DNA of 64,000 bases from Candidatus Methanomethylicus oleisabuli. GTDB lineage: Archaea; Thermoproteota; Methanomethylicia; Methanomethylicales; Methanomethylicaceae. The stretch covers positions 227-64,226 of the forward strand of contig MAGU01000051.1 of the NCBI GenBank assembly GCA_001717025.1. Direction: 5' to 3'. Below are positions 1 through 64,000 of this stretch, in pieces (positions within the stretch are counted from its first letter, which is position 1; each line of letters begins with the position of its first letter). The notes beneath the pieces are model-generated. The model worked only from the letters and a program-made list of their open reading frames with translations, did no database searches and was not told the origin of the DNA. Made by a program: the position numbers and the translations under genes.

Positions 1-143
1 ATATTCTCATCGTCTATGCACAGCTTTACCTCCATATCAAACCCCCTCCGCCTCTATACCATCTATTACTATCGCGCCCGATCATAAAAAGCGTATCCCG
101 CCTCCATATCGCTAAGCTGTAACCTGGCTGATGCCTCCCCATG

Positions 144-872
144 CTAGGATGTCTTCTCCGGATATGACTGATAGAAGCCCTTCTTTGACTTCGCCTCTGC
201 CATCGGCTTCCTTAGCCTCTCAATGGAGGCGACAACCATCTCTAGCATGCTGCCCGGTATGCCCACGAGCATCTCATTGGGCTCAAGATCCGTGCTCGAC
301 CTTGAGCCGTAGCAGCCGAACCCGAGCTGCACCTCGTTCTTGACATATGCCGAGACTGCGATTCCAGAGCAGACGCACGCCTCGGTCTGAATGTCGAGCG
401 TAAGGTGCCTCCCATCGGAGAATGCCCTGCTGTGGCAAAGCCACATCGCCTGTTCTGCATTCGCCCTCACAATGACGGTGTCAGGCGATATCGTGCATCC
501 TGAGAGTGGGGTCACAAGCACCGCCGAGACCGACCCCGGCATCATCTTAACGTTGGCGCCATGGCACCTCGCAGCCGCCTCTTCGCTATCGAAGAGTCCT
601 AAGGCGCGATGGACCTCCCCCTTGCTAACTTTCTCCTTCACGGCCCCCCCAAAAGAACCCGGCCCCGGACCACAAGCCATCTCATTGGGAAGTATTGCGA
701 GGGAGCGGCCCCAACCCGCCTCCATCGCTGCTTGGCAGAACCTCATCCTCCTCGATGGAATGGCGAAACCGTTTGGGACGGGCTCGCTAGGCTTAATGAA
801 CTTGACCGCAACTGGCTTGGTATCAAGGTCTAGAGTTTCAGTTAGCCTCTTGGACAAATCCGCGCAGTCCAT
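144..872 (-). CDS. conserved hypothetical protein (possibly DUF169/COG2043-like)
   Basis: 242-aa uninterrupted ORF with no obvious TM or signal peptide. The family assignment comes from memory of similar archaeal proteins and is tentative. Confidence 0.35.
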   Translation of the reverse strand: MDCADLSKRLTETLDLDTKPVAVKFIKPSEPVPNGFAIPSRRMRFCQAAMEAGWGRSLAILPNEMACGPGPGSFGGAVKEKVSKGEVHRALGLFDSEEAAARCHGANVKMMPGSVSAVLVTPLSGCTISPDTVIVRANAEQAMWLCHSRAFSDGRHLTLDIQTEACVCSGIAVSAYVKNEVQLGFGCYGSRSSTDLEPNEMLVGIPGSMLEMVVASIERLRKPMAEAKSKKGFYQSYPEKTS

Positions 873-980
873 GTTGTTTCACTTGAGATTAAACATGGGG
901 GCAGTTAAGATAAATTTATTGTAGCTCTGCCGAAGGGGGGACATCGGTGCTATTGCTCCTCTCCTCGCCACTCCGCTTCC

Positions 981-2084
981 TCAAATGAATGTGGTGAGCT
1001 GGCTCTGCCCCTTCATGCGCCTGACGAAGCCTGAAATGTGCACGCCAACTCGCCTGAGCTCTTGCCGGTTCCCTCCCAGGTGCTTCTCGAGGATCTCCTT
1101 CACCGCCCTCTTCACTGTTTGCATATCATCGGTCGGTGCCGTTAGGCTCTTTTCCCTCATCCTGATAGTGAGGTCCGTCGTAACCGCGATTATGCCCACC
1201 CTCCTGAAGAGCAGCCCCCTCTCTCTTGCCTTTGACACGACGTCTTCGCAGAGCGTGTATGCTGCCTCGAGGACCTTCTTGGGATCATTCGTGTCCTCCT
1301 TGAGCGTAACCATCCGGCTTATCGACTCATTCTCCCCCCTTTCTTGGACTGCTTCCTCATCTTCACCATTTGCAGCCCTATGGAAATATGCCCCAAGCGC
1401 CCTGCCGAACTCATTGATAAGGGCCGTCTCGTCGAAAGCTGCCAGTTCGCCAACCGTCCTTATGCCAAGTTGCCCCATGCGCTCTGCCGTCTTTCTACCT
1501 ACCCCGACAAGACTTTCAACTGGCAACGGCGACAGGAAAGCCTTCGAATCCTCGTCATCCACGACCGTCAGCCCGTTGGGCTTGTTAATGTCGGCGGCTA
1601 TCTTCGCTATTACCTTGTTAGGTCCGACCCCAATCGACAGCGTAAGCGACTCGCTGCCCCAAACTTCGTCTTTTATCTTGCGCGCAAGCTTTTCCGCCTC
1701 ATGGAAGTTGGCAACCCTGTTGCTGACATCGAGATAAGCCTCGTCGATGCCAACCTGCTCAAACCCGTCCACATTCCTTTTTAGGATCGCCATAACCCTC
1801 TCTGAAACCTGCTTGTAGAACTCGTGATCCATGGGCAGGAACCTTGCTTCCGTGCCCAAGAGCCTCTTCTTGGCTAGCGCGATGGGAATGCCCGATCTGA
1901 CGCCGTACCCCCGTGCTGAATAGTTGGCTGTTGCGACCACGCCGCTCTCCTCAGTCCTGCCAGAATAGACGCAGACGACGACAGGTCTGCCGATCAACGA
2001 TCTGTCCCTTCTCTCCTCGACCTGCGCATAGAAGTAGTCCAGATCTGCCAACATCACTATTCTGCCCACTTCAGTCGCACCCAT
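981..2084 (-). CDS. dinB: DNA polymerase IV (Y-family translesion polymerase)
   Basis: N-terminal MLADLDYFYAQVE matches the canonical DinB/Dbh start (DMDxFFAxVE). The 367-aa length is typical. The true start may be the internal Met (about 2054). Confidence 0.85.
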   Translation of the reverse strand: MGATEVGRIVMLADLDYFYAQVEERRDRSLIGRPVVVCVYSGRTEESGVVATANYSARGYGVRSGIPIALAKKRLLGTEARFLPMDHEFYKQVSERVMAILKRNVDGFEQVGIDEAYLDVSNRVANFHEAEKLARKIKDEVWGSESLTLSIGVGPNKVIAKIAADINKPNGLTVVDDEDSKAFLSPLPVESLVGVGRKTAERMGQLGIRTVGELAAFDETALINEFGRALGAYFHRAANGEDEEAVQERGENESISRMVTLKEDTNDPKKVLEAAYTLCEDVVSKARERGLLFRRVGIIAVTTDLTIRMREKSLTAPTDDMQTVKRAVKEILEKHLGGNRQELRRVGVHISGFVRRMKGQSQLTTFI

Positions 2085-2380
2085 CCCTTCTGCCTATCGT
2101 CAAGCAGAAAACCTGTTCTGCCTGCAGCTGATCCAAGTAATTAAGCCTCGTTTTTATGTGATGCCCCGCCCACTTATCTTCCATTCTGTCAAGCGACCTG
2201 TTGCCGCTAATGTAATGCTACTGCCAGCCGATGCAGAACCTAGTGGGCATGCAAAGAGCCACTTCACCATTGGCAGCTGCTGCCTGCGAAGCCATGCCCC
2301 AACGAACAGCTTATTATTGCTGGATGCGCCCATATTCATCTCAACCTGACGCCATTTCCCAACACGGCGAGGGCTCTAGA

Positions 2381-3703
2381 ATGAACGAATCGCTATACCA
2401 TCTGGGCGAAAAGCTGATCAAATCCATGACCAACAAGGGCGCGAGTGACGTGATAGCGCTCCCTACAAACGTGGAGAGGTTTATGATCAGATTCAGCAAT
2501 AGCAAGATCACCGTCGTCCAGAGCTGGAGCTCCACCTCGATAGACCTCCTCTCCACATTCGGAAGAAGGCGGATAATCACCAGCTTCGGGGACCTCTCAG
2601 AAGAGGCGATAAGTCGCGGAGTTGAGAGGGCCGTGACCGAGGCATCGCAGATGCCTGAGCAGGGCGATGTCACCCCTCCAAAGGGGGGGCGGTTCGCAGA
2701 CCGGCTGGAGTCTGAAGAGATGGACCTTGAGCGGCTCCGCGACACCGTCTCCGCATCAATAAACGCCGCACTTAAGGAGGGCGCAGAGCGTGTCGCGGGG
2801 GTGATGACCGCCACAACGGCGAGGCAGGGCATACTATCGACGACAGGGGCGGAGGGATACGATGAGCGCTCGGGGTATGATCTGAATGTGCGGGCCTTTG
2901 GAGGCGGGTCATACGGTCAAGGACTGAGCTGCGCCTTGCGCATCGCCTCGCTCGAGCCTGAGAGGGCAGGCTCAGAGGCCGGCAGGATCGTTAGTCTAAG
3001 CCGGAACACGGTCCCATGGGGCGCAGGTAAGTATGACGTGTGCCTCTCTCCTATCATAGGCGCAAATCTGGTCGAACGGCTGGGTCGCGCCTTCTCCGCC
3101 TTCAGCGTCGAGACGGGCATGTCCTGCTTGGCGAACCGCCTAGGGGAACGCACCCTCTCTGGTTGCCTGAGCATGGTCGATGATGGGGCCGATCCGCAGA
3201 AACTTGGATCGAAGCGGTTTGACGACGAGGGGCAACCGACGAGGTACAACCTGCTTGTTGACGAGGGCGTGATCTCGACATACCTCCACAACTCGTCCAC
3301 AGCACGGCGATTCAACACTTCGACTACGGGAAATGCCGGATGGATTGCCCCCGGCCCCTGGAACCTCGTGGTTCAGTCCGGCGAAACAAGCGAAGGAGAT
3401 CTGCTCGAAGATCTGGGGAGGGGGATATTGATTATCAGCAACTGGTACACGCGCTTCCAGAACTACGGGACAGGCGACTTCTCTACTATCTGCCGCGATG
3501 GCGCATTCCTCGTTGAGAACGGGGAGATAAAGGGCGCAATAAAGGGGGCAAGGATCAGCGACAACCTCCTAAGACTGTTCCAATCGATAAGGGGCATCGG
3601 CAGGAGGCGACAGTGGGTGCATTGGTGGGAGGTCAACACGCCGGTCCTTCTGCCCTCGATGATTGCGTCTGATGTGGCGCTAACGAAAGCGCAAGAGGCG
3701 TAG
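2381..3703 (+). CDS. TldD/PmbA family metalloprotease-like protein
   Basis: About 440 aa from the ATG at 2381. The C-terminal region (ISNWYTRFQNYGTGDFS...GAFLVENGEI) resembles the PmbA/TldD C-terminal fold. The upstream 150 nt of the listed ORF is low complexity. Confidence 0.7.
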   Translation: MNESLYHLGEKLIKSMTNKGASDVIALPTNVERFMIRFSNSKITVVQSWSSTSIDLLSTFGRRRIITSFGDLSEEAISRGVERAVTEASQMPEQGDVTPPKGGRFADRLESEEMDLERLRDTVSASINAALKEGAERVAGVMTATTARQGILSTTGAEGYDERSGYDLNVRAFGGGSYGQGLSCALRIASLEPERAGSEAGRIVSLSRNTVPWGAGKYDVCLSPIIGANLVERLGRAFSAFSVETGMSCLANRLGERTLSGCLSMVDDGADPQKLGSKRFDDEGQPTRYNLLVDEGVISTYLHNSSTARRFNTSTTGNAGWIAPGPWNLVVQSGETSEGDLLEDLGRGILIISNWYTRFQNYGTGDFSTICRDGAFLVENGEIKGAIKGARISDNLLRLFQSIRGIGRRRQWVHWWEVNTPVLLPSMIASDVALTKAQEA

Positions 3704-3963
3704 CCGCGGATGCAGACGACGTCTTGGTTTGCTTGACCGCATTCATTAGCGCTACTGCAGCAGGGGCAGGCGCCTAGCATTGACGGACGCGGCATGGTAG
3801 GGCGGCATCCGCCGTCGCCTCAAGGTCTGAATCACAATCACCTCGCGCGTTCCTGCCTCTATCGCCATCCGCCGCTCTCTGAACTCATCTACGCCGCCTG
3901 ACCAATTCAAATAATTAGGTGCGTGAACCTAGTGCTATAGGAAGGTAAGCGCCATTGCGGACG

Positions 3964-5211
3964 ATGAAGGGGTTCAAGGCTCTGATGCCTGTAAGCGACG
4001 CCTTATCCTTGGTGCTAAGTAGGTTTGGCGAGTGGACCCCTGGGTCTGAAGAGGTTCTGATTGCTTCGAGTTGCGGGCGGGTCTCGGACGAGCGGGTCGT
4101 GTCGTCTGTGGACATACCCCCATTCGACAGATCGGCTGTAGATGGTTACGCCGTCAGGTCAGAGGACACTTACAGCTCATCCAACAATAATCCTGCCGAG
4201 CTCGCCCTCAGGGGCACGGCGGAGGCAGGGGGGGCTACACTAGCAGGTCCGGTGCTAGGGGGCAACTGCGTGGAGATATACACCGGCGCGAAGTTGCCCG
4301 AAGGGGCAGACTCCGTCGTCATGGCTGAGGACTGCGAGCGCCTCGGAGGGAGGGTGCTGGTATCAAAGCCAGTACCGCGTGGTGCCAACGTCTCGATCAA
4401 GGGGGAGGACATACGTATGGGCGACGTAGTCCTCTGTGATCACCGCGTGATCCGGCCATGGCACATAGGCGTCTTGGCGTCGATCGGCCGTCCTATCATC
4501 GCCGTGCGGAGGCGCCCCGTCATCGCCATCTTCTCCACCGGCAACGAGCTCGTCGATATAGGCGGCACAGCAGGAAAGGGGGCGCAGAGCATAGTCGACT
4601 CGACACGCCCGATGATCGCATCGATGGCATCGGCAGCGGGATGCGCCGTCAATGATGGCGGGATAGTGAGCGACGACCTCGACAGCATATCACGTAAGAT
4701 GCTCATGCTAGCCCGCACGTCCGATGCTGTATTATCGATAGGAGGGACCTCCGTAGGCGGAAAGGACATGGTCCCTGAGGCCGCCAAGTCGATCTCGAGC
4801 GAAGGCGTGATCTTTCACGGAGTGGCAATTAAGCCTGGAAAGCCCTTCGGGTTCGGCGTGGTCGGTGGCAAGCCGCTATTCATGCTGCCTGGCTACCCAG
4901 TCTCTGCAATGGTTGGACTCGAGGCGATAGTCCTGCCGCTCCTGAGCCTGTGGTCGGGGGCATGCCCAGCGAAGCGGCAGGTCGTAAAGGCGAGGCTGGC
5001 ACGCAGGGTGCCTACAACTCCGGGGATAAGGCACTACCTCAGGGTGCACCTCGAGGAGACCGACGGCGGCCTCATCGCATCGCCTATCGCCATCACCGGC
5101 TCGGGTTTGCTCTCTTCGATAACAAGGGCCGACGGAATCGTCGTGATAGGCGAGGATTATGAGGGCGTGGAAGAGGGCTCCGAGGTTAGCGTCGAATTAT
5201 TGGAGGATTGA
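3964..5211 (+). CDS. moeA: molybdopterin molybdotransferase MoeA
   Basis: Three-domain MoeA architecture, with a GTSVGGKD...FHGVAIKPGKP MoCF-binding core and LPGYPVSA motifs. The ATG at 3964 follows a TTG pseudo-start. Confidence 0.85.
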   Translation: MKGFKALMPVSDALSLVLSRFGEWTPGSEEVLIASSCGRVSDERVVSSVDIPPFDRSAVDGYAVRSEDTYSSSNNNPAELALRGTAEAGGATLAGPVLGGNCVEIYTGAKLPEGADSVVMAEDCERLGGRVLVSKPVPRGANVSIKGEDIRMGDVVLCDHRVIRPWHIGVLASIGRPIIAVRRRPVIAIFSTGNELVDIGGTAGKGAQSIVDSTRPMIASMASAAGCAVNDGGIVSDDLDSISRKMLMLARTSDAVLSIGGTSVGGKDMVPEAAKSISSEGVIFHGVAIKPGKPFGFGVVGGKPLFMLPGYPVSAMVGLEAIVLPLLSLWSGACPAKRQVVKARLARRVPTTPGIRHYLRVHLEETDGGLIASPIAITGSGLLSSITRADGIVVIGEDYEGVEEGSEVSVELLED

Positions 5212-5214
5212 GCG

Positions 5215-7200
5215 ATGCAGGGCAATAATGGCAATTCGAGCGGCAATGCAAGGAAGATATTCCACAGGCTTGCCTCGATTGAGGAGTCGTATTCTATTCT
5301 GCTAGCGAACACCGAGCACGGGACAAAGGAAGAACAGCTTGCACTCTCAAACGCCAGAGGAAGGGTGCTGGCGACCGACGTCTTCTCTGGCGTCGACCTG
5401 CCCCCCTTCGACCGTGCAGAGATGGACGGTTACGCCGTTTCGTCAGAGGATATCGAAGGCGCGTCCGACCAGCGCCCGGTGTCTCTCGAGGTCATCTCCT
5501 CGATAAGCGCCGGCGACGGCCCATCCGTTGAGGTCAGGCGGGGGGCATGCGCCGAGATCGCAACCGGGGCACCGATACCCCGAGGGGCAGACTCCGTAGT
5601 CATGGTTGAGTACACGTCAAGGAATGGGGACACGGTCACTTTCTTCAGGGGGGTAGCGCCCAGCGAGAACGTTGCATCCTCCGGCTCCGACGTCCAGATT
5701 GGCGAGATGGTGCTGCGCCAAGGCACGGTCATAGGCACCAGGGAGGTGGCGATTCTATCCGCTATAGGGCTTGCCAGCGTGCGGGTCTTCCAGCTACCCC
5801 GTGTTGGGATAATCTCCACCGGCAACGAGCTCGTCCCTCCGGGGGGCAGCCTCTCGTTCGGTAAGATATACGACGTCAACTCGACATCCTTGATGGCGGC
5901 GGTGGGTGAGGCGGGAGGTGAGGGCATCTACTACGGGCATGCTAACGATGACTACGATAGCATCAGGTCAGCGATTGAGGATACCATAAATGAGTTCGAC
6001 CTAGTCCTCCTGTCGGGGGGGACATCTGCGGGCACAGGCGACCTTGCCTATCGCGTCATTGAGGACTTGTGCACCCCTGGCATCCTCGTTCACGGTCTAA
6101 AGGTAAAGCCGGGGAAGCCGACGATAGTCGCCTCCCACAAGGGCAAGGCAATCATCGGTCTTCCAGGATACCCCGTCTCCGCACTCGTGATCTTCGACCA
6201 GCTCGTTAAGCCGTTTATAGGGCTGATGTCAGGTAACTCCGCAAGGCCTGCGCAACTGCAGCGGGGGCGCCTCGCGCAGCGTGTCAATGGAGCAAAGGGG
6301 CGCAGGTGGCTGCTTCCGGTGCACGTCATAAAGTCCCGTGATGCCCCTGTCGTTCACCCGATCATCGCCAGCTCCGGGGCAACAAGCGCACTTGCCAAGG
6401 CCGACGGCTACATAGTGGTATCGGAGGAGGTCGAGTACGTGGATGCAGGCGAGGAGGTCATGGTTCGGCTCTTTCCAGGCGAGCAGAGCCCAGACCTTGT
6501 TGTAATGGGCAGCCACTGCCCAGGGCTCGACATCCTGCTGCAGCTGCTATACAGGCAGAACGGGATGCGGGCGAAGACGGCCAACATAGGCTCGCAGGGC
6601 GGATTGGCCGCGGTCTCGAGGGGGGAGGCCGACATCGCAGGAGCCCATCTGCTCGACCCAAACACCATGACCTACAATGCCCCATTCTTGGCTCAGTTCG
6701 GTCTCGCCGGCAGCTGCCTGATGAAGGGGTACCGACGCCTGCAGGGGATAATGGTCCCGCGCGGCAACCCCTGTGGCATCCGGTGCCTGGGCGACATAAT
6801 CGGAAGGGACGTCATCTTCGTCAACCGCAACAGGGGGTCAGGCACACGCGTGCTGATCGATATGGAACTCTCCAAGGCTGCTTCCGCTAGGGGGATCGAC
6901 TTCGGCACCATCGCCAAGCACGTGAGGGGGTACCGGTGGGAGGCGAAGACCCACTCTGCTGTAGGCGCTGCCATTAGTCAGGGTCGCGCGGACGTGGGCG
7001 TGGGCGTCAAGAGCGTCGCCGTGTCTTACGGGTTGGACTTCATCCCGATCTCAGACGAGGAGTATGACTTCATCATCAACCCCTCCTCAGCGGAGAAGCC
7101 CGCTGTTGCCGCATTCAAGGCTTGCCTCAAGTCAGAGGCTTTCCGGAAGGCTATCGCCGCGTTGCCGGGCTACTCGCCTTGGGGCGATGCTGCGACATAG
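5215..7200 (+). CDS. moeA: MoeA paralog fused to a C-terminal periplasmic-binding-protein-like (PBP-like) domain
   Basis: The N-terminal 400 aa are collinear with the upstream MoeA (GGTSAGTGD, LKVKPGKPT, LPGYPVSA). The C-terminal 250 aa is a PBP/LysR-substrate-like fold, as in long archaeal MoeA proteins. It lies 4 nt after the first moeA. Confidence 0.75.
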   Translation: MQGNNGNSSGNARKIFHRLASIEESYSILLANTEHGTKEEQLALSNARGRVLATDVFSGVDLPPFDRAEMDGYAVSSEDIEGASDQRPVSLEVISSISAGDGPSVEVRRGACAEIATGAPIPRGADSVVMVEYTSRNGDTVTFFRGVAPSENVASSGSDVQIGEMVLRQGTVIGTREVAILSAIGLASVRVFQLPRVGIISTGNELVPPGGSLSFGKIYDVNSTSLMAAVGEAGGEGIYYGHANDDYDSIRSAIEDTINEFDLVLLSGGTSAGTGDLAYRVIEDLCTPGILVHGLKVKPGKPTIVASHKGKAIIGLPGYPVSALVIFDQLVKPFIGLMSGNSARPAQLQRGRLAQRVNGAKGRRWLLPVHVIKSRDAPVVHPIIASSGATSALAKADGYIVVSEEVEYVDAGEEVMVRLFPGEQSPDLVVMGSHCPGLDILLQLLYRQNGMRAKTANIGSQGGLAAVSRGEADIAGAHLLDPNTMTYNAPFLAQFGLAGSCLMKGYRRLQGIMVPRGNPCGIRCLGDIIGRDVIFVNRNRGSGTRVLIDMELSKAASARGIDFGTIAKHVRGYRWEAKTHSAVGAAISQGRADVGVGVKSVAVSYGLDFIPISDEEYDFIINPSSAEKPAVAAFKACLKSEAFRKAIAALPGYSPWGDAAT

Positions 7201-7350
7201 CCCTCACTAGACGCCCTGCGGCACAGTCGCAGTAGACGCACCGCCGCGGCTATGCCCACAATCACCATTCTTGCTGATTGTCCGACCTCGAGGCATCCAG
7301 TTGCTGGGGCAGGGTCATTACAATTAGGGATGGCAGGAGGCCCGAGACCG

Positions 7351-7376
7351 GCGCTATCGCTATCGCTATCGCTATG
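7351..7376. repeat. hexanucleotide microsatellite (CGCTAT)x4
   Basis: gcgctatcgctatcgctatcgctatg read directly from the sequence. It lies in an ORF-poor region downstream of moeA2. Confidence 0.6.
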
Positions 7377-8193
7377 CAGAATATCGAGTGGTGGACGGTG
7401 AGCCAGACCATCCATGCCCATTGACCACAAATGGCCTGCCGAAGTGGCCTACGACGCAGACGTCTATCTATGGTGGATCAAAGAAGCTCTTGACCATCAA
7501 GCCCTCCTTAACTATCCCGTACGCTCCTCCACAAGAAGGGCTGAGCTGAAGCCTTTCCGCCGCTTCACCTTCAGCTCCCTGATCCTAGCGCCGCTCCCGT
7601 AGAAGCAAGATGTGATGGCTAGGATGAACGGGCTAGAACTCAGCCAGCGGCGCCTAGCCGGAGAGGCGCCATCCGATTGCGGGTGCTAGGGAGAACCGTT
7701 TGACCGGCGGACGCGCCTTGCCACCATTGCTTTTACCAAAATCCGCCCCGATCAAGAACGAAGGGCGGCTGTGTCGCATCTCCTCCACTCCGAAGTCTTA
7801 AAGCGCCCCACTCACCATGGTGGAGTATTGTAATCGGCGTTGCCGATGAGCGATTTGGCATATCCCCCTCTATCTGCTCTCCGAGGAGTTTTGTCAGCCA
7901 CGCGTTCGCAGGATTTTATTCGCTCTTGGCATCGGGAATCGCTGCCAGAAGCACAGGATACTTGGCGCGGCGGCACAGCATTCGATGCCCGCCATATGAG
8001 AGCGTCGCCGCGTCAGGCGGAGATAACGATGTTCGGCTTGTAGGACAGGGGGGGTGAGGGTCATCATAGCTGTGCCGTTCAACCGCATCCCTGTCTGTGG
8101 ATGAATGGCGTGGGGCGGCGAGCCGTGCATAATTAGTCAGGCGAAGGACCACAACCTTTTTCTTAGCCACGATTAGTTAGTGATACATTCGAG

Positions 8194-8649
8194 ATGATGA
8201 TTATGCCTCCAATGTTGCCTCCTAACGTGAGCGTGAGCGTAGGCTTCTCACAGATCAATGGTGAGAAGCTTATGGATCTTGAGAAAGGGATGGTGAACCT
8301 ACAGGTCACAACAAACATTAGCATAACCCGTGCCGTTCAGTTTGAGGGCGGCATTGATTTCGGCTTCGTCTTTGCCGTAAACTATAACCCCGCCGTTGCG
8401 AACCTGACGCTCAAGGGCTCCATCAAGGCGGCAGGCGGGCAGAGCGAGATCGGCGAGCTGAAGAAGGCATTCGATGAGAAGAAGACCCTCCCGCCAGGTC
8501 TATTGCAGGCAATATCCAACGCTGCGTTCATAGAGTGCATCCTGCTCGCTAGGTCGCTGAACATACCCCCGCCGATACCCCTGCCAATCATACAGTCGCA
8601 GGAGCAGCAGAAGCCCAAGATTGGTCCGAACCCAAGCTATATCGCCTGA
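8194..8649 (+). CDS. hypothetical protein (151 aa)
   Basis: Clean ORF with an ATG start. It has a Pro-rich N-terminus and a predicted beta-rich body. No recognisable motifs. Confidence 0.35.
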   Translation: MMIMPPMLPPNVSVSVGFSQINGEKLMDLEKGMVNLQVTTNISITRAVQFEGGIDFGFVFAVNYNPAVANLTLKGSIKAAGGQSEIGELKKAFDEKKTLPPGLLQAISNAAFIECILLARSLNIPPPIPLPIIQSQEQQKPKIGPNPSYIA

Positions 8650-8709
8650 TCGGCACTGCGCCCCCTCCCCTCTAAATTTGCCAGCTCCGCTCAATAAGCG
8701 GGCGGCCGC

Positions 8710-9501
8710 TCACGGCGCCCTTCCCGCGCCATGTCCTTCAGCGATCCTGCAGGATGCTAGGTCCTTGCAAAGCTCTCTGCAGCAGACCTCTGGCTCGTTG
8801 AGCAGCTCTAGGAACCTGCGCTCCAACCCGAATTTCTTCTGGCACCATGGGTGCTCATATGCAACGAGCTCGTACCTCTTAGCGACCTCCTTTCCCTCCT
8901 CCGTCTTCTTGAAGCACTCCCAGCATAGGTCGTAGCTGGCCCTCCTGTAGCCCTTTCCGCAAGACGGGCAGAGTGTCATGCCCTTCTGGCGGGCAAAGTG
9001 GCACCTCTTGCAGAGCACGATGCAGTCTGCGAGGCTTCTGCACTTCGCCTGCGCCTCGCTCCTCTCTGCCATCAACCTCTCCTTGATCTGGTCGGAGTAT
9101 TTTTCCCAGAATGACTTCCATTGCTCAGGCGAGACCCTGCCGGTCTTGACGGTTCTCCTCTCCGGAGAATCGAACTCTGCCCTGCAGTTCCTGCACTTGA
9201 GGGCTGGACTCTTCCGCTTCCGGCGCGCAAACGACGTGCCGCCGCAATGAGGGCACCGCTCAAGCAACAGCTCTACCTCGGAATACTCGCCCGCATCAAT
9301 CCGTTCCCTGAGCAGCTTAGCGGACGCCTCCTTCATCTGGGATATGTAAGGCGGCAGAGGCGCCCTCGCCGCAACGACAAGCCCGCTTGATGAGCCGCAC
9401 CAGTCGCACCTCTTCCCCGACAGGAACTTAGCCCTCCTCTCCTCCCGCTCCCTTCCCTGTAGCGCCCTCCTTCTGTTCCACGCCTCTGTCGAGCCGCTCA
9501 A
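8710..9501 (-). CDS. cysteine-rich protein with three paired CxxC zinc-ribbon motifs
   Basis: CDWCG/CPHCGG, CRNCR/CKRCH and CPSCGKG/CWECF pairs are spaced as zinc ribbons. The basic N-terminus and a CIVLCKRCHFARQK segment are reminiscent of an HNH-like tail. It is divergent from the methyltransferase at 9700. Confidence 0.45.
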   Translation of the reverse strand: MSGSTEAWNRRRALQGREREERRAKFLSGKRCDWCGSSSGLVVAARAPLPPYISQMKEASAKLLRERIDAGEYSEVELLLERCPHCGGTSFARRKRKSPALKCRNCRAEFDSPERRTVKTGRVSPEQWKSFWEKYSDQIKERLMAERSEAQAKCRSLADCIVLCKRCHFARQKGMTLCPSCGKGYRRASYDLCWECFKKTEEGKEVAKRYELVAYEHPWCQKKFGLERRFLELLNEPEVCCRELCKDLASCRIAEGHGAGRAP

Positions 9502-9699
9502 CTAGTCGCACCCTTGATGACGATATCTGCCCTTATTACTATAACTTTAATCTTTCTTGGAGATAAAACTGCGATTGACTACTTAGTGAAAGAAGAATAG
9601 GGCACCTGTGCATAAAGGTGGGCAACGGCTGACAGTTGAAACACTCATCACCGACGAGGCTTTAATATTAGCCAAATATCTAAGAGATGAAGTAGAGCT

Positions 9700-10620
9700 A
9701 TGGGCACCGAGGATAGCTGGAGTTTAATGCCAATGCTAATACCAAAAGCCGACAAGAGTAAGAGATTGCAAATCGGGTTTACCAAGACCTGCGATTGTCC
9801 TCCAAAGAATATCAGTTGCGTCACGGCAAAGGACTGGCTAAGGGGGATGGTGACGATTAAGGAATTCTATTATGAAGGTCGTGACATTCGGGACAAGGAT
9901 GTCCATCCCGCAGTATTCCCAATCTCCTTGCCTGCCCATTTTATTAAACTGCTCACTCATAAGGGAGCGCTTGTTCTTGACCCATTCATGGGGATAGGCT
10001 CGACCTTGGTTGCCGCACAGGACTTGGAGCGCAACGCCGTTGGCTTTGACCTTCAGCAGAAGTACGCAGATGTTGCGCTCACGAGGCTATCCCAAAGCAG
10101 ATTCGGGGAGAAGACAAGCCAGTTGGCAATAGTAGACGATGCCCACAACATTGCAGATTATCTAGATGAGGAGACCGTGGCATTGAGCATAACGTCGCCA
10201 CCTTACCCTCATTTTCTCACTCGCAAGAGAGAGAACAAGAGCATGAGGGGCGACCTGCGCAAGAATGGTCATTACCACAAGATACAGCAGTACTCAAACG
10301 ACCCGCGCGACTTAGGGTTAATGGACCACGACTCTTATGAAAAGACCTTGACCGAGATTTATAGAGGAATATTACCTCTCATGAAGAAGAGAGGGCACTG
10401 CATCATCAATGTGAACGATTTGTGGGAGGAGAATAAGCGCTATCCCACTCACATCTACGTTATTGAGGCATTGGCGAAGGCGGGCTTTGAGTTCAGGAAC
10501 ACATTCATCTGGGACAAGCGAAACCTCGTCAACCAAGTAGGAATTTTCGGATGGCCAAACAACTTCATTTCATTAGGAACTACGATGGAGTATATACTCG
10601 ACTTCTGGAGACCCGATTGA
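9700..10620 (+). CDS. DNA methyltransferase (SPPY catalytic motif; probable N4-cytosine or N6-adenine methylase)
   Basis: VLDPFMGIGSTLVAA (motif I, preceded by HPAVFP) is followed about 65 aa later by SITSPPYPH (motif IV), then FIWDK. The AdoMet-binding region precedes the catalytic motif (alpha/gamma-like order). GC content is visibly lower than the surroundings. Confidence 0.85.
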   Translation: MGTEDSWSLMPMLIPKADKSKRLQIGFTKTCDCPPKNISCVTAKDWLRGMVTIKEFYYEGRDIRDKDVHPAVFPISLPAHFIKLLTHKGALVLDPFMGIGSTLVAAQDLERNAVGFDLQQKYADVALTRLSQSRFGEKTSQLAIVDDAHNIADYLDEETVALSITSPPYPHFLTRKRENKSMRGDLRKNGHYHKIQQYSNDPRDLGLMDHDSYEKTLTEIYRGILPLMKKRGHCIINVNDLWEENKRYPTHIYVIEALAKAGFEFRNTFIWDKRNLVNQVGIFGWPNNFISLGTTMEYILDFWRPD

Positions 10621-10626
10621 TCGCAA

Positions 10627-11342
10627 TCATCTATGTCTTGATGGTGGCGCTTTGTATGCCTGCAGGCTTATTGGCAAATCCGAGAGCTTGTGGAACTCTT
10701 TGGTCAGGAAGTTGCCAAACTTCTCATACAGCTCATCGTTAATGTAGATCTCCTTCATTCCCCTGCTTATCATGTCCTCAGCTTTCGTCCTGTTGAAATC
10801 CGGGTCTGGTAGGAACAGAACGAACATGCCCTTGGGAATCTGAACACATCAATGTCTTCTGACCATCGTTCCCTCAACGTCCTCTTGACTGCGACAGCCA
10901 CGCCCCTTTCGGGGGTTGATGAGAGAACATCGTTAGATGGAATCACAAGATCAGGTCGATAGCCCTTATCCTTAATCCTTCCCTTCTCGCAGGGAATGCC
11001 CATCGCGTTAAGGACTAACCGGAGGATGCCTTCTTAGGATGATCCACCTCTCGCCCTTCTCGTATTCGATATACTCGTGACCAAGTTATCGGTTATGAAC
11101 GCTCTAGACGCCATATCTGCATCTTTCTTTGAGAGCCCTTCACGTATCAATTTGCTGCGCACGGCCTGCACCTCCTCCTTAAGATAGATCTCATGCGCCT
11201 TCTTCTCAATCTCCTCTACGACCTTCGCAAAATTGCTGCCATTCACAAGCTCGTTTAGACTCGCGCTCTTCTTTTCACGAATAACTTCTGCAATCCCCCT
11301 TTGCAGTATCTCATCTACCAGTGGGATGTCCAATTTTGCCAA
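10627..11342 (-). pseudogene. disrupted gene: three collinear ORF fragments (in-frame TAA then frameshift)
   Basis: ORFs 11034..11342 and 10770..11003 are in the same frame, separated by a TAA at 11034-11036. ORF 10627..10827 overlaps in another frame. A GYRPDLVIPSNDVL...AVAVK segment weakly resembles a PD-(D/E)xK nuclease core. The region is low-GC and abuts the methyltransferase. Confidence 0.35.
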
Positions 11343-11560
11343 CTTACTGCCTCATTCTGTTCATCTACTCTTTATGTTAATAAACCGCTCTGCAAAAATC
11401 CAAGATCAACTCTGCACTCCGATCCGCAGATGACTACGAGTCAGTACAAACGTATGTGTGGAGATCTGATTTTTACTTTAAAAAGGGCATGTTTTTTATG
11501 CAAAAAGGGACAACTATATTGCCGTGAGGATCATCCGTTAAAGTTGAAGAGCGTGTTATG

Positions 11561-12583
11561 ATGATCAAATTGACTAAGGTTACCGCCTCCGCACCCGGCA
11601 AGGTCGCCCTCTTCGGGGAGCACGCTGTCGTATATGGGTACCCTGCTATGGCAGGCGCGATAGACCGGCGCGTCTATGTCTCCGTAGAGGAGAGGAGCGA
11701 CGACCTGATCAAGATCCATGCGATGGACTTGAGCGTGCCTGGCATCGTGCTTACGATAGGCGGGACCGGAAAGGACGTTGCCGTCGAGACCGATTACAGA
11801 CGCATCATGGATGCCGTTGGCTACGTTCGGAAGGCAATTGAGGTCACCTCGAACATATGCGACCTGAAGAAGGGAGTAACCGTCCACATAAGGTCGGAGA
11901 TGCCGGTGGGTGCCGGTCTAGGGACCTCAGCGGCTGTGAGCGTAGCGACCATTATGGCATACTCTGCTGTTGGAGGTCATGCACTAAACAGCGAGGAGGT
12001 CTCCGCGCTCGGACACAGGGTCGAGCTTGAGGTACAGGGCGCCGCCAGCCCAATGGACTCCGCAGTAGCGGCCCATGGCGGCATACTCCTTATCCGTCCG
12101 ATGCTCAGAGAGGCCTCGCTGACGCCGGTTAAGGCTGAACTTGGTCTGCCGCTCGTCGTAGGGTATACCCCTAGAGAGTGTGGCACAGGAGAGATGCTGC
12201 GCAGGGTCAGGAACCTGAGGGACGCGGCGCCGGAGTCCGTGGACTCGATCCTATGCTCGATCGGGAAGGTGGTCTCTGAGGCGGATTCTGCCATGAGGAG
12301 CGGTGACCTCCGGAGGGTTGGCATGCTTATGAACGTCAACCATGGCCTCCTCGAGTCGCTCGGTGTATCGACAAAGAAGATCAACGAGATGGTCTACTCT
12401 GCCCGATCAGCCGGTGCTTTGGGGTCGAAGCTGACCGGCGCTGGCGGCGGGGGGTGCATGATCTCGCTCTGCCCGGACAGGGAGGCTGAGGTCATGACTG
12501 CCATATCAGTAGCGGGGGGCACGGCATTCATATCTTCCATATCAAGTAGGGGCGTCTGCATCGAGAAGGGCGAGAGCATCTAG
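11561..12583 (+). CDS. mvk: mevalonate kinase (GHMP kinase family)
   Basis: N-terminal APGKVALFGEHAVVYG matches the mevalonate kinase motif. The GHMP ATP-binding loop PVGAGLGTSAA is present. Length is about 340 aa. Confidence 0.8.
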   Translation: MIKLTKVTASAPGKVALFGEHAVVYGYPAMAGAIDRRVYVSVEERSDDLIKIHAMDLSVPGIVLTIGGTGKDVAVETDYRRIMDAVGYVRKAIEVTSNICDLKKGVTVHIRSEMPVGAGLGTSAAVSVATIMAYSAVGGHALNSEEVSALGHRVELEVQGAASPMDSAVAAHGGILLIRPMLREASLTPVKAELGLPLVVGYTPRECGTGEMLRRVRNLRDAAPESVDSILCSIGKVVSEADSAMRSGDLRRVGMLMNVNHGLLESLGVSTKKINEMVYSARSAGALGSKLTGAGGGGCMISLCPDREAEVMTAISVAGGTAFISSISSRGVCIEKGESI

Positions 12584-13116
12584 CCACTTACACGCCTGCC
12601 TTTAATACCTCCTCTGAAAGCTCCTATGCAATCATCAATCTTTGGGGCTATCTTCTCCGAGAGCCTTAACAATTCGCCATCGCTTCCATGCCATCGCCCT
12701 GTCCAGTCGATGCCTTTGCAAGTAGACGCTGCCAAAATGTGCCTCTTGGTTACTATGAACGGGTGGCGCCTGCACGTATCCGGTCTAAGGTCGTAGTGGC
12801 TGCACCTGCTACCTTCGAGGAAGACGCATGCGTCGTCGACCATCTTCATCTTCCGCTCAGCACCCGTCAGTGCAATCTCCTCCTCGCTCATCGGCTCCGT
12901 GCATGCCTCTGCATATTTCCCGAGCCTAATGATGTCTCCTCCAAACAGTGCGATGACCTTTCCGGTACAGCAACGCGCACATAATGTGCATTCAAATGCC
13001 GGGATGTAGCAGGATAGCAACATCTCTATCTGCGGAACAGGCTCCACGTCTTTCACCGTTGCGTGGTCTCTGCTTGACCTTCTTGTTGCCTTAACCATAT
13101 CTTTGCGCCTGTCCAT
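12580..13116 (-). CDS. YkgJ/UPF0153-family CxxCxxCC metal-binding domain protein
   Basis: ECTLCARCC (CxxCxxCC) near the N-terminus and additional Cys downstream. The 178-aa size is typical of this family. Confidence 0.5.
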   Translation of the reverse strand: MDRRKDMVKATRRSSRDHATVKDVEPVPQIEMLLSCYIPAFECTLCARCCTGKVIALFGGDIIRLGKYAEACTEPMSEEEIALTGAERKMKMVDDACVFLEGSRCSHYDLRPDTCRRHPFIVTKRHILAASTCKGIDWTGRWHGSDGELLRLSEKIAPKIDDCIGAFRGGIKGRRVSG

Positions 13117-13178
13117 GACATTTCATATTCATATCATAACTGCTTTGCCATCGCCGCTAAAATCTTTAACTGAAATGG

Positions 13179-13192
13179 TAATTTTTATATGG
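13179..13192 (+). promoter_or_regulatory. archaeal TATA-like box (atttttatat) about 27-35 nt upstream of the ATG at 13218; probable leaderless transcript
   Basis: AT-rich box in a GC-rich context at the spacing expected for archaeal TBP/TFB promoters. Confidence 0.4.
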
Positions 13193-13217
13193 CTGGATTA
13201 TCTATCCATATTATTTG

Positions 13218-13676
13218 ATGGCTATGAGAACCAATCTATGGGCGATCGTCTCTGTGGTCTTTCTTGTGTGGGCCGTGGCTGCAACCTCGATGGCAGCAAG
13301 CTACTTCCAGACAACCCAGAACCAGCAGAAGATTATAGACAGTATGCAGGACCTTATAGATGAAGTTACGATAAAAGCGAGCATTGCTATCGACTATGGA
13401 AATGGTACTACCGTTTGGTATAACGATACAGTATTTCCTGTCGGCATTAACCTGTTCAACGCTACCCTGAAGATTGCCAACCTCACATACTACACTTCGT
13501 ACGATGTCTTTGTAACCGGAATTAATGGCGTAATGCAGAATGCCACAAGCGGGCAGTTCTGGGTATATGAGGTCTGGAATAATGGGACATGGGAAATTGA
13601 CTGGTCTACGACAGTAACCACCTTCGTCGTCGGTAACCACCAGCTCATTAGGTGGTCTCTACATGCTTGGGCCTAA
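13218..13676 (+). CDS. secreted hypothetical protein with signal peptide and multiple N-glycosylation sequons
   Basis: N-terminal MAMRTNLWAIVSVVFLVWAVAATSMAAS has an h-region followed by an AxA-like cleavage site. There are six or more N-x-S/T sequons. The region is low-GC. Confidence 0.45.
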   Translation: MAMRTNLWAIVSVVFLVWAVAATSMAASYFQTTQNQQKIIDSMQDLIDEVTIKASIAIDYGNGTTVWYNDTVFPVGINLFNATLKIANLTYYTSYDVFVTGINGVMQNATSGQFWVYEVWNNGTWEIDWSTTVTTFVVGNHQLIRWSLHAWA

Positions 13677-13797
13677 GGACTAATTGCGAACGCATATGCC
13701 TATTCAGGACGGTCACTTGCAAAAGGATATTCAACGACGGCTTTTTTTATTTTTTACCATCTTGATGAAGATGCCCCTCGATGTGCGATGCTTCAGC

Positions 13798-14355
13798 TCA
13801 TAACTTTGTTATTTTGTTCTTTAGCAACACATTCGCAATTGCAACTACCAATATTGCCGTGACCCCCTCAGTGACAGGGCCCATGCCGTACACGTATCCC
13901 CCTCCCACCGGCATGAATAATCCCAATATGCCCCATAATAGGGCGACCGACAACGCCGTTCCTGAAAAAACAAATAACGCAATGGAGCTTAACACGTCAA
14001 ATGCAAGCATGATCAAGTATGTCCCTACCCCTACCCCTATCTTGGATATGGCTGTCCTATTGCTTCTCTTCCAGATCAATCCCGAGATAATGCCTATGCC
14101 TCCCATCAGAAGCATGTTTGTAATCGTCCATAGGCCCGCCAGTCCAATAAAAATGTCTGAGATCAGATATGAGCCCACGCCAACTACAAGCCCTATAACC
14201 GGCCCAAGAATTATCCCTGAGACTATGGTAAAGACGCCTGGGAAGTTGACGAATTGGATCGGACCTACTATCGATGCCTTCATCACTCTCAAGGTCACTG
14301 CCAACGCTATCATCAAGGCGGTGTATGCAATCCTCTTGCTCCGGCTGCGCATAAT
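13798..14355 (-). CDS. polytopic membrane protein (ECF-transporter S-component-like)
   Basis: Five to six hydrophobic helices, Gly-rich (GIILGPVIGLVVGVG). The start is placed at the internal MRSRSKR because the longer ORF would collide with the divergent apbC start. The opposite-strand 245-aa ORF is P/T-rich and rejected. Confidence 0.4.
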   Translation of the reverse strand: MMRSRSKRIAYTALMIALAVTLRVMKASIVGPIQFVNFPGVFTIVSGIILGPVIGLVVGVGSYLISDIFIGLAGLWTITNMLLMGGIGIISGLIWKRSNRTAISKIGVGVGTYLIMLAFDVLSSIALFVFSGTALSVALLWGILGLFMPVGGGYVYGMGPVTEGVTAILVVAIANVLLKNKITKL

Positions 14356-14465
14356 CCCATCGTTAAACATAATATGGATAGTATATCCATCCATATTAAA
14401 AACTATCGCGTATCGGAGAGGATATAAGTTTCTGGCAATATCTCCTCTCATTCAGGTGCATTCCT

Positions 14466-15527
14466 TTGGTCGACCAGAATCAGATCCTTGGACTCTTGAA
14501 GACGGTTGTCGACAATGAGCTGAATATGGACATAGTGACCGCCGGCATGGTAAGGTCACTCCGCGTAGATGGATCTTCGGTTTATGTTAATATCGCATTG
14601 ACATCAGACAAGTGCCCCATGGGCCAGAAGATAAAGGAGGAAGTCGAGGAGACCATCAAGAGCATGGAGGGCGTTGAATCTGTCAACATCGAGCTGTCTG
14701 CCATGAATGCGGATGAGCAGAATGCCCTGCTGGAGAAGCTCAAGGAGAGGGGCTCCAGGGCGGCCGCTCCTGCACCGCCTGAGAAGTTGCCGAAGAAGGA
14801 CATAAAGCAGATCATAGCCGTCTTATCCGGCAAGGGCGGAGTCGGAAAATCCACGGTGACTTCGATGCTCGCTGTGGAGCTATCAAGGCGTGGGTTCAAG
14901 GTGGGCGTCCTAGACGCCGACATAACCGGTCCCAGCATCCCCAAGATGTTCGGCGTCATCGAGGCGCCGTTCGTCCTTGAAGGCAGGATCATCCCTGCCT
15001 CGTCGAAGGGCGGCATCAAGATCATGTCAATGAACCTGCTGCTGGGCGGGGAGGAGGACGCACCAGTCATCTGGCGCGGTCCCCTCATAAGCAGCGCGAT
15101 CCGGCAGTTCTTCACCGACGTGGACTGGGCGGAGCTAGATTATTTGGTCGTCGACCTCCCTCCTGGCACGAGCGACGCGCAGCTCACCGTTCTACAGCTG
15201 ATACCCGTTGACGGGATAGTCGTGGTCTCATCCCCGCAAGAATTGGCCAGCGTCATCGTAGGAAAGGCGGTTACGATGTCTAAGCGCCTTGCCGTGCCCA
15301 TACTGGGGGTAATCGAAAACATGAGCTACGTTAAGTGCCCGCACTGCGGCGTGCAGATAAACATCTTCGGCGAGTCGCGCGGGCACCTGCTTGCAGACGG
15401 TATCAACACGAAGTATCTGGGCGCGCTGCCGATCGACCCTGCGCTATCCAAGGCTTGCGATGAGGGTAAGATCGAGGAATACACCAGCGACGCCTTCAAG
15501 GCAGTCGCGGCAAAACTCCTCGGCTGA
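14466..15527 (+). CDS. apbC: Fe-S cluster carrier ATPase Mrp/ApbC/NBP35 with N-terminal DUF59 (MIP18-like) domain
   Basis: DUF59-like N-terminus (LKTVVDNELNMDIVTAGMV). Deviant Walker A SGKGGVGKSTV. A CPHCG motif (Mrp family CxxC) is present. The start is TTG. Confidence 0.85.
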   Translation: MVDQNQILGLLKTVVDNELNMDIVTAGMVRSLRVDGSSVYVNIALTSDKCPMGQKIKEEVEETIKSMEGVESVNIELSAMNADEQNALLEKLKERGSRAAAPAPPEKLPKKDIKQIIAVLSGKGGVGKSTVTSMLAVELSRRGFKVGVLDADITGPSIPKMFGVIEAPFVLEGRIIPASSKGGIKIMSMNLLLGGEEDAPVIWRGPLISSAIRQFFTDVDWAELDYLVVDLPPGTSDAQLTVLQLIPVDGIVVVSSPQELASVIVGKAVTMSKRLAVPILGVIENMSYVKCPHCGVQINIFGESRGHLLADGINTKYLGALPIDPALSKACDEGKIEEYTSDAFKAVAAKLLG

Positions 15528-15578
15528 TCGGTGATGCTTCAATTGTCAGATGAAGAACAAGCGCCCCAAAAGAAGAAG

Positions 15579-16022
15579 ATGGATTACGCAATAGTGCCCG
15601 CTATACTCAAGGATGCCGAGGGTATAGCCGCGGTTCTCCGCGCCTCTTTCCCCGGGGATGCCGCTCATTACAAGGTCCATAGCTGGGGCGAAGAAGCAAG
15701 GCAGATCATGCGCACGAACAAGAACTGGCTCTGCCTAGTCGCAATGAGTGAGGGGGAGATTATTGGGCTAATTGCATGCCGGCACCTGAAGACGAAGCCG
15801 CTACCTACCATCAGGATAGAGTGGCTTGCCGTATCGCCCGACGCGCGTGGGATGGGGGTAGGAAAATCCCTCATTGAGGCAGTAAAGCAGTGGTCGAGCG
15901 AGTCGTTTGGAGAGCAAACTGTCAGGCTGACGCTTAGGGCGAGGAGCGAGCGGCAGGACTTTTACAGGAAGATGGGCTTCAGATGCTACGGCAAGGGCTG
16001 GATGAAGATGCGTACCGATTAA
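15579..16022 (+). CDS. GNAT family N-acetyltransferase
   Basis: WLAVSPDARGMGVGKSLIE matches the acetyl-CoA binding motif A (Q/RxxGxG/A). The start is uncertain (15531 GTG, 15534 ATG or 15579 ATG). Confidence 0.7.
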   Translation: MDYAIVPAILKDAEGIAAVLRASFPGDAAHYKVHSWGEEARQIMRTNKNWLCLVAMSEGEIIGLIACRHLKTKPLPTIRIEWLAVSPDARGMGVGKSLIEAVKQWSSESFGEQTVRLTLRARSERQDFYRKMGFRCYGKGWMKMRTD

Positions 16023-17212
16023 TCATTCGAGCGGCTCTTTGAAATCCGCCACTGAGTCAGCGCCATCGCGGCTGACGCCACGAGCGCGAATGCCGCTCCA
16101 TAGCCGAAGGTCGCCGCGCTACCCAGCGCGCTGAATATGAATCCTGCTGCTAGGTTCGTTGGCAGCGCCACTATCCCGATGGCGGTATTGTATATCCCGT
16201 ATGCCGTGCCTTTGTATTCGTATGGCACGAGGCTTGGGACGATCGCCCTCTGCGACGTCTCAATAACCCCTTGGTGCAGTCCGAAGAGTGCTGCACCAAC
16301 TACAAATATATGAGTGCTCGGCGCCAGCGATATGGTTAGGAATGACGTGAAGAGTAAAGCATAGCCAATTTGGACTGCCTTGAACCTTCCCAGTCTGTCT
16401 GATATCACTCCTGCCGGGTAGCCTGCAAGTACGTGGCATGCTTGAATGCCAGCATAGAGGAGTGCGGTATACTCTGTAGGCAATCCCATCTCGATGCCCC
16501 TCAGCAGTATGAACGAGTAGCTTATAGCCGCAACAGCATAGAGCGTGGCAGATCCAATGAACATCGAGAACGTCCCGTTCATTATCTTAGTCGCCCCCTT
16601 GAGGGCGGTCTTGTCCGCGTTCTGCCTTCGCTTCGGCTCTTTCACGAATATAGACAGGACCGCAACTGCTATGCTTCCGGGTATTATGGTGAAGAGGAAT
16701 ATTCCTCCAAACCCTAAGGGGGAAAGGAGTGCGAACGCAAGCAGCGGTCCCACGACTGCGCCCAGTTGGTCTAGGGTCCTGTGAATCCCGAACGCCTTGC
16801 CCATCTTACTCTCCTCTGCGCCGTCTGCGATTATGGCGTCTCGGGGCGGCGTCCTTATTCCCTTGCCGATTCTGTCAGCCATCCTCAGAGCCATCACCTG
16901 AGGCCAGCTCGAGACCAACCCCATAAGCGGCTTGACGAAGTTCGACAGGCTATATCCCGCCATTGTGAGCCGCTTTCTGTCTCCTGTCTTGTCCGCGACT
17001 ACCCCTGCCGCAAGCTTCAGGAACGAGGTCAGGCTCTCTGCAACACCCTCTATTGTTCCGATGATCTCGGGGGCGGTGCCAAGGGTGACGAACAGGAATG
17101 CCGGCAGCACTGCTGCTATCAGCTCGGTGCTCACATCCGTGAAGAAGCTGACAACTCCTAGGAAGAGTATGTTCGAGGACACCCCTAGGAAGAGCCTGTC
17201 CTTACCCATCAT
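16019..17212 (-). CDS. MFS transporter
   Basis: 397 aa with about 12 predicted TM segments. An MFS-like DRxGRK motif (ADKTGDRKRL) sits between TM2 and TM3. Confidence 0.75.
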   Translation of the reverse strand: MMGKDRLFLGVSSNILFLGVVSFFTDVSTELIAAVLPAFLFVTLGTAPEIIGTIEGVAESLTSFLKLAAGVVADKTGDRKRLTMAGYSLSNFVKPLMGLVSSWPQVMALRMADRIGKGIRTPPRDAIIADGAEESKMGKAFGIHRTLDQLGAVVGPLLAFALLSPLGFGGIFLFTIIPGSIAVAVLSIFVKEPKRRQNADKTALKGATKIMNGTFSMFIGSATLYAVAAISYSFILLRGIEMGLPTEYTALLYAGIQACHVLAGYPAGVISDRLGRFKAVQIGYALLFTSFLTISLAPSTHIFVVGAALFGLHQGVIETSQRAIVPSLVPYEYKGTAYGIYNTAIGIVALPTNLAAGFIFSALGSAATFGYGAAFALVASAAMALTQWRISKSRSND

Positions 17213-17330
17213 GCTCGCATCATCTCCAATGCCTATCCGAGCTCAGCTTTTGCCACTCATGAATAGCCTGTGGCATCCTGGTTCACGGCAAAAAATAATG
17301 GGTGAGGCGGCATCCTTGATGTTGGGCTGG

Positions 17331-18683
17331 CTAAACGCCCTTGGCATACTTCACGGCCCTCTCGACAAGCTCCGCAGCCTTGCCTGTGTAGTTCTCCGCG
17401 TTTGTAAGTGCCTCGATCTCGCTCCTACTCAGGCACGCCGTTACCTCCGGCATCTCTGCCAGCACGTCTCCGATGGCTTTTCCCTCGTTGAACGCCTTAA
17501 CTGAAGCCTGCCTCATAAGCTCGTGGGCCTTCTGCCTCCCAACCCCCCTCTTTGCAAGAGCCATCATCACAGCCTCCGTCAAGATCATTCCCTTCGTTAG
17601 TCCGAGGTTCCGCCTCATATTCTCAGGGAATACCCTCAGCCCTCCCATAACCTTGGTAGTCGTGATGAGCATCTCATCAAGGATTATGAACGCCATCGGG
17701 ATCTCAAACCTCTCGCTACTGGAGTCGGTCAGATCCCTCTCATGCCAGAGTGGCACGTTCTCCAGAGCCGGTACTACTAGCCCTCTCATCACCTTTGCCA
17801 GCCCCGAGACCTTCTCGCAGTCCACTGGGTTCTGCTTGTGTGGCATCGTGCTGCTCCCTACCTGGGCCTTAGCTTCGAACCCCTCCGCCGCCTCCATTAT
17901 CTCCGTCCGCTGCAGGTTCCTGATCTCGGTAGCAATGCGATCGAGCCCCGAGGCTGCGATGGCTGCCCAGCATACGAACTCTGCGATCCTGTCCCTACAC
18001 ACAACCTGCGTGGTGATGACTGCCGGGCTGAGCTTGAGCCTCTCCATGACGAGCCTCTCTACCATTAATGCCTTATCGCCTTGGCTTGACATCGTCCCAA
18101 CGGCACCACTCATCTTGCCTGCCACGAGGCGCGGCTTCAGTTCCCTGAGCCTCTCCAAGTTCCTTGCCGCCTCAGCCGCATAGACCGCCATCTTGAACCC
18201 GAACGTTATCGGTATCGCATGCTGACCGTGAGTCCTCCCGACCTCCACCAAATCCTTATACTTCAACGCGAGGTCACAGAGCAGATCCTTGAGCGACTCA
18301 ATTCTTGCTTCGAGCAGATCCACGCCATCCCTCATGATCAATGCCCAGCTCGTATCGACGATGTCGTAGCTAGTCGCCCCCCAGTGGACATACTTCCCAC
18401 TGCCATCGGGGCCGCACTCCTCTGACAGGGCCTCTACCATTGCCATGATGTCGTGATGAGTCTTCTTCTCCCTCTCCTTGACCTTCTCCGGGGTAACCTT
18501 ACCCGTGTTTGCGTTCCTGCCTATCTCCTCAGCAGCCTCTTTTGGGATCTCTCCAAGCTCGGCGAGAGCATAAGCGAGCGCAGCCTCAACATCCAAGTAG
18601 CGCTGCAGCCGCCCCTCCTCATCGAAGAGTTCCTTCATCTCCTTGCTTCCATACCTTCCAGTGTCGATTGGGCAGACGGGCAT
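17331..18683 (-). CDS. purB: adenylosuccinate lyase
   Basis: Fumarate-lyase signature GSSTMPHKQNPV and HWGATSYDIVDT motif. The PurB-like N-terminus is RYGSKEM. The start is placed at the internal Met. Confidence 0.8.
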   Translation of the reverse strand: MPVCPIDTGRYGSKEMKELFDEEGRLQRYLDVEAALAYALAELGEIPKEAAEEIGRNANTGKVTPEKVKEREKKTHHDIMAMVEALSEECGPDGSGKYVHWGATSYDIVDTSWALIMRDGVDLLEARIESLKDLLCDLALKYKDLVEVGRTHGQHAIPITFGFKMAVYAAEAARNLERLRELKPRLVAGKMSGAVGTMSSQGDKALMVERLVMERLKLSPAVITTQVVCRDRIAEFVCWAAIAASGLDRIATEIRNLQRTEIMEAAEGFEAKAQVGSSTMPHKQNPVDCEKVSGLAKVMRGLVVPALENVPLWHERDLTDSSSERFEIPMAFIILDEMLITTTKVMGGLRVFPENMRRNLGLTKGMILTEAVMMALAKRGVGRQKAHELMRQASVKAFNEGKAIGDVLAEMPEVTACLSRSEIEALTNAENYTGKAAELVERAVKYAKGV

Positions 18684-18805
18684 TTTATCAAATCTCCAAG
18701 TGAGTGAGTTACTCCGCAAACCATTCATAAACTTACGCATTATCTTAATATACAACTTGTGCCCGTTTCAATTTGCTGATTTGAGCCTGTTTTGATCTAA
18801 CAAAA

Positions 18806-18830
18806 GTGTACAAATTATTATTTTGTACAC
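18806..18830. promoter_or_regulatory. perfect inverted repeat GTGTACAAA-N7-TTTGTACAC immediately upstream of a TATA-like box (tttatata) preceding the hydrogenase operon
   Basis: 9-bp perfect palindromic arms read directly from the sequence. AT-rich promoter context at about 18836-18850. The first plausible ATG of the operon is at 18899. Confidence 0.5.
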
Positions 18831-18898
18831 ATTCGGATAATTTATATATGACTTATCACAAATATACAACCAGCATTGTTGTTAGTGGGTGTTTTTCG

Positions 18899-19270
18899 AT
18901 GAATGGACACATTACACCTAAGCCCAAGCCCGCCTCTCAAAGGCTCTCTCTCATCATCGCCTTCTCGCTTATGGCTGTCGGTCTTATCGGCGTAATGGCT
19001 GCGAGTATTTACTCTGATTTTATCTTGCTTATGGCTTTTGTCGAGATAACTACCGTCGCGATGTTCTTCATCCTCATCCTCAGCCTTATCCCGGCGTACT
19101 TCCCTGATCATGTTGATGCCGAGTCTATATTCTACAGCGGTCTTGCAAAGGAGCCGTATATGTCAAACGATTGGGTATACCGGCCGAACGTCCCTCTGCT
19201 CAACGTTGGATACGACCACGATTGGGACCACTATTATGACCGGAAGGCAGTGAGGGTGGAACCGCAATGA
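18899..19270 (+). CDS. small two-TM membrane protein, first gene of the hydrogenase operon (possible Mrp-like small subunit)
   Basis: Two strongly hydrophobic helices. Its stop overlaps the start of the next gene (ATGA at 19267-19270). The listed ORF start (GTG 18806) lies inside the palindrome and is rejected. Confidence 0.4.
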   Translation: MNGHITPKPKPASQRLSLIIAFSLMAVGLIGVMAASIYSDFILLMAFVEITTVAMFFILILSLIPAYFPDHVDAESIFYSGLAKEPYMSNDWVYRPNVPLLNVGYDHDWDHYYDRKAVRVEPQ

Positions 19271-20826
19271 TGGAGAACTCGATCCTTCCATTGGTAGCCC
19301 CCCTCGCCCTCCTCGTCGGCGGCATACTTGCCCCGCTCGTCTCGAAGGGAGGGAAGGGGATGCTCTCCATACTCTCCGTATTCTTCATCGCAGCTATTGG
19401 CGCAAACACGTTCATGCTCCTCACCGTCGGTGAGGGCGCCCTTTACTATCCTGCGCCGGCGGGCATAGTCATAAACGCCTCGTCAGCATTTGTCATCGAG
19501 CTGGCGCTAATCCTGGGCTTCCTGGGCGCGGTGTACAGCCTACAGTACTTCGTAGACAGCACCCACTTGGGCGCCTTCTACACCCTGTACTGCATATTCG
19601 TCGCATCCCTCGTCGTGATGGCGTCCTCCTTCAACATGCTCATAATATATACCTGCTTCGAGGCTAGCACCATCGCCGGCGGCATCCTAATACTGTTCAC
19701 CCGTAGGACGTCCGCCACGAAGGCGGCGGTCCGCTTCTTCATAATGAGCGTCATTGGCGCTTTGATAATTCTCGTAGGCATACTCTACCAGAACTATGCC
19801 ACTGGCGCCTTCATGCTCAGCGCATCCGCATTCGAGTCGCTGGCAGCGTCCGACCTGGTCTTGCTAGCCGCCATATACTCCATAGGATTCAGCATTAAGG
19901 TCGGCGTCTTCCCGTTTGGACTCCTGTGGCTCCCGTCCGCCCATAGCGAGGCGCCAACCCCAGTCAGCGCCATACTCAGCGGGGTGATGGTCCAGATGGC
20001 GGCATTCGCCGTCGCCCGCATAGTCGGAGTGATGGCGCCCCAGAGTGCAACGCTTGCTTATCTGCTGATCGGCATGGGCGCCCTCAGCGTGATAGTGGGC
20101 GCATCGCTCGCGGCGGTTGAGGCGACCGCTGGAAGCAAGTGGTCCCGCTTCCATGTAGGCGCGGTCAATATAAGGGGCATAAAGCGCATATGGGCGTTCT
20201 CCACCTCCTCTGAGGTCGGCGTCTTCTACATCCTCATCGGGCTAGGCATACTCGAACCTGCCCTGTTGCCGGTCTTCTTCGTGGGCATCCTCCTCCACTT
20301 CCTCAATCACGGTCTCGCAAAGGCGCTACTCTTCTTCGACAGTGGCTTCATCATTGAGACGAGCAGGGTCGCGGACCTCTCTGTGCTCAAAGGCATGGGG
20401 CGCAAGCTCGGCCCTAACGGGATGACCTACCTAGTCGGCGGCTTCTCGCTTGCTCTGATACCTGGAACCCTTGGATACACCACGTTCAGGGAGTTCACGT
20501 CCCCCAACGTCAGCATATACCTTACCGCTACGGTCTTCGCCGCTGCAGCGCTCATATTCTTCTCCACCGTTTACTCGTTGCGCTGCTTCGCGTCTGGCAA
20601 GCCCAAAGCTAAGGTGGAGTACTTGGGGACGCAGGAGGGGGGCCACGCGCTGCTCAGACTACCTGGCATAGTCATAGCCGTATGCATCCTCGTCCTTGGC
20701 ATAATAATTACTCTGGGGGCAAACAACATAGCCTTCCAAGGCACATTCATGCAGATTGAGGAGTGGCTCGAGATGGCAGCCACGACGATATTCCACGAAA
20801 CGGCGGTATTGGGGGTGGGCCTCTAA
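19267..20826 (+). CDS. NuoL/HyfB/MnhD-family antiporter-like membrane subunit of group 4 hydrogenase
   Basis: LWLPSAHSEAPTPVSAILSGVMV matches the proton-antiporter (PF00361-type) signature WLPxAxxGPTPVSAL. About 14 TM helices. Confidence 0.8.
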   Translation: MMENSILPLVAPLALLVGGILAPLVSKGGKGMLSILSVFFIAAIGANTFMLLTVGEGALYYPAPAGIVINASSAFVIELALILGFLGAVYSLQYFVDSTHLGAFYTLYCIFVASLVVMASSFNMLIIYTCFEASTIAGGILILFTRRTSATKAAVRFFIMSVIGALIILVGILYQNYATGAFMLSASAFESLAASDLVLLAAIYSIGFSIKVGVFPFGLLWLPSAHSEAPTPVSAILSGVMVQMAAFAVARIVGVMAPQSATLAYLLIGMGALSVIVGASLAAVEATAGSKWSRFHVGAVNIRGIKRIWAFSTSSEVGVFYILIGLGILEPALLPVFFVGILLHFLNHGLAKALLFFDSGFIIETSRVADLSVLKGMGRKLGPNGMTYLVGGFSLALIPGTLGYTTFREFTSPNVSIYLTATVFAAAALIFFSTVYSLRCFASGKPKAKVEYLGTQEGGHALLRLPGIVIAVCILVLGIIITLGANNIAFQGTFMQIEEWLEMAATTIFHETAVLGVGL

Positions 20827-21386
20827 TGGTGACGGCACACAAGTATAGCCCTCCGGCATTCCACGTTCTCGCACCGAGGATCCAGAAGCGGCTAGGCGAG
20901 CCGATAACCGTCCCCGGGACTGATGAGAAGGTTACCGACTTGGTCGTTGTCCACGACCCAAACAAGTGCACTGGTTGCAACCAGTGCATGATCGGGTGCG
21001 CCTACAAGCACTACCGGACGTTCGACAGGAGCTTCGCTCTGCTCTACGTCAACGAGTCGCCAGACAAGAACGGCTTCTACGTCAATGCCAACTGCCAGCA
21101 CTGCGTCTTCCCCATGTGCCTAGCATCGTGCCCCAAGGAGGCGATATACAAGGACGAGAAGGGTATCGTCCGGATCTCTCCTCTGCTATGCGTTGGCTGC
21201 GGCACTTGCAACCAGGCTTGCCCTATTGGCATACCACGCCTGGATGATGAACGCAAGATCTTCGTGAAGTGCGACTTCTGCGACGGCGATTACCCGATGT
21301 GCTACCAGATGTGCAGTACAGGCGCGCTGAAGTTGCTGCCTCGCAAGGAGGCGTTCGAGCTGGTCAAGAAGCTTAGGAGCGTGTGA
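20826..21386 (+). CDS. HycB-like ferredoxin subunit with four [4Fe-4S] binding motifs
   Basis: Four motifs: CTGCNQCMIGC, CQHCVFPMCLASCP, CVGCGTCNQACP, CDFCDGDYPMCYQMC. The start ATG overlaps the upstream stop (TAATG). Confidence 0.8.
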   Translation: MVTAHKYSPPAFHVLAPRIQKRLGEPITVPGTDEKVTDLVVVHDPNKCTGCNQCMIGCAYKHYRTFDRSFALLYVNESPDKNGFYVNANCQHCVFPMCLASCPKEAIYKDEKGIVRISPLLCVGCGTCNQACPIGIPRLDDERKIFVKCDFCDGDYPMCYQMCSTGALKLLPRKEAFELVKKLRSV

Positions 21387-21390
21387 TCAG

Positions 21391-21744
21391 GTGTCAAGCG
21401 AACCGAAACCTCTGAAGAGCTGGATCAGGCTGCTTGAGGCAGGGAAGAAGATGACGTCCCACAAGCAGGACGAAGAGAGCATACTCTACCCGCTACGCCG
21501 GACCTTCAGGCCTGTCGCTCCTGACATCACCAAAGGGTCGCTTAAGCGGGACTTTGAGCAGGGTCTGGTATACTACGTTGGTGACGAAATCGAGGATGAC
21601 CGGGCAGCCTGCGGACTCGATAGGCTGCCCCCCACTGGACGGATTTACCCCGACGCCGTTGTGAAGAAGAGGGTGATCCTCGAGGAAGCAGGCGTCTTCA
21701 AGAAGACCGCCTACAACAAGAAGAAGGGGACTTTTGATTACTGA
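21391..21744 (+). CDS. hypothetical 117-aa protein embedded in hydrogenase operon
   Basis: Hydrophilic and charged, with no Cys motifs. It sits between the hycB-like and CCG-protein genes with 4-6 nt spacers. Confidence 0.4.
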   Translation: MSSEPKPLKSWIRLLEAGKKMTSHKQDEESILYPLRRTFRPVAPDITKGSLKRDFEQGLVYYVGDEIEDDRAACGLDRLPPTGRIYPDAVVKKRVILEEAGVFKKTAYNKKKGTFDY

Positions 21745-21750
21745 ACGCGA

Positions 21751-22788
21751 TTGGTGGTACCCATGTCTGTTGCTAAACCAAATTTAAACTCAAAGGTCGA
21801 ATCGAATAATGCCTCGAATGGCGCCTCAGAGTCTCTGAACTTATCCAGCAACAATGTGAAACCGACGAAGTATGGCTACTTCTTGGGCTGCGTGATGCCC
21901 GCGAAGATGCCGTGGGCGGAGAAGGCAACGATGATCATATCAAAGCACCTTGGGCTGGACTTTGGTTACATGAAGGAGGCGCTCTGCTGCGCTAGACCTG
22001 GGGTGTGGAAGGCAATAAGCCCTGACTGGTGGCTCAGCCTAACGGCGCAGAACCTCGCAAATGCCGAAAAGCAGGGGATAACCATCGTCGATACATGCAA
22101 CGGTTGCTGGATCTCACACTACGAGGCCATAAAAGAGCTCACCGAGGAGCCCGAGAAGATGAAGATGGTCAACGATCAACTCGCGAAGGTCGATCTGCAT
22201 CTTAAGGGAGACGTAAAGGTCAAGCATTACCTTGAGCTCCTCCACGACGATGTGGGCATGGAGAAGATCGTCTCACGCGTCGTGCGCCCGCTAACCGGAA
22301 TAAGGGTCATGAGGCACATCGGTTGCCACGCAAGGAAGCACGACGAGACGTTGCCAAACGATTTCGACGAGATCCTCAGGGCAACGGGTGTGGAGATCAT
22401 CGACACTCCCTACGACAAGACCTGCTGCGGCCTATTGCTATACTTTGCAGACCCAAACCAAGCCATACTGGAGCGCATAGGTAAGAAGATGAAGACCGCC
22501 CAGGCACTAGATGTGGATGCATACGTGATCATCTGCTCGGGTTGCTACGACCAGTTCGAGAGGGGTGTTAAGATATACCGGGATGAGAAGGGAATAAGCT
22601 TCGAGACCCCCATTATACACTTCTCGGAGCTGCTTGCACTAGCGTTCGGCTACGAGCCGGAGGACTTTGGCATGACGCGCTGCCGACCCATAGCCGTTGA
22701 CAGGTTCATCGAGAAGGTCAAGGCAATAACCGCTGAGAACGCCAAGAAAGCGGCGGGGGCAAAGGAGAAGGGGGATGGTTTGCCATGA
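21751..22788 (+). CDS. HdrB-like protein with two complete CCG (cysteine-rich) domains
   Basis: First domain C-X31-CC-X35-CxxC (GCV...EALCCARPG...CNGC). Second domain C-X32-CC-X35-CxxC (GCH...KTCCGLL...CSGC). All ten Cys of the noncubane-cluster-binding pattern are present. Confidence 0.8.
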   Translation: MVVPMSVAKPNLNSKVESNNASNGASESLNLSSNNVKPTKYGYFLGCVMPAKMPWAEKATMIISKHLGLDFGYMKEALCCARPGVWKAISPDWWLSLTAQNLANAEKQGITIVDTCNGCWISHYEAIKELTEEPEKMKMVNDQLAKVDLHLKGDVKVKHYLELLHDDVGMEKIVSRVVRPLTGIRVMRHIGCHARKHDETLPNDFDEILRATGVEIIDTPYDKTCCGLLLYFADPNQAILERIGKKMKTAQALDVDAYVIICSGCYDQFERGVKIYRDEKGISFETPIIHFSELLALAFGYEPEDFGMTRCRPIAVDRFIEKVKAITAENAKKAAGAKEKGDGLP

Positions 22789-24497
22789 AATTCGAGTCCG
22801 ATCCAACGTTGGTCGACTTCGTCAGGACCGAGGTGGTGCCAGAGGGGACCTCATTCAGGGCTCTCCACGAGAACAGGGTTGCCGTAAGGATCAACGCCGA
22901 GGACGCCGACAGGCTGGCTGGGAGGTTCATGAGTAGATTCAATGCCCGCCTCATCCACGAGACCGCCGTGGACATGGAGGTGGAGGGGTTCGACATGGTC
23001 TACATCTACGACTTCTCCAAGGTGAAGGACCGGCTGGTAGTCGTACTTGAGGCACGGATATCTAAGGACGACCCGTCTCCGCCCTCGATTGCAAAGATCA
23101 CTTGGCAGGCGAGCTGGGCAGAGCGCGAGATACACGACCTCCTCGGCATCAGCCCCAGGGGGACGCCAGATCCGCGCAAGCAGTTCCTGCCATATGAGTG
23201 GCCAAACGCGGCAGAGAGCGGGGCAGCTCCGCCGCCACCAGAAAAGGGCCCCTCTGGTCCGCAGGAGAAGTGGATTCCGCTCGGCATCGCGCCTAACGAC
23301 GCCTATGCAACGCTTATCCCTATAGGCCCATACCATCCGGGCGTTATAGAGGGGCAGACCGTCTATGTCAAGGTTGAGGGCGAGACCGTCGTCTCTGCCG
23401 ACATAAAGACCGGCTTCCACCACAGGGGCATACAGAAGCTCATCGAACGCCGGGGCTACCACAAGGGCGTCTTCGCCGCTGAGAGGGTCTGTGGCATCTG
23501 TAGTGCTGCGCACGGCCTCGCCTACGTGACTGCGTGCGAGAACCTATACGAAGCCGAGGTGCCGGACAGGGCGCTCTACTTGAGAACCCTCCTGCTGGAG
23601 CTGAACAGGGTTCACAGCCACCTCCTCTGGATAGGCGTAGTGGCGGACGTCATTGGCTGGAAGACCGGCTTCCACCTCTCGTGGGGTATCAGGGAGCGCG
23701 TTATGGACATCATCGAATCGATAACGGGTAACAGGGTCAACTACGGCATATGGCGCATCGGTGGCATGAGCAGGGACGTGTCCAAGGAACTGGCAGAGAG
23801 GGTGCTGCCGGCAGTCAAGGCGCTCAAAGCCGAGATGGCCCAGCTTCTGCCCGAGATTGCTGCGCATTCGGTCGTGAAGTCGAGGCTTGTGGGGGTCGGG
23901 CCCCTCTCTTATGCGGACGCATTCGACGGTGGCGCGGTAGGGCCGGTCGCAAGGGCAAGCAACTGGAGGATAGACGTCAGGGCAGACAACCCCCCTCACG
24001 CGATGTACGACCCCAAGGTCATCAGCTGGGAGGTCGTCACTGATGAGGGATGCGACACCTATGGGCGCACGCTAGTGAGGGTTAAGGAACTTCTCGTCTC
24101 TTCTGAGATCATTATCCAGTGCCTCGAGTACTTGGCAAAGACAACCGGAGATATCCGGCTAGAGCCGAAGGTCATACCCGTGAACTCTGAGGGGATAGGG
24201 CTCAACGAAGCTCCCAGGGGGGAGCTAGTCCATTACGTCAGGGCAAGCGAGTTCAACATGAACCTGCCGCAGGCATACAGGATACGGACGCCAAGCTACA
24301 GGAACAACGCACTGATTCCAAAGATGCTAGTTGGCGCCAACTTGGCAGACGTGCCTGTCGTGATGGGCAGCACCGACCAGTGCCTCGCATGCACCGACCG
24401 GTTTGAGGTGATCCGCGAGGGGGGCGGCGCATCGCAGTCCATGAGCTGGGGCGAGCTCGTGGCGCTAGGCAGGAGGGGACGGTTCGGGAGGGTTTAA
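22785..24497 (+). CDS. group 4 [NiFe]-hydrogenase large subunit (NuoC-NuoD-like fusion, HycE-type)
   Basis: The N-terminal 150 aa is NuoC-like. RVCGICSAAH (RxCGxCxxxH) and C-terminal DQCLACTDR (DxCxxCxxR) supply the four Ni-Fe cysteine ligands. Length is 570 aa. Confidence 0.85.
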   Translation: MKFESDPTLVDFVRTEVVPEGTSFRALHENRVAVRINAEDADRLAGRFMSRFNARLIHETAVDMEVEGFDMVYIYDFSKVKDRLVVVLEARISKDDPSPPSIAKITWQASWAEREIHDLLGISPRGTPDPRKQFLPYEWPNAAESGAAPPPPEKGPSGPQEKWIPLGIAPNDAYATLIPIGPYHPGVIEGQTVYVKVEGETVVSADIKTGFHHRGIQKLIERRGYHKGVFAAERVCGICSAAHGLAYVTACENLYEAEVPDRALYLRTLLLELNRVHSHLLWIGVVADVIGWKTGFHLSWGIRERVMDIIESITGNRVNYGIWRIGGMSRDVSKELAERVLPAVKALKAEMAQLLPEIAAHSVVKSRLVGVGPLSYADAFDGGAVGPVARASNWRIDVRADNPPHAMYDPKVISWEVVTDEGCDTYGRTLVRVKELLVSSEIIIQCLEYLAKTTGDIRLEPKVIPVNSEGIGLNEAPRGELVHYVRASEFNMNLPQAYRIRTPSYRNNALIPKMLVGANLADVPVVMGSTDQCLACTDRFEVIREGGGASQSMSWGELVALGRRGRFGRV

Positions 24498-24499
24498 CC

Positions 24500-25474
24500 A
24501 TGGTCGACCATGTCTTCACGATCCTATCGATAGCGCTGATAATTCCAATCAGCCTCTTCCTTGGCGTGATGTATTCGTTTCTCATAAGGAAACTAAGCGC
24601 AAGGTTCCAGTGGAGGGTCGGTCCAATCGTCAGGATGTACGGCGACCTCGCCCCCGTCATCGGGTCGACTAGAATCTGGCAGCCGCTTTACGACATACTC
24701 AAGCTCTTCGGGAAGGACGCCTTGATCCCCTCAACAGCTCATAAGAGGCTCTTCACTTGGTCGCCCTACCTCTCCCTCTTCTTCAGCTTCGCAGCAGTTC
24801 TGTTCATTCCGTTCCCCGGCTTGCCGCTGCTATCCGGCACCCCTTACAGCCTCATCATAGCATCCTACCTGCTGATCGCGTCGATATTGTTCACGATACT
24901 CGGTCCAGCCGCCAGCGGATCTCCTTGGGGCGCCATAGGCGCGAGGCGCGAGGTTGAACTCTTCCTTGTCGCTGAGCTGAGCTTCGTTGCAAGCCTATTC
25001 GTGGTCGCGGTAACGAAGGGCACGCTTGTCATATCAGAGCTCGCTGGTTTCGTTGGCAGCATCCCCATGATGCTGGTCACGGCGCTCGCGGGCATAACGA
25101 TGTTCGCAGCCATGCTTGGCAAGCTGCACATCAAGCCGTTCGATATGCCTGAGGCAGAGTGCGAGATCGTTGCAGGACCATACACCGAGTACTCGGGCAA
25201 GCTACTCGGCACATACTTCCTAGCCAAGGTATTTGTTCTATACAACATGGTTGCCCTGTTCATCGCAGTATTCCTGCCCCCCCTGTCATCTTCAGTACTG
25301 TGGTTGCCCCTCTATGTCGTCGCAGCGCTGGTTCTAATATTTCTGCTTGCCGTCGTCCATGTCCTGAACCCAAGGTACACCATTGCAAAGGCGCTAATGT
25401 GGTACACAAAGATCATAGTCCCGTTGGTTATAGTTGGTTTCATAGCTGCATTCTTTCTGAGGGTGGTTGCATAG
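24500..25474 (+). CDS. NuoH/HycD/EchB-like membrane subunit
   Basis: 324 aa with about 8 TM helices and NuoH-like conserved loops. It starts 3 nt after the large-subunit stop. Confidence 0.8.
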   Translation: MVDHVFTILSIALIIPISLFLGVMYSFLIRKLSARFQWRVGPIVRMYGDLAPVIGSTRIWQPLYDILKLFGKDALIPSTAHKRLFTWSPYLSLFFSFAAVLFIPFPGLPLLSGTPYSLIIASYLLIASILFTILGPAASGSPWGAIGARREVELFLVAELSFVASLFVVAVTKGTLVISELAGFVGSIPMMLVTALAGITMFAAMLGKLHIKPFDMPEAECEIVAGPYTEYSGKLLGTYFLAKVFVLYNMVALFIAVFLPPLSSSVLWLPLYVVAALVLIFLLAVVHVLNPRYTIAKALMWYTKIIVPLVIVGFIAAFFLRVVA

Positions 25475-26062
25475 ATGTCCACACACATCAAGATCCTGAA
25501 ACAGGTCATACAAAAATACAGCTCGCCGATGACCCTGAACTATCCTTCCAGCATCGACAAGAAACGTATGTACAGCCAGATACCGGAGGGTTTGAGGGGT
25601 TTCCTCGAGAGGGATGAGGAGAAATGCGTCGGTTGCCGGGCGTGCTACATGGTATGTTCTGGAAGGGCGACTAAGATCTTCGATACTGCCGACAAGAGGA
25701 CGGTGCAGGTCTTCCACTTCAGGTGCACTTACTGTGCGCACTGCGAGGAGTGTTGCCCTGAAGATGCGATAAAGCTGACCTCAAAGTTCGAGCTTGCCGT
25801 AACTGACAGGAATGACCCGAAGGCATACGTCAACACTGACCTAAAGATGCTCTCCTGCAAGGCATGCAACAAGCCTTACCTGCCTGAGAAGATGCAGAAG
25901 CGGGTGTTTGAGAGACTGAGCGAGAAGATAAATCCGAAGGTAAAGGGCGTCGTGGTCGAGGACTACCACAAGACCGAGGGGTTCTGCCCGGAGTGCAAGA
26001 GGGTCCGTGGGGTGCTGCTCGACACACACACCAAGAAGCACATATGGCTGGAGGTCGTTTAG
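25475..26062 (+). CDS. NuoI/HycF-like 2x[4Fe-4S] ferredoxin subunit
   Basis: CVGCRACYMVCSG and CTYCAHCEECCP motifs. Contiguous with neighbouring genes. Confidence 0.75.
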   Translation: MSTHIKILKQVIQKYSSPMTLNYPSSIDKKRMYSQIPEGLRGFLERDEEKCVGCRACYMVCSGRATKIFDTADKRTVQVFHFRCTYCAHCEECCPEDAIKLTSKFELAVTDRNDPKAYVNTDLKMLSCKACNKPYLPEKMQKRVFERLSEKINPKVKGVVVEDYHKTEGFCPECKRVRGVLLDTHTKKHIWLEVV

Positions 26063-26515
26063 ATGGGTCTCATAGACAGGGCTAGGATATACTCGCCATG
26101 GGTTTATCACTTACACTGCGGCGGATGCAATGGTTGCGATATAGAGACGCTTGCCGCGCTGGCACCCCGTTTCGACGTTGAGCGTTTCGGCATTCAGTTG
26201 GTTGCATCGCCTAGGCACGCCGACATACTCTTGGCTACGGGGTGTGTCCCGAAGCAATTCATCCCTATGGTCAAGAGGGTCTACAACCAGACCCCTGACC
26301 CCAAGGTGGTCGTTGCAATAGGCGGGTGTGCCTGCGGGGGGAGCCTCTTCTACGATGAGGACCCTGAGAACTATGCCATACTTGGATCGCCTGATATGCT
26401 GATACCGGTCGATGTATATGTCCCCGGGTGCGCCCCGAAGCCAGAGCAGATCATCAATGGAGTAGTCCAGGGGATACTAAAACTGAACGAAAAGGCAACG
26501 CGCAGGAGTAAGTGA
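26063..26515 (+). CDS. NuoB/HycG-like [NiFe]-hydrogenase small subunit
   Basis: HCGGCNGCDIE, GGCACGGSLF and PGCAPKPEQI correspond to the HycG/EchC proximal-cluster cysteines. Confidence 0.85.
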   Translation: MGLIDRARIYSPWVYHLHCGGCNGCDIETLAALAPRFDVERFGIQLVASPRHADILLATGCVPKQFIPMVKRVYNQTPDPKVVVAIGGCACGGSLFYDEDPENYAILGSPDMLIPVDVYVPGCAPKPEQIINGVVQGILKLNEKATRRSK

Positions 26516-26545
26516 GCCGTTGCACCACCGAATCTGGGATGACGA

Positions 26546-27409
26546 ATGAGATCAGGCGAAACGGTAATCTATGCGATGGATTGCATCGAAGGCATGAGGC
26601 GCTACGTGAAGGACCGGCAGGTCGACGCAATAGTGACCTCTCCGCCTTACAACTTGGGCATCAGGTACGGCAAGTATGATGATGCCATCCCACGGGCAGA
26701 TTACCTCCGTTGGATGACGAAGGTCGCTGAAGAGTGCAAGCGGGTCCTCAGTGACGATGGGTCATTCTTCCTCAACATAGGGTACTCGTCGAAGGATCCT
26801 TGGGTGGCATGGGAGGTCGCCTTCCAACTGCGGAGCATCTTCGAGCTTCAGAACGTCATCCACTGGATAAAGTCGATCGCCATAGAGAAGTCTCAGGTAG
26901 GCGGGCTCGCGAATATGTGCGGCGACGTGGCTGTGGGGCACTATAAGCCGATCAACAGCGACAGGTATCTGAACAAATGTCACGAGTATATATTTCACTT
27001 CACAAAGGGGGGCGATGTGCCGCTGGACCGGCTGGCCAACGGCGTCCCTTACCAGGACAAGAGCAATGTGCGGCGATGGGGCCGCACAGCAAGGGACTTG
27101 AGGGACCGCGGCGATACTTGGTTCATACCTTACGAGACGATCAAATCGAGCAAAAACGAGCGCCCCCACCCGTCGGCATTCCCTCCTAAGCTTCCAATGA
27201 TGTGCATCAAGCTACACGGTCTATGCAAAACGCATCTGGTCATGGATCCTTTCATGGGGATCGGGGACACCGCTATCGCATGCGCTCGGCTTGGCGTGGG
27301 GTGCATAGGCTTCGAGATAGACGAGTCTTACGTAAAGGTCGCTGAAGAGCGGCTGGCAGCCGAGAGGCGGGCGCTACAGTGGCAAAGTAATGCTTTGTTG
27401 ACGCATTAA
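26546..27409 (+). CDS. DNA methyltransferase, beta-class (SPPY motif IV before FxGxG motif I)
   Basis: VTSPPYNLG is near the N-terminus and HPSAFP...[12 protein letters not shown] near the C-terminus. This is the PF01555-type order. GC content is close to the host average. Confidence 0.85.
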
Positions 27410-27428
27410 AAAGCGGTGAACCAAAAAA

Positions 27429-27971
27429 ATGACCTCTGAACCCTCTGCGCCGAGAACTTTCAGGATCGATGCCGATGTAATGCGGACCCTTGAGGAGGAG
27501 GCAAGGAAGCAAGGTGCTACGGTGAACGGCCTCACGTGCCGGATACTCAGGAAGTATGTGAAGATCGGCGTCAGGCTTGAACCCTTCGGCATGCTATACA
27601 TGCCGAGAACCCACATCATATCGCTGGTCAATGCTATCGACGACAAGACCCTTGCCGGCATCGCATCGGACATGGGCAGGCGTACGGCGAAGGAAGCGAT
27701 ACTGCAGCTCTACGGCGACCTCAGCATGCCTAGCTTCAAACAGTTCATCGAGATATACCTATGCGGCTATTCAAACTGGGCGTCCTACTACGAGGAGGAC
27801 CGAGGAAGCTTCGTCGAGATACGCATGGGCCACAGTATGGGCGACAAGTGGTCTCTCTTCATGAAGTCCTACCTAGAATCTGCACTCGACGAGATGGTCG
27901 GTAAGAAGCCAAACTTCAAGTACGTCTCTTCATTCAGCCTAATATTAGAGCTACGCAAGGATGCCACGTAG
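27429..27971 (+). CDS. ribbon-helix-helix (CopG/Arc-like) N-terminal domain protein with uncharacterised C-terminal domain
   Basis: RTFRIDADVMRTLEEEARKQGATVNGLTCRILRKY fits a beta-strand-helix-helix RHH pattern. It lies 20 nt downstream of the methyltransferase on the same strand. Confidence 0.45.
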   Translation: MTSEPSAPRTFRIDADVMRTLEEEARKQGATVNGLTCRILRKYVKIGVRLEPFGMLYMPRTHIISLVNAIDDKTLAGIASDMGRRTAKEAILQLYGDLSMPSFKQFIEIYLCGYSNWASYYEEDRGSFVEIRMGHSMGDKWSLFMKSYLESALDEMVGKKPNFKYVSSFSLILELRKDAT

Positions 27972-27973
27972 GG

Positions 27974-28417
27974 TCACGCACACCGCTCAGCTGGGCGCAT
28001 CTTCTGCTCCAGCCTGTAGGCCCTGGCGTTCGTCCCTCGTACAAAAACGTCCTTCGGGTGGGTGGAGGCGAGCCTATACGTCGCTTGGATCTCGTGCAGC
28101 AGATGCGGCTCTATGTAGATATCGCGCCCGCCCTCAGAAAACCGGAGACTGCACACTGTGCCCGCATCACCTTTTTTTTCAATTACGACGAACGTGTTCT
28201 CGCCCTCGATCCTATATGTCGCTATGTCATAGTCTGCCGTTAACGACTCGTCATGTCCGTCTATAACGTGCACCAGCTCAGTAGCGTACGATGCGACCAC
28301 CTCAGCGGCAATCCCCTTCATTATCTGGTGCTTCCTGTCTCCATGGAAGATCTGTAGGTAATGTGTCATCTCTCTCTTCTGTTTGTCCGATACCATCCAA
28401 AGGAGCGCCATTGTCAT
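27974..28417 (-). CDS. hypothetical protein with degenerate calcineurin-like phosphoesterase-like motifs
   Basis: MVSDKQ, IFHGD and VIDGHDE resemble SDTH, CGD and GHTH of small metallophosphoesterases, but metal-ligand residues are substituted. Very tentative. Confidence 0.3.
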   Translation of the reverse strand: MTMALLWMVSDKQKREMTHYLQIFHGDRKHQIMKGIAAEVVASYATELVHVIDGHDESLTADYDIATYRIEGENTFVVIEKKGDAGTVCSLRFSEGGRDIYIEPHLLHEIQATYRLASTHPKDVFVRGTNARAYRLEQKMRPAERCA

Positions 28418-28493
28418 TCCTCACCTCGTATTGTTTCGCCACGTGGCGCCTCCTCTACGCGCAGGTGGCCGGAGTGAGAGCCTTCCCCGCTGA

Positions 28494-28874
28494 TTAAACA
28501 CCAAGCGAGCGTAGCAGCTTATCGACATCTTGGAGGTCCATGTCCTCGCCCTTCTCCTCCTCCCCCTTCTTCGCCAACGGCTGTTGTGGCAACATCGGCA
28601 CGCTATAGCCAACCGCCTCCTTCTCCCCGAGAGTTATGTAACCGACAACTCTGCCCTTCATGCCGCGGATCTCGATAGGGCTATCTATCTCGATGTGCAG
28701 GCTCGCTGAGAATTTGCCCTCCTCGATCTGCCTCTTGATATACTTGTAAACTGCTTCCTCTATGTAACGCTTAAGCTCCTCGCTCATCTGGCGTTCACAT
28801 ATTCCAATCAGTCCATTGAAATAATAAGGATTGCCGCTTTGATAGAACGCGCCAACCCCAATCAAAAACCGCAA
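28494..28874 (-). CDS. hypothetical protein (97-126 aa)
   Basis: ORF with an acidic C-terminal tail. The likely start is the internal MSEELKRY. No motifs. Confidence 0.3.
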   Translation of the reverse strand: MRFLIGVGAFYQSGNPYYFNGLIGICERQMSEELKRYIEEAVYKYIKRQIEEGKFSASLHIEIDSPIEIRGMKGRVVGYITLGEKEAVGYSVPMLPQQPLAKKGEEEKGEDMDLQDVDKLLRSLGV

Positions 28875-29070
28875 CCGGTCTCTGAACGGCAGGGCCCCTT
28901 CATACCACTCCGCCTCTTGGGTCTATGCCTTGGCGAAGCTAATGACAGCCGGCGCCCTCTTGCCGAGAACGATGCCTGCCATGAACATTGCGAGGCCCGC
29001 CAGAATGCAAATCTGCGCGGCATCGTCGCAATCCAATAGATATAAGGCTGCTCCTGCACATAAGAACAGG

Positions 29071-29610
29071 ATGCCTGCTAGCAGAAGCCTCCAAGGCAAC
29101 GCCCCCAATCCCCCGAACATAATCGCTTACGTGGTAACCGCTGCGGCGATAATCTTGGGTGTGTACTATCTTCCTAATTACCTCTTTCTCGAGATCTCGA
29201 CTGCTAACCACGCCGCATCTCTGCTCTCTGTCGTCGGAATAGACGTCCAGTCTGCCTGCACCGGCACCGCCGCGTTTCTCGACGACATCCGAATAGTGAA
29301 GGAGTGCACCGGCATACAGGTCATCTCTGTCTTCTTAGGTCTTATTATTCCGCTGCCAAACGCAGGATGGACGAGGAAGCTTTTGACCATATCGATTGTT
29401 TCTGCAGCCCTCTACGTCGCAAACGTGGTTCGAATAGCCCTCGAATTCTCTCTCGTCCACTTCGGGATCCTGCCGTGGTCGCTCGCCCATTATCCTATGA
29501 GCCTCCTGCTAGGGGTAATCGGCGTGGTCGTGCTCGCAGTAATTGCCGATGAGGTGCTGCCCGAGTTCGGCGCCTTCCTGTTATCTGCCATCCGCAGGCG
29601 CCCTCAGTAA
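29071..29610 (+). CDS. archaeosortase/exosortase-family membrane protein (short form)
   Basis: Polytopic. Conserved Cys in the VKECTGIQ context, and about 40 aa later the NxxR motif (VANVVRIAL), matching the exosortase/archaeosortase active-site spacing. It is convergent with and overlaps the 3' end of a PGF-CTERM protein gene. The start is uncertain (listed ORF 28930). Confidence 0.5.
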   Translation: MPASRSLQGNAPNPPNIIAYVVTAAAIILGVYYLPNYLFLEISTANHAASLLSVVGIDVQSACTGTAAFLDDIRIVKECTGIQVISVFLGLIIPLPNAGWTRKLLTISIVSAALYVANVVRIALEFSLVHFGILPWSLAHYPMSLLLGVIGVVVLAVIADEVLPEFGAFLLSAIRRRPQ

Positions 29611-30710
29611 CGCATCGGTGCCTCGGGCGCAGGAAGCGCACGCCTCTTTGACAGGAAGTATATCACAAAGAGCCCTAAACCAAGACCTATAACGATCGAT
29701 TCGAGCGGGAATCCTGGTATCTCAAGCCCCCCAACGGTATAAGAGTAATCAACCGACTCCGTCAGGTCGCCGTGGACATCTGTCACCGCTATATGGAACT
29801 CAACGGTTGCCCCACTTGCCTGCCTCGGGATGGTGGCTTTGTAGAGCGAGCCAGATCGCACCATCGAAAGCGTCTTCTCTGACCCGCCATTCACCGAGTA
29901 GATCAGTAGCACCCCCCTTACCTCATTCGCCTCAAGGCTGAGCGAGGCAGTCACCGTTACGTCATCGTCATCCTGCGGAGATTGGGGTGAGTAGCTGACG
30001 CTCGAGATAACTGCATTCAGCGGGAACGCATCCCAATAGCCATCGTTGAAGTCTGGCGGGGTCCATCCCAGCGGGTTATTCTCTCCGGTAGCCTCGACCC
30101 AGATCCAGCCATTACCCCTGCCATCGAGTATGTCCCAGTAGATGTTGGCGTTTGGGTACTCCGGGAGCCAGATCAATAGCGCCACGTGGGACTCCGTCAG
30201 CACCAGCGCCACGTCGAACCCTGCGCCAAGGTATGTCGTTGCGCAAAGGAGCGCGAGATCCTCGCAGTCGCCTATCGCTACGATGTTCTTCTCCTCGTCA
30301 AAGGCATGGGCGGTCTCGTCGGCATTCCATGCCCATTCCTCTTGCGCCTCTCCTCCCATGAAGACGTTATCCTCGTCGTAGCCATACTCGGTCCACCTTT
30401 GGACATACTTCAGTATCGCCTTGGCCCTCTGAACTTCGTCCGGGTACTCCTCAAGGAAGCCCTGACCGATGCTGTAAGCCGCCTCCTTGTTGCTGCCAAT
30501 CGTCTCGTATGCGAGATTTGGCATGTAGCCGTCCTCGCCGCAGCAGTAGTTCCTACTGTAGCCCCAGCTATCGTACCATTCCCCACTCTTATATGTGAAC
30601 GTTGGTGGGTAGACGTGGCCGCTTGTATAAGCGCTTACGCCGGCCTGCGATCCCATCAGAAGCAGGACTATGACTCCAAGGATGCATCCTCTCTGTATGC
30701 CCATCAACAT
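29604..30710 (-). CDS. secreted transglutaminase-like (Cys-His-Asp fold) protein with C-terminal PGF-CTERM sorting signal
   Basis: N-terminal signal peptide. GDCEDLALLC...SHVALLIW...WIWVEATGE fits the transglutaminase-like core. The C-terminus EIPGFPLESIVIGLGLGLFVIYFLSKRR is a PGF motif plus TM helix plus basic tail. Confidence 0.65.
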   Translation of the reverse strand: MLMGIQRGCILGVIVLLLMGSQAGVSAYTSGHVYPPTFTYKSGEWYDSWGYSRNYCCGEDGYMPNLAYETIGSNKEAAYSIGQGFLEEYPDEVQRAKAILKYVQRWTEYGYDEDNVFMGGEAQEEWAWNADETAHAFDEEKNIVAIGDCEDLALLCATTYLGAGFDVALVLTESHVALLIWLPEYPNANIYWDILDGRGNGWIWVEATGENNPLGWTPPDFNDGYWDAFPLNAVISSVSYSPQSPQDDDDVTVTASLSLEANEVRGVLLIYSVNGGSEKTLSMVRSGSLYKATIPRQASGATVEFHIAVTDVHGDLTESVDYSYTVGGLEIPGFPLESIVIGLGLGLFVIYFLSKRRALPAPEAPMRY

Positions 30711-30716
30711 CCTCTT

Positions 30717-31196
30717 CTAGCCCAACGGGAGCACAAGGCTGGCATACATGATCAGCCCTAAGAACACCTCGTAGCTGAACATGAAGATGCCTACCGCTAT
30801 AGGCGATTTGTTCACGTTGTCCAAGTCGATGCCAAAGAGCCTCAGCTTAGCAAAGACGATGTAGAAGAGCCACCCGAATAGTAGGCTCACCGCAAAGCTC
30901 ATCACGACGATTAGGAGGCGTTCCAGGTTGAAGTATGCCCCGATTAGCACGTTCTGCCCAAGGAAGAATGGATTTACCATAGACCCGTAAATCACAAGAC
31001 CTGCAAAGACAACGAAGCCGCTGACAAAGAGGCTCGTCGCTATGGGGTCCTCACGGATCTTCCCAAACTCGTTGATCTCCGTGGTGATGTAAGCTATTCC
31101 TCTTATCCCAAAATACCCCAATAGAAGGCATATTAAGCTCGATACAAACGCACGTGCAAACCAAAGCAACACCGACGTCAAGAATTCCGTGCTCAC
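30717..31196 (-). CDS. hypothetical four-TM membrane protein
   Basis: 159 aa with four hydrophobic helices and a GTG start. It lies downstream of the PGF-CTERM protein on the same strand. Confidence 0.4.
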   Translation of the reverse strand: MSTEFLTSVLLWFARAFVSSLICLLLGYFGIRGIAYITTEINEFGKIREDPIATSLFVSGFVVFAGLVIYGSMVNPFFLGQNVLIGAYFNLERLLIVVMSFAVSLLFGWLFYIVFAKLRLFGIDLDNVNKSPIAVGIFMFSYEVFLGLIMYASLVLPLG

Positions 31197-31521
31197 AACA
31201 ATTCCCCGCTTAGATGGAATCCTACCAAAGGGTCCGTCTCAATTACCCATGCAACTTCAAATCATATATTCCTTTCACAACGCGTAGTATGTCCTTGTCA
31301 CGCTCTGCGATGCCCTCTTAGCGTTCTGTGTCGCACGTTGTATGGTCTATGGTTGGCAAATGCTCAAGTGATCTCATGCAAAGCATGGGGACTAGTGTAT
31401 AATTCAGCGTTAAAGGATGCCTTTTAGGTTTTTACACTAAGGGCAACGCGAAAGGGCACGTGGCAGTCCAGTCGCCAGCATTTAATCAGCGTTGTAGTGT
31501 AGCCACACACATGACGCTTGA

Positions 31522-32625
31522 TCAAGCATTGAGCGCACCTGTTGTTGAGAGAACCTTCACCGAGCGGGAATTGAACGCAATCCAGACCGTTTTCCCGCGG
31601 TCAAGGTTCGCCCCTATGAACGCATTTGCCATCAAAACAACATGGAATATGTGCCCTCTGTCGATCCGCACGCTGACCTTCACTATCGCACCAAGATCGG
31701 CATAACCCTCGACGATGCCCTTGAACAAATTTTCTGACTCCACATCAGGATTAGTTATGTGTATATCGTCCGAACGTATGCCAAAAACACATTTAAGCGC
31801 CTCACCTTCACCACACCCTCGCCATCCAGACCCCCCTGCCGACGCTTTTATTATCGCCCCTCCAACATCTACCTCGAGTAGACCATTGCTGCAACGCACC
31901 ACCTGTCCATTGAATATATTCTCATAACCAAGGAAACGCGCAACAAACTCGTTCTTGGGATTAGAGGCTATCTCCTTTGGCGATCCAGTCTGCATTATCA
32001 TCCCATCCCTCATGACGGCTATTCGGTTAGCGATACTGAATGCCTCAATCTGGTCGTGGGTCACGTGCAAAAATGAAGTTCCAGCCTCCGATTGCCTCCT
32101 CTTTAGGTAGTCCCGTAGCATCTGCCTAGTTTCAGGATCTGTTGCGCTCAAAGGCTCGTCCAGCAGCACAAGCCTTGGCTCGATAGCCATCACCCTGGCC
32201 AGCGCCACCTTCTGCATCTCCCCGCCACTGAGCGAGGCAGGAAACCTGTCAGATAGGTCAAGAATACCAAGCTCTGCGAGGACGCGGTCTGTCTTTGCCC
32301 TCAGCTGCGCCGCAGGCATGCCCCTAATCCTCAATCCGAACTCTACGTTTCGTCTCACCGTCATGTGAGGGAATAGCAGGCTCTGCTGTGGGACATACCC
32401 TATGCCGCGCCTCTCCGTGGGGATGTCCGTGATGTCTAATCCATCAAGCAAGATCCTTCCCGACTCCTGCCTGTGGATGCCCATTATTGTTTCCAGCAGC
32501 ATAGTCTTTCCGGCACCCGTTGGTCCTAGGATTACAAAATACTCGCCCGATCTTACCTCGAGTCGTATGTCCTTCAGCGAGAGGTCGCCGCACGATCTGT
32601 TGACCCCTTCGATTTTGAGGCTCAC
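31522..32625 (-). CDS. molybdate/tungstate ABC transporter ATP-binding protein with C-terminal TOBE domain
   Basis: Walker A GPTGAGKT, ABC signature LSGGEMQKVALAR, Walker B LLDEP. The about 120-aa C-terminal extension is typical of ModC/WtpC TOBE domains. Confidence 0.85.
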   Translation of the reverse strand: MSLKIEGVNRSCGDLSLKDIRLEVRSGEYFVILGPTGAGKTMLLETIMGIHRQESGRILLDGLDITDIPTERRGIGYVPQQSLLFPHMTVRRNVEFGLRIRGMPAAQLRAKTDRVLAELGILDLSDRFPASLSGGEMQKVALARVMAIEPRLVLLDEPLSATDPETRQMLRDYLKRRQSEAGTSFLHVTHDQIEAFSIANRIAVMRDGMIMQTGSPKEIASNPKNEFVARFLGYENIFNGQVVRCSNGLLEVDVGGAIIKASAGGSGWRGCGEGEALKCVFGIRSDDIHITNPDVESENLFKGIVEGYADLGAIVKVSVRIDRGHIFHVVLMANAFIGANLDRGKTVWIAFNSRSVKVLSTTGALNA

Positions 32626-33497
32626 GACCTACCCTCCGTTGGTCTAAGAAACCTACTCTGCCTAGTTAATAGCCTGCTGAATGCTATCAGAATAACGATA
32701 GCTATCATTATTAGCAGTCCATTTATCGGCAACGCTCTGGACAGCCCCTCAGTGACGAACGTATCATAGAGGTCTATTGGGGCTGTTATAGGGTAATATG
32801 CCAAAATCACGACCGCTCCGAACTCGCTCATGGACCTTGCCCATGTTAGGAGGCAGCCTGTCAGCACGCCCCTCGCCGCCAGCGGAAATGAGACATGCCT
32901 GAATACCTGTAGTTCACTGGCGCCTAGGCTTCTTGCAACATGTTCCATGGCTGGGTTGATGGAGATAAATGCGTCTTGAGCACTCCTGATCATAAATGGG
33001 GCGCTCACAAAAGCCATGGCTACGACTATTCCTATGACCGAGTCAACGAACCTAATGCCCAGCTTATTAAAGAAGCCTCCAATCATGGAGTTGGGTGTCA
33101 GGATCATAAGCAGGGCGATGCCTGCTGCGTTGTGGGGTATGAAGATAGGCAAATCGATAAGCGGTTCTATGAAATTTTTACCTGCAAATGAGTATCTTGC
33201 AAAGATGTATGCAAGAGGGATCCCAAAGATCATTGTAAACAGCATCGATAGGGACGCGCAATATACGCTTGTGATGATTGCGTTGCGTGTCCCAGAATCC
33301 TCAAGTGCTCCCGGTATACCTGTGGCTGAGCCCACTATAGAGGACGCAATTGGGAGCATGAGGAATATTACCATACCCGCGCCCAGAACTGCGGATGCAA
33401 TCATGAAAGGTGACCTTGTTCTAAGCCAGCTCAAGCCACGCCCTCCCGTGCTATTCCGCAGAGCATATCCGCTCTGCTGGGTGATGCTTTCATTCAA
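32622..33497 (-). CDS. molybdate/tungstate ABC transporter permease
   Basis: Six TM helices and an EAA-like loop (SMSEFGAVVILAYYP). It overlaps the ATPase gene by 4 nt. Confidence 0.85.
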   Translation of the reverse strand: MNESITQQSGYALRNSTGGRGLSWLRTRSPFMIASAVLGAGMVIFLMLPIASSIVGSATGIPGALEDSGTRNAIITSVYCASLSMLFTMIFGIPLAYIFARYSFAGKNFIEPLIDLPIFIPHNAAGIALLMILTPNSMIGGFFNKLGIRFVDSVIGIVVAMAFVSAPFMIRSAQDAFISINPAMEHVARSLGASELQVFRHVSFPLAARGVLTGCLLTWARSMSEFGAVVILAYYPITAPIDLYDTFVTEGLSRALPINGLLIMIAIVILIAFSRLLTRQSRFLRPTEGRS

Positions 33498-34581
33498 CTT
33501 GGGGCTCTGCCTCTATAAAAGGAATCGAAGACGCAGGTATTGCCGATGCGTTGTCAGTATAACATGTGCCGAATACTGGCATATGAGCTGCCTCGAAGAT
33601 GCCCCTCCCTGTGCCATTGACAAGAAACTCGATAAATGCTTCAGCCTGTGCTGCATTTGGCGCATTCTTGGGTATGGTGAGCCCGTAATATGTCGTGCTG
33701 CCGGTACGATCTAGATTCACCGTTGCAAAGCGTTGATGCTGATACGTCACCATCACCGTGTTGTAGTTTTGCTCCTGCGACGCGTCGCCTAGGTTTATCT
33801 CCTTGGGCAGCTCGACATATGAAAAGTTCTGCTGGATCGCCATGCTCTTATAAACGAAGCAGTAGTCGATTGTGCCTGACTCGAGCAGTGGTATCAACAT
33901 TACGCCACTCGACCTCAAGTAAACTTTGCTATTAGCCGGTGTCTGGGTTTCCGGGACACGTATGTAAGAGCCGTTGACTCCGTTATAGGACACGAACTGT
34001 GGATTGAAGTTTTTACCGATCAGCTCATAAAAGAGTTGGGGCTGTCCGTAATAGCTCTCCGCAAGCTTGATTGTGATCAGCGAGCGGTAACCTAGTGCAT
34101 CGATCTCAGGATTGGCAAAACCAAACGTCACATCGTCTCTCGTTAGTATCTCATACCAGTTCGATGCATCTATCTCTGAGGCAAAATTGCTTTGGTTCGT
34201 ATACGCTAGCACTACCTCGTTGCTAGCAAACCGTATGTACCAGTCTGAAAAAGGCTCAGTTGAGTTGGGCATACTCGTATTATACATAATTAATGGAATA
34301 AGCGAATAATCAGCTACCATCAACAGATCGACCTTCTCGCCCAGCTCGGTCACGTGCCTGATCACTTGGATGCTGCCGTGCCCCTCTATCTGTAGGTCCA
34401 CCGTTGGATTCTCACTCTCGAATGCCTCTTCAGTCAGTCGCAGGGGATACAGGAGGCTATCCGCGCAGTAAATTTTAAGGACCGTTGTCTGCTGCGCAGC
34501 CCCTTGGCCACTCTGATAAAAAAAGACCGATGCCACCGCCGCTACAGCGACGATGGCCAATGCTATGTAGAGTCTTCTCAT
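33490..34581 (-). CDS. molybdate/tungstate ABC transporter substrate-binding protein (WtpA/ModA-like)
   Basis: N-terminal signal anchor. LKIYCADSL...EGHGSIQVIRHV resembles the ModA/WtpA oxyanion-binding N-lobe. It overlaps the permease gene. Confidence 0.7.
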   Translation of the reverse strand: MRRLYIALAIVAVAAVASVFFYQSGQGAAQQTTVLKIYCADSLLYPLRLTEEAFESENPTVDLQIEGHGSIQVIRHVTELGEKVDLLMVADYSLIPLIMYNTSMPNSTEPFSDWYIRFASNEVVLAYTNQSNFASEIDASNWYEILTRDDVTFGFANPEIDALGYRSLITIKLAESYYGQPQLFYELIGKNFNPQFVSYNGVNGSYIRVPETQTPANSKVYLRSSGVMLIPLLESGTIDYCFVYKSMAIQQNFSYVELPKEINLGDASQEQNYNTVMVTYQHQRFATVNLDRTGSTTYYGLTIPKNAPNAAQAEAFIEFLVNGTGRGIFEAAHMPVFGTCYTDNASAIPASSIPFIEAEPQVE

Positions 34582-34585
34582 GAGA

Positions 34586-36043
34586 TCAACTCATAAAGGT
34601 TATTTGTATCTCAACGATGTTGCGCGCCATCTGACCCTTTGTCAACGCGGATCCCACTAGGCGGAGCGGATAGTATTTGCTCTCGAGGGGCTCGCCGTTT
34701 TCGAAGCAAGCAAGGATTATGTTATCATTATGCTTGACGAACGTGCTGTTCAATGTAGTCTTGTAGCTGTCATTGGCGATTATAGTGACGTTGTAGCCAA
34801 TGTCTGCAAGCGTCTCGTTGAAGGTATCAGGGTCGGCGTCATCGATTAGCCCGATTAGGTACCATAGCGGTGTTCCTGTCCAAGTTGTGTTGGTCGAGCT
34901 ATCCGTCCAGTTTGCCTCGTGGCTTGCTGCCTCCGCCTCCAGAGCCACGCTGCCCATCGTCCTGAAGAGGGTCCCGTTCAGCGTCAGAGTGTACTGGTCT
35001 GGCTCCGGGAATATCAGCCGGATCTCGATAACGTTGCGGATCATCTGCGTCTTCGTAAGATCAGCGCCGACTAGGCGAAGCGGCCAGTACTTAATCTCAA
35101 GCGCCGTGCCATTCTCCCAGTTTGCGAGCAGTATGTCGTTGTTCAGCTTGACGAACGTGCTGTTGAGATCAACAAAGTAGCCGTCTGCCGAGAAGATCCT
35201 AACCGTATAGCCTAGATCTGCAAGCGTCCTGTTGAATGCTCTGTCCTCGTGCACATTCTGGTCATCTATGTGGCCTACGAGGTACCAAAGTGGTATGCCC
35301 GTCCATGTGATTCCCGTTGCTGCGTCCGTCCAGTTCTCACCGTGGCACGCCACGCCAGACTCAAGGGTTGCCCTGTTCATTACTTCAAAGAGGGTCCCGT
35401 TCAGCGTCAGAGTGTACTCTGCTACGGCGGAGTGAACCTCGAGCCTCGTGACATCCTTTATCCAGAAGTGGCCATCCGTAATGAGCCCCTCAGGCCCCAC
35501 TATTGCGACCCGGAGTGGGCCTTCGTCTTCTGATAGAGCCGTGCCGTTGCGGAAGTAAGCGATGATAGTAGTTAATGCCTGATCATGTGGAACCTCGTTG
35601 CCTGTCGCGGGGTCATAGGTTGTATAGCCGCCCATTATCTGGTCGTAAGTGAACACCATCGAATAGCCGTCTGAGGCGACAATAGTAACGCTGGTTTCGT
35701 TGGTGATTCCACCGACTAGATTGCACAAGGTCACTATTGGTACCCCTGTGTAGTTCAGAACCGTGTTTATATGCCCGGCGCTGGTCACTAGAGCGCCTAA
35801 CGATGTGATTGATGCCAAATTGCCCATGGCTGTCGAGTTTAATGTTACAGTCGTACCGTTCAGTCCGACCACGGTCAACGTCATGTTAGGAAGCGGAGTG
35901 GTGTTGCCTCCGCTATTGTTAGTTCCTTGCATTGCGAATATGTGATATGCTGCAGCGCACGCTATAATGGCGACGATAGCAACTGTTGCAATGATGACTG
36001 CATTGGAAACGCCTTTTTTTAGACCTTCCTTTTGTGGAGACAT
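34586..36043 (-). CDS. secreted glycoprotein with three tandem ~145-aa repeats
   Basis: Signal anchor. Repeats begin LNGT... and end ...PLRLVG...RN.VEI. Repeats 2 and 3 are about 55% identical. More than 25 N-x-S/T sequons. Located 4 nt downstream of the substrate-binding protein gene. Confidence 0.5.
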   Translation of the reverse strand: MSPQKEGLKKGVSNAVIIATVAIVAIIACAAAYHIFAMQGTNNSGGNTTPLPNMTLTVVGLNGTTVTLNSTAMGNLASITSLGALVTSAGHINTVLNYTGVPIVTLCNLVGGITNETSVTIVASDGYSMVFTYDQIMGGYTTYDPATGNEVPHDQALTTIIAYFRNGTALSEDEGPLRVAIVGPEGLITDGHFWIKDVTRLEVHSAVAEYTLTLNGTLFEVMNRATLESGVACHGENWTDAATGITWTGIPLWYLVGHIDDQNVHEDRAFNRTLADLGYTVRIFSADGYFVDLNSTFVKLNNDILLANWENGTALEIKYWPLRLVGADLTKTQMIRNVIEIRLIFPEPDQYTLTLNGTLFRTMGSVALEAEAASHEANWTDSSTNTTWTGTPLWYLIGLIDDADPDTFNETLADIGYNVTIIANDSYKTTLNSTFVKHNDNIILACFENGEPLESKYYPLRLVGSALTKGQMARNIVEIQITFMS

Positions 36044-36200
36044 GAGAAGTGGTTATTGGTTATATTCTAATAAATATAACGCATTTCTTTCTCACGGAAT
36101 AACTATGCTCTTAATGACCGTTCGCGCATTCAAATACTTTAAGCGTTTGGGAGGTTACTATGTCGCCATTGTGGCACATATTTATGGATATGTTTACTGA

Positions 36201-37400
36201 ATGGGAACCTTTATGAATTTCTGCGAACATCAGCAAAGATGGGCGCATCATTTGAGCAACTCAAAGTACGGGGCTCTGGGCGTCGATGTAGATAAGAAGG
36301 GCATCGAGTCGCTCAGGGACTTGACCAACGACGTATTCCCAGGCTCGTTCTGCACCGTCGTACGTGATCCGAAAGACCCTAAGCGGGGGCTCATACTCCA
36401 CGAGGATGGTGCCGGAAGCAAGCCCATCGTATCCTATCTCATCTACAAGGAGACCGGCGATCCTTCATGCTTTGGGCACCTCGCCGCCGACGTCATTGCA
36501 ATGAATGTCGACGACGTCATCTGCGTGGGCGGCGTCCCTGAGGTCTTCTCAGACTATGTGGCGCTCAACGCGCTCAAGGTGGACAAGGCGGCGCTGCTAG
36601 ACTCCCTAGCGCACGGCTTTGCGGGATCATTCTCAACGCTCAGCAAGTACGGGTTGAAGCTGCTCTTCGGCGGTGGCGAGACTGCAGACCTCCCTGATGT
36701 TATAAGGACGCTCGACGTCTCTGGCACGGTCTTCGCAAGGGTAACGCTGGACGATGCCATAACCGGCGGCCGGATATCCCCTGGAGACGCGATTGTCGGC
36801 ATCAGGAGTGGCGGGAAGTGCGACTACGAAGAACGCCCCAATAGCGGACTGATGTGCAATGGGATAAGCTTGGCGCGGCACGCTCTCCTTTCACATGAAT
36901 ACCTCAAGGAGTATCCTGAGATAGGCGATCCCGGCATCATGGGGTATTACGGGCGCTTCCGTGTGGGCGACTACGTTGACGATTTGGGGATGACCGTGGG
37001 CGAGGCGATCACATCGCCGACGCGCATATACCTCCCCGTCGCCACGGAGATCCTCAAAGACGCGGACGTGAAGGCGATGGTGCACAACACTGGCGGGGGG
37101 CTCACGAAGTGCATCCGTCTTGGCAAGGAGATACTCTACATCAAGGACAGCCTGCCCGAGCCTGACCCAATATTCAAGCTGATCATGGAGGAGAGCGGCG
37201 AGTCCCCGAGGCAGATGTGCCGCAACTTCAATATGGGCATCGGATTCGAGGTTATCGTAGGGAAGGGCGACGTGGATGCCGTCCTGAGCGCCGCACGCAA
37301 GTTCGGCGTAGACGCCCAGCTGATCGGCAGGTGCGAAAGGCGCCCGGGTGGAAACGCCGTCAGGCTGAAGACCAGCTACGGGGAGTTCAACTACCCCTGA
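36201..37400 (+). CDS. PurM-like (AIR synthase-related) protein, possibly a divergent phosphoribosylformylglycinamidine cyclo-ligase
   Basis: GVDVDKKG...HEDGAGSK...DVIAMNVDDVICVGG...GGGETADLP parallels PurM motifs (GVDIDAG, DGVGTK, MCVNDL, GGETAEMP). It is about 50 aa longer than a typical PurM. Confidence 0.55.
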   Translation: MGTFMNFCEHQQRWAHHLSNSKYGALGVDVDKKGIESLRDLTNDVFPGSFCTVVRDPKDPKRGLILHEDGAGSKPIVSYLIYKETGDPSCFGHLAADVIAMNVDDVICVGGVPEVFSDYVALNALKVDKAALLDSLAHGFAGSFSTLSKYGLKLLFGGGETADLPDVIRTLDVSGTVFARVTLDDAITGGRISPGDAIVGIRSGGKCDYEERPNSGLMCNGISLARHALLSHEYLKEYPEIGDPGIMGYYGRFRVGDYVDDLGMTVGEAITSPTRIYLPVATEILKDADVKAMVHNTGGGLTKCIRLGKEILYIKDSLPEPDPIFKLIMEESGESPRQMCRNFNMGIGFEVIVGKGDVDAVLSAARKFGVDAQLIGRCERRPGGNAVRLKTSYGEFNYP

Positions 37401-37496
37401 CAGGGTGCGCACAGTGCTGATTTGCTTGGCAAGCAAGTCAGGGTCATCCTTTTAAGCGCCCCGAAGCCAGATCATCCTCTTGTTCGGTGTCTCCCT

Positions 37497-38663
37497 ATGT
37501 CGTTGTCGTTGTCAGAACGCTTGGACCTTGTGCCGCCCTCGGGAATACGCCGCTTATTCGAGGTCGCAAGCCGATACCCCGACGCCATTTCACTGGGGAT
37601 CGGCGAGCCCGACTTCGAGACGCCTGCGCACATCCGGAGTTATGCAAAGGAGGCGCTTGACCTAGGCTATACCCACTACACTCCAAACTCCGGTCTGCAG
37701 ATGCTGAGAGACGCGCTCTCAGACAAGCTGAGGAAGGAGAACTGCATCGAAGCCGACCCTGACCGCAACATAATGGTCACCGTCGGCGCGAACCAGGCAG
37801 TAACCCTTGCGCTGGCCGCATTCCTTAGGGCTGGTGAAGAGGTTCTTATACCATCTCCGTGCTTCGTGACGCACAAGGCTGCAGTAACGATAGCCGGCGG
37901 AAACGCCGTTGACGTGGCGACCGATGAGCAGAACGGCTTTGAAATAACCTTCGAGTCGCTCAACCGCGCCGTGACTAAGAAGAGTCGTTGCATCCTCATC
38001 AACTCTCCAAACAACCCTACGGGAGCAGTCCTGTCGAGGAAGCGCCTCGAGGAGGTCGCTACAGTTGCAGTGGAGCACGACCTGAGAGTCATATCTGACG
38101 AGGTATACGAGTCGCTTGTCTATGATGGTCACAAGCACGTTAGCATCGCCTCGCTCGAGGGTATGGCAGATCGGACCATCACAATAAACGGCTTCTCCAA
38201 GGTCTATGCCATGACCGGCTGGCGGCTTGGCTACTTAGCTGCCGACCAAGCCTCTGTAGAGAAGATGGTCAAGCTGCAGATGTACCTCGACACATGCCCC
38301 GTGGCATTTGCGCAGTATGCCGCCGCAAAGGCTCTTGGCGACCCCCGAAGCAGGATGGCGGCTGAGGCCATGCGATTCGAGTATCAAAGGCGCCGGGATT
38401 GCATCTATGACCTTCTGAAGGGCATTCCGCAGTTCAGCGTCTCGAAGCCCATGGGCACCTTCTACATATTCCCTGGAATTGGTGCCATGGACGACCAGCT
38501 GTTCTCTGAGGCGGTTCTAGAGAAGGCGCACGTTGCCTTGGTTCCAGGGTCCACATTCGGAGCCGCTGGCAGGGGTCATGTTAGGATCGCTTACACCGTT
38601 GCGCTGGAGAGGCTCGAGGAGGCTATGGCAAAGATAACGCGGGCATTGCCAGAGATACTCTAA
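37497..38663 (+). CDS. class I/II pyridoxal-phosphate aminotransferase (aspartate aminotransferase family)
   Basis: NSPNNPTGAV and GFSKVYAMTGWRLGY (Schiff-base Lys region) motifs. The start is at the internal MSLSLSERL. Confidence 0.85.
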   Translation: MSLSLSERLDLVPPSGIRRLFEVASRYPDAISLGIGEPDFETPAHIRSYAKEALDLGYTHYTPNSGLQMLRDALSDKLRKENCIEADPDRNIMVTVGANQAVTLALAAFLRAGEEVLIPSPCFVTHKAAVTIAGGNAVDVATDEQNGFEITFESLNRAVTKKSRCILINSPNNPTGAVLSRKRLEEVATVAVEHDLRVISDEVYESLVYDGHKHVSIASLEGMADRTITINGFSKVYAMTGWRLGYLAADQASVEKMVKLQMYLDTCPVAFAQYAAAKALGDPRSRMAAEAMRFEYQRRRDCIYDLLKGIPQFSVSKPMGTFYIFPGIGAMDDQLFSEAVLEKAHVALVPGSTFGAAGRGHVRIAYTVALERLEEAMAKITRALPEIL

Positions 38664-38703
38664 GTGCTGCGAACTCCCCTCGCGTCTGCGTGCCATCTTA
38701 TGC

Positions 38704-39720
38704 CTACGCAGAGACGTGGACGTTGAAAGCGAGCTCAGCAATCCCTATGGCATACTCCGCAATCCTGTTTGTGGAATCCATGACAATTATCATCGCGCCG
38801 ATGACCTTCGTCTGGAGGTTGCCATCAACGACGCGTTTCATGAGCTCCTCAACGCTGCTGCTTACCTTCCTCGCATCGTGGATCGCCTTGTTGGCTTCGG
38901 CCAAGCTTCCGTTCTGCAGGCAATTGACCGATCTTATGAAGGCGCTTCCGGCGCTCTCGATGTTGTTGATTATAGACGCTGCAAGTTCAGCGTCGACGCC
39001 TTCAACGACCTCCATGAATTTCCCGGCAATCTTGTAGACATGGTCCGCGACTCTCTCGATATGCCTGAACGCGAGCCTGTACTCGAGGCAGTCCTTCACA
39101 TCCCTGACACCATAATCTTTGAGCGAGCTCATATCTGACATTATATTAGTCAGCCATCTGCAGCCCATGAAGTAAAGCTTATCGACGTCCTCGTCCCTCT
39201 CCATGACGTCCTTAAGTATGTTCCTGTCCTTCTTATCTATGGCCTTCGTGACGTCGGAGAGCATGTCCTTAACCATCGTCGCCATCCTCATAAGGAGCTT
39301 ATCCAGTGGGAACTCGTAAGGTCTGAGGAGTATCTGTATCGTGATGTTGTTGACCGACTCCTCTATGATCTCTCCCCCTGCCATCTTGTACTTTATCATA
39401 CGCCTGATCTTGTTCCTAGACGATGGATCCAGCGTTAGCCCTGCAAGGTCCAGTTTTATTATATCATAGTTGGCTATGTATGCTGCCAGCGCCTCGCGAA
39501 CAAGATAGCCTGCATCGGACTCCTTGGTAGCAATCGTTATCTCTCTATTCTGGGGATGATCATTCATGCCATCCAAAGTGGATATCTTCAGATTGCCGTC
39601 CGAGAGGGTCTGGATATCGACCTCCGTTTGTGCCTGCACCATGTTCTTCTTTACCCATTCTTGCGGAAGTGACACCGTAAACGTCGACTTTCCAACCTTC
39701 TGAACCTTCCTAATGCTCAT
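38704..39720 (-). CDS. PhoU-family regulator with N-terminal SpoVT/AbrB swapped-hairpin domain
   Basis: N-terminal MSIRKVQKVGKSTFTVSLPQEWV (AbrB-like), followed by two PhoU-like helical repeats. This is a common archaeal architecture. Confidence 0.7.
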   Translation of the reverse strand: MSIRKVQKVGKSTFTVSLPQEWVKKNMVQAQTEVDIQTLSDGNLKISTLDGMNDHPQNREITIATKESDAGYLVREALAAYIANYDIIKLDLAGLTLDPSSRNKIRRMIKYKMAGGEIIEESVNNITIQILLRPYEFPLDKLLMRMATMVKDMLSDVTKAIDKKDRNILKDVMERDEDVDKLYFMGCRWLTNIMSDMSSLKDYGVRDVKDCLEYRLAFRHIERVADHVYKIAGKFMEVVEGVDAELAASIINNIESAGSAFIRSVNCLQNGSLAEANKAIHDARKVSSSVEELMKRVVDGNLQTKVIGAMIIVMDSTNRIAEYAIGIAELAFNVHVSA

Positions 39721-39920
39721 GGCGACCCCTTGCCATTTCGTATATACTGTTTTTTCTTCTATATATACTATTTGCATTTAATATATATTCAATCCTTGCA
39801 CCTACACTTCATATATTCAAGCCATCCAAACGCCTTGCAAGCAATCTGCTATCGATCGATTCTGCTCGAGCCGCTACCTGCGCATGTAGCCGGGGCGATT
39901 ATATCGTGGAGCGTCCGTGC

Positions 39921-41243
39921 TTAGAGCAAGACCCAGAATATCATCATTAACACATAGCAAACTGTGGTGGAGATGACAACGAAGGGGACGGTCAAGCTGA
40001 GGAAGCGCCTCAAGCGAACCTTGCGGCCCTCCTTCTCGCATAGGTTAAGGGCCGCCAACAGCGCCGGCGCCCCTGCCACGGTCAGGTTACTCCCTAGAGT
40101 TCCACCCCAGAGCAGCGCCCACCAGTAAGGCCATGGGTTTATGGCACCCTGAGCCGCCAAGTCCCTTACTACGTAAAGGAATGCTAATATGTACGCGTCA
40201 TGCTCTATGACGCCCACTATCGGGACTGTTGCCCAGTATATGACCGACACGCCCAATGCCTCGCTTGATGCTAGCGCTGGGGCAAGCGCCTTTGCCGCCA
40301 TCTCGATTATGCCCTGCCTCTCTATGCCTCCGATGAGCACGAAGAGCGCTATGTAGAAGAGGACAGACCTCCAGTCGAGCGAGGAGAGCGCCTCTTCGAA
40401 TGATGGTTTTTTGATCCTGTCACCGAGGCACTCCATGACAAGGACGAGCGAAGCTGCTCCGATTAGTGCGATCGCACCAAGCTGAAGCCCTATGTACCCC
40501 CTCATCGAGAGGGCAATGATTGTCCCAACAAAGAATGCGACTATTATGGCCGCCGCCTTCTTGTCCTTCAAATACGACCCGCCCTCGGGGTTGATGAGCG
40601 CGAAAGCATCCTTGGTCTTTACATCGTTCTTGTACATCCTATCGAAGCCCACCTTGAAGACCGCCAACAATACAGCAAACGTGGTCATGAGTATAGGGAA
40701 TGACGATGGTCTACCGTCGCTCCATATGAAACCAAGGAACTCTATGCCCGAGACGCTGTGAAGCATCTGCGGAGGCAGGTCACCTATCAGTAGGGCAGAT
40801 CCGGTGAAGTTGGCACAGAGCCCTATGAATATGACAAAGGGGGTCGGATCAGTCTTCAGCAACCGCGTGATGTGGATCGCCACAGGGGCGAAGATCAATA
40901 TGACCAGTATGTTGTCAACGAATAGCGAGACAAGGCCTGCCATGCCGCCGATAAGTATTATGAATGTGCTTACCGAGCCCCTTGACCATCTCACCGCCCT
41001 GTGCGCCAAGACCTCCGGAATGCCTGTCTTGCTGAAGTATCCCGCCAGTATCCACATGCTAATTATGAGCACTATCACGTTCCAGTCGACGAAGCTGAAC
41101 GCCTCAAACTCTGTGATAGCACCGACAACAATCATCAGGATTGACCCAAATATTGCAACAGCTGCCCTGTCGACCTTCCCCCATACTATTGCGCCGACCG
41201 TTCCAATCAATATGATCAACGATGCGATTTGGAGGGGCTCCAT
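39921..41243 (-). CDS. ArsB/NhaD/CitMHS-superfamily anion permease
   Basis: 440 aa with about 12 TM helices and a two-fold internal repeat, typical of the ion-transporter superfamily. Confidence 0.6.
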   Translation of the reverse strand: MEPLQIASLIILIGTVGAIVWGKVDRAAVAIFGSILMIVVGAITEFEAFSFVDWNVIVLIISMWILAGYFSKTGIPEVLAHRAVRWSRGSVSTFIILIGGMAGLVSLFVDNILVILIFAPVAIHITRLLKTDPTPFVIFIGLCANFTGSALLIGDLPPQMLHSVSGIEFLGFIWSDGRPSSFPILMTTFAVLLAVFKVGFDRMYKNDVKTKDAFALINPEGGSYLKDKKAAAIIVAFFVGTIIALSMRGYIGLQLGAIALIGAASLVLVMECLGDRIKKPSFEEALSSLDWRSVLFYIALFVLIGGIERQGIIEMAAKALAPALASSEALGVSVIYWATVPIVGVIEHDAYILAFLYVVRDLAAQGAINPWPYWWALLWGGTLGSNLTVAGAPALLAALNLCEKEGRKVRLRRFLSLTVPFVVISTTVCYVLMMIFWVLL

Positions 41244-41353
41244 CTAGTGCAGCTCCGACACTGCATGGCTAAATTGCCTCTTCAATTTATAGATGCCTCT
41301 CCAGACCATCAAGAATCATGCGAAAAATAGGCGGGGGCGGCTCCCCCTGCGTT

Positions 41354-41989
41354 TTACTTGAATGGCTTCCCGAGCGGTAGCGCCTGCTTCCCGAGACCGT
41401 CGTTTATTACGTTTGCAGCGGATACATACCATGCTACAGCGGCAGTCACAATGCCCATGAATCCACCCGAATTGGTTACGGCAACAACGCCAGAGATGTC
41501 TCCTATTCCGAGCAGGACGAATGTTATGAAAAGGAATAGGAAGACGAGGTTTGTTGCCTTGTTCGCTTTCAGCGATGCGATCCAGAGGTAGAATGTGAGG
41601 AACCCCCAAAGCACGAGCACCACGCCCGCCGTCACCGGCTCGGCAGTGACTATGCCTGCCGTGGAGAATATCCCGACTAACGCATAGTATATCCAGAATG
41701 CGCCGTATGATGTAAACGCGGTGAATCCAAACGTGTTGCCCGCCTTAGCCTCCCACATGCCAACGAAGAGCTGGATGAGTCCGCCGTAAGCGATTGCCAG
41801 GGGTATGACCATGGTCTTCCCAAGCCCGGCGAGCACGCCCAGGTTGTAGAGTGATAGCACCGTCGTTGTCATGGCAAATGCCGCTAGACCCAACGGTCCA
41901 GGATTTAAAACTTTTGATGACACAACAATTGCACCTTTAGTATTATCAACCTCGTTAATTTGGTTGTAATATAATTTTCTTTCATTCAC
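41354..41989 (-). CDS. GPR1/FUN34/YaaH (SatP) family acetate/succinate channel
   Basis: NPGPLGLAAFAMTT matches the family signature NPAPLGL. Six TM helices and 211 aa. Confidence 0.8.
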   Translation of the reverse strand: MNERKLYYNQINEVDNTKGAIVVSSKVLNPGPLGLAAFAMTTTVLSLYNLGVLAGLGKTMVIPLAIAYGGLIQLFVGMWEAKAGNTFGFTAFTSYGAFWIYYALVGIFSTAGIVTAEPVTAGVVLVLWGFLTFYLWIASLKANKATNLVFLFLFITFVLLGIGDISGVVAVTNSGGFMGIVTAAVAWYVSAANVINDGLGKQALPLGKPFK

Positions 41990-42058
41990 CGGTCTGGGGG
42001 GCGCTGCGCTTCTTTAATATACTGCCGATTCGAGACTAGCCACTCGTGGCGAACCTGA

Positions 42059-43594
42059 ATGGTTACAAACGGGCTCTTGGAACGCTACAGCCTACTCCTC
42101 TCAAAGTACCGCGACTATGCCATCTTGCTTAGCGCCGAGGCTATGCTACAGTGGGACATGGAAACCAAGATGCCCCCCGCCGGCTCCCGCCTCAGGGGCG
42201 AGCAGCTGGCATTGCTCAGCCGCATAGACCACAAGATGGCGGTAGACCCTGAGATGGGGCGACTGCTCGACGAGATACTGCGCCACAGGGACTATCCTTC
42301 ACTCTCTGACCTCCAGCGCAGGAACATCTACCTGATAAATAGGGCATACCGGGAGAACGTGGCGCTTCCCGAAGACCTTGTCGCCGCGACATCACGTCAC
42401 AGCGTCGCTTGCTTCAACGTCTGGCGAAAGGCGAAGCAAGCAAAGGACTTCTCTCTCTTCAAGGATGACCTCAGCAGGATGTTTGAGCTGAGGATGCGCG
42501 CTGCCACGCTACTCATGGAGCCCAAGGGCGTGAAGACGCCATACGATGCCGCCTTGGACTCCTTTGACCCAAAGATCTCCCAGGACACCATATCCCGCAC
42601 CTTCGACTCCCTGAGGACCGTGCTCACTCCGATCATCTCGAGGTGGTCCGATGAATCCTCTGCGGTTAATGCTGCCGCATTGGGCGTATCGGTACCGGCC
42701 GATAGCCAGTCGCGCATATCAAAGTCCCTGGCGCGGTTCATCGGATACGATATAGACTCAGAGAAGGGCATGGGGCGGATAGACGAGACCGAGCACCCTT
42801 TCACGATCGGCATGTATGACGACGTGCGGATAACAACCCACTACTTTGAGCGCAACTTTGCATCATCGCTCTTCTCGATACTCCATGAGGGGGGGCATGC
42901 AATGTACGAGCAGAGCCTGCCGCGCGAGTGGATGTACCAGCCGGTCGGCACCGCATGCTCTTACTGCTTCCACGAGTCCCAGTCGAGGTTCGTCGAGAAC
43001 GTAATAGGCAGGTCGCCTGAGTTCTGGTCATATTACCTGCCTGAGCTGAAGTCGCTTGCACCCGAGCTATCCGGGCTCACTTACAGGGACGCCGTGCAGG
43101 GGGTCAACCTTGTGGTGCCATCAAAGATCCGGATCGAGGCAGATGAGGCGACTTACGCCATGCACATAATCATACGCTTTGAGATCGAACGCGACCTGTT
43201 TGCCGGCAAGCTGCGTGTGGACGAGCTGCCGCAGGTCTGGAACGAGAAGTACTTAAAGTACCTTGGAGCTGAGGTCGATGACGACGCGGAGGGCGTCCTG
43301 CAGGACGTCCATTGGTCGCAGGGTAACTTCGGCTACTTCCCTTCATACGCGATAGGAAACATCATATGTGGTCAGTTGCGGGCGAAGCTGGAGAAGGAGG
43401 TGCCTGAATGGTCCAGCCGGCTGCTCGACGGTAACTTCTTGGGGGTTAGGGGCTGGCTGAACCGCAACGTGCACGCGTATGGGAATCTCTACGATCCACT
43501 TGACCTGCTCAGAATAATCACCGGCGAGGGCATAGAGCCCAAGTACTTCGCCAGCTACCTGAACTCTAAGTATGAGAGGGTCTACGGCATCTGA
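42059..43594 (+). CDS. M32 carboxypeptidase (carboxypeptidase Taq family)
   Basis: HEGGHAMYEQ (HExxH) and HESQSRF motifs are diagnostic of M32. Length is 511 aa. Confidence 0.85.
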   Translation: MVTNGLLERYSLLLSKYRDYAILLSAEAMLQWDMETKMPPAGSRLRGEQLALLSRIDHKMAVDPEMGRLLDEILRHRDYPSLSDLQRRNIYLINRAYRENVALPEDLVAATSRHSVACFNVWRKAKQAKDFSLFKDDLSRMFELRMRAATLLMEPKGVKTPYDAALDSFDPKISQDTISRTFDSLRTVLTPIISRWSDESSAVNAAALGVSVPADSQSRISKSLARFIGYDIDSEKGMGRIDETEHPFTIGMYDDVRITTHYFERNFASSLFSILHEGGHAMYEQSLPREWMYQPVGTACSYCFHESQSRFVENVIGRSPEFWSYYLPELKSLAPELSGLTYRDAVQGVNLVVPSKIRIEADEATYAMHIIIRFEIERDLFAGKLRVDELPQVWNEKYLKYLGAEVDDDAEGVLQDVHWSQGNFGYFPSYAIGNIICGQLRAKLEKEVPEWSSRLLDGNFLGVRGWLNRNVHAYGNLYDPLDLLRIITGEGIEPKYFASYLNSKYERVYGI

Positions 43595-43655
43595 TCTTCC
43601 TATACGGTTCTGCCTGAACCTCGCAATGCATAAGGAGGGGGCGCCGTCGCCGTGC

Positions 43656-44468
43656 TCACATCTTCTTTATGTAATTTATGGCGCCCTCGAATATGGCCCT
43701 CCCGTCCCCAAACTCTGGCGGCGCGACACCCCAGCTCGGCAACTGCCAGCCGTAGAACGCCCTCTCAGGATGCGGCATCATGCCCATCACGTTGCCCTTC
43801 TTGTTGCAGATGCCCGCAATGTCAAATATTGCGCCGTTAGGGTTCTCCGGATACTTGCCTCCGGCCGGGCTTCCGTCTTCCAGCGCATACCTGAAGACGA
43901 CCTGCTTGTCATCGATTAGCTCTTCAAGCATCCCCTGCGACTGTAGCAGGAGCCTACCCTCGCCATGACCAACTGGGACCATTATGACTTGATCCTTGTT
44001 CAGCGTGGATGTAAATGGCGTCCTCTTGGACTCCACCCTGAGGCGGACCCACCTGCACTCATACTTTGAGGAGTTGTTATTCGCAAGCACCGCTGAGGGG
44101 ATTCCGCTCACAGACGCACCATCGCCCGGGAGGGCACCGGTCTCGACCAGCACCTGGAAGCCGTTACAGATCCCTAGCACGAGCTTCTCTTCATCGATGA
44201 ACCTCTGAAGCTCCTTGCCAAGCCTCGTCACGAGCTCCTTGCCCCATATCGCGCCAGCCCTCACATAATCTCCGTATGAGAACCCGCCCGGGAAGACGAG
44301 CATCTGGTAATCCGAGAGGCCCTTCTTTATCGCTTGGTTCATATGAAGCACATCTGTGCCGATCCCAAGCTCCGTGAGGGCGGAACTGACCTCCAGGTCG
44401 CAGTTGGTCCCGCCGACCCTAAGTACGCAAGCCTTCGCCTGTTTCAGCTTCATCAGTATCCCCTCCAC
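43656..44468 (-). CDS. purQ: phosphoribosylformylglycinamidine synthase subunit PurQ (glutaminase)
   Basis: Class I GATase with GICNGFQVL (nucleophile Cys) and a C-terminal HPE motif. It overlaps the purL end. Confidence 0.85.
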   Translation of the reverse strand: MEGILMKLKQAKACVLRVGGTNCDLEVSSALTELGIGTDVLHMNQAIKKGLSDYQMLVFPGGFSYGDYVRAGAIWGKELVTRLGKELQRFIDEEKLVLGICNGFQVLVETGALPGDGASVSGIPSAVLANNNSSKYECRWVRLRVESKRTPFTSTLNKDQVIMVPVGHGEGRLLLQSQGMLEELIDDKQVVFRYALEDGSPAGGKYPENPNGAIFDIAGICNKKGNVMGMMPHPERAFYGWQLPSWGVAPPEFGDGRAIFEGAINYIKKM

Positions 44469-46798
44469 GCCAGCCTGAGCCTCTTCGAGTCGATGCTGTA
44501 CTCCTTGCCGCCCATGTCCATGAATGCGAGCCTTGAGCCCTTGACCACCTCGCCGATCTTGGCTCCAGGCAAGCCATGGAATATCTCGTTGAACTCCGAC
44601 GCCCTCTCGGAAGCCACCTCTACGAGGAACCTCCCGGTCGACTCAGAGAAGATTATGCTGTCGCTTCTCTTGATCTGCGATGGGATTCTCTTCAGATCCA
44701 TCTCGACTCCCAGCCCGGTGGACGATATAGCCATCTCTGCTGCCGCAAGGCCAATCCCGCCCTCCGAGATGTCGTGGCAGGACTTCACGATTCCAACGTC
44801 CATGGTTGCCGTCAGCGCATCCATTATCGCCTTTGACAATGGGCCATTCACCTTTGGGACATCCCCACCTTCGAGACCCTTCGATCTGTAGTAAGCCGAA
44901 CCCCCAAGCTCGTCCTTGGTGATTCCAACGATGTAGACGGGGTTGCCTGCTCCCTTCAGCTCTGTAGTAACCGCCCTCCTTACATCAGGGATTATCCCTA
45001 CGCCGGTGATCAGTAGCGTGGGCCTCACCTGCCCCAACGGAGATTCGTTGTAGAGGCTGTCCTTTCCAGATATGAATGGCACGTCGAGCGCCTTCGAGAA
45101 GTCGTAGCACGCCTCGCATGCCCTCAGCAGGCTCCCCATCCTGTCCTCCCTCTCTGGATTGCCCCAGACGAAGTTGTCTAGGATTGCCACCCTCCTGCCG
45201 CCGACAGCAACGTTGTTCCTTACCGCCTCCTCTATTGAGGCTGCCGCCATCCAATATGGATCCGGGATGAATGGGTTCAGACCGCAGGATATCACTAGCC
45301 CCATCCAAGAGTCGCCGAGCGGCTTAAGAACAGCCGCATCGTTCGGGCCGCTCTCGGGTCCTTGGAGCGGCTTTACCGCTGTCGCAGCCCTGACCTCATG
45401 ATCATACGTCCTTATCACGCTCTCCTTGCTCCTGAGGTTTGGCTCAGAGAGCAGGGCGAGTATCTCCTCCTCGAGGTTCTTCGGCTCCTCCAGCTCAACC
45501 CTTGCAGGATGGTAAGCCTCCTCCTTAGCTCTTCTCGTGACCTTGGGTGGCGAGTACAGCATCTCAAGGTCGAGGTCGCAGACGACCTTCCCCTTACTGA
45601 CCACCCTCAGCCTGCCGCTCCGGTCGAACTTACCCAGCACACAGTACTCTATCTCCTCCTCTTCGAGTATCTCCGCCACGCTGGCGAACTTCTCCTCCGG
45701 GACTGAGTAGAGCATCCTCTCCTGCGACTCTGAGACCCATATCTCCCAAGGCGCAAGGTCAGGCTCCTTAAGGTGTATCTCTCCGATATCAACCGTGAGC
45801 CCTAGACCTGATCGATGCGCCATCTCGCCAGTCGCGCAGGACACGCCACCTCCACCCAGGTCGGTTACCCCCGTCGAGAGCCTCCCGTCCCTTATCCTAA
45901 GCGTCGCCCTCCTAAGCCTCTCCTCGACGAGCGGGTTTGGAATCTGGACTGCTGATCTGAGGCTCTCCGCCTCCTCCGACAGGTCTGCGGATGCGAAAGT
46001 TACGCCGTGTATCCCGTCCCTGCCCGTCTTCCCTCCGGCTAAGACCGCAAGGTCGCCCTCCCTCGTATCCTTGACGTACTTGTCCTTTGGCAGAATCCCA
46101 AAGGCGCCGCAGTAGACGACTACGTTACCGGTGTACTGCCTGTCGAAGAGAACCGCTCCTGAGACCGTTGGCAGACCCATGTTGTTACCATAGCTTCCGA
46201 TGCCAGCGACGACACCCTTGTAGATGTACTTCGGGTGCTTCACTCCAGGCGGAAGCTCCTCGTGCCTCACATCGAGCGGTCCGAAGCACAGTACATCAGA
46301 AACCGCAATGGGCTCCCCCCAGACGCCCAGAATGTCCCTTATGACGCCACCCACGCCTGTTGCCGCTCCGCCGAATGGCTCGACCGCGGACGGATGGTTG
46401 TGCGTCTCCACCTTTGCCGCTACAACCGTATCCTTGTCGAAATCTACCAGCCCCGCATTGTCCTCGAAGACTGAGAAGCACCATTGCTTCTTCAGTTCGC
46501 TGGTTGCCTTAGCTATGTAGCTTTTGAGGAGGTTGCACACCACCCTCCCCTCAGTGACGATATTGCCCTTGAACGTCTTGTGGATGCAGTGCTCCGACCA
46601 TGTCTGACCGAACGTCTGCAGCTCGACATCAGTAGGATTCCTGTTGAGGAGCTTCTTTAGCGCATTCATCTCATCGAGGCTCAGAGCAAGGCCCATCTCG
46701 CTGCTGATCTGAACAAGGTCTGCGTCGCCGGCATCCTTCAGGTCTATCGTATAGACTTCTGGGTCATCACTTGCCTTCTCTATGAGTGCCTTCCTCAA
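44453..46798 (-). CDS. purL: phosphoribosylformylglycinamidine synthase subunit PurL
   Basis: WSEHCIHKTFKG (PurL N-domain) and duplicated PurM-like domains. The ATG at 46903 would overlap purS by 137 nt, so a TTG start at about 46798 (30-nt overlap) is proposed. Confidence 0.8.
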   Translation of the reverse strand: MRKALIEKASDDPEVYTIDLKDAGDADLVQISSEMGLALSLDEMNALKKLLNRNPTDVELQTFGQTWSEHCIHKTFKGNIVTEGRVVCNLLKSYIAKATSELKKQWCFSVFEDNAGLVDFDKDTVVAAKVETHNHPSAVEPFGGAATGVGGVIRDILGVWGEPIAVSDVLCFGPLDVRHEELPPGVKHPKYIYKGVVAGIGSYGNNMGLPTVSGAVLFDRQYTGNVVVYCGAFGILPKDKYVKDTREGDLAVLAGGKTGRDGIHGVTFASADLSEEAESLRSAVQIPNPLVEERLRRATLRIRDGRLSTGVTDLGGGGVSCATGEMAHRSGLGLTVDIGEIHLKEPDLAPWEIWVSESQERMLYSVPEEKFASVAEILEEEEIEYCVLGKFDRSGRLRVVSKGKVVCDLDLEMLYSPPKVTRRAKEEAYHPARVELEEPKNLEEEILALLSEPNLRSKESVIRTYDHEVRAATAVKPLQGPESGPNDAAVLKPLGDSWMGLVISCGLNPFIPDPYWMAAASIEEAVRNNVAVGGRRVAILDNFVWGNPEREDRMGSLLRACEACYDFSKALDVPFISGKDSLYNESPLGQVRPTLLITGVGIIPDVRRAVTTELKGAGNPVYIVGITKDELGGSAYYRSKGLEGGDVPKVNGPLSKAIMDALTATMDVGIVKSCHDISEGGIGLAAAEMAISSTGLGVEMDLKRIPSQIKRSDSIIFSESTGRFLVEVASERASEFNEIFHGLPGAKIGEVVKGSRLAFMDMGGKEYSIDSKRLRLAWRGY

Positions 46799-47039
46799 CC
46801 TTGAGCACCTCCACGCTGAAGTTGTCTTTGGTCGGGTTCGCGAGCAGCTTCTTGCACATCGCGTTTGCCGCCTCGACCGCCTCCGAATCCGACTTTGCCT
46901 CAAGGTCTATAGTATACGCTTTGCTCACGCCGACCTTTGAGACCGCGAAACCTAGGTCCCTGAGCGACTTGGCGGTGACATCGCCTTCAGGGTCGAAGTG
47001 CCCTGGCTTCAGCCTTATCTCGACCCTTACCCGCTTCAA
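46767..47039 (-). CDS. purS: phosphoribosylformylglycinamidine synthase subunit PurS
   Basis: 90 aa. MKRVRVEIRLKPGHFDPEG... is the typical PurS fold. Position is between purE and purL. Confidence 0.8.
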   Translation of the reverse strand: MKRVRVEIRLKPGHFDPEGDVTAKSLRDLGFAVSKVGVSKAYTIDLEAKSDSEAVEAANAMCKKLLANPTKDNFSVEVLKVEEGTHREGK

Positions 47040-47470
47040 CTGTTTGCCCTCCTCTCCTCCTCGAGTCTGGCGGCAAGCTGCGGATACTTCAGTGCCAGCA
47101 TCTCGACAGCCAGTATGGCTGCATTCTTCCAGTTGTCGACTCCGACCGTCGCCACGGGCACGCCAGGAGGCATCTGGACAATCGAGAGCAGCGCGTCTAT
47201 GCCCATCAGCTTCGCATCCTTAGGCACCCCTATCACCGGTCTCACGGTCTTTGATGCTATTACCCCCGGCAAGGCGGCTGAGAGCCCCGCCACTGCTATG
47301 AAGACCTCCGCATCAGACTTCGCGACAAAATCATCCAGATTCGCAGGGTTCCTGTGGGCGGAGATCACCCTGTAATCGCAGTCTATCCCGTAAGACTTGA
47401 GGAGCTCCACCGCATCCATGCCTAGCTTCTCGTCCGACCTGCTTCCGACTACAACTGCCGCCTTAGGCAT
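47036..47470 (-). CDS. purE: N5-CAIR mutase / AIR carboxylase PurE
   Basis: AAVVVGSRSD...AHRNP...IAVAGLSAALPGV motifs. The start is at the internal MPKAAVV. Confidence 0.85.
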   Translation of the reverse strand: MPKAAVVVGSRSDEKLGMDAVELLKSYGIDCDYRVISAHRNPANLDDFVAKSDAEVFIAVAGLSAALPGVIASKTVRPVIGVPKDAKLMGIDALLSIVQMPPGVPVATVGVDNWKNAAILAVEMLALKYPQLAARLEEERRANS

Positions 47471-48858
47471 CAGACGCGCCTCCTGTAGGTTATGCACCCT
47501 TCAGCAAGATGGGCTATCGCCCCTGCCTGCATCCGGGCATCTGCGAGATCCTTATCAAACGCGACAGCAAGGCCCATCCTCCTGCCCGCGTAAGCCGTTG
47601 GCTTGCCGAAGTACCACACGTCGCCTGTGGCGCCCTCAGGCATCTTGGCATTCAGCCTGCTTGCGTTCCACCCTGCGACCTCGACCTCGTCTGTTATGTT
47701 GTCGGGCGCGAGTACGACGTGAGCTACGCCGAAGACCCCTCCACGCGCTATCCTTATGGAGGACTTGCTAATCTGGAGCCCCAATGTCGACGTGAGTTGC
47801 AATGCCCCCTCGTCCATGTTGAGCATCCACCTCGTCACGAGGCCGGTGTCGTGCGGTCTGTTTGCAACCTCGTTGTTGTACACCTTGTCCCCTATCACGA
47901 ACTGCTCTACTGCATATATGCCAAGGCCGCCCATGAAATCTGCTATCTTCACGGCGCCCTCCCTGCACTTTTCCTCCGCATCCTTCGATATGGTGGCCGG
48001 CAGCCAGCTCTCGTGATAGGTGGCGCCCGGCCTCTTGTGCTCTATCGGCGGCAGCGTCGAATCGACTATCCTGCCATCCTCGTTGTAGTGCCTGACGACT
48101 ATCTGGGTTATCTCAGTCCCGCTCGTCTTCAACTCAGGGAGGTACTCCTCGACTATGACCTCGTTGCCGATGCCCCTCGCGTGCTCCACGGCGTGGGCGT
48201 AGCACTTAGCCAGCTCCTCCTCGGTCTTAACTATGGATGTCCCATGGCCGCTCGACGTCATCACGGGCTTCACTATCACAGGGAGCCCGAACTCCCTTGC
48301 TGCATCGTCAACCTCCTTGGCTGAGGCCGCATACCTCCATGCCGTCATCTCGAGACCAAGCTTGTCGAACATGATCTTCGTGGCGTGCCTATCCATGCAT
48401 ACAAGCGGTCCGAAGGGAGTTGACATTATCCTGTAGCCGCTCTCAATCCCCATCCTGTATGCCCTGTATGTGTCTATCCGCTCTACCTCGAGGTAGATCG
48501 CATGAGGCTCAGCGGGGTCGGGGATGTGCCTCCTGATGCGCTCCTCAAGGAGGTCCCCATTCATCATGTCGAAGCACTCTGAGACCTCTGCCGCATCCTG
48601 CGCTGGGAAGCCCTGGTACTTGTCGAAGGCGACCGCTTTGATGCCCCCCCTCATGCCGCCATAGTTCCTCTTTACCGCCGTGATGGCAAGGTCTCCCAGC
48701 TCGCCGCCTCCGACCGATATGAATGTTGCAGGCCTCCTGGGGTTGAGCACCTCGAGCGGCGAGAGCCTATCCTCCCACTCCCTCCGTAGCGAAGGTATCG
48801 TGCCTATGAGTTCGAACCTCTCTTCCTTACTCATGCTGTTGCCTTGCATCTCATCCAA
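47470..48858 (-). CDS. purT: formate-dependent phosphoribosylglycinamide formyltransferase (PurT, ATP-grasp)
   Basis: IVKPVMTSSGHGT, YHESWLP and ANRPHDTGLVT align with E. coli PurT (IVKPVMSSSGKGQ, YRESWQP, SPRPHDTGMVT). There is an N-terminal extension of about 40 aa. Confidence 0.75.
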   Translation of the reverse strand: MDEMQGNSMSKEERFELIGTIPSLRREWEDRLSPLEVLNPRRPATFISVGGGELGDLAITAVKRNYGGMRGGIKAVAFDKYQGFPAQDAAEVSECFDMMNGDLLEERIRRHIPDPAEPHAIYLEVERIDTYRAYRMGIESGYRIMSTPFGPLVCMDRHATKIMFDKLGLEMTAWRYAASAKEVDDAAREFGLPVIVKPVMTSSGHGTSIVKTEEELAKCYAHAVEHARGIGNEVIVEEYLPELKTSGTEITQIVVRHYNEDGRIVDSTLPPIEHKRPGATYHESWLPATISKDAEEKCREGAVKIADFMGGLGIYAVEQFVIGDKVYNNEVANRPHDTGLVTRWMLNMDEGALQLTSTLGLQISKSSIRIARGGVFGVAHVVLAPDNITDEVEVAGWNASRLNAKMPEGATGDVWYFGKPTAYAGRRMGLAVAFDKDLADARMQAGAIAHLAEGCITYRRRV

Positions 48859-50329
48859 CCTCCACGAGGCCCTTGCCCGGCACCCATATCATCCTCTTGC
48901 CGAGGAGCCCCTTCCTCTCTCTATACGTGTATATGTCCCTTGCCATGCTGCCCAGCTGGATCCTCCTGAGCAGCGACTTCTCAGACCCAATATCCTTTCT
49001 ATGGAACGTCCGCCAACCGTCCGTAAGCCTCACCCTCCTTGTCAACTCCTCCGCTCTCGCGCTCGCCTCAGGCAGCGTATCGCCGGTGCCGACGCACTCG
49101 ACAACCCTTGAGCCTCCTGTGCGGATAGCCCCTTCCGACTCCTCCGCCGATGCCCAGAGGATGCCATCCCATGGACCGTCAAGCGCAACCGGGTGACCCT
49201 TAGCAAGGTCCCTCTTGTCAGGGTATCCCTCTGGGCACACCGCTTTGACTGCCACCGCAACGTCTTCGAACTCTACCTTGATCGCGTTAAGGCGCTCCTC
49301 TATTATGCCCTCGCATATCTCGACCAGATCCGTCTTCAGAGCCGTCATAACGTTTCCCGCCTCCGGGTCCCCGAGCCTGGAGTACATCTCTATGATCGTT
49401 GGCCCCCACACAGACGTGAGCATCATCTGCCCTGCGGCTATGCCGTGATACTTCTGCCCCGTCTCCTTCTGGATGGCATCGATCATCTGCTTGACAATGT
49501 CGGCCGAGCGCTTGCACTCATCCTCGGTGATTATTGCCCGATCGTCGTCCACGCCCCACTTCAGGTTCATGCCGCAGGATATCGATCCCATGCCGCCAGT
49601 CTCCAGTCCGAGGTCGCCATCGAAGGCGTGCTTGTTGTCCTGCACAGCAGGCATCGGCACGACGGTCCTGCCGTCGGTGAAGCACTGCACGGTGTACTCT
49701 GGTCCCCACACCCTCTCCTCGATTAGGAGCTTGTATTCGATGTCGTCGTAATCCTTCATATGCTCCTTAACGATCATCTCTGCGTGCTCCTTCTTCACCT
49801 TGCGCTTATCCTCCTGCAGGTAGACTTGGAAGTCCTCGATTACCTTTACGCCCTTTCCGCCGGACTGCCTCGCAGGCTTGAGCGCCACGCTCTCGGCGTA
49901 CTCTTGGATATACGGCAGCGCCTCCTCGAAGGTCTTGAACTTCTTATACCAGAGGCGCCCCGGGATCCTGTACTTCCACTGGAGGTCCCGCATGCTCGCC
50001 TTCGACATCTCGAGCTCGGCGACCTTCCTGCCGGCGCCTATGCACTTGATGCCGCTCTCCTCGATGCGGTCTGGGACTCCATGGAAGTTCGGCTCCTCAG
50101 GGCCAATGAATACGAAATCAGCCCCTGCCTTCTGTGCCGCCCTTATTATCGCCGCCGAGTCGTTGATGCTTCCGAGGAAGAACTCGCCGCCTGTCTCCTT
50201 TACGACCTTGTTTATCCCTGGGTTCTTGAGGTCAGCGAAGCAGCTGATCCTCGGCTCTGTGGGGCTCCTCTTCAATGCCAGCGCTATCGCGTGCTCCCTT
50301 CCTGCGCCGCCAACAAGCAATATCTTCAT
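48851..50329 (-). CDS. purD: phosphoribosylamine-glycine ligase PurD
   Basis: MKILLVGGAGREHAIALAL is the canonical GARS N-terminus. ATP-grasp body. Confidence 0.85.
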   Translation of the reverse strand: MKILLVGGAGREHAIALALKRSPTEPRISCFADLKNPGINKVVKETGGEFFLGSINDSAAIIRAAQKAGADFVFIGPEEPNFHGVPDRIEESGIKCIGAGRKVAELEMSKASMRDLQWKYRIPGRLWYKKFKTFEEALPYIQEYAESVALKPARQSGGKGVKVIEDFQVYLQEDKRKVKKEHAEMIVKEHMKDYDDIEYKLLIEERVWGPEYTVQCFTDGRTVVPMPAVQDNKHAFDGDLGLETGGMGSISCGMNLKWGVDDDRAIITEDECKRSADIVKQMIDAIQKETGQKYHGIAAGQMMLTSVWGPTIIEMYSRLGDPEAGNVMTALKTDLVEICEGIIEERLNAIKVEFEDVAVAVKAVCPEGYPDKRDLAKGHPVALDGPWDGILWASAEESEGAIRTGGSRVVECVGTGDTLPEASARAEELTRRVRLTDGWRTFHRKDIGSEKSLLRRIQLGSMARDIYTYRERKGLLGKRMIWVPGKGLVEVG

Positions 50330-50333
50330 TACC

Positions 50334-51644
50334 TCACACCTCCGGATAACTGCAGCTGAAGCATCCCGTGCACAGCTCCTCCCCCTTCATACCCGTGGCA
50401 TCGATGAAACCATCGAGGCTCAGGTACCTAAACGAGTCGGCCCCGATGACCTCAGCAATCTTGTCCTCTGATAGGTGCTTGCCTATGAGCTCGTCCTCCC
50501 CCGGGACCTCCACGCCAAATGGGCAGTGCGAGATTATGTGCGGGCTACCTATCCTAACGTGTATCTCCTTTGCGCCCTTCTCCTTCATGAGGTACACTAT
50601 GTTTGCAAGGGTGTTCCCCCTCACGACGCTGTCGTCAATGAGGACGACCCTCTTCCCCCTTACCGCCTCGCTTATGACGTTGAGCTTGAGCTGGACGCCC
50701 TTTAGCCTCTCCACCTGGTTGGGCTTCATGGCGCTCCTTACCCTCCTGCCGGTCAGCTCGAAGCCCTTCTCGACCGGTATGCCCGTCTCATTCGCGTAAG
50801 CCATGGCAAAGGGCATCGCGGTCTCCGGAACCCCTATGACGACATCGGCATCAGCCGGGCTCTCTTGCGCAAGCTTCATGCCTATGTTGCGCCTCACCCT
50901 GTAGACCGGAACGTCGTTTATGTAAGAGTCGGGTCTCGCTAGGTAGACGTACTCGAAGCCGCAGTATGCCCTGCGCTTGGGGATCGAGAGCTGCTCGCTG
51001 TATGCCGACATAGGCGTGAATACCCTGACCTCGCCCGGCTCGATATTCTCTGCCGGGCTGATCGGCACCCTCTCACCTATGATGTCCATGACGCAGCTCT
51101 CTGAGGCTACTATCCCGCCGTCGAAGCCCATCTTTCCAAGGACGAGCGGCTTGACTCCAAGAGCGCCCCTCCCTGCAACCATCTCCTTTGCCGCATTTAC
51201 CGCTATGAACGAGAAGCCGCCACCGCATCTCCCGAAGAAGCCCTTGACGGACTCTATGTCGGTCCTATTATAGTAGAGCGAAACATACGCCCTCCTCAGG
51301 TTCGCCTCGTAGCCCAGCGAGGGGTCCCAAGCGTATCCATCGACCGATGTTATTTTACCATCTATGCTGACCGAAAGATCATCGGCCAGAGCCATCGGCT
51401 GCACCTCCGCCTCCTCTTGGGGATAGGGTGACACAGCACCTATGCATACGTGCCCATTTGCGGGGCTCGATGCCAACACCTGCTCCACGAGGCCCTTGCC
51501 AGCCAACTTGACGCGCGAATCTCCGAAGAGCTCCATGCCTGCCGTCTCCTGCCCCCTGTGCTGAAGCGCCATCAGCCCGAAGACGCCGAAGTTGTAAGCG
51601 TTCCATCTGCTATCGAAAAGGTATATGCCAAGAATTCCTGCCAT
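50334..51644 (-). CDS. amidophosphoribosyltransferase paralog lacking the N-terminal catalytic cysteine (MAGILGI instead of MCGI)
   Basis: Collinear with PurF (ALQHRGQETAG, PRPP loop VLIDDSVVRGNT, C-terminal Cys cluster). Codon 2 was verified as GCA (Ala) on the minus strand. Confidence 0.7.
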   Translation of the reverse strand: MAGILGIYLFDSRWNAYNFGVFGLMALQHRGQETAGMELFGDSRVKLAGKGLVEQVLASSPANGHVCIGAVSPYPQEEAEVQPMALADDLSVSIDGKITSVDGYAWDPSLGYEANLRRAYVSLYYNRTDIESVKGFFGRCGGGFSFIAVNAAKEMVAGRGALGVKPLVLGKMGFDGGIVASESCVMDIIGERVPISPAENIEPGEVRVFTPMSAYSEQLSIPKRRAYCGFEYVYLARPDSYINDVPVYRVRRNIGMKLAQESPADADVVIGVPETAMPFAMAYANETGIPVEKGFELTGRRVRSAMKPNQVERLKGVQLKLNVISEAVRGKRVVLIDDSVVRGNTLANIVYLMKEKGAKEIHVRIGSPHIISHCPFGVEVPGEDELIGKHLSEDKIAEVIGADSFRYLSLDGFIDATGMKGEELCTGCFSCSYPEV

Positions 51645-51648
51645 TTTT

Positions 51649-53127
51649 TCATGCCTCCATATTCAAATTTGCCTTTTCATATACTCTGTTTCCGTCTTTG
51701 CCGATAGCGGTCCTTGACCTGTCAGCGATCTTCTGCGCGAGCTCTGTCGGGTACCTGCCGCATGCGCAAGCCATGCACAGATCCCTCTCCTGCATGCCTG
51801 TGGCCCTGACATAGTCATCGATGCTCTGGAAGCAGACCGCGTCTGCCCCGATCTGCTTTGCGATGCCCGCCTCATCATGCGAGAATCCGATGAGCTCCGT
51901 GAACGTTGCCATGTCTATTCCATAGAAGCACGGATGAGTGATCCGAGGGAAGGTGACGAACATATACACCTTCTCTGCCCCGCACTCCCTCAGCTTCTTG
52001 ATTATGGTCTTCGTAGTGTCCCCCCTGACGATGCTGTCCTCGACCACTATTACGCGCTTGCCGCGTAGGCTACCATTTACAACGTTGATCTTCCTATCTA
52101 TGGTCGAGGTCCTGTCGTTCGAGTCGAGTATGAATGCGCGCTGAGTAACATACCTGTGCCTTCTGAGCCCCCTCTCCCACCTGAGCCCTGTCTCCTCATG
52201 AAGGCCGTATGCCGCATCGTCTGCGGTCTCCGGGATAGATATTATCACGTCGGCATCCCTCACGATTTCTTGGTATCGCCTACCTAAGTTCCTGCCGAAC
52301 TCCTCCCTGACGCTATAAACTGTCCTACCATTGATTATCGAATCCGGTCTAGCGAAGTAGGAGAACTCGAAGCTGCAGAAAGCCCTCCTGTTGCACTTGA
52401 AGAGCCTCTGCCTCTCGACTCCGTCGTTCGAGAATATGGCCACCTCTCCGGGTTCCACATCCCCTACCGTGTTCAGACCGTTTATGTCAAGGCCGACCGT
52501 CTCGGACGACACTGCGGTGACGGCCCCATCCTCGCTAGCACCCATGCACAGCGGCCTGATGCCGAGCGGATCCCTGAAAGCGAAGAGCTCTCCATCCGAC
52601 CTCAGGCCAATGACCGAATACGCCCCCTCCACGTCATTCATGCACCTCGCGATGCCTTCGGCGGTGCCGCTGCACATGTTTCCCGCAAGGTATCTGGCGA
52701 GCAACTCCGTATCTGAGCACGTCTTTAGTTTCGCGTTCATCTTTGAGACCCTCTCCCTAAGCCAACCTATGTTCACTAGGTTGCCGTTGAAGGCGATGCC
52801 CAGCCTCTCCTTTCCATTTGCGACGACCATGGGCTGCGCATCCTTTAGGTGCGAGTATACGTCCCGGTGTCCGGATGTGCCGTACCTGACATGCGATATT
52901 CCGACGCCGCCTGGCAGCAGGGCGTTCCATCTTATCATCTCCTCCTTCTCTATGCGGGGGACGAGGCCTAGGTCTACATATCTCTTGAATCCATCTGAGC
53001 ACGTCAGGAAACCGTAAGATTCGTGCCCCCTGTGGTTCTGGGCGACAAGCCCCCAATAGAGCGGAACGAATGCACCCTTTCCGCTGGCGCACCTAACCCC
53101 AAATACCCCGCACTTCTCGCTGAGCAA
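51649..53127 (-). CDS. purF: amidophosphoribosyltransferase PurF (with short propeptide)
   Basis: MLSEK-CGVFGV has Cys after a 5-aa propeptide. HRGHESYG, VVEDSIVRGDT (PRPP-binding loop) and a C-terminal CMACACG Cys cluster are present. Confidence 0.85.
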   Translation of the reverse strand: MLSEKCGVFGVRCASGKGAFVPLYWGLVAQNHRGHESYGFLTCSDGFKRYVDLGLVPRIEKEEMIRWNALLPGGVGISHVRYGTSGHRDVYSHLKDAQPMVVANGKERLGIAFNGNLVNIGWLRERVSKMNAKLKTCSDTELLARYLAGNMCSGTAEGIARCMNDVEGAYSVIGLRSDGELFAFRDPLGIRPLCMGASEDGAVTAVSSETVGLDINGLNTVGDVEPGEVAIFSNDGVERQRLFKCNRRAFCSFEFSYFARPDSIINGRTVYSVREEFGRNLGRRYQEIVRDADVIISIPETADDAAYGLHEETGLRWERGLRRHRYVTQRAFILDSNDRTSTIDRKINVVNGSLRGKRVIVVEDSIVRGDTTKTIIKKLRECGAEKVYMFVTFPRITHPCFYGIDMATFTELIGFSHDEAGIAKQIGADAVCFQSIDDYVRATGMQERDLCMACACGRYPTELAQKIADRSRTAIGKDGNRVYEKANLNMEA

Positions 53128-53197
53128 AAGATGACCCCGCCTGCTTTACTATAAACATTGGTATTTACCGCAATGCTTTTAAACTTTTTTTATACAT

Positions 53198-54127
53198 CTA
53201 TTTAAAAAGTTCATCAACGCTTGCGAGCCCGAGCTCATCCACGCTAGCGCCCTCAGCAATGACTCTATTGGCGCCTATGCACCTCTTCTCGACCTCCCTG
53301 ACGACCTGCCTTGGCAGCTCCGGGGCATTGCCCTCCCCAGTGAATCCCATCCTCCTTAAGCACTCCCTCAGAAACTCCTTGTCTAGGCAGTGCCTCTCCT
53401 GCGCCTCTCCTGCCCGGTAATGCTTGATTGCCCACATCCTTGCCGAATCATGCGTCGGCGGCTCATCTATCTGAATCAGTTCGCGGTTTGCAAACCCGAA
53501 CTCTATCTTGAAATCAGGTATTATTATCCCTCTACTCTTTGCCTCCCTCTCGTAGAACCCGAAGAGCCTCAGCGTCGCCTCCTCCAGCTCGTCCCAGGTG
53601 TGCCTGTCCATGAGCCGCCTCTCGATCGCCTGGTCCCTGGAGATCTCCTCGTCGTGTCCGACGTCTGCCTTGGTGGTTGGCGTTATTACCGGGGAAGGCA
53701 GCTCATCCGCCAAGCGTAGGCCGTCGGGGAACCTGATTCCATACATCTCGCGCCTGCCCTTGCTGTAAGCCCTCCATAGTGAGCCGTACAGGTACTTGCG
53801 TACTACCCACTCGACGTCCACCCTCTTCGCCTTGATCACCCTTATCGTCCTTTCGTCGACAACCTCTAGGAGGTGATTGGGGTAAACCTTCCTGCTCTTC
53901 TGCATCCAGTAGGCAGAGAGCTTGAGGAGGGACATCCCCTTGTTGGGGATCAGCGTTGGTAGCACAACGTCAAAGGCTGAGACCCTATCCGTGTGAAATA
54001 TCAGAAGCTCGTTGCCAACATCGTAGACGTCCCTTACCTTCCCTCTCTTCACAGTGCCTGCCTTCAGATCAGAGCGCCCTACGACCTCAACCTCTCTTCC
54101 AGTCAAAGGATCCTCAACAAATGACAC
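53198..54127 (-). CDS. purC: SAICAR synthetase PurC
   Basis: GKVRDVYDVG...LLIFHTDRVSAFD matches the PurC N-terminal ATP-binding and substrate motifs. Confidence 0.85.
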   Translation of the reverse strand: MSFVEDPLTGREVEVVGRSDLKAGTVKRGKVRDVYDVGNELLIFHTDRVSAFDVVLPTLIPNKGMSLLKLSAYWMQKSRKVYPNHLLEVVDERTIRVIKAKRVDVEWVVRKYLYGSLWRAYSKGRREMYGIRFPDGLRLADELPSPVITPTTKADVGHDEEISRDQAIERRLMDRHTWDELEEATLRLFGFYEREAKSRGIIIPDFKIEFGFANRELIQIDEPPTHDSARMWAIKHYRAGEAQERHCLDKEFLRECLRRMGFTGEGNAPELPRQVVREVEKRCIGANRVIAEGASVDELGLASVDELFK

Positions 54128-54208
54128 CCGCCGCCACCGTCATACACATTCGGCGGCACCCTATTTTATTTTTTTTGAGCCCTCCATTTAAAAAATTAGG
54201 GCACCCCT

Positions 54209-55021
54209 TCAGATAAGAGGGGGTAACGCCGCGACGCTGTCGAGCACCATGTCCGGCTTGATTCTGCTCGTTTTGGCCTCTGCCTCAGTCGTCGCGCCAG
54301 TCAGGACAAGGATCGTGAAGAGGCCTGCCGCCCTCCCCGCTTTGATGTCCATGCCAAGCGTATCGCCGACCATTGCCGTCTCGCTTGGCTCGGTACCAAG
54401 CCTCTCAAGCGCCATGCGCACTATTCGGGGAGACGGCTTACCTATTATCAGGGGCCTGGCACGTGTGGCCTCAACTATCAATCGGACTATGCTGCCTGCA
54501 CCGGGGAGATACCCCCCCTCGACTGGAAGATTTGGGTCAGCGTTTGTGGCTATAAACTTGGCGCCCCTTTGGATGGCATGGCATGCTGCAGCAAGCTTCT
54601 CGTAAGTCACCTTAGTGTCTAGCCCGCACACCATGTAATCGGCATCGCCCGCCCCGTCCTCGTCGAGGAGCTCGAAGCCCTCTGACCTCAGCGCTTCCCG
54701 CAGTCCATCCTCCCCAATGACGTAGCAGCTCCCCCCCTTCCTGCTCCTTGTCCTCAAGTACCTCGCCGTGGCTATCGACGACGTCATTATCTCCCGCTCG
54801 TCCGTGGCTATCCCCATTCCTGCAAGTTTTTCGACAAACTGCTTGGGGGTCTTAGTCGAGTTGTTTGTCAGGAAGAGCACCTTCCTGCCCTTGCTTCTCA
54901 ATGCCTTAATGGCCTCGGGCGCCCCTTCAATGACGCTGTTGCCACGGTAGACGCACCCGTCAAGGTCGAAGATGAACGCCACATGAGGCAGTCTGCCATG
55001 CATACGCTTTTGCACCGGCAC
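54209..55021 (-). CDS. HAD-superfamily hydrolase, subfamily IIA (NagD-like phosphatase)
   Basis: FIFDLDGCVYRG (motif I DxD), LTNNS (motif II), and C-terminal VGDTLGMDIKAGRAAG (motif IV). Confidence 0.75.
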   Translation of the reverse strand: MPVQKRMHGRLPHVAFIFDLDGCVYRGNSVIEGAPEAIKALRSKGRKVLFLTNNSTKTPKQFVEKLAGMGIATDEREIMTSSIATARYLRTRSRKGGSCYVIGEDGLREALRSEGFELLDEDGAGDADYMVCGLDTKVTYEKLAAACHAIQRGAKFIATNADPNLPVEGGYLPGAGSIVRLIVEATRARPLIIGKPSPRIVRMALERLGTEPSETAMVGDTLGMDIKAGRAAGLFTILVLTGATTEAEAKTSRIKPDMVLDSVAALPPLI

Positions 55022-55217
55022 AATGGGTCATATTTACGATTTGAGCTTAAAAGCTTTCAACATTCCCATCGGTTCCAGCATGCCCTCCGTCTGATGTGCG
55101 GCATTATTGCTTTTTGAATCGTGGCGCGCGCCTAGCCGATCCTGACGCATCAGCATTTAATAAAAACTTGACCATTTGCCCCATCATCATTATTAAAAAA
55201 AAGCAATAAATTAATAA

Positions 55218-56246
55218 ATGATTGCGGCTGAATACCGCTTGGCGATGCCTTTGAAGCGCAAGCATGTGTTGGTTGCCATAGCAATTGCCGCAATTATCTT
55301 CGTCGCAGGGATTGTCTACACGGCATCTCATACCCCCGGTGCGGAAAACGGCTCTATAAACGTCGTAGCAACGTTCTATCCGCTCGCTTACTTCGCGTCG
55401 GAGATCGGCGGAGATTACGCGTCGGTTGCCTCTCTAATACCCTACAACACCGAGGTCCATTCATGGCAGCCGTCGACCAATGACATGCTCGCTGCAAGCA
55501 ATGCCGACATCCTGATCTATAATGGGGCTGGCATCGACCGCTGGTTTGAGGATAGTCTGCTTACCGCAATCAACACAACGGGGAAGCTGGTGGTTGAGAC
55601 CGCCGCAGGCCTCCCGCTCATAGCCGGTTCCGAAGGCGATCCTTACCATGATCATGATTATGGGTCTGAACATGAGAACGAAACCGCTGAGAGTCAGGAG
55701 GTTCAGGATCATGGCTTGTATGATCCACATACTTGGATAAGCCCGGCTTTGGCACGACAGCAGGCGCAGAAGATATACGAGGCATTCGTGCAGCTCGACC
55801 CATCGCACAGCGCTTACTATGAGCAGCGCTGGGCATTACTTAGCGAGAAGCTCGAGGATTTGGACCAAGCCTACGCCCTAAACCTGTCGGCTAAGACGAA
55901 GAGCACCATCTTCGTGACCCATGGCGCATTTGGATACCTTGCCGATAGGTATGACTTCGAGCAGGTCTCTGTCATTGGCATCTCGGCCGACGAGCAACCC
56001 AGCGCCTCGGCATTTGCAGGAATTGTGGACCTGATGGTCGAGCGCGATACATACGTCATATTCCTTGATCCCGTATACGAAGACAAGTATGCCAATACCC
56101 TAAAGGCCGAGCTGGAATCGAGGACAAGCCATACCGTTACCATATTGGAACTATATCTCATGCTTGGTCCTGTGAACGGGATGGATTACTTCGATCAGAT
56201 GGAAGCAAATCTTTTAAATCTAAAGCTGGGTCTTGGTGTACCTTAA
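55218..56246 (+). CDS. znuA: metal (Zn-type) ABC transporter substrate-binding protein with His/Asp/Glu-rich loop
   Basis: TroA/ZnuA fold motifs (VVATFYPL, HSWQPS, DPHTWISP). The central loop DPYHDHDYGSEHENETAESQEVQDHGLYDPH is typical of ZnuA. Confidence 0.75.
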   Translation: MIAAEYRLAMPLKRKHVLVAIAIAAIIFVAGIVYTASHTPGAENGSINVVATFYPLAYFASEIGGDYASVASLIPYNTEVHSWQPSTNDMLAASNADILIYNGAGIDRWFEDSLLTAINTTGKLVVETAAGLPLIAGSEGDPYHDHDYGSEHENETAESQEVQDHGLYDPHTWISPALARQQAQKIYEAFVQLDPSHSAYYEQRWALLSEKLEDLDQAYALNLSAKTKSTIFVTHGAFGYLADRYDFEQVSVIGISADEQPSASAFAGIVDLMVERDTYVIFLDPVYEDKYANTLKAELESRTSHTVTILELYLMLGPVNGMDYFDQMEANLLNLKLGLGVP

Positions 56247-56269
56247 GCAGCGGCGTTAAGCTAGGGCGT

Positions 56270-57055
56270 ATGTCAATGGCAAACGAATGCGCGCTGGAAG
56301 TCGAGCACCTGAATGTTGCAAGGTCGGGCTCGCTGGTCATAAAGGACGCCTCCTTCAAGATATACCGCAGGGACTATGTGGGCGTGGTCGGTCCAAACGG
56401 CGGCGGCAAGACCACGCTCTTTCTTGCCATCTTGGGGATGATCCCCGCCCAGAGCGGCATCATCCGCATCTTCGGTCAGGAAGCGTCCTCATTCTCGAGC
56501 TGGGAGCGCGTCGCTTATGTCTCGCAGGACGCCATAAACTTTGACTCGAGCTTTCCTATCACCGTGCGCGAGCTCGTCTCGCTGGGAAGGGTCAAGAGGA
56601 GCAACCTCGGCAGACCTTTGAAGCGCGAGGACTGGCAGGCTGTGGACGACGCCCTTGACTTTATGGGTCTCATCGATATCAAGGAGAGGAGGGTGGGTCA
56701 GCTATCCGGCGGTCAAAAGCAGCGAGCCTTTGTTGCCAAGGCGCTCGTCAGGAATCCCGAGATCCTCTTTCTTGATGAGCCGATCGCCGGCATCGACGCT
56801 GCCACGCAGGAGAAGTTTTACCAGAAGATGAGCGACCTGAATGCCGAGCGGGGCATAACGATACTCATGGTGTCGCATGACCTTGCTGCCGTCTTCTGCC
56901 GGATGTCTAAGGTCATATGTGTAAACCGGAGCGTGAACGTATCCGAAATAAGTCCAGATACGGATCCGAACAGCATACTAAGGGAGGCTTATGGAGAGCA
57001 CTTCCATTTCGTCTACCACAGGCACGAATGCTCGGGGGCGTTTAAGGATGATTGA
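56270..57055 (+). CDS. znuC: metal ABC transporter ATP-binding protein
   Basis: Walker A GPNGGGKTT, signature LSGGQKQRAFVA, Walker B ILFLDEP. Confidence 0.85.
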   Translation: MSMANECALEVEHLNVARSGSLVIKDASFKIYRRDYVGVVGPNGGGKTTLFLAILGMIPAQSGIIRIFGQEASSFSSWERVAYVSQDAINFDSSFPITVRELVSLGRVKRSNLGRPLKREDWQAVDDALDFMGLIDIKERRVGQLSGGQKQRAFVAKALVRNPEILFLDEPIAGIDAATQEKFYQKMSDLNAERGITILMVSHDLAAVFCRMSKVICVNRSVNVSEISPDTDPNSILREAYGEHFHFVYHRHECSGAFKDD

Positions 57056-57866
57056 TATCTTCTCGCCGCTATTGAAGCTGCTTGGCTACCAGTTCTTCCA
57101 GTACGCCCTCATAGGCGGTGCACTGGCGACCCTCGCCTGCGCATGGATAGGTCTCTTCCTGATCCTTAGGAAAGAGTCGATGATAGTCGATGGGCTAGCC
57201 CATACCGCATTCGGGGGGATTGCCATCGGCGTCTTCTTCGCCATCAACCCACTGCTGCCTGCGCTGATAGTCTCCTCGATCGCAGTGCTCGCAATCTCCT
57301 ACATGAGGAAGAGGGGTCTAGCACAGTCCGACTCCGCAATCGCGGTAATGCTTGCCTTGGGGTTCTCGACGGGGCTTATCATCATCAGCCTTGCCGGCGG
57401 CTTCAATGTGGAGCTGTTCAGCTATCTCTTCGGGTCCATATTGACCATCAGCTACACAGACCTCATGATAGTGTCTGTCCTTAGCATCTCGGTCCTGCTA
57501 TTCCTCTCTATCTTCTACAAGGAGCTCCTCTGCATCGCATTCGACGAGGAGTCGTCAAGCCTCACAGGCATACCCGTCGAGATAATCTCGACCGCGTTCA
57601 ACATCATGGTAGCAGTAACCATCGTCGTCTCGATAAAGATAATCGGCATAATACTGGTCGTTGCGCTGATAGTCCTTCCCGCCCTCTCCGCCCTCCAGCT
57701 GCACCTTTCATTCAAGAAGACGATGGTTGCGACGGTGATCCTCGGAATAATCGGCGTTGTATCCGGGCTCTTCCTATCCGCTGTATACGACGTTGCAACA
57801 AGCGGCATAATCGTATTTGCCATGCTCGGGGTGTTCTTTATGTCTGTGCTAATCGGCCGCAGATGA
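57048..57866 (+). CDS. znuB: metal ABC transporter permease
   Basis: Eight or more TM helices of the ABC-3 (ZnuB/TroC) family. The start MIDIFSPL overlaps the znuC stop. Confidence 0.8.
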   Translation: MIDIFSPLLKLLGYQFFQYALIGGALATLACAWIGLFLILRKESMIVDGLAHTAFGGIAIGVFFAINPLLPALIVSSIAVLAISYMRKRGLAQSDSAIAVMLALGFSTGLIIISLAGGFNVELFSYLFGSILTISYTDLMIVSVLSISVLLFLSIFYKELLCIAFDEESSSLTGIPVEIISTAFNIMVAVTIVVSIKIIGIILVVALIVLPALSALQLHLSFKKTMVATVILGIIGVVSGLFLSAVYDVATSGIIVFAMLGVFFMSVLIGRR

Positions 57867-57935
57867 ATGGATTATATTGCAGCACATTGAGATTATATTA
57901 GTGTGGTTGTAATGGGGTTGGGGCGCTGATCAAAG

Positions 57936-58331
57936 TTGGTCGTGGTGAGCCTTTCTATTCCCGATGAGCTGCTGGCGGATCTAGACACGGTTCTGGGCGA
58001 GGGGAGGTCGGCAAGCCGATCTGAGGTCATCAGGCAGGCTCTGAGGAATTACATCTCCGAGTACAGGGAGCTCAGCGAGATGAGAGGAGTCGTCATCGCT
58101 ACCATAACCGTCCTCTACGACAAGGAAGAGAAGAACGATGGGCACCTCGGCCTGCAGCACGAATTCGGAGAAATAATCACCTCCTACCTGCACTCCCATC
58201 TGAGCGATGACAGTTGCCTCGAGGTGATGGTGATTAAAGGCGACGCCTCACGGCTGAAGCAGCTGATCGACGGCCTGAAGGCGGACCTCCACTTGAAGAA
58301 CATGAAGTTCTCCGTTATGGTTGAGGGTTAG
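57936..58331 (+). CDS. nikR: NikR-family metal-responsive transcriptional regulator (RHH + ACT-like domain)
   Basis: The N-terminal RHH is VSLSIPDELLADLDTVLGEGRSASRSEVIRQAL. The C-terminal metal-binding domain has HEFGE...HSHL...C residues corresponding to NikR His/Cys ligands. Confidence 0.75.
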   Translation: MVVVSLSIPDELLADLDTVLGEGRSASRSEVIRQALRNYISEYRELSEMRGVVIATITVLYDKEEKNDGHLGLQHEFGEIITSYLHSHLSDDSCLEVMVIKGDASRLKQLIDGLKADLHLKNMKFSVMVEG

Positions 58332-58393
58332 TGTTGCCGCCTCCATATCTGACCATCGCCATCGCCCACACGGTATATCGTGCACCATTCGCC

Positions 58394-59272
58394 TCAGGAC
58401 ACTAGGAGTATTGCCAAACCGACGAGTGCCCCGCCCAGCACCCCGATGGGGGAGAGCGCCTCTCCTAGAAACGCCGATGATGCTATTGTCGCCATGACGA
58501 TCTCAAGGAGCATTATGACCCCCGTATTTACTATGGTGAGTGCCTTTAGCGCCCTGTAGAAGAGGAAGAATGCAACGATGGTGCAGAAGACCGCAGTGTA
58601 TGCCACCGATGCGAGGGCGATGGGGGTTGGCGAGAAGCCGAAGCTTGAGAATGCAAGGAAGGGCAGGACCGTCAACGCAGACGTCAGCGTCATGGATTCG
58701 GTCACCTCCATAGCCGTCATCTGCAGCTGCGTAGCCGCCTTCTTGTTATAGATCATGGAGTATGCCCATACGATTCCCCCTGCAAATATCATCGTGTCGC
58801 CGATCCGCTACCCGTCAAGGATCATTGAGACGTCGCCGGCGGTCGTTATAATGAAAACTCCAAGTAGCCCAATGGCTATTCCTGCCTTAGCCTTGGGCTT
58901 GACCTTCTCACCCAGGTTCAATGCGCTGAATGTTGCCATGAACACGACATTGACGTTGACAAGGAGCGATGCATTCGTCGCGGTGGTGAAGTTGAGGCCG
59001 AATGCCTCCATGACGAAGCCCAAGCCGTTAGTTATGCCGAGTATCCAAGGGGTCTTCCCTGAAACCAGCCTGCGAATGGGGCGCCTGGTTGCTAGGAGGT
59101 AGAGAATGACAATCAGCGCAGAAAGCACGAACCTCATATCGATGAATAGCAGCGAATCCATCTCCCCTACCGCGACCTTAATCACCGGGAATGAGCTGCC
59201 CCACGCCGCTACCGATATCAGCAAGCCCGCTACGGCGCCGGTCTTCGAGTCCGTGGTCAACCATCCCATCAC
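58394..59272 (-). pseudogene. EamA/DMT-family transporter interrupted by a single in-frame TAG
   Basis: ORFs 58808..59272 and 58394..58792 are in the same frame. Each equals one EamA repeat (5 TM). They are separated by a TAG at 58808-58810 plus 5 codons. Confidence 0.5.
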
Positions 59273-60339
59273 GCAGGCCTCCCCACCAGTATGTTGTCCT
59301 TGGTCCTGAGCAGCCGGACCCTCAAATCAATGCCCTGATCAAGCTCCGCGCCGACCAGCGTGACCAACCTCTTCCTGTCTCTCGTTGCCGCTAGGGTCTC
59401 CCCCCTCAGCCATCCTGGCCCTATGACCCTTACGCCCACCTTCTCCCCCTGCCGATAGGGGACCGGGAGCGCATTGGCGGGCCTTATCCCGAAGTCCGAG
59501 CGTCTCAGCACAAGGTTTGCCCCTTCCTCGAGCCCGACCTCCCGCATCCTGCGGTAGAAGTCATACCACGAGACCTGCCTCATCTCCCTCGTCCTTCTGC
59601 CGTGTGGGTGGAACTCGCACTTCTGTATGCCCAACATGGGCCACCTCTTGCCGGCGCCGACCTCCTTTGCGAGCCGAACGAGCTTGCCGAGCTCGCCGTC
59701 GTTGATGGGGTGGACCCAGACCGGCGCCACCAGAAGGTCCATGCGGGTCTCGGAACAGATATGCCTGGCGGTCCTGACTACTTTCAGCAGGTCGTAGCTT
59801 GGGGTACCTGCGAGCAGCCTCGCCTGCTCCGGATCGGTCGAGTCTATGGACAGGTTGATCCTGTCGAGCCCGGCATCTGCGAGCTCGGTCGCATTCTCCT
59901 CGTCCATTAGTGCGCCGTGGGTCTGGAGCGATATTGTGGTAACGCCGTCCGTGTCTGCCAGCCCTTGGACCAGGTCCGCGAGCCTGGGGTACGTGAAGGG
60001 GTCACCAACGGTATCGATGTGCGCCTCTACGCCGTTACCCTTCATCGCAACCATTGCCTTGAACCATTCCAGCAGGTGGTCCAGGCCGACTATATACTCT
60101 GACCTGCGCCTGTGACTGCAAGGCCCGGCGTCCGTGGAGCAGAATATGCAGCTCAGAGGGCATGATGAAGACGGCCTCACCTGCACCACGTTTGTCCCCC
60201 TGTCTATCAGGCCGAACGCCACCGAGCCGACTAGTGGCGCGTCATCTGGAACCTCGAAGAGCCGAGCCATGTGCCTTCCTCCAAGAACCGTCAATGCGTT
60301 GCCCACGATCAACTCGTTGCGGGCCACTGGTAGAGTCAT
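59269..60339 (-). CDS. radical SAM domain protein with C-terminal TRAM-like domain
   Basis: CPLSCIFCSTD = CxxxCxxC. The C-terminal GEKVGVRVIGPG...DNILVGRP has a TRAM-like pattern. The internal start MTLPVARN was chosen so the N-terminus does not overlap the divergent acd gene. Confidence 0.65.
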   Translation of the reverse strand: MTLPVARNELIVGNALTVLGGRHMARLFEVPDDAPLVGSVAFGLIDRGTNVVQVRPSSSCPLSCIFCSTDAGPCSHRRRSEYIVGLDHLLEWFKAMVAMKGNGVEAHIDTVGDPFTYPRLADLVQGLADTDGVTTISLQTHGALMDEENATELADAGLDRINLSIDSTDPEQARLLAGTPSYDLLKVVRTARHICSETRMDLLVAPVWVHPINDGELGKLVRLAKEVGAGKRWPMLGIQKCEFHPHGRRTREMRQVSWYDFYRRMREVGLEEGANLVLRRSDFGIRPANALPVPYRQGEKVGVRVIGPGWLRGETLAATRDRKRLVTLVGAELDQGIDLRVRLLRTKDNILVGRPA

Positions 60340-60415
60340 TGCGTAGCATAGAAATATAAACCGTGGTCCTTTCCTAATACTTCTAAAGCTCGAGAAGGTG
60401 ATTCCCTTGGGTGAC

Positions 60416-61780
60416 ATGGATCTGATGTTCAATCCGAAGAGCATAGCCGTAATAGGCGCATCGAGGAACCCCAAGAAGATAGGCTACGAGTTGGTTAGCA
60501 ACATACTCGCCGGCGGATACGAGGGCAAGCTCTACCCTGTCAACACTGAGGGCGCCGAGATCATGGGCATGAAGTCCTACACCTCTGTTATGGACGTGCC
60601 GGGGGAGGTCGACTTGGCAGTAATCGCCGTGCCGGCGGTTTACGTCCCCGATATCATGGAGGAGTGCGGCAAAAAGGGCATAAAGACCGCGCTCGTCATA
60701 AGCTCGGGCTTCAAGGAGATGGGCAACGAGGAGCTCGAGTCGAAGCTGCTGTCGATCGCAAGGCGGCACGGCATCAGGATGCTCGGTCCAAACATCTTCG
60801 GCCTGTATTACTCGCCGTCGCGGATGAATGCGACATTCGGTCTATCGAGCGTCTTCCCCGGCGGCATCGCGTTCATAACCCAGAGCGGGGCGCTGGGCAT
60901 TGCAATGATGGGCTGGACGAACCTATACCGGATAGGCGTCTCGGCAGTGGTGAGCATGGGGAACAAGGCGGACATAGAGGAGTCGGACATGCTGGACTAC
61001 TTCAAAGACGACCCTCACACGAAGGCCATTCTCATGTATATCGAGGGCGCAAAGGACGGGAGGCGCCTCATAGACTCCATCAAGAGGACCACCATCACGA
61101 AGCCTGTCGTTGCTCTCAAGTCCGGCAGGACCGAAAAGGGCGCCTCGGCTGCCGCGTCGCACACCGGCTCACTCGCCGGGTCAGACCGCATATACGACGC
61201 CGCATTCAGGCAAGGCGGCGCCCTGCGTGCCTCCGACTTTGCCCAAGCCTTCGACTGGGTCAAGCTGATGACCGCCCAGCCGCCACCGCCAAGCGAGAAC
61301 TGCCTGATACTGACGAACGGTGGCGGCGTCGGCGTCATGACGACGGACGCATGCGAGGAATCGGGCGTGAACGTCTGGCCACTGCCGGACGGCCTACAGG
61401 CCGAATTCAAGAAGTTCATACCCATCTTCGGCAACTTCAAGAACCCCGTCGACCTAACGGGGCAGGCATACGAGGAGAGCTACTACAGATCGGTCGAGCT
61501 ATCCCTGAAGGACCCGCGCATAGGTTCGGTGATCGTGCTGTACTGCCAGACGGCAATCACTGACCCAGTATCGATTGCGAAATCCGTCATAGACGCCTGC
61601 GAGGCAGGGCACTGCGGCAAGACCATCCTGTCAAGCTTCATTGGCGGATCCCAGTGCGACGATGCGATGAAGAAGCTGGACGAGCACGGCATCCCTTCTT
61701 ACCCTATACCTGAGCGGGCGGTATCATCTCTGGCCGCATACTACAGGTGGCAGCGATTCAAGCAGAGGCACGGTCGGTAA
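60416..61780 (+). CDS. ADP-forming acetyl-CoA synthetase alpha subunit-like (CoA-binding + succinyl-CoA-synthetase-like domains)
   Basis: FNPKSIAVIGASRNPKKIGY (CoA-binding Rossmann) and a GGGVGVMTTDACE region. Length is about 455 aa. Confidence 0.7.
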   Translation: MDLMFNPKSIAVIGASRNPKKIGYELVSNILAGGYEGKLYPVNTEGAEIMGMKSYTSVMDVPGEVDLAVIAVPAVYVPDIMEECGKKGIKTALVISSGFKEMGNEELESKLLSIARRHGIRMLGPNIFGLYYSPSRMNATFGLSSVFPGGIAFITQSGALGIAMMGWTNLYRIGVSAVVSMGNKADIEESDMLDYFKDDPHTKAILMYIEGAKDGRRLIDSIKRTTITKPVVALKSGRTEKGASAAASHTGSLAGSDRIYDAAFRQGGALRASDFAQAFDWVKLMTAQPPPPSENCLILTNGGGVGVMTTDACEESGVNVWPLPDGLQAEFKKFIPIFGNFKNPVDLTGQAYEESYYRSVELSLKDPRIGSVIVLYCQTAITDPVSIAKSVIDACEAGHCGKTILSSFIGGSQCDDAMKKLDEHGIPSYPIPERAVSSLAAYYRWQRFKQRHGR

Positions 61781-61799
61781 ACCGCGGACGAAGAGTCGC

Positions 61800-62420
61800 T
61801 CAGTCCCACCACTTCTTGGATAGCGGCATGGCTAGGATCTCCCTTATCTCGAGCCTCTTCTCCCTGTCCTTCGAAAAGACCATCCCCGGGAACGTGGACC
61901 TGATTACCGCGGCAGTGTCCGCACCCCTGCCGCTGCCGCCGACCCCTATGACGTCCTTGTAAGGCTCGAGCACGCCGCAGTCGACCGCGGAGAGGACGAC
62001 CTCGACCGCGACCTTCATCCCCTGACCGAACGCGTACAGCGTGTCCCTGAACGCCTGCTCCAGCGTCGGCACCTTCAGCAGCGAATCGTCGTAGACGCCG
62101 CCATGCAGCACGTAAGGCGCCTTGTCGAGCACTATCACTCCGAGCTCTTCAAGCTCCGCCTTGATCTTCTCATCCATGCACGGCCACTCCGCGCCCATCT
62201 CCCTCCTGAATGCGCTCTCGGAGACGCAGATTATTCGCGCCTGGTCCTTTATCACATTCGCGAACTCTAGCGCGGTCGCGCCGGATGAGCTGGCGACGAC
62301 CACGTCGCGTATGCCGCTCCTCTCGATGTGCTTGTTCACCGCCTCCGCCACGAGGTTGGTGTTCGCCTCGCCCGGCTTCTCAAAATGGTAAACCTCGCGG
62401 ATCTTGAACGTCATGCGCAC
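61800..62420 (-). CDS. conserved hypothetical protein (possible pyruvate-kinase C-terminal-like alpha/beta domain)
   Basis: 206-aa soluble ORF. Weak resemblance to stand-alone PK_C-like archaeal proteins. Tentative. Confidence 0.35.
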   Translation of the reverse strand: MRMTFKIREVYHFEKPGEANTNLVAEAVNKHIERSGIRDVVVASSSGATALEFANVIKDQARIICVSESAFRREMGAEWPCMDEKIKAELEELGVIVLDKAPYVLHGGVYDDSLLKVPTLEQAFRDTLYAFGQGMKVAVEVVLSAVDCGVLEPYKDVIGVGGSGRGADTAAVIRSTFPGMVFSKDREKRLEIREILAMPLSKKWWD

Positions 62421-62644
62421 CCCTCAGGTGTCTTGTGTCGCGATCCCCTTTTAAGCATGCCCTTCCTTCGTTTCGATTCGCAGACGGTGGACCGTACAGT
62501 TTCCGATTTCCTACAAATGCAATGGTGAATTATGACATAATGAGGATGCAATTCTTTCTGCGCGTGTTTGGTTCTTCATATTTTTATGCGCTTTTCTGAC
62601 AATACTTAAATATTCCATATGACCCCTCTATAGCGGTCGTAACT

Positions 62645-63076
62645 ATGGCTGTGATAGACGAGCTCGACTCAAAGATCATCGATCTGCTCTCAAAGGACGC
62701 CGGACAGTCCTACTCGGAGATCGCTAGGGCACTCAACCAGAACGAGTCCACCATCAGGAAGCGCGTCATAGCCCTGAGGGGGAAGGGCGTGATCAAGAAA
62801 TTCTCGTGCGTCGTTGACCACCTGAAGTTGGGCTACAACACGATTGCTATAGTCGGGCTAGACGTCGACCCAAGCCTCCTGCTGGACGTCGCGCAGAAGC
62901 TCGCCGACATGAGCGAGACCAAGTCTGTGGCAACATCGACCGGCGACCACATGCTCATGGCAGAGGTCTGGGCCAAGGACGGGAGAGACCTATCGCAGAC
63001 ACTCTCGAGGATGGGCGCCATAACGGGCGTAAAGAGGCTCTGCCCTGCAATACTGCTTGAGAAGATCAAAGAGTAG
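62645..63076 (+). CDS. Lrp/AsnC family transcriptional regulator
   Basis: N-terminal HTH (LDSKIIDLLSKDAGQSYSEIARALNQNESTIRKRV) and a C-terminal RAM domain. 143 aa. Confidence 0.85.
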   Translation: MAVIDELDSKIIDLLSKDAGQSYSEIARALNQNESTIRKRVIALRGKGVIKKFSCVVDHLKLGYNTIAIVGLDVDPSLLLDVAQKLADMSETKSVATSTGDHMLMAEVWAKDGRDLSQTLSRMGAITGVKRLCPAILLEKIKE

Positions 63077-63147
63077 AAAGCAGTAAATGAATAAAAAAGG
63101 GAGAAAGAAAGGAAAGAGGCTAGTGCCTATCTATGATATCTACCTCA

Positions 63148-63597
63148 CTAAACCAATAATGAGTCCATTACTATGTTGTGGTAGTAGTTGTCTGTAAGGA
63201 GGATTATCTGCGGCTGGCTTGCCTCATAACCCTCTGCGTAAGCAAAGATCAGCGCTGGCGAGAATGGATATGCGCGGATGTCCCAATTATAATTATATTC
63301 TAGCGCCTCATTATAGCCGAAACAGTAAAAGCCATTTCCATCAGTGGTAGTTGTCGCTATCTCAACGCTTCCTATTGCGCTGCCAACAGGAGCTTGCACG
63401 GCATCCCCGAAGAATACCAAGACTACGGTTGCGCTCTCTATTAGCGTTCCATTATCCGCGTGCACGTAGCCGCTTATAGTCATGCGTTGTGGGTGGATGA
63501 ATCCCTGATCCACGGTTGCCTGCCCTGCTGCTACTGCGGGCATGACGAGCGCCGCAATCATGACTGCTGCTAATATTCCCACTCCATATTTATTCAT
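63148..63597 (-). CDS. secreted protein with carboxypeptidase-regulatory-like (CarboxypepD_reg) beta-sandwich domain
   Basis: Signal peptide. SGYVHADNGTLIESATVVL...TTDGNGFY matches the GxVxDxxGxPIxxAxVxL...TDxxGxY pattern. Confidence 0.5.
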   Translation of the reverse strand: MNKYGVGILAAVMIAALVMPAVAAGQATVDQGFIHPQRMTISGYVHADNGTLIESATVVLVFFGDAVQAPVGSAIGSVEIATTTTDGNGFYCFGYNEALEYNYNWDIRAYPFSPALIFAYAEGYEASQPQIILLTDNYYHNIVMDSLLV

Positions 63598-63683
63598 AGA
63601 AGCTCCCTCTTTTTGCAATTATCACTTCCTTGCTGCCATATAAAAAGGTTTACGCAAACGCCTCTTTTTCACCGATTGTATCC

Positions 63684-64000
63684 TTAACCCACCATGGCTC
63701 GGTTATCTTTTGTGCAGTTTTCACCTATTATCTTGGTCCTCTTCAGTAGCAGCGAATTGGTCACGACCGAGACCGAGCTCAATGCCATCGCGAGCGACGC
63801 GATCTCCGGTCTCAGCACCAGCGCGGGGTAGAGCACTCCCGCGGCTATGGGGATGCCGGCGGAGTTGTAGACCATCGCCCAGAACATGTTCTGCCTTATC
63901 TTGCTAACGGTCTTCTTGCTCAACCTTATCGCGGCAGCGACCCCGCTCAGGTCCCCCCTGGTCAGGACTATCCCCCCCGCCTCCTTCGCTATCTCCGTCC
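63684..64000 (-). CDS. heavy-metal P-type ATPase, C-terminal fragment (gene continues beyond window end)
   Basis: IRQNMFWAMVYNSAGIPIAAGVLYP...AMALSSVSVVTNSLLLKR is the conserved C-terminal TM region of P1B-ATPases. The reading frame stays open to position 64000. Confidence 0.75.
   Translation of the reverse strand, partial: TEIAKEAGGIVLTRGDLSGVAAAIRLSKKTVSKIRQNMFWAMVYNSAGIPIAAGVLYPALVLRPEIASLAMALSSVSVVTNSLLLKRTKIIGENCTKDNRAMVG

Follow-up and report, generated by a model that had tools for sequence, protein, structure and literature searches.

The Ehd complex of the Methanomethylicia (Verstraetearchaeota), first reported by Borrel et al. (2019) as cited by Kohtz et al. (2022; PMC9723716), is described in the latter work (Fig. 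4B/F) as a membrane [NiFe]-hydrogenase whose genes lie together with those for HdrBC and an antiporter subunit. The proposal made there is that it links the oxidation of H2 with CoM-S-S-CoB reduction and with ion translocation; Drh, Ehe and Ehg were treated together with it. Drh, the "disulfide-reducing hydrogenase" of Methanocellales, was named in 2015 (Lyu and Lu, 2015); it is transcribed in Methanocella conradii, at a higher level in syntrophic coculture (PMC6046458). Ehe (Culexarchaeia) and Ehg (Methanonezhaarchaeia) likewise carry HdrB within a group-4 hydrogenase cluster. Ehg is expressed in one cultured strain, and its large subunit was placed in a distinct clade (Kohtz et al., 2022; PMC9723716). 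A literature search found no biochemical data on Ehd, Drh, Ehe or Ehg.

The window analysed here is the whole 64,000-nt stretch of DNA. ORF analysis and domain searches located in it nine tightly spaced plus-strand genes (18899–26515), which form a complete group-4 [NiFe]-hydrogenase core with a HycB-like ferredoxin and HdrB. Judged by its gene content, synteny, homologies, cofactor-binding motifs and the taxa in which it occurs, this locus is the ehd operon, from a Methanomethylicus-like member of the class Methanomethylicia (formerly Verstraetearchaeota), and shares the lineage, gene content and proposed function of Ehd with no essential difference. The nine proteins share 81–93% identity with their counterparts in Ca. 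Methanomethylicus mesodigestus V1 (L014), 58–85% with those in the cultured M. verstraetei LCB70 (L019) and 60–85% with those in M. petrocarbonis LWZ-6 (L024), and the gene order is identical in M. mesodigestus V1 and both cultured Methanosuratincola strains. The arrangement lies far beyond chance; dozens of genomes show this order. Across all 51 genome loci recovered with an HdrB profile, hdrB lay inside such a hydrogenase cluster wherever there was enough flank, and it was strictly conserved in the cluster among the loci compared. An earlier note on this DNA could not place the combination in any characterised group-4 subgroup; it is the already known, published Ehd complex, without novelty, and HdrB is a described subunit of this named subclass, with Drh, Ehe and Ehg as relatives. 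The details that our sequence comparisons would add are the HdrC-tail identity, the HycBCDEFG mapping, the ATG 18899 start with its palindrome, and the TM12 loss described below.

The relatives differ from the nine-gene operon in layout. In Drh, the genes for ferredoxin, HdrC tail and HdrB likewise form a module, which precedes NuoCD-, NuoH-, NuoI- and NuoB-like genes; identity is 42–45% for HdrB and 34–38% for the large subunit. Drh lacks the antiporter-like subunit, however, the small TM gene sits between hdrB and the large-subunit gene, and the complex is thought not to pump ions (PMC9723716). In Ehe, nuoB lies immediately 3' of hdrB and the cluster is co-located with GcvH, HdrA2B2C2 and SdhA, whereas Ehg occurs together with FdhA, HdrA and MvhD.

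The nine co-directional, packed genes of the earlier note were all found, with an ATGA overlap between gene 1 and the antiporter-like gene (19267–19270), TAATG between the latter and the ferredoxin gene (20824–20828), a 4-nt gap after the ferredoxin gene (21386/21391), an ATGA overlap between hdrB and the large-subunit gene (22785–22788), a 2-nt gap before the NuoH-like gene (24497/24500) and 0-nt gaps at 25474/25475 and 26062/26063. These junctions stood, whereas the start of gene 1 moved from GTG 18806, which was ruled out, to ATG 18899, as annotated in public assemblies. The corrected ferredoxin start is ATG 20826 (186 aa), and the most likely hdrB start is ATG 21763 (341 aa). Pfam and NCBIfam bore out every domain assignment in the product list: Proton_antipo_M, Fer4_11, two CCG domains, a NuoC+NuoD fusion with NiFeSe_Hases, NADHdh, a HycF/HyfH-like 2x[4Fe-4S] protein and Oxidored_q6. 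No formate dehydrogenase or CODH partner had been noted, and the whole window holds neither an FdhF nor a CooS gene. No mcr, mta or hyp genes were found within the window either, so its metabolic context is taken from taxonomy alone; in one M. verstraetei-like contig the operon adjoins mtaB/mtaC.

The large subunit (22785–24497; 570 aa) is a HycE-like NuoC-NuoD fusion that carries a C-terminal extension of 31 aa. Both Cys ligand motifs named in the earlier note were located, RVCGICSAAH at residues 234–243 and DQCLACTDR at 531–539, and 115 of 120 relatives retain both Cys pairs, which we count as support for a probably active hydrogenase. The protein matched MbhL (6cfw_L, 1.6e-74) and HycE (7z0s_E, 1.8e-73), and is 32% identical to E. 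coli HycE over its full length. The HycG/NuoB-like small subunit (26063–26515, 150 aa) matched Oxidored_q6 at 5.9e-29, with 45% identity to HycG. The HycF/HyfH-like subunit with two [4Fe-4S] clusters (25475–26062, 195 aa) matched the NCBIfam hydrogenase 4 subunit H (1.6e-29) and FHL Fe-S subunit (1.6e-28) families and is 29% identical to E. coli HycF. The HycB/DmsB-type ferredoxin (20826–21386, 186 aa) has 16 Cys in four [4Fe-4S] motifs, matched Fer4_11 at 7e-20 and is 26% identical to E. coli HycB over its full length. Its top PDB matches were 8c0z_C, 7qv7_A (HycB3) and 7z0s_B (HycB), with no HdrC-family match among the best 25 NCBIfam families or 34 PDB matches. The catalytic core is thus like that of formate hydrogenlyase (FHL), as the earlier note had it, with one-to-one homologs of HycBCDEFG in the E. 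coli enzyme (Hyd-3, HycBCDEFG + FdhF; 7Z0S) at 26–45% identity; HycE, too, is a NuoC-NuoD fusion, equally long and C-terminally extended. The two differ in that FdhF is replaced by HdrB and an HdrC tail, in the extra small 2-TM subunit of the nine-gene operon, and in a presumed H2 uptake as opposed to H2 evolution.

The HdrB-type subunit (21763–22788, 341 aa) presumably holds the disulfide-reducing site. As claimed earlier, both CCG domains are intact (Pfam), and none of the ten motif Cys varies across the family alignment. It covers positions 1–290 of 290 of TIGR03288 at 208 bits, under the equivalog cut-off of 345, and aligns end to end with the solved HdrB 5odc_B (E = 3e-53), which identifies it as a bona fide HdrB. 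The SdhE family scored 86 bits, and GlcF, GlpC and LdhH were also far weaker than the full-length HdrB match; with no flavoprotein partner gene beside hdrB, the succinate/fumarate or glycolate-type alternative offered in the earlier note found no support. The 117-aa protein (21391–21744; 1 Cys, no ferredoxin domain), formerly taken for an orphan, is a stand-alone homolog of the HdrC C-terminal tail. A profile of its family drew no PDB matches other than HdrC chains (8rvu_c, E = 1.3e-11), with profile positions 53–114 aligned to residues 123–184 of the 185 of HdrC, while the single sequence reached E = 0.0067. The soluble HdrABC-MvhAGD complex (5ODC, 8RVU) shares the full-length HdrB with all CCG Cys and the HdrC segment 123–184, but the nine-gene operon lacks HdrA and the HdrC ferredoxin domain. 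Without HdrA there is no flavin-based bifurcation module, and electrons would come from the membrane-bound group-4 hydrogenase instead of Mvh. One homolog of the 117-aa protein is named "heterodisulfide reductase subunit C" by JGI.

In our main reading (probability of about 0.6), the ehd operon would encode a nine-subunit membrane H2:CoM-S-S-CoB oxidoreductase on an FHL-like scaffold, perhaps ion-translocating; we infer its chemistry, substrate and subunit contacts, and likewise which way electrons flow and whether ions are pumped. The scaffold would consist of the HycE-, HycG-, HycF-, HycB-, HycD- and HycC-like subunits and the small 2-TM protein, with HdrB in the place of the FHL formate dehydrogenase, held by the stand-alone HdrC tail. 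H2 would be oxidised at the [NiFe] site, and electrons would travel from there via the cluster of the small subunit, two in the HycF-like protein and four in the HycB-like one, to the pair of non-cubane [4Fe-4S] clusters in HdrB. These would reduce CoM-S-S-CoB, the heterodisulfide from the last step of methyl-reducing methanogenesis. The reaction of H2 with CoM-S-S-CoB has a standard free-energy change of about -53 kJ/mol (E0' -414 versus about -140 mV); its coupling to ion translocation via the NuoH-like and antiporter-like subunits is therefore possible. H2:heterodisulfide oxidoreduction was the main reading of the earlier note and is also the published hypothesis, which appears to fit the sequences.

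Energy coupling by Ehd is doubtful. To our knowledge, every characterised complex-I/group-4 member (Mbh, Ech, FHL-Mrp, Fpo, Nuo, MBS) exports ions as electrons move to the NuoD/NuoB site. In an Ehd that takes up H2 they would flow the other way, and this polarity disfavours outward pumping. The membrane part comprises gene 1 (18899–19270; 123 aa, two TM segments predicted by hydropathy, weak DUF2108 match), with homologs in Ehd, Drh-like and Ehe-like clusters; the NuoH/HycD-like subunit (24500–25474; 324 aa, 8 TM segments by hydropathy; NADHdh at 3.3e-50, 31% identity to HycD); and the antiporter-like subunit of the NuoL/M/N and HycC family (19267–20826; 519 aa, at least 11 TM segments; Proton_antipo_M at 1.3e-22, 29% identity to HycC). 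In the last, Phe replaces the canonical TM12 Lys/Glu, and the site is Phe or Ala in all five Methanomethylicia sequences compared. This substitution, like the lack of any antiporter subunit in Drh, speaks against ion pumping by Ehd. A complex of H2 oxidation and heterodisulfide reduction that is membrane-anchored yet uncoupled or even gradient-consuming, as suggested for Drh, with energy conserved elsewhere, e.g. by an Fpo-like complex with HdrD, would accommodate these observations. It would also agree with the Methanocellaceae clusters, which keep all but the antiporter-like gene, and with the view that Drh probably stands outside ion-gradient building (Kohtz et al., 2022; PMC9723716). We nevertheless consider it rather unlikely, as it would waste the ~53 kJ/mol, and the antiporter-like gene is kept at 54–88% identity in most Methanomethylicia operons with upstream flank, the loci L027 and L029 giving no match. 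The antiporter-like subunit also retains Glu in TM5, Lys in TM7, the central His/His/Lys and a conserved Glu two residues past the TM12 site, which argues for a functional channel.

The enzyme might instead be a ferredoxin:H+/heterodisulfide oxidoreductase, in which reduced ferredoxin donates electrons at the HycB-like subunit, H2 is evolved with ion export as in Mbh/Ech, and HdrB is a regulated alternative outlet to heterodisulfide. This direction agrees with the known group-4 coupling polarity, and HycB-type four-cluster proteins are generic docking or wire modules. The nearest large-subunit relatives in Odinarchaeia lack HdrB and resemble plain ferredoxin-coupled enzymes; HdrB is also missing from the Bathyarchaeia cluster, though it has the HycB-like ferredoxin and a small-protein gene. 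We judge this improbable: HdrB is strictly conserved in the cluster, and methyl-reducing Methanomethylicia are H2 consumers, M. petrocarbonis requiring H2 for methanol or methylamine reduction (PMC12244365). HdrA is reported absent from Methanomethyliales (PMC12054007), and both HdrABC and Mvh from some MAGs, which leaves no obvious catabolic source of reduced ferredoxin and calls for an H2-to-heterodisulfide route. This physiology, with its H2 need and no HdrA, fits Ehd in that role.

That the CCG subunit acts on another substrate (a DsrC-like, lipoyl-protein or polysulfide disulfide, or succinate/fumarate or glycolate-type chemistry) is very improbable despite the sub-cut-off HdrB score, the GcvH, lipoate-ligase, HdrA2B2C2 and SdhA-like flavoprotein genes adjoining Ehe-like clusters, the same module in one cluster of a non-methanogen, Baldrarchaeota, and the unknown disulfide proposed for Culexarchaeia (Kohtz et al., 2022; PMC9723716), given a Methanomethylicus-type methanogen host in which CoM-S-S-CoB is the abundant disulfide, the full-length HdrB match and no adjacent SdhA, GlcD or GcvH gene. 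Homologous HdrB modules do occur in non-methanogens (Culexarchaeia, Baldrarchaeota), so CoM-S-S-CoB is not the substrate of the module in every lineage.

Upstream of gene 1, base 18806 opens a perfect palindrome, GTGTACAAA-N7-TTTGTACAC (18806–18830, no strand assigned), which is unique in the window, where 0 chance matches are expected, and which we regard as the candidate operator of the operon. It is followed by a TATA-like box, TTTATATA (18841–18848, plus strand), read directly from the sequence ~50 nt 5' of the gene 1 ATG; by its likeness to the archaeal TATA consensus it is a putative promoter element. The box is kept in loci L013, L014, L018, L019, L022 and L024, and the half-site TGTACAC(W)TT(M)GG beside it, 5' of gene 1, is kept in the Methanomethylicus and Methanosuratincola loci.

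The nine co-directional genes at 18899–26515 on the forward strand constitute an Ehd operon, encoding the membrane [NiFe]-hydrogenase/heterodisulfide reductase complex of Methanomethylicia, which is named but biochemically uncharacterised. Using the definition of Ehd in PMC9723716, we found the genes for a membrane [NiFe]-hydrogenase, hdrB, 'hdrC' and an antiporter together in one nine-gene cluster. The gene order is identical in Ca. Methanomethylicus mesodigestus V1 and in the cultured Ca. Methanosuratincola verstraetei LCB70 and M. petrocarbonis LWZ-6, with which the nine proteins share 81–93%, 58–85% and 60–85% identity, respectively, in a scan of species-representative genomes. The earlier note had described a group 4 hydrogenase operon that it could place in no characterised subgroup; the observation is real and was correctly described, and the main interpretation was reasonable, but the complex is already published under a name. 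The earlier note would have taken its reading as refuted if HdrB turned out to belong regularly to a group 4 subclass that had already been named and described; in Ehd it does, and the claim of novelty falls. The window thus adds one more copy and a set of anatomical details, some of which may already be published, and not a new system. What remains of value is these details (the HdrC tail, the HycB-type ferredoxin, the mapping onto formate hydrogenlyase (FHL), TM12 and the promoter) and the question of coupling polarity.

[quoted passage not shown] For Ehd they cite Borrel et al. 2019. In Yellowstone Methanomethylicia, Ehd is one of the routes of heterodisulfide reduction named by Lynes et al. 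Ehe occurs in Culexarchaeia (PMC9723716), and Ehg in Nezhaarchaeia, where it was expressed in a culture (PMC12700198). Drh of Methanocellales was named 'disulfide-reducing hydrogenase' by Lyu & Lu 2015; its genes are transcribed, at a higher level in coculture (PMC6046458), and, unlike Ehd, it is without an antiporter. In the literature searched, we found no published biochemistry on the hydrogenase activity of Ehd or on its ion translocation.

The nine ORFs and their tight junctions were borne out by direct reading of the window sequence. ATGA overlaps occur at 19267 and 22785 and a TAATG junction at 20824–20828, while the other boundaries have gaps of 4 nt before 21391, 2 nt before 24500 and zero nt at 25475 and 26063. 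Three of the starts first assigned required correction, to ATG 18899 for gene 1, ATG 20826 for the ferredoxin and, most likely, ATG 21763 for HdrB; GTG 18806 was rejected as the start of gene 1 because it lies inside a promoter palindrome. The products are a small protein, an antiporter-like subunit, a HycB-like ferredoxin, a 117-aa protein, HdrB, the large subunit, and NuoH-, HycF- and HycG-like subunits. Of these, the antiporter-like subunit, the ferredoxin, HdrB, the large subunit and the NuoH-, HycF- and HycG-like (NuoB-like) subunits were confirmed with Pfam and NCBIfam. By hydropathy, three are membrane proteins, with 2, at least 11 and 8 predicted transmembrane segments, and the other six are soluble. 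Two N6_N4 DNA methylase genes are present in the window, at 9700–10620 and 26546–27409. The latter is on the same strand as ehd and starts 30 nt past the last ehd gene, and the intervening sequence shows no obvious T-rich terminator; this arrangement is not conserved in L001–L004, the genome loci for which downstream genes were listed.

The large subunit is a fused NuoC-NuoD protein with Pfam matches to Complex1_49kDa and NiFeSe_Hases, and its closest PDB matches are MbhL and HycE. It carries both Ni-Fe-binding cysteine pairs, in the motifs RVCGICSAAH (residues 234–243) and DQCLACTDR (531–539), the second followed by a 31-residue extension. Adjacent genes, with gaps of 0–2 nt, encode the NuoB-like (Oxidored_q6), NuoI-like (Fer4_21, HyfH/HycF) and NuoH-like (NADHdh) proteins of a group 4 enzyme. 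Of 120 relatives, 115 retain both motifs together with an extension at the C terminus (median 29 aa), which suggests HycI-type maturation, and on this residue evidence the hydrogenase looks active. An Ehr-type non-hydrogenase complex was rejected since all four [NiFe]-binding cysteines are present in the NuoD-like subunit. Large-subunit identity is 58–91% within Methanomethylicia and falls to 47% or less elsewhere, a pattern of identity that is consistent with an Ehd/Ehe/Drh clade.

Each core subunit has a single counterpart among HycB, C, D, E, F and G of E. coli FHL, at 26–45% identity. An FHL scaffold with HdrB and an HdrC tail in place of FdhF is thus the most fitting picture of the complex. 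FHL or a Coo-type enzyme was itself rejected, as there is no FdhF or CooS gene; no molybdopterin oxidoreductase gene was found in the cluster or the window. The earlier note had seen no formate dehydrogenase or CODH partner in the operon, and neither gene is present anywhere in the window.

HdrB has the ten cysteines expected for two non-cubane [4Fe-4S] clusters, in two CCG motifs (CXnCCXnCXXC; C43, C75, C76, C112 and C115, then C188, C221, C222, C258 and C261), which align with 5odc_B and are invariant across 14 family members. The NCBIfam profile TIGR03288 covered the protein over profile positions 1–290 of 290 at 208 bits, below the equivalog cut-off of 345, which indicates an HdrB-family protein and not a canonical equivalog. 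Matches to SdhE/GlcF-type CCG proteins were much weaker and no flavoprotein partner is present, so that this chemistry was rejected. Residues 1–35 (window 21763–21870) form a low-complexity Ser/Asn-rich N-terminal extension, which is confined to the Methanomethylicus-like sequences nearest to it and is missing from most homologues.

The partner expected for HdrB, an HdrC with two [4Fe-4S] clusters, was not found; the operon encodes only the C-terminal tail of HdrC. The ferredoxin (Fer4_11) has 16 cysteines in four cluster motifs and is of the HycB/DmsB type, not HdrC, in Pfam, NCBIfam and PDB comparisons. The 117-aa protein, previously taken for an orphan, is, as judged from profile–sequence matching, a stand-alone homologue of the HdrC tail. 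A profile built from 14 family members matched only HdrC chains in the PDB (top match 8rvu_c, E = 1.3e-11), always over the last ~62 residues of HdrC, and a single-sequence search gave E = 0.0067 against HdrC. The protein has one cysteine and no ferredoxin domain, and an AF2 model of it alone reached a pLDDT of 46, too low to support a search by fold. The stand-alone family is tiny, with 14 representatives, nearly all short, among 1.84 billion sequences when a narrower profile was used; with E-values calculated for the whole library, full-length HdrC lay beyond the reach of that profile. One homologue is already labelled 'heterodisulfide reductase subunit C' by JGI, which is probably the source of 'HdrBC' in the literature.

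In the antiporter-like subunit (Proton_antipo_M, 19267–20826), the TM5 Glu, the TM7 Lys and the central His/His/Lys are in place, but the residue aligned with K399 of E. coli NuoL, at the TM12 position where Lys or Glu is canonical, is Phe. Phe (Ala in one) occupies this position in all five Methanomethylicia Ehd sequences examined, in which the TM8 Lys position is Gln and a conserved Glu lies two residues after the TM12 position. Methanomicrobiales homologues have Lys at both the TM8 and TM12 positions. By these aligned residues, the subunit is atypical.

A search of 185,579 species genomes with an HdrB-family profile gave 51 loci, against each of which the nine window proteins were run by tblastn. 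Wherever the flank sufficed, the HycB-like ferredoxin precedes HdrB and the hydrogenase-core genes are adjacent or nearby; in most of the 51 loci a small-protein gene lies between ferredoxin and HdrB. Methanomethylicia clusters have the full nine-gene order, while two Methanomethylicota loci (L027 and L029) gave no tblastn match for the antiporter gene and Methanocellaceae clusters are without it. In Culexarchaeia and in 'Ehd-like' Methanomethylicia clusters, nuoB has moved beside hdrB. The ferredoxin/HdrC-tail/HdrB module is also joined to group 4 hydrogenase genes in cultured Methanomicrobiales, namely Methanoculleus palmolei DSM 4273 (L040), Methanospirillum lacunae Ki8-1 (L048) and Methanoregula (L054), at about 8.2–15 kb of each locus; in these, nuoB is followed downstream by an antiporter-like gene. 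In 2018, Drh was described as 'not found in other methanogens' (PMC6046458).

A Baldrarchaeota MAG (GCA_030587435.2, L065 2765–8145) clusters genes for NuoH, NuoI, NuoB, Fer4_11, an 83-aa protein, CCG and NuoCD, which extends the HdrB–hydrogenase module to Asgard archaea, beyond the TACK and Euryarchaeota lineages. HdrB is absent from the nearest Odinarchaeia and Bathyarchaeia large-subunit clusters and is thus not universal in the wider large-subunit clade. In one Bathyarchaeia locus (L066 468–7164), a HycB-like ferredoxin gene and an 86-aa gene at the HdrC-tail position, so placed by position and not homology, precede those of the hydrogenase; a CCG/HdrB gene was not called there, which may reflect loss of HdrB. 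In L003 (JGI 3300031749; 2498–4725 and 5191–12613), a locus almost the same as L019 of M. verstraetei LCB70, the genes mtaB and mtaC and one for a RACo-type corrinoid activase lie next to the ehd operon in divergent orientation, and ehd is therefore physically linked to methanol methyltransferase genes.

The published Ehd model is the best-supported mechanism. The [NiFe] site would oxidise H2, and seven [4Fe-4S] clusters of the conventional kind would carry the electrons to HdrB for the reduction of CoM-S-S-CoB. From standard potentials, electron transfer from H2 to heterodisulfide yields about −53 kJ/mol, making ion translocation thermodynamically affordable. The model is supported by the intact state of all cofactor motifs, by the H2 requirement of cultured Methanosuratincola (PMC12244365), by the reported absence of HdrA from Methanomethyliales (PMC12054007) and by the adjacency of the operon to mtaBC in one genome. 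Ion translocation by Ehd is unproven and mechanistically awkward. In all characterised complex I and group 4 relatives, to our knowledge, ions are exported while electrons move to the NuoD/NuoB site and not from it. Further doubt comes from the TM12 substitution and from Drh, which has no antiporter.

Ehd may, at a probability of roughly one in four, conserve energy during H2 oxidation and export ions with electrons leaving NuoD/NuoB. The HdrC-tail adaptor, the HycB-type wire and the TM12 Phe with its shifted Glu may then be adaptations to reversed coupling, and the polarity of Ehd would be opposite to that of every characterised complex I or group 4 relative. The idea of H2:heterodisulfide coupling is itself already published (PMC9723716); in the literature, as far as accessible, we found no discussion of the polarity problem, the HdrC-tail adaptor, the HycB-type wire or the TM12 change. 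The TM12 substitution, the antiporter-less Drh and the coupling polarity of the superfamily can also be read as signs of an uncoupled H2:heterodisulfide reductase, which we regard as rather unlikely. An enzyme that is driven by ferredoxin and evolves H2, HdrB being a side exit for electrons, appears improbable, and a disulfide substrate other than CoM-S-S-CoB still more so. Under the published model, Ehd is the leading candidate for recycling CoM-S-S-CoB without HdrA, perhaps with energy conservation, in H2-dependent methyl-reducing methanogens outside Euryarchaeota. It therefore matters for methanogenesis in Thermoproteota and for the modular evolution of complex I-like machines, an importance that the literature already recognises.

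Upstream of gene 1, a perfect palindrome with 9-bp arms, GTGTACAAA-N7-TTTGTACAC, was found once in the window, at 18806–18830, directly upstream of the TATA-like box TTTATATA (18841–18848). The TATA-proximal half-site and the TATA box are kept upstream of gene 1 in Methanomethylicus and Methanosuratincola, and the palindrome is a candidate operator for some regulator. An Rfam scan of the window returned no RNA families.

All relatives of the CCG protein at 51–99% identity belong to Candidatus Methanomethylicota/Verstraetearchaeota, and the exact window proteins are also present in several public metagenomes, on contigs of 18–180 kb. The G+C content of the window, about 55%, is close to the 54.4% of M. 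petrocarbonis (PMC12244365). No mcr, mta, hyp or further hdr genes were found in the window; outside ehd it carries housekeeping genes, among them a cluster for purine synthesis, MoeA paralogs, ABC transporters and NikR. At 55218–58331, an operon for a ZnuA-type ABC transporter, with the gene of a NikR-family regulator after it, may be a nickel-responsive uptake system, of relevance to an organism dependent on [NiFe]-hydrogenase and F430. At 43656–54127 on the minus strand lies a long co-directional purine cluster (purQ, purL, purS, purE, purK/T-like, purD, purF-like and purC), with which a stretch of strongly negative GC skew coincides.

Follow-up and report, generated by a model that had tools for sequence, protein, structure and literature searches.

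The closest described counterpart of the locus analysed here is the Ehd complex of the Methanomethylicia, in which a membrane [NiFe] hydrogenase is encoded beside HdrBC and an antiporter subunit, and for which it is proposed that H2 oxidation serves both to reduce CoM-S-S-CoB and to translocate ions (PMC9723716; bioRxiv 10.1101/2022.08.18.504445; PMC12700198). Borrel et al. (2019, as cited in PMC9723716) proposed that the complex is an H2:CoM-S-S-CoB oxidoreductase that translocates ions. Two further complexes are related to it: the disulfide-reducing hydrogenase (Drh) of Methanocellales, which is upregulated in syntrophic co-culture (PMC6046458), and Ehe, defined in non-methanogenic Culexarchaeia that lack full CoM/CoB biosynthesis (PMC9723716). 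Biochemical data on the Ehd, Drh or Ehe complexes were not found in the literature surveyed.

The window analysed in this study is a 64,000-nucleotide stretch of DNA from Candidatus Methanomethylicus oleisabuli. It carries a nine-gene operon that, judged by its gene content, is an instance of the Ehd complex of the Methanomethylicia (formerly Verstraetearchaeota). The operon shares lineage, gene set and gene order with published Ehd, with no substantive difference, and fits the description of a group-4 [NiFe] hydrogenase core with HdrB(C) and an antiporter-like subunit (PMC9723716); an intact HdrB in an Ehd operon is already known as a genomic prediction. The surroundings in the window are of housekeeping character (purine synthesis, Moco, transporters and DNA methylases), and the window contains no tRNA or Rfam features by which the organism could be placed, its taxonomy resting on protein homologues and a genome scan. 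Further hdr genes and mvh genes are absent from the window. Since mcr, CoM and CoB genes are absent as well, we infer a methanogenic lifestyle from relatives only. One of these, M. petrocarbonis, grows by methanol reduction with H2 (PMC12244365).

The HdrB-like protein and its cluster ligands

The open reading frame at positions 21751-22788 (forward strand, as are all features below) encodes an HdrB-like catalytic subunit, distinguished by two five-Cys CCG motifs, matches to the Pfam CCG family, alignment with the solved HdrB 5ODC_B and an AF2 model. Translation most likely begins with the ATG at 21763, residue 5 in the reading frame, which would give a protein of 341 aa. This start is preferred because a Shine-Dalgarno-like GGTGGT, kept in three congeneric genomes, lies 5' of it, and because the resulting length equals that of a 99%-identical database protein (P0001). 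Residues 1-33 form a disordered extension that varies between lineages (residues 1-39 are of low complexity), and neither transmembrane nor hydrophobic segments are predicted in the protein.

Each of the two domains contains the five-Cys motif CXnCC(G)XnCX2C that defines the CCG domain (PMC10861901). The first motif, C-X31-CC-X35-C-X2-C (Cys47, 79, 80, 116 and 119; positions 21889-22107), aligns with Cys9, 41, 42, 78 and 81 of 5ODC_B, and the second, C-X32-CC-X35-C-X2-C (Cys192, 225, 226, 262 and 265; 22324-22545), with Cys153, 193, 194, 231 and 234; one extra Cys is found at 311. The spacing range of the family is reportedly CX31-39CCX35-36CXXC. The strict motif C-X31-39-CC-X35-36-C-X2-C occurred at least once in 14 of 200,000 shuffles of the protein, the real sequence having two copies, and Pfam CCG (PF02754) gave two matches with 80.4 bits (cut-off, 20.6). 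A preliminary description of this DNA had called the match to the noncubane pattern exact. The Cys spacings are as it gave them, and that of the first domain is identical to 5ODC_B (31/35/2), but the second domain (32/35/2) departs from the 39/36/2 of 5ODC_B while staying inside the range reported for the family. The first motif reads CCA instead of CCG; the HdrB of M. thermolithotrophicus has CCP at the same place.

Among five solved HdrB sequences aligned over their full length, 5ODC_B was the best (E=3e-53; query residues 40-323; 36% identity). All ten Cys pair one-to-one with the crystallographic ligands of the two noncubane [4Fe-4S] clusters in this methanogen HdrB. The two proteins also share the motifs LGC(V/I)MP, CC..PGV, CNGC, H.GCH, CCG and C..C..QF(D/E)RG. 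The AF2 model (pLDDT 85) superimposes on 5ODC_B with a TM score of 0.89 and an rmsd of 2.4 A (Foldseek E=4.6e-23), whereas the CCG proteins outside the HdrB family (LutA, EtfD and 3kwl) were far weaker matches; a different fold is thereby contradicted. Features that set the window protein apart from 5ODC_B are the disordered extension at its N-terminus and a helix at its C-terminus.

Of the NCBIfam models, HdrB scored highest (208.2 bits), followed by SdhE (86), TfrB (43), GlpC (37.5) and GlcF (22.7). The last four scores lie far below their curated cut-offs (500, 385, 278 and 333 bits, respectively), and membership in these families fails. The HdrB score is itself under the equivalog cut-off of TIGR03288 (345.15 bits); by sequence the protein is a member of the HdrB family, though not a canonical TIGR03288 equivalog. 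None of the ten Cys varies in 69 of the 71 homologues, which represent three clades and reach down to 30% identity, and the remaining two homologues are N-terminally truncated; within the Ehd clade, 68 alignment columns are invariant. The word-based search behind these figures retrieved hydrogenase-linked HdrB clades only, and canonical HdrB was compared through PDB sequences. The encoded HdrB is full-length, with all ligands of two predicted noncubane [4Fe-4S] clusters.

A nine-gene operon with a group-4 [NiFe] hydrogenase

The hdrB gene is the fifth of nine densely packed genes, co-operonic and translationally coupled with those of an Ech/FHL-like group-4 [NiFe] hydrogenase. The first gene (18806-19270) encodes a small membrane subunit with two hydrophobic segments; its reading frame spans 154 aa, with the true start probably further downstream, and its product exceeds the threshold of no Pfam family. 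Homologues of this protein (42-75% identity) occupy the same place in other Methanomethylicia loci and are also found inside Drh and Ehe-like clusters. The stop of this gene overlaps the start of the next (19267-20826), which encodes an antiporter-like ion-translocating subunit of the NuoL/M/N, MbhH and HyfB type (519 aa; Pfam Proton_antipo_M, 1.3e-22). Its closest solved relative is MbhH (6cfw_H, 1.7e-22), with which it shares the Glu of TM5 and the Lys residues of TM7 (K..G..P...WLP.AH..AP) and TM8 (H..NH...KALLF).

The third gene (20826-21386) begins with an ATG overlapping the upstream stop (TAATG) and encodes a HycB-like ferredoxin of 186 aa with four [4Fe-4S] clusters predicted from 16 Cys in four cluster motifs (Pfam Fer4_11, 7e-20). 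Its closest solved relatives are a hydrogenase Fe-S subunit (9mqx_E), HycB3 of HDCR (7qv7_A) and HycB of FHL (7z0s_B). The subunit is not an HdrC.

The fourth gene (21391-21744) encodes a protein of 117 aa with a single Cys and no Pfam or NCBIfam family. The C-terminal half of this protein and the C-terminal tail of HdrC are homologous. Used as a single sequence, the protein matched residues 132-183 of the 185-residue HdrC 8rvu_c with E=0.0067, and its family profile (A1) matched residues 131-183 with E=5.3e-5. Small proteins encoded in the Drh and Ehe clusters have the motif R..GL..(L/I)PPT in common with this protein, and JGI annotates one homologue as heterodisulfide reductase subunit C. 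Modelled alone with AF2, the protein is unstructured (pLDDT 46), as expected of a clamp that folds on its partner. Instead of an HdrC with two [4Fe-4S] clusters, the operon thus has this cluster-less tail protein and the HycB-like ferredoxin, and HdrA is absent from both the operon and the window. On our reading, these assignments refine the published label HdrBC: the four-cluster ferredoxin is HycB-like, and HdrC is reduced to a separate, cluster-less C-terminal tail.

Downstream of hdrB, and overlapping its stop (ATGA), lies the gene for a [NiFe] large subunit with fused NuoC- and NuoD-type parts (22785-24497; 570 aa; Pfam Complex1_30kDa, NiFeSe_Hases and Complex1_49kDa). Its closest solved relatives are MbhL (6cfw_L, 1.6e-74) and HycE (7z0s_E, 1.8e-73). 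Both motifs that hold the Ni-Fe ligands are preserved, RVCGICSAAH at residue 234 and DQCLACTDR at 531 aligning with RMCGICSFSH and DPCLSCTDR of MbhL, and with four predicted Cys ligands of the Ni-Fe site the subunit is of the true hydrogenase type rather than the Nuo/Fpo type. The last three genes encode a NuoH/MbhM/EchB-like membrane subunit with multiple hydrophobic segments (24500-25474; 324 aa; Pfam NADHdh, 3.3e-50), a NuoI/HyfH/HycF-like subunit with two [4Fe-4S] clusters (25475-26062; 195 aa; NCBIfam hydrogenase 4 subunit H, 1.6e-29) and an additional CxxC...CxxC at its C-terminus, and a NuoB-type small subunit carrying the proximal [4Fe-4S] cluster (26063-26515; 150 aa; Pfam Oxidored_q6, 5.9e-29).

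Conservation of the locus and related complexes

The order of the nine genes is kept in all 17 Methanomethylicia loci that have enough flank, including those of Ca. Methanomethylicus mesodigestus V1, the cultivated Methanosuratincola verstraetei LCB70 and M. petrocarbonis LWZ-6. The genes are co-linear, with identities of 47-93%, the NuoB-type subunit being the most conserved (74-93%). HdrB, the reading frame of which is intact in all loci, is 52-84% identical across them and 83-84% identical to that of Ca. Methanomethylicus mesodigestus V1. A genome scan located Ehd-type loci in Methanomethylicia only.

Drh of Methanocellales has the same module of HycB-like subunit, small HdrC-tail protein and HdrB beside NuoCD-NiFe, NuoH, NuoI and NuoB, and its HdrB is 41-46% identical to the window protein. 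It differs in having no antiporter-like subunit and in the place of the small two-TM gene, which follows hdrB. The Ehe complex of Culexarchaeia and an Ehe-like cluster (L004) share the core of hydrogenase, HdrB, HycB-like subunit, small protein and antiporter, but in the Ehe-like order NuoB comes after HdrB; this cluster adjoins genes for HdrA2B2C2, SdhA and GcvH, and its HdrB is 35% identical to that of the window.

Among complexes of other function, FHL-1 of E. coli (7Z0S), together with Ech and MBH, is the nearest in composition: the operon encodes homologues of HycE (with the fused NuoC domain), HycG, HycF, HycB, HycD and HycC, and in both FHL and Ehd a catalytic head is joined via HycB. 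The head of FHL is FdhF, whereas that of Ehd is HdrB with the HdrC tail, and in Ehd the Ni-Fe site is proposed to be the source of the electrons (H2 uptake) instead of their destination. Canonical HdrB has HdrA (flavin bifurcation), HdrC and Mvh as partners in place of the membrane group-4 hydrogenase. HdrDE and the Fpo-like/HdrD systems of Methanosarcina and Methanomassiliicoccales resemble the window locus in two CCG motifs and in membrane-associated heterodisulfide reduction that is independent of HdrA. HdrD, however, is a ferredoxin domain fused to CCG domains and receives its electrons from cytochrome b/methanophenazine or the Fpo-like complex, whereas the window protein is composed of CCG domains only, without the N-terminal 2x[4Fe-4S] domain, and shares its operon with a large subunit of the true hydrogenase type.

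Substrate, electron donor and energy coupling

The reading that we favour, with a probability of about 65%, is that the protein is the catalytic HdrB subunit of an energy-conserving Ehd complex, for which we infer what the substrate is, which way electrons run and that ions are coupled. H2 would be oxidised at the Ni-Fe site, and electrons would pass from the proximal cluster of the NuoB-like subunit through the two clusters of the NuoI-like and the four of the HycB-like subunit to the noncubane pair in HdrB. The HdrC-tail protein would clamp HdrB and contribute to the lining of the substrate pocket. The transfer of electrons from H2 to the heterodisulfide has a free energy of about -52 kJ/mol (E0' -414 mV vs. 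-143 mV). In the proposal made in the literature, this reaction would power the export of ions by the NuoH-like and antiporter-like subunits. Ehd would then unite heterodisulfide reduction and energy conservation in one complex for H2-dependent methyl-reducing methanogenesis.

The substrate pocket bears on this reading in two ways. In the HdrB of M. thermolithotrophicus (5ODR), the substrate is contacted by Arg14, Gly46, Gly198, Arg201 and Arg240, of which Gly198 contacts the CoM sulfonate and Arg201 the CoB carboxylate (PMC13261682). Three of these five positions are kept in the Ehd clade, where Lys52, Gly84 and Arg271 (for Arg14, Gly46 and Arg240, respectively) are invariant. The same Lys, Gly and Arg are found in the Drh clade of Methanocella, bona fide users of CoM and CoB, whereas the Ehe-like clade has Met, Glu and Lys in their place. 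The other two contacts fall in the loop after the second CCG, for which the alignment is uncertain and the model core has its lowest confidence (pLDDT 77-79): CCGAGGGVRAR of 5ODC_B appears there as CCGLLLYFADP, and the hydrophobic CCGLLLYF(A/S)DP of the whole Ehd clade has no basic residue, with Arg201 and Gly198 absent. The corresponding Drh loop, CCGLQANLAD(R/K), has one.

The remodelled loop, together with the sub-threshold equivalog score, could mean that the same complex acts on a disulfide or polysulfide instead of CoM-S-S-CoB, for example a protein-bound or low-molecular-weight one, as has been proposed for Ehe, whose relatives lie beside GcvH, SdhA and HdrA2B2C2 and whose hosts have incomplete CoM/CoB biosynthesis (PMC9723716). 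We consider this improbable, because the three retained contacts set Ehd with the Drh of true methanogens and apart from the Ehe-like clade, and because Ehd-type loci are confined to a methanogen lineage. Moreover, Hdr copes with considerable variation in both halves of its substrate (PMC13261682), and a basic residue of the HdrC-tail protein, in which K48, K52, R53, R71, K92 and K93 are invariant, could stand in for Arg201. The preliminary description had left the active site either disulfide- or quinone-reactive, and only the disulfide half of this suggestion agrees with the data. CCG domains do occur in SdhE, GlpC and GlcF, to which the protein has weak NCBIfam matches, but a quinone- or methanophenazine-reactive or membrane-anchoring subunit of this kind is very unlikely here and was rejected: HdrB is the best-scoring family (208 bits vs. 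86, 37 and 23) and supplies all top structural matches, the protein has no hydrophobic segment, it forms the far end of a soluble Fe-S chain and has soluble Fe-S subunits on either side, and the HdrC-tail partner is kept. A decayed relic, for which nothing but the low equivalog score speaks, has a negligible probability; ligands invariant in every untruncated homologue, the 68 invariant columns, conserved synteny with intact reading frames and a confidently predicted fold effectively refute it, and the functional site claimed by the preliminary description is upheld.

A mechanistic difficulty for energy-conserving, H2-driven heterodisulfide reduction concerns its polarity. In all characterised members of the superfamily (Ech, Eha/Ehb, MBH, FHL and complex I), ions are known to be exported as electrons enter the substrate at the NuoD site and to be imported as this substrate is oxidised. 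An Ehd that oxidises H2 and exports ions would therefore need the opposite polarity. This would be avoided if the donor were reduced ferredoxin and the complex an H2-evolving, ion-exporting enzyme of the Ech/FHL type, in which HdrB gives the Fe-S chain an additional exit or entry point, the outcome being either a ferredoxin:heterodisulfide oxidoreductase or H2 cycling within the complex. Such an arrangement would preserve the established polarity of all characterised group-4 hydrogenases. The four-cluster HycB-like subunit belongs to a type that, in FHL, HDCR and AOR, serves as the docking site for external redox partners, and a ferredoxin-oxidising Fpo-like/HdrD scheme has been proposed for Methanomassiliicoccales and discussed for Methanomethylicia (bioRxiv 10.1101/2022.08.18.504445). 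Electrons entering at HycB would, however, short-circuit to HdrB (+270 mV downhill) and bypass the coupling site, and energy conservation would fail; it would also be hard to account for the intact Ni-Fe ligands, and the operon encodes no ferredoxin-reducing enzyme. A ferredoxin donor thus has, in our view, a small chance of being correct. If Ehd does gain energy from H2 and CoM-S-S-CoB, it would be the first member of the complex-I/group-4 superfamily to export ions while oxidising the NuoD-site substrate, with a re-engineered HdrB pocket (the Arg201 loop replaced) and an HdrC cut down to a cluster-less clamp, a combined proposal that we regard as possible but doubtful. Should it hold, the coupling polarity would be reversed, with electrons running outward to a distal high-potential acceptor.

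The biological interest of this hdrB gene lies in its Ehd operon context, which the preliminary description, dealing with the protein by itself, had missed. Methyl-reducing methanogens of the Thermoproteota must recycle CoM-S-S-CoB and gain energy from that single step. Six Methanomethylicia MAGs from Yellowstone reportedly lack hdrABC and mvhADG (bioRxiv 10.1101/2022.08.18.504445), and an alternative heterodisulfide reductase is therefore needed there. With HdrABC/Mvh reportedly missing from several such genomes, Ehd is the leading candidate for the terminal energy-conserving reductase. That role presupposes an intact HdrB active site, and its presence here confirms what the genome publications already assume.

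The HdrB-like protein and its CCG domains

The hdrB-like open reading frame (21751-22788, + strand) encodes a protein of 345 aa, whose cysteines are located at positions 47, 79, 80, 116 and 119 (first CCG motif; 21889-22107, +) and 192, 225, 226, 262 and 265 (second CCG motif; 22324-22545, +), with an extra Cys at position 311. Its translation reproduces to the residue the spacings given in the preliminary description, i.e., C-X31-CC-X35-C-X2-C and C-X32-CC-X35-C-X2-C. The exact match then claimed for both domains holds for the first, whose 31/35/2 spacing is the same as in HdrB of M. thermolithotrophicus, but not for the second (32/35/2 vs. 39/36/2); the 32/35/2 spacing reportedly falls within the published range of the family. 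The first motif reads CCA rather than CCG, and the M. thermolithotrophicus protein has CCP at the same place. Two matches to the Pfam CCG family (PF02754) were found (80.4 bits vs. a gathering score of 20.6). Shuffling the residues of the protein 200,000 times produced the strict motif at least once in just 14 cases, while the real sequence contains two, and the pattern is therefore not due to chance. The most likely start codon, judged from the sequence, is ATG 21763, which has GGTGGT on its 5' side, is kept in three congeneric genomes and gives a product of 341 aa, as in the 99% identical database protein P0001. The N-terminal stretch of the ORF (residues 1-39; 21751-21867) forms a low-complexity extension rich in Ser, Asn, Ala and Lys, which varies in length (approximately 3-45 aa) and sequence among genera.

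A phmmer search of all PDB chains gave five distinct HdrB sequences as the sole significant matches, the best being 5odc_B, the HdrB chain of the M. thermolithotrophicus HdrABC structure (E = 3e-53; query 40-323 on chain 2-291). In this alignment, as when the protein was aligned with 71 homologues by MAFFT, all ten cysteines fall on the 5ODC_B ligands Cys9/41/42/78/81 and Cys153/193/194/231/234. In HdrB and HdrD, which contain two CCG motifs, each motif provides the five Cys that hold one noncubane cluster (PMC10861901, PMC13261682). An AlphaFold2 model, built from an alignment of 29 clade members, reached a mean pLDDT of 85.2 and a pTM of 0.82, with residues 1-33 disordered. Foldseek placed 5odc_B first among PDB structures (E = 4.6e-23, target-normalised TM 0.89, rmsd 2.4 Å), followed by further HdrB chains, with other CCG proteins (3kwl, LutA and EtfD) far lower. 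Neither the alignments nor the model comparison gave any sign of a different fold or of misassigned ligands, the possibilities raised in the preliminary description.

The 71 homologues form three clades, and the ten cysteines are invariant in 69 of them, the two exceptions being N-terminally truncated entries. The closest clade (29 sequences, 51-76% identity) has 68 invariant columns, among others those of LGCVMP.K, CC.RPG, CNGC, H.GCH.R, CCGLL and CSGC.DQF.R. This conservation supports the view that the protein is not a decayed relic. A functional, disulfide-reactive noncubane site is a supported prediction, while the quinone-reactive alternative offered alongside it found no support.

The hydrogenase operon, its relatives and its surroundings

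The genomic context was not taken up in the preliminary description: the hdrB-like gene stands fifth in a hydrogenase operon of nine co-directional (+) genes, whose stops and starts overlap or nearly abut. It is preceded by genes encoding (i) a small protein with two hydrophobic segments (18806-19270), (ii) an antiporter-like subunit (Proton_antipo_M; 19267-20826; best solved relative MbhH), which keeps the TM5 Glu, TM7 Lys and TM8 Lys, (iii) a HycB/DmsB-type ferredoxin with 16 Cys and four cluster motifs (20826-21386), and (iv) a 117-aa protein without family assignment (21391-21744). It is followed by genes encoding (v) a fused NuoC/NuoD-type large subunit (22785-24497; MbhL, 1.6e-74; HycE, 1.8e-73) with intact Ni-Fe ligand motifs RVCGICSAAH and DQCLACTDR, (vi) a NuoH-like subunit (24500-25474), (vii) a NuoI/HyfH-like subunit (25475-26062) and (viii) a NuoB-like subunit (26063-26515). 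No hydrophobic segments were found in the hdrB-like, HycB-like or 117-aa proteins. The best solved relatives of the ferredoxin are HycB-type subunits of hydrogenase, HDCR and FHL; given these and its four clusters, its assignment as an HdrC-type two-cluster protein was rejected. The predicted architecture is that of an Ech/FHL-type group-4 [NiFe] hydrogenase with HdrB borne on its HycB arm; the layout mirrors that of FHL, except that HdrB takes the place of the formate dehydrogenase FdhF.

Exactly such a complex, together with the related Ehe, Drh and Ehg, was described by Kohtz et al. (2022; PMC9723716), where Borrel et al. (2019) are cited for the proposal that this complex, Ehd, links the oxidation of H2 with the reduction of CoM-S-S-CoB and with ion translocation. 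Ehd has been named in Yellowstone Methanomethylicia MAGs without hdrABC/mvhADG (bioRxiv 10.1101/2022.08.18.504445) and mentioned for Methanonezhaarchaeia relatives (PMC12700198). The product of the hdrB-like gene is thus assigned to the Ehd complex as its HdrB subunit, in a Methanomethylicus-like archaeon, and the operon is an instance of a system already known as a genomic prediction.

Scanning one genome per GTDB species revealed 23 close loci, all from Methanomethylicia, some of them carrying the submitter labels Nitrososphaerota or Thermoproteota. Among named relatives, Ca. Methanomethylicus mesodigestus V1 is the nearest (HdrB 83-84% identical), and the cultivated Ca. Methanosuratincola verstraetei LCB70 and M. 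petrocarbonis LWZ-6, with complete genomes, share 69-70% identity. The nine-gene order is the same in all 17 loci with enough flank (tblastn with the nine window proteins). In two Methanomethylicia loci, L019 (JACTUC010000005.1) and L021 (VGLU01000001.1), tblastn detected no antiporter gene, and they appear to be a Drh-like variant within the Ehd lineage; a small membrane gene there adjoins the HycB-like gene, upstream of the match at 7001. The next clade is Drh, the "disulfide-reducing hydrogenase" of Methanocella, upregulated in syntrophic co-culture (PMC6046458). Its HdrB is 41-46% identical, and it shares with Ehd the arrangement HycB-like/small protein/HdrB/NuoCD/NuoH/NuoI/NuoB but is devoid of the antiporter, which, with L019 and L021, indicates that this subunit is not an obligatory companion of the HdrB-hydrogenase core. 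The third clade, an Ehe-like cluster (HdrB approximately 35% identical), has co-located HdrA2B2C2, SdhA and GcvH.

The small two-TM protein of Ehd (18806-19270, +) has counterparts in loci L003 (8942-9214) and L004 (Ehe-like; 9320-9616), at differing cluster positions, and its C-terminal motif (F.CGLAK.PY or F.SGLAKEPY) is common to Ehd, Drh and Ehe-like clusters. It matches no known family and probably represents an as yet uncharacterised membrane subunit that only HdrB-linked hydrogenases possess. The NuoI/HyfH-like subunit (25475-26062) carries, besides two [4Fe-4S] motifs, four extra C-terminal cysteines (CKAC...CPEC; residues 128, 131, 171 and 174), which could form an additional metal site.

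An adenylosuccinate lyase gene (17331-18755) adjoins the operon, an adjacency kept in locus L001, and a long co-directional purine-biosynthesis cluster (PurQ/PurL, PurT-like, PurD, PurF-like and PurC) occupies 43656-54127 (-). Directly downstream of the operon lie an N6/N4 DNA methyltransferase gene (26546-27409, +) and three ORFs without Pfam family (27429-29610), which together may represent a restriction-modification system or mobile insertion; for a second such methyltransferase gene (9700-10620, +), the Pfam match is confined to the C-terminal part of the model. Two adjacent MoeA paralogues (3955-7200, +), the second fused to a PBP-like domain, suggest, along with an ABC transporter operon and an adjoining 485-aa protein whose C-terminal domain is Oxidored_molyb (31522-36043, -), that molybdenum/tungsten cofactors are a theme of the neighbourhood.

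A putative HdrC remnant and the substrate loop

Residues 63-114 of the 117-aa protein match the last 52 residues of HdrC (8rvu_c, 132-183 of 185), with E = 0.0067 for the single sequence and 5.3e-5 for a profile of 15 orthologues. The proteins of approximately 90 aa encoded before hdrB in an Ehe-like cluster and in Drh of Methanocella share the core motif R..GL..(L/I)PPT with it. Having one Cys only, the 117-aa protein would bind no cluster, and it is best described as a putative cluster-less homologue of the HdrC C-terminal tail. Since such proteins precede hdrB in all three types of cluster, the "HdrC" of these complexes appears to be split or reduced. HdrB and HdrC together form the heterodisulfide pocket (PMC13261682); the 117-aa protein may keep the role of clamping HdrB and lining this pocket, and the HycB-like subunit may have taken over electron delivery. 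The stand-alone AlphaFold2 model of the 117-aa protein is unstructured (pLDDT 46), which is uninformative, though expected of a clamp.

In 5ODR, CoM is contacted at its sulfonate by the backbone NH of Gly46 and Gly198, and CoB at its carboxylate by Arg201 and at its phosphate by Arg14 and Arg240 (PMC13261682). Arg14, Gly46 and Arg240 of 5ODC_B, in which the loop after the second CCG reads CCGAGGGVRAR, correspond to invariant Lys52, Gly84 and Arg271 in the Ehd clade, to Lys, Gly and Arg in Drh (loop CCGLQANLAD(R/K)), and to Met, Glu and Lys in the Ehe-like clade (loop CCGYPLML(Y/A)SV). The Ehd loop, CCGLLLYF(A/S)DP (in the window CCGLLLYFADP; 22423-22455, ORF residues 225-235), has no basic residue, and equivalents of Arg201 and Gly198 are absent from it in the alignment; it is the lowest-confidence part of the model core (pLDDT 77-79). 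At the three aligned positions Ehd sides with Drh of true CoM/CoB-using methanogens and not with the Ehe-like clade, which favours CoM-S-S-CoB as the Ehd substrate. The type complex of the Ehe-like clade, Ehe of Culexarchaeia, is proposed to act on an unspecified disulfide (PMC9723716), and Hdr tolerates considerable substrate variation (PMC13261682).

Proposed electron flow and coupling polarity

The scaffold of the HdrB active site and the Ni-Fe site are both intact, and a wire of 1 + 2 + 4 cubane Fe-S clusters between them is plausible; the membrane part includes one antiporter-like subunit with canonical charged residues and the NuoH-like subunit. The Ni-Fe site would oxidise H2, from where electrons would reach the two noncubane clusters by way of the NuoB-, NuoI- and HycB-like subunits. 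The E0' of the H+/H2 couple is -414 mV. With -143 mV for the heterodisulfide (PMC10861901), approximately 52 kJ/mol is available. CoM-S-S-CoB would bind between the noncubane clusters and undergo cleavage and release by two one-electron steps, following the proposal for HdrABC (PMC13261682, PMC10861901). According to the literature proposal, the available energy would drive ion export.

In Ech, Eha/Ehb, MBH, FHL, Fpo and complex I, ions are exported when electrons flow into the substrate of the NuoD/NuoB site; when that substrate is oxidised, be it H2 (Ech/Eha) or quinol (reverse electron transfer), the gradient is spent. By our reasoning, the published Ehd model would require the opposite polarity, i.e., ion export with H2 oxidation at the NuoD site. 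One possibility is that Ehd couples with a polarity that has no precedent; another is that it does not pump in the export direction at all. Ferredoxin may instead be the physiological donor, with HdrB as a side outlet, but the coupling site would then be short-circuited.

What interest the operon retains concerns the split HdrC, the remodelled loop at the substrate site and the question of polarity, all of which can now be addressed by experiment, since Methanosuratincola strains are in culture.

Follow-up and report, generated by a model that had tools for sequence, protein, structure and literature searches.

Organisation of the locus

The analysed window is a 64-kb stretch of DNA in which a gene for a short protein of the archaeosortase family (29071-29610, forward strand) and a gene for a secreted 368-aa protein, here called the cargo (29604-30710, reverse strand), stand tail-to-tail. 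Both open reading frames were verified. Their 3' ends overlap by 7 nt, so that the last codons of the cargo tail and its stop codon (29604-29606) run into the 3' end of the sortase gene. Since the two genes are convergent, they are not co-transcribed. A third gene (30717-31196, reverse strand), located 6 nt upstream of the cargo gene and co-oriented with it, encodes a 159-aa DUF350 (YjfL-family) membrane protein with four transmembrane (TM) helices; an earlier sequence-only reading of this DNA had overlooked it. The cassette consists of these three genes, sortase, cargo and DUF350. A link to the neighbouring hydrogenase, methyltransferase and ABC-transporter genes was considered and rejected: this synteny is common to two loci only (L001 and L002), and the other loci differ.

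The sortase is a short member of the archaeosortase family

The sortase gene encodes 179 aa followed by a stop codon, with four strong TM helices. A 226-aa open reading frame starting with TTG at 28930 was discarded as too long; homologues begin at a conserved MPxS, which places the start at the ATG at 29071. A TATA-like sequence, ATAGATATAAGG, lies about 27 nt 5' of this ATG, and the 179-aa protein is identical to one of the homologues (P0001).

A search with the generic family signature TIGR04178 gave 36.7 bits (cutoff 23) and covered profile positions 2-95 of 97, and PF09721 is precomputed on all of the sortase homologues (99/99). By these profile matches the protein belongs to the exosortase/archaeosortase superfamily, in agreement with the sequence-only reading, which had also noted how short it is compared with ArtA (271 profile positions). 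Comparison with the archaeosortase subfamily models, which that reading had proposed as a check, assigned it to none of them: it passes the generic signature only, and every named subfamily model scores below its cutoff. The scores were 54.9 bits for heimosortase/Heimdallarchaeosortase (NF045528; cutoff 130), 46.2 for archaeosortase H (ArtH, NF041736; cutoff 200), 27.4 for ArtA (TIGR04125; cutoff 75; E = 2e-6), 25.3 for ArtE (cutoff 95), 19.9 for ArtB (cutoff 150) and 14.5 for ArtF (cutoff 150). The ArtD model did not match the window sortase and gave 27.3-34.6 bits for two relatives (cutoff 125). Relatives across the sortase clade, Asgard members included, likewise stay below the cutoffs of the named subfamilies, and the subfamily to which the window sortase belongs has no name.

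An alignment of 32 homologues (36-70% identity) showed that C79, N118, R121, E125 and H140 are invariant. Cys79 (ECTG; verified codon 29305-29307), the Asn118-x-x-Arg121 motif (ANVVR; 29422-29433) and His140 (LPWSLAHYP; 29488-29490) are all encoded on the forward strand. The pairing of a Cys in ECTG with an N-x-x-R in ANVVRIAL, on which the earlier assignment had been built, is thus present with a spacing of 42 aa, and an absence of the conserved Cys and Arg, which would have spoken against that assignment, was not observed. Hydropathy and the positive-inside rule place Cys79 at the outer end of TM2 and His140 on the outer face just N-terminal of TM4; Cys79, Arg121 and His140 are accordingly predicted to face outward, on the same side as the cargo motif, with Cys79 as the predicted catalytic nucleophile. 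Haft's preprint gives Cys/Arg/His as the residue set of the family, and His140 completes this set in the window sortase. No invariant Arg was found C-terminal of H140 in the 32-homologue alignment, which does not include ArtA, whose second critical Arg in H. volcanii is Arg253.

The cargo combines a transglutaminase-like domain with a beta-sandwich stalk

The cargo begins with a Sec-type signal peptide (aa 1-27, MLMGIQRGCILGVIVLLLMGSQAGVSA; 30630-30710, reverse strand, as are all cargo coordinates below). Read from the sequence, it has n-, h- and c-regions, a hydrophobic segment at aa 1-19 and an A-x-A-like VSA, with predicted cleavage between AGVSA and Y; it is conserved in homologues.

The domain that follows (aa 28-235; 30006-30629) carries the motifs GDCED (C149, codon 30264-30266), SHVALLIW (H175, codon 30186-30188) and WVEATGE (E206, codon 30093-30095). 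Two alignments were used, one of 119 sequences (close set) and a second reaching down to 28% identity. Across 118 close homologues and 19 distant relatives (28-38% identity), C149, H175 and E206 never vary, and neither do D148, E150, N129, D131 and E132. Such invariance is what an active site under maintenance typically shows; the third triad residue is Glu instead of the usual Asp.

At least 655 homologues of the cargo exist, and NCBIfam models match none of them, except for Loki-CTERM on the tail. The Pfam transglutaminase profile PF01841 (gathering score 23) did not match the window cargo, and close homologues reached 13 bits. Distant relatives, however, score 34.0, 30.8, 26.4 and 25.6 bits against PF01841; they are tied to the cargo by profile search (E 1e-36 to 1e-46), so that membership of the cargo is transitive. 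As the list obtained with the whole-length profile was dominated by beta-sandwich repeat proteins, relatives sharing the N-domain only were picked by hand. Searching PDB sequences with a profile built from the cargo alignment yielded no useful match.

An AF2 model of the N-domain (119 sequences) reached a pLDDT of 90.3 and a pTM of 0.90. In a Foldseek search of the PDB with this model, most of the top 16 matches, the best included, were proteins of the transglutaminase fold, among them LapG, 3isr, TgpA, PeiP, PNGase and FXIIIa; the match is a weak one (best E 4.5e-4, TM 0.36-0.40, identity 12-15%). A full-length AF2 model (35 sequences) was poor in the N-domain (pLDDT 67), and its Foldseek matches fell on the beta-sandwich only. 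Fold matches, PF01841 membership of the relatives and the invariant residues together support a transglutaminase-like N-domain with Cys149-His175-Glu206 in canonical order, in keeping with the transglutaminase-like core named in the sequence-only reading.

The second domain (aa 236-327; 29730-30005) is a predicted beta-sandwich stalk of the CBM56/FnIII type. It scored 21.3 bits with PF22184 (cutoff 27), and Foldseek matched it to CBM56 (5t7a) and FnIII domains, with a regional pLDDT of 80-97. Giant surface proteins contain the same domain in as many as 42 copies.

The sorting signal of the cargo resembles Loki-CTERM

The tripartite sorting signal (aa 330-357; 29640-29723, coordinates verified) is composed of EIPGFPLES, the TM helix IVIGLGLGLFVIYFLS and KRR. 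The cargo had been described as ending with these three elements. All three are present, but KRR is followed by 11 further aa (ALPAPEAPMRY; 29607-29639) that form a putative cytoplasmic tail; this tail is not conserved among homologues, in which its length varies from 0 to 40+ aa. The signal is therefore not at the extreme C-terminus, unlike a PGF-CTERM signal, which ends in its basic cluster. Since ArtA is able to process tripartite signals away from the extreme C-terminus (H. volcanii literature), the 11-aa tail is no obstacle. In 118 homologues the pattern I-P-G-F-P-x-E-S-I-I-x-G-L-x-x-G is at least 90% conserved, while the flanking linker and tail are variable.

The PGF-CTERM model TIGR04126 (cutoff 24.5) gave no match at E<=10, whether it was run on the whole cargo, on the tail including the 11-aa extension or on the tail lacking it; a haloarchaeal-style tail used as positive control scored 55.4 bits. 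The proposal that a PGF-CTERM signal is processed here by archaeosortase A, with the sortase as a truncated ArtA, is contradicted by this result and by the low ArtA score of the sortase. With the Loki-CTERM model NF033507 (cutoff 19.9) the window cargo reached 15.1-16.4 bits, below the cutoff; the family consensus scored 25.0 bits, and 40 of the 118 cargo family members come to about the cutoff. By these scores the tail resembles Loki-CTERM most closely among curated signals, rather than a formal PGF-CTERM. No other P-[G/E]-F-type tripartite tail was found among the open reading frames of the 64-kb window; the cargo is the only one.

Conservation and loss of the cassette members across loci

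Wherever the cargo carries an intact [IL]PGFP motif, the sortase gene is convergent and adjacent, in 21/21 distinct loci from Methanomethylicia and Bathyarchaeia, sixteen of which are GTDB species representatives (L012-L027). Because the pairing recurs in 21 distinct loci with different neighbourhoods, it goes beyond chance. Haft's criterion for dedicated one-to-one systems is that enzyme and target are encoded by consecutive or nearby genes, and the cassette conforms to it in all of these loci. The comparative sequence evidence supports a conserved, dedicated-looking pair, in line with the one-sortase/one-substrate arrangement put forward earlier. The accompanying idea of a niche-specific module does not hold, as the cassette is found across Methanomethylicia and in many Bathyarchaeia. 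No paper in the literature was found to treat an archaeosortase and a transglutaminase together.

In five of five sampled loci with a decayed motif (DFPNILREP, EIPSLLLEP, EFPSFLWEL, EILGFTLEQ and EFPWIIIDF), no sortase gene was found in the flank present and DUF350 was kept. Flanks were scanned over 5 kb; some contigs are short, and for L077 only about 1.25 kb was available downstream. Motif state and sortase presence are associated (Fisher p = 1.5e-5) when loci are treated as independent, although the losses are phylogenetically clustered. Decayed and intact forms are intermixed in the tree, pointing to three or more losses. Where the sortase is missing, the cargo still has a plain TM anchor. 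The cargo-linked sortases form one clade, and in 19 loci a sortase of the sister clade stands next to a target of its own, with a PEFP tail.

PF03994 matched the DUF350 protein with 33.5 bits (gathering score 26; profile positions 4-133 of 133). Complete cassette loci share this protein at 61-92% identity; the one exception, L024, has a version with about 50% identity next to a truncated cargo. DUF350 is kept where the sortase is lost, and in 73/80 metagenome loci a DUF350 gene lies upstream of distant transglutaminase-like relatives. DUF350 is the most conserved member of the cassette and the core partner of the cargo.

In an evolutionary reading of this distribution, DUF350 and the transglutaminase-like protein would form an ancient, widespread core, to which the sortase and the Loki-CTERM-like signal were added in one Methanomethylicia/Bathyarchaeia clade. 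This addition would then have been lost repeatedly, enzyme and motif together.

A model for the cassette and its alternatives

We propose, with a probability of roughly 0.7 and on the strength of sequence comparison and analogy, that the locus encodes a dedicated archaeosortase/target cassette of the cell envelope. DUF350 and cargo would be co-transcribed, as their 6-nt gap and shared strand indicate. The Sec system would export the cargo, whose C-terminal helix would keep it in the membrane. The 179-aa sortase would expose Cys79, Arg121 and His140 on the outside of the membrane, recognise IPGFPxES together with the conserved face of the neighbouring helix and, judging by its homologues, cleave at the motif. 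By homology and by analogy with ArtA, the helix would most likely be exchanged for a membrane-lipid anchor. The mature cargo would be a surface-tethered enzyme of the transglutaminase fold with a Cys-His-Glu triad on a beta-sandwich stalk. Working with DUF350, it may cut envelope proteins as a protease/isopeptidase, or else cross-link them.

The comparative evidence applies equally to a sortase that sheds a soluble enzyme into the medium or S-layer space, or that switches its activity on or off, without lipid transfer, and sequence alone does not tell release from lipid anchoring. One-step transpeptidase action is unsettled even for ArtA, as stated in Haft's preprint, and the sortase-less lineages with a plain TM anchor imply that the enzyme can work membrane-tethered and that the sortase alters its state. 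However, processing by H. volcanii ArtA is coupled to lipid attachment and requires PssA and PssD, and the beta-sandwich stalk suggests surface display rather than a free enzyme. We regard release as unlikely.

More doubtful still is a cargo without catalytic activity, serving as an adhesin or as a structural part of the envelope and retaining a transglutaminase-like fold, comparable to menin or XPC. The missing direct Pfam transglutaminase match, the non-enzymatic fold members among the structural matches, the Glu in place of Asp and the CBM-like domain would fit such a protein; the invariance of the triad and of five further residues in close and distant relatives argues against it.

The C-terminal helix could also be a permanent anchor, the gene adjacency reflecting not an enzyme and its substrate but, for example, a transglutaminase-like protease that acts on or regulates the sortase, or a common envelope pathway. 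Distant cargo relatives do have plain TM and RRRR anchors with no sortase nearby, and the genes are convergent, not operonic. This explanation nevertheless appears very unlikely, given that motif and helix face are conserved while the flanks vary, that motif decay accompanies sortase absence in each of the sampled loci, and that the sister clade is paired with a different protein bearing a related tail.

That the sortase is a canonical, truncated archaeosortase A and the cargo one of its many PGF-CTERM substrates is the least credible: the PGF tripeptide, TM helix and basic cluster are there and ArtA is among the weak matches, but the profile scores, the 179-aa length with four TM helices against a 271-position profile, the Pro and Glu after PGF in IPGFPxES, the absence of a second such tail from the 64-kb window and the strict gene adjacency, typical of dedicated systems, all oppose it.

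Significance of the cassette

Judged from its sequences, the preferred dedicated cassette represents a branch, not described before, of a protein-sorting system that is already known, and not a new kind of biology. More tentatively, a widespread, uncharacterised module of DUF350 and a secreted transglutaminase-like enzyme may have captured, in Methanomethylicia and Bathyarchaeia, a private miniature archaeosortase whose clade, with its PEFP-specific sister clade and Asgard members, would be a so far unnamed Loki-CTERM-type processing family across TACK and Asgard archaea. If so, the repeated joint loss of sortase and motif would serve as a genetic experiment of nature showing that the enzyme is specific for its signal, and the cassette would offer a tractable entry to surface building and remodelling in uncultured TACK archaea.

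Knowledge of archaeosortases comes almost wholly from ArtA of one haloarchaeon, and a 2018 review placed the family in 'a subset of Euryarchaeota'. With the present loci the family gains a compact 179-aa version from Thermoproteota (Methanomethylicia and Bathyarchaeia), which has Asgard relatives. This compact sortase now has a single identifiable candidate substrate, and the enzyme is tied to the motif comparatively, through motif decay wherever the sortase is gone among the sampled loci. DUF350 gains a first concrete context, as the apparently obligate partner of a putative surface enzyme of the transglutaminase fold. A minimal one-substrate enzyme would also be convenient for deciding whether archaeosortases are true transpeptidases. 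As all three families are unnamed in current NCBIfam, their annotation can be improved.

Comparison with known systems

The ArtA/PGF-CTERM system of Haloferax volcanii (TIGR04125/TIGR04126) shares with the window cassette an enzyme from a family of polytopic membrane Cys proteases whose Cys/Arg(/His) residues lie on the outer side, a similar Cys-to-Arg spacing (41 aa between Cys173 and Arg214 in ArtA, PMC9263693, against 42 aa) and a substrate in which a P-G-F motif precedes a TM helix and basic cluster. It differs in the larger enzyme, whose profile includes additional N-terminal helices, and in its many dispersed targets, as opposed to one adjacent target with an IPGFPxES motif. No pssA or pssD genes lie near the window sortase, and the host of ArtA belongs to the Euryarchaeota, that of the window to the Thermoproteota.

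Loki-CTERM (NF033507) is the best curated match, with the window tail sub-threshold (16.4 vs 19.9). Hermod-, Prometh- and Thorarchaeota sortases from the Asgard loci (L033-L068) are 42-49% identical to the window sortase, and one of these loci (L051) also encodes a Loki-CTERM protein (25.1 bits). In contrast to them, the window host is a TACK archaeon in which a single dedicated target gene adjoins the enzyme gene. Heimdallarchaeosortase and archaeosortase H are the top-scoring named subfamilies, and their profiles are comparably short (199 and 202 positions), but the window sortase scores far under their equivalog cutoffs.

Among Haft's one-to-one systems, JDVT-CTERM and its adjacent intramembrane protease are likewise neighbours in nearly every genome, and the TM helix of that signal also has conserved residues. 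There the enzyme is Rce1/CPBP-like, whereas here it is an archaeosortase, the genes are convergent and a third gene, DUF350, is present.

The top structural neighbours of the cargo are bacterial transglutaminase-like cysteine proteinases and their relatives: LapG, the periplasmic domain of TgpA and the pseudomurein endoisopeptidases PeiP/PeiW (PF01841 clan). In the cargo as in these enzymes, Cys, His and an acidic residue follow one another in this order, carried by a helix and two strands, and the enzymes act outside the cytoplasm on proteins or polymers of the envelope. The cargo is set apart from them by Glu as the third residue, by the beta-sandwich and archaeosortase signal fused to it, and by its obligatory link to DUF350.

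Gene layout of the cassette

Open reading frames in this region gave three genes, versus two in the sequence-only reading. The sortase gene (29071-29610, + strand) encodes a 179-aa membrane protein of the exosortase/archaeosortase family, identical to database protein P0001. The cargo gene (29604-30710, - strand), which encodes a secreted transglutaminase-like protein of 368 aa, overlaps it by 7 nt at its 3' end, and a DUF350 gene (30717-31196, - strand; 159 aa; PF03994, 33.5 bits versus a cutoff of 26) lies 6 nt upstream of the cargo gene on the same strand. A longer sortase frame starting at TTG 28930 was rejected: its first 47 codons are Ala/Arg/Pro-rich, and the homologues all start at a conserved MPxS, which corresponds to ATG 29071 and therefore defines the 179-aa gene. 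About 27 nt upstream of this ATG lies a TATA-like element, ATAGATATAAGG (29038-29049), which fits both the shorter gene model and an archaeal transcript with a short leader or none. Homologues with a named source come from Candidatus Methanomethylicus/Verstraetearchaeota and Bathyarchaeia; of the named genomes, that of Ca. Methanomethylicus mesodigestus V1 is the closest, its sortase, cargo and DUF350 being 70%, 81% and 92% identical, respectively.

The cassette is flanked (22785-27409 and 31522-34581; Pfam assignments borrowed from the syntenic locus L001) by a membrane-bound [NiFe] hydrogenase/complex-I-like cluster (Complex1_49kDa, NADHdh, Fer4, Oxidored_q6), an N6/N4 DNA methyltransferase (26546-27409) and a molybdate/tungstate-like ABC importer (TOBE and SBP_bac_11 domains). 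Since synteny with these genes is limited to L001 and L002, they lie outside the cassette.

In the most likely reading (probability about 0.7), the cargo would be exported by Sec and held transiently by its TM helix until the short archaeosortase cuts it at IPGFP and, by analogy with ArtA, passes its C-terminus to a membrane lipid; the product would be a surface-tethered Cys-His-Glu enzyme acting with DUF350 on envelope proteins. Release of the cargo, with lipidation absent, departs from this at the lipid step, for which the ArtA analogy argues, and is an unlikely alternative.

Cargo domains and fold

A Sec-type signal peptide (aa 1-27) is followed by a very conserved N-domain (aa 28-235) and a CBM56/FnIII-like beta-sandwich (aa 236-327; window 29730-30005, - strand; Foldseek; PF22184, 21.3 bits versus 27). 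The cargo itself gave no direct Pfam transglutaminase match. A profile search covering 1.84 billion representatives detected N-domain-only relatives (E 1e-36 to 1e-46) that pass PF01841 with 34.0, 30.8, 26.4 and 25.6 bits (cutoff 23). For the N-domain, AF2 gave a model (pLDDT 90.3, pTM 0.90) whose top PDB matches are mainly of the transglutaminase fold (LapG, 3isr, 3kd4, TgpA, PeiP, PNGase, FXIIIa, TG2/3), the structural match being weak (best E 4.5e-4, TM ~0.4). C149, H175 and E206 are invariant down to 28% identity, as are D148, E150, N129, D131 and E132. The relatives' PF01841 matches, the weak fold matches and invariant C149, H175 and E206 together uphold the transglutaminase-like Cys-His core proposed from the sequence, with Glu as the third residue. 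That the cargo is non-catalytic, for which the missing direct match leaves room and against which the invariant residues count, appears doubtful; this would bear on cargo function and be compatible with any processing model.

The beta-sandwich is found again, repeated in tandem, in giant proteins of putative surface location (among P0220-P0369), which reach 7,119 aa and contain as many as 42 matched stretches. Of these proteins, several finish with their own TM and basic tails, and a few carry PGF-like motifs (P0249, ALPGFNYLL...RRR; P0311, IPGFPIEA...KKK).

Pairing and co-loss of sortase and motif

With one genome taken for each GTDB species, the sortase profile retrieved 62 loci. The cargo is present in all loci with a sortase at least ~50% identical (L012-L027, L037), and DUF350 in the same arrangement wherever the contig extends far enough; none of the 45 more distant sortase loci carries the cargo. 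Context look-ups brought the cassette to 21 distinct loci with otherwise unrelated surroundings. In a neighbour-joining tree, the sortases linked to the cargo fall into one clade, and their relation to the cargo may be one-to-one. The cargo frame is split or truncated in L019:5518-6638 and L024:5484-5948, which may represent pseudogenes or MAG assembly frameshifts; the DUF350 of L024 is only 50% identical.

The cargo tail consists of EIPGFPLES, IVIGLGLGLFVIYFLS, KRR and ALPAPEAPMRY. Among 118 homologues, I-P-G-F-P-x-E-S-I-I-x-G-L-x-x-G is kept at 90% or more. The linker before the motif varies, as does the stretch of 0 to 40+ aa that follows the basic cluster. Five of the homologues with decayed motifs were looked up (P0217 DFPNILREP, P0205 EIPSLLLEP, P0212 EFPSFLWEL, P0189 EILGFTLEQ, P0216 EFPWIIIDF). 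None of the five loci has a sortase, tblastn check included, and unrelated genes fill the downstream position; all five retain DUF350 immediately upstream. Sortase presence is thus 21/21 with intact versus 0/5 with decayed motifs (Fisher p = 1.5e-5, the loci not being independent). The decayed forms are scattered among intact ones in the cargo tree, which suggests at least three losses. This co-loss is the best evidence available for an action of the sortase on the PGFP motif; it also indicates that DUF350 works with the cargo enzyme rather than with cargo sorting. A permanent anchor, with gene adjacency other than that of enzyme and substrate, would use the same TM helix; the co-loss speaks against it and we regard it as very unlikely.

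Related sortases and the DUF350 core

In a sister Bathyarchaeia clade (40-48% identity to the window sortase), a ~158-aa CarboxypepD_reg-like secreted protein lies directly upstream of the sortase in 19 loci (L005:5325-5792; same position in L032, L034, L035, L038, L040-L042, L052, L053, L055-L057, L059, L061, L064, L067, L072, L073). Its tail comprises ESHVPVPEFP, a TM helix and RRTKRKK (PEF-CTERM 16.2 versus 23), and the two make up a second dedicated pair. L040 and L073 hold a second PEFP-tailed protein. A third clade (42-49% identity) belongs to Hermod-, Prometh- and Thorarchaeota (L033, L036, L039, L043, L045, L046, L048, L051, L054, L058, L060, L062, L063, L065, L066, L068, L070). L051 also encodes a 287-aa protein with the tail FPIPGFPFEAVIVG...LRRRG, which passes Loki-CTERM (NF033507) at 25.1 bits, and the sortases of this Asgard clade are candidates for the enzyme that serves Loki-CTERM.

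Distant transglutaminase-like relatives of about 275-320 aa without the beta-sandwich were sampled in 80 JGI metagenome loci (L079-L158, e.g. L084:2486-3804). Their tails end in ...GIHISPFFSVLAMMWLLSLFRRRR or ...QPFPFFGIIGLLWFMSLFRRRR and are weakly JDVT-CTERM-like (21.5 versus 27). DUF350 occurs in 73 loci, directly upstream on the same strand in 68; most of the remaining 7 are cut by contig ends. No sortase homologue was found within 3 kb in any of the 80. DUF350 and the transglutaminase-like protein thus look like a widespread, uncurated two-gene module, probably an old, broad core to which the sortase is an add-on. Neighbours in L084 include a PrsA/PpiC-like isomerase, hinting at bacterial hosts. 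In bacteria, PspA/polyamine operons are a reported setting of DUF350 (YjfL); a tie to polyamine-dependent transamidation is speculation.

Comparison with known archaeosortases

The convergent neighbour had been read as archaeosortase-type with a Cys and N-x-x-R, which was borne out at the generic level (NCBIfam TIGR04178, 36.7 versus 23) and by invariant C79 (CTGxQV), N118 and R121 (ANxxR), E125 and H140 (LPWSLAHxP) in 32 homologues of 36-70% identity. Hydropathy gave four strong TM helices; with basic residues at 102-103 and 175-177, Cys79, Arg121 and His140 would face the extracytoplasmic side. Named subfamilies all score far under their curated cutoffs (heimdallarchaeosortase 54.9/130, ArtH 46.2/200, ArtA 27.4/75, ArtE 25.3/95), and relatives throughout the clade, Asgard included, likewise fail them.

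The tail had been taken for a PGF-CTERM signal of archaeosortase A. This did not hold: the PGF-CTERM model (TIGR04126) gave no match to it at E<=10, the model being present and working as judged from a haloarchaeal-style control tail (55.4 bits), so that, with the low ArtA score, a canonical ArtA/PGF-CTERM system is highly improbable despite the shared PGF. The best match is Loki-CTERM (cargo 16.4 bits, family consensus 25.0, cutoff 19.9), whose cutoff is approximately reached by 40 of the 118 family members. Because ArtA can process a tripartite signal located away from the C-terminus (PMC9263693), the post-basic cytoplasmic tail is in principle no obstacle.

No NCBIfam model covers the sortase clade, the cargo family or the cassette DUF350 subfamily, and a literature search found no paper mentioning archaeosortase together with transglutaminase. 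The Cys-to-Arg spacing of 42 aa matches that of H. volcanii ArtA, in which Cys173 and Arg214 are critical by mutagenesis (PMC9263693), and short length is in itself nothing unusual for archaeosortases (ArtB, ArtE and ArtF profiles, 153-166 positions). That an archaeosortase can have a dedicated target encoded next to it is already established.
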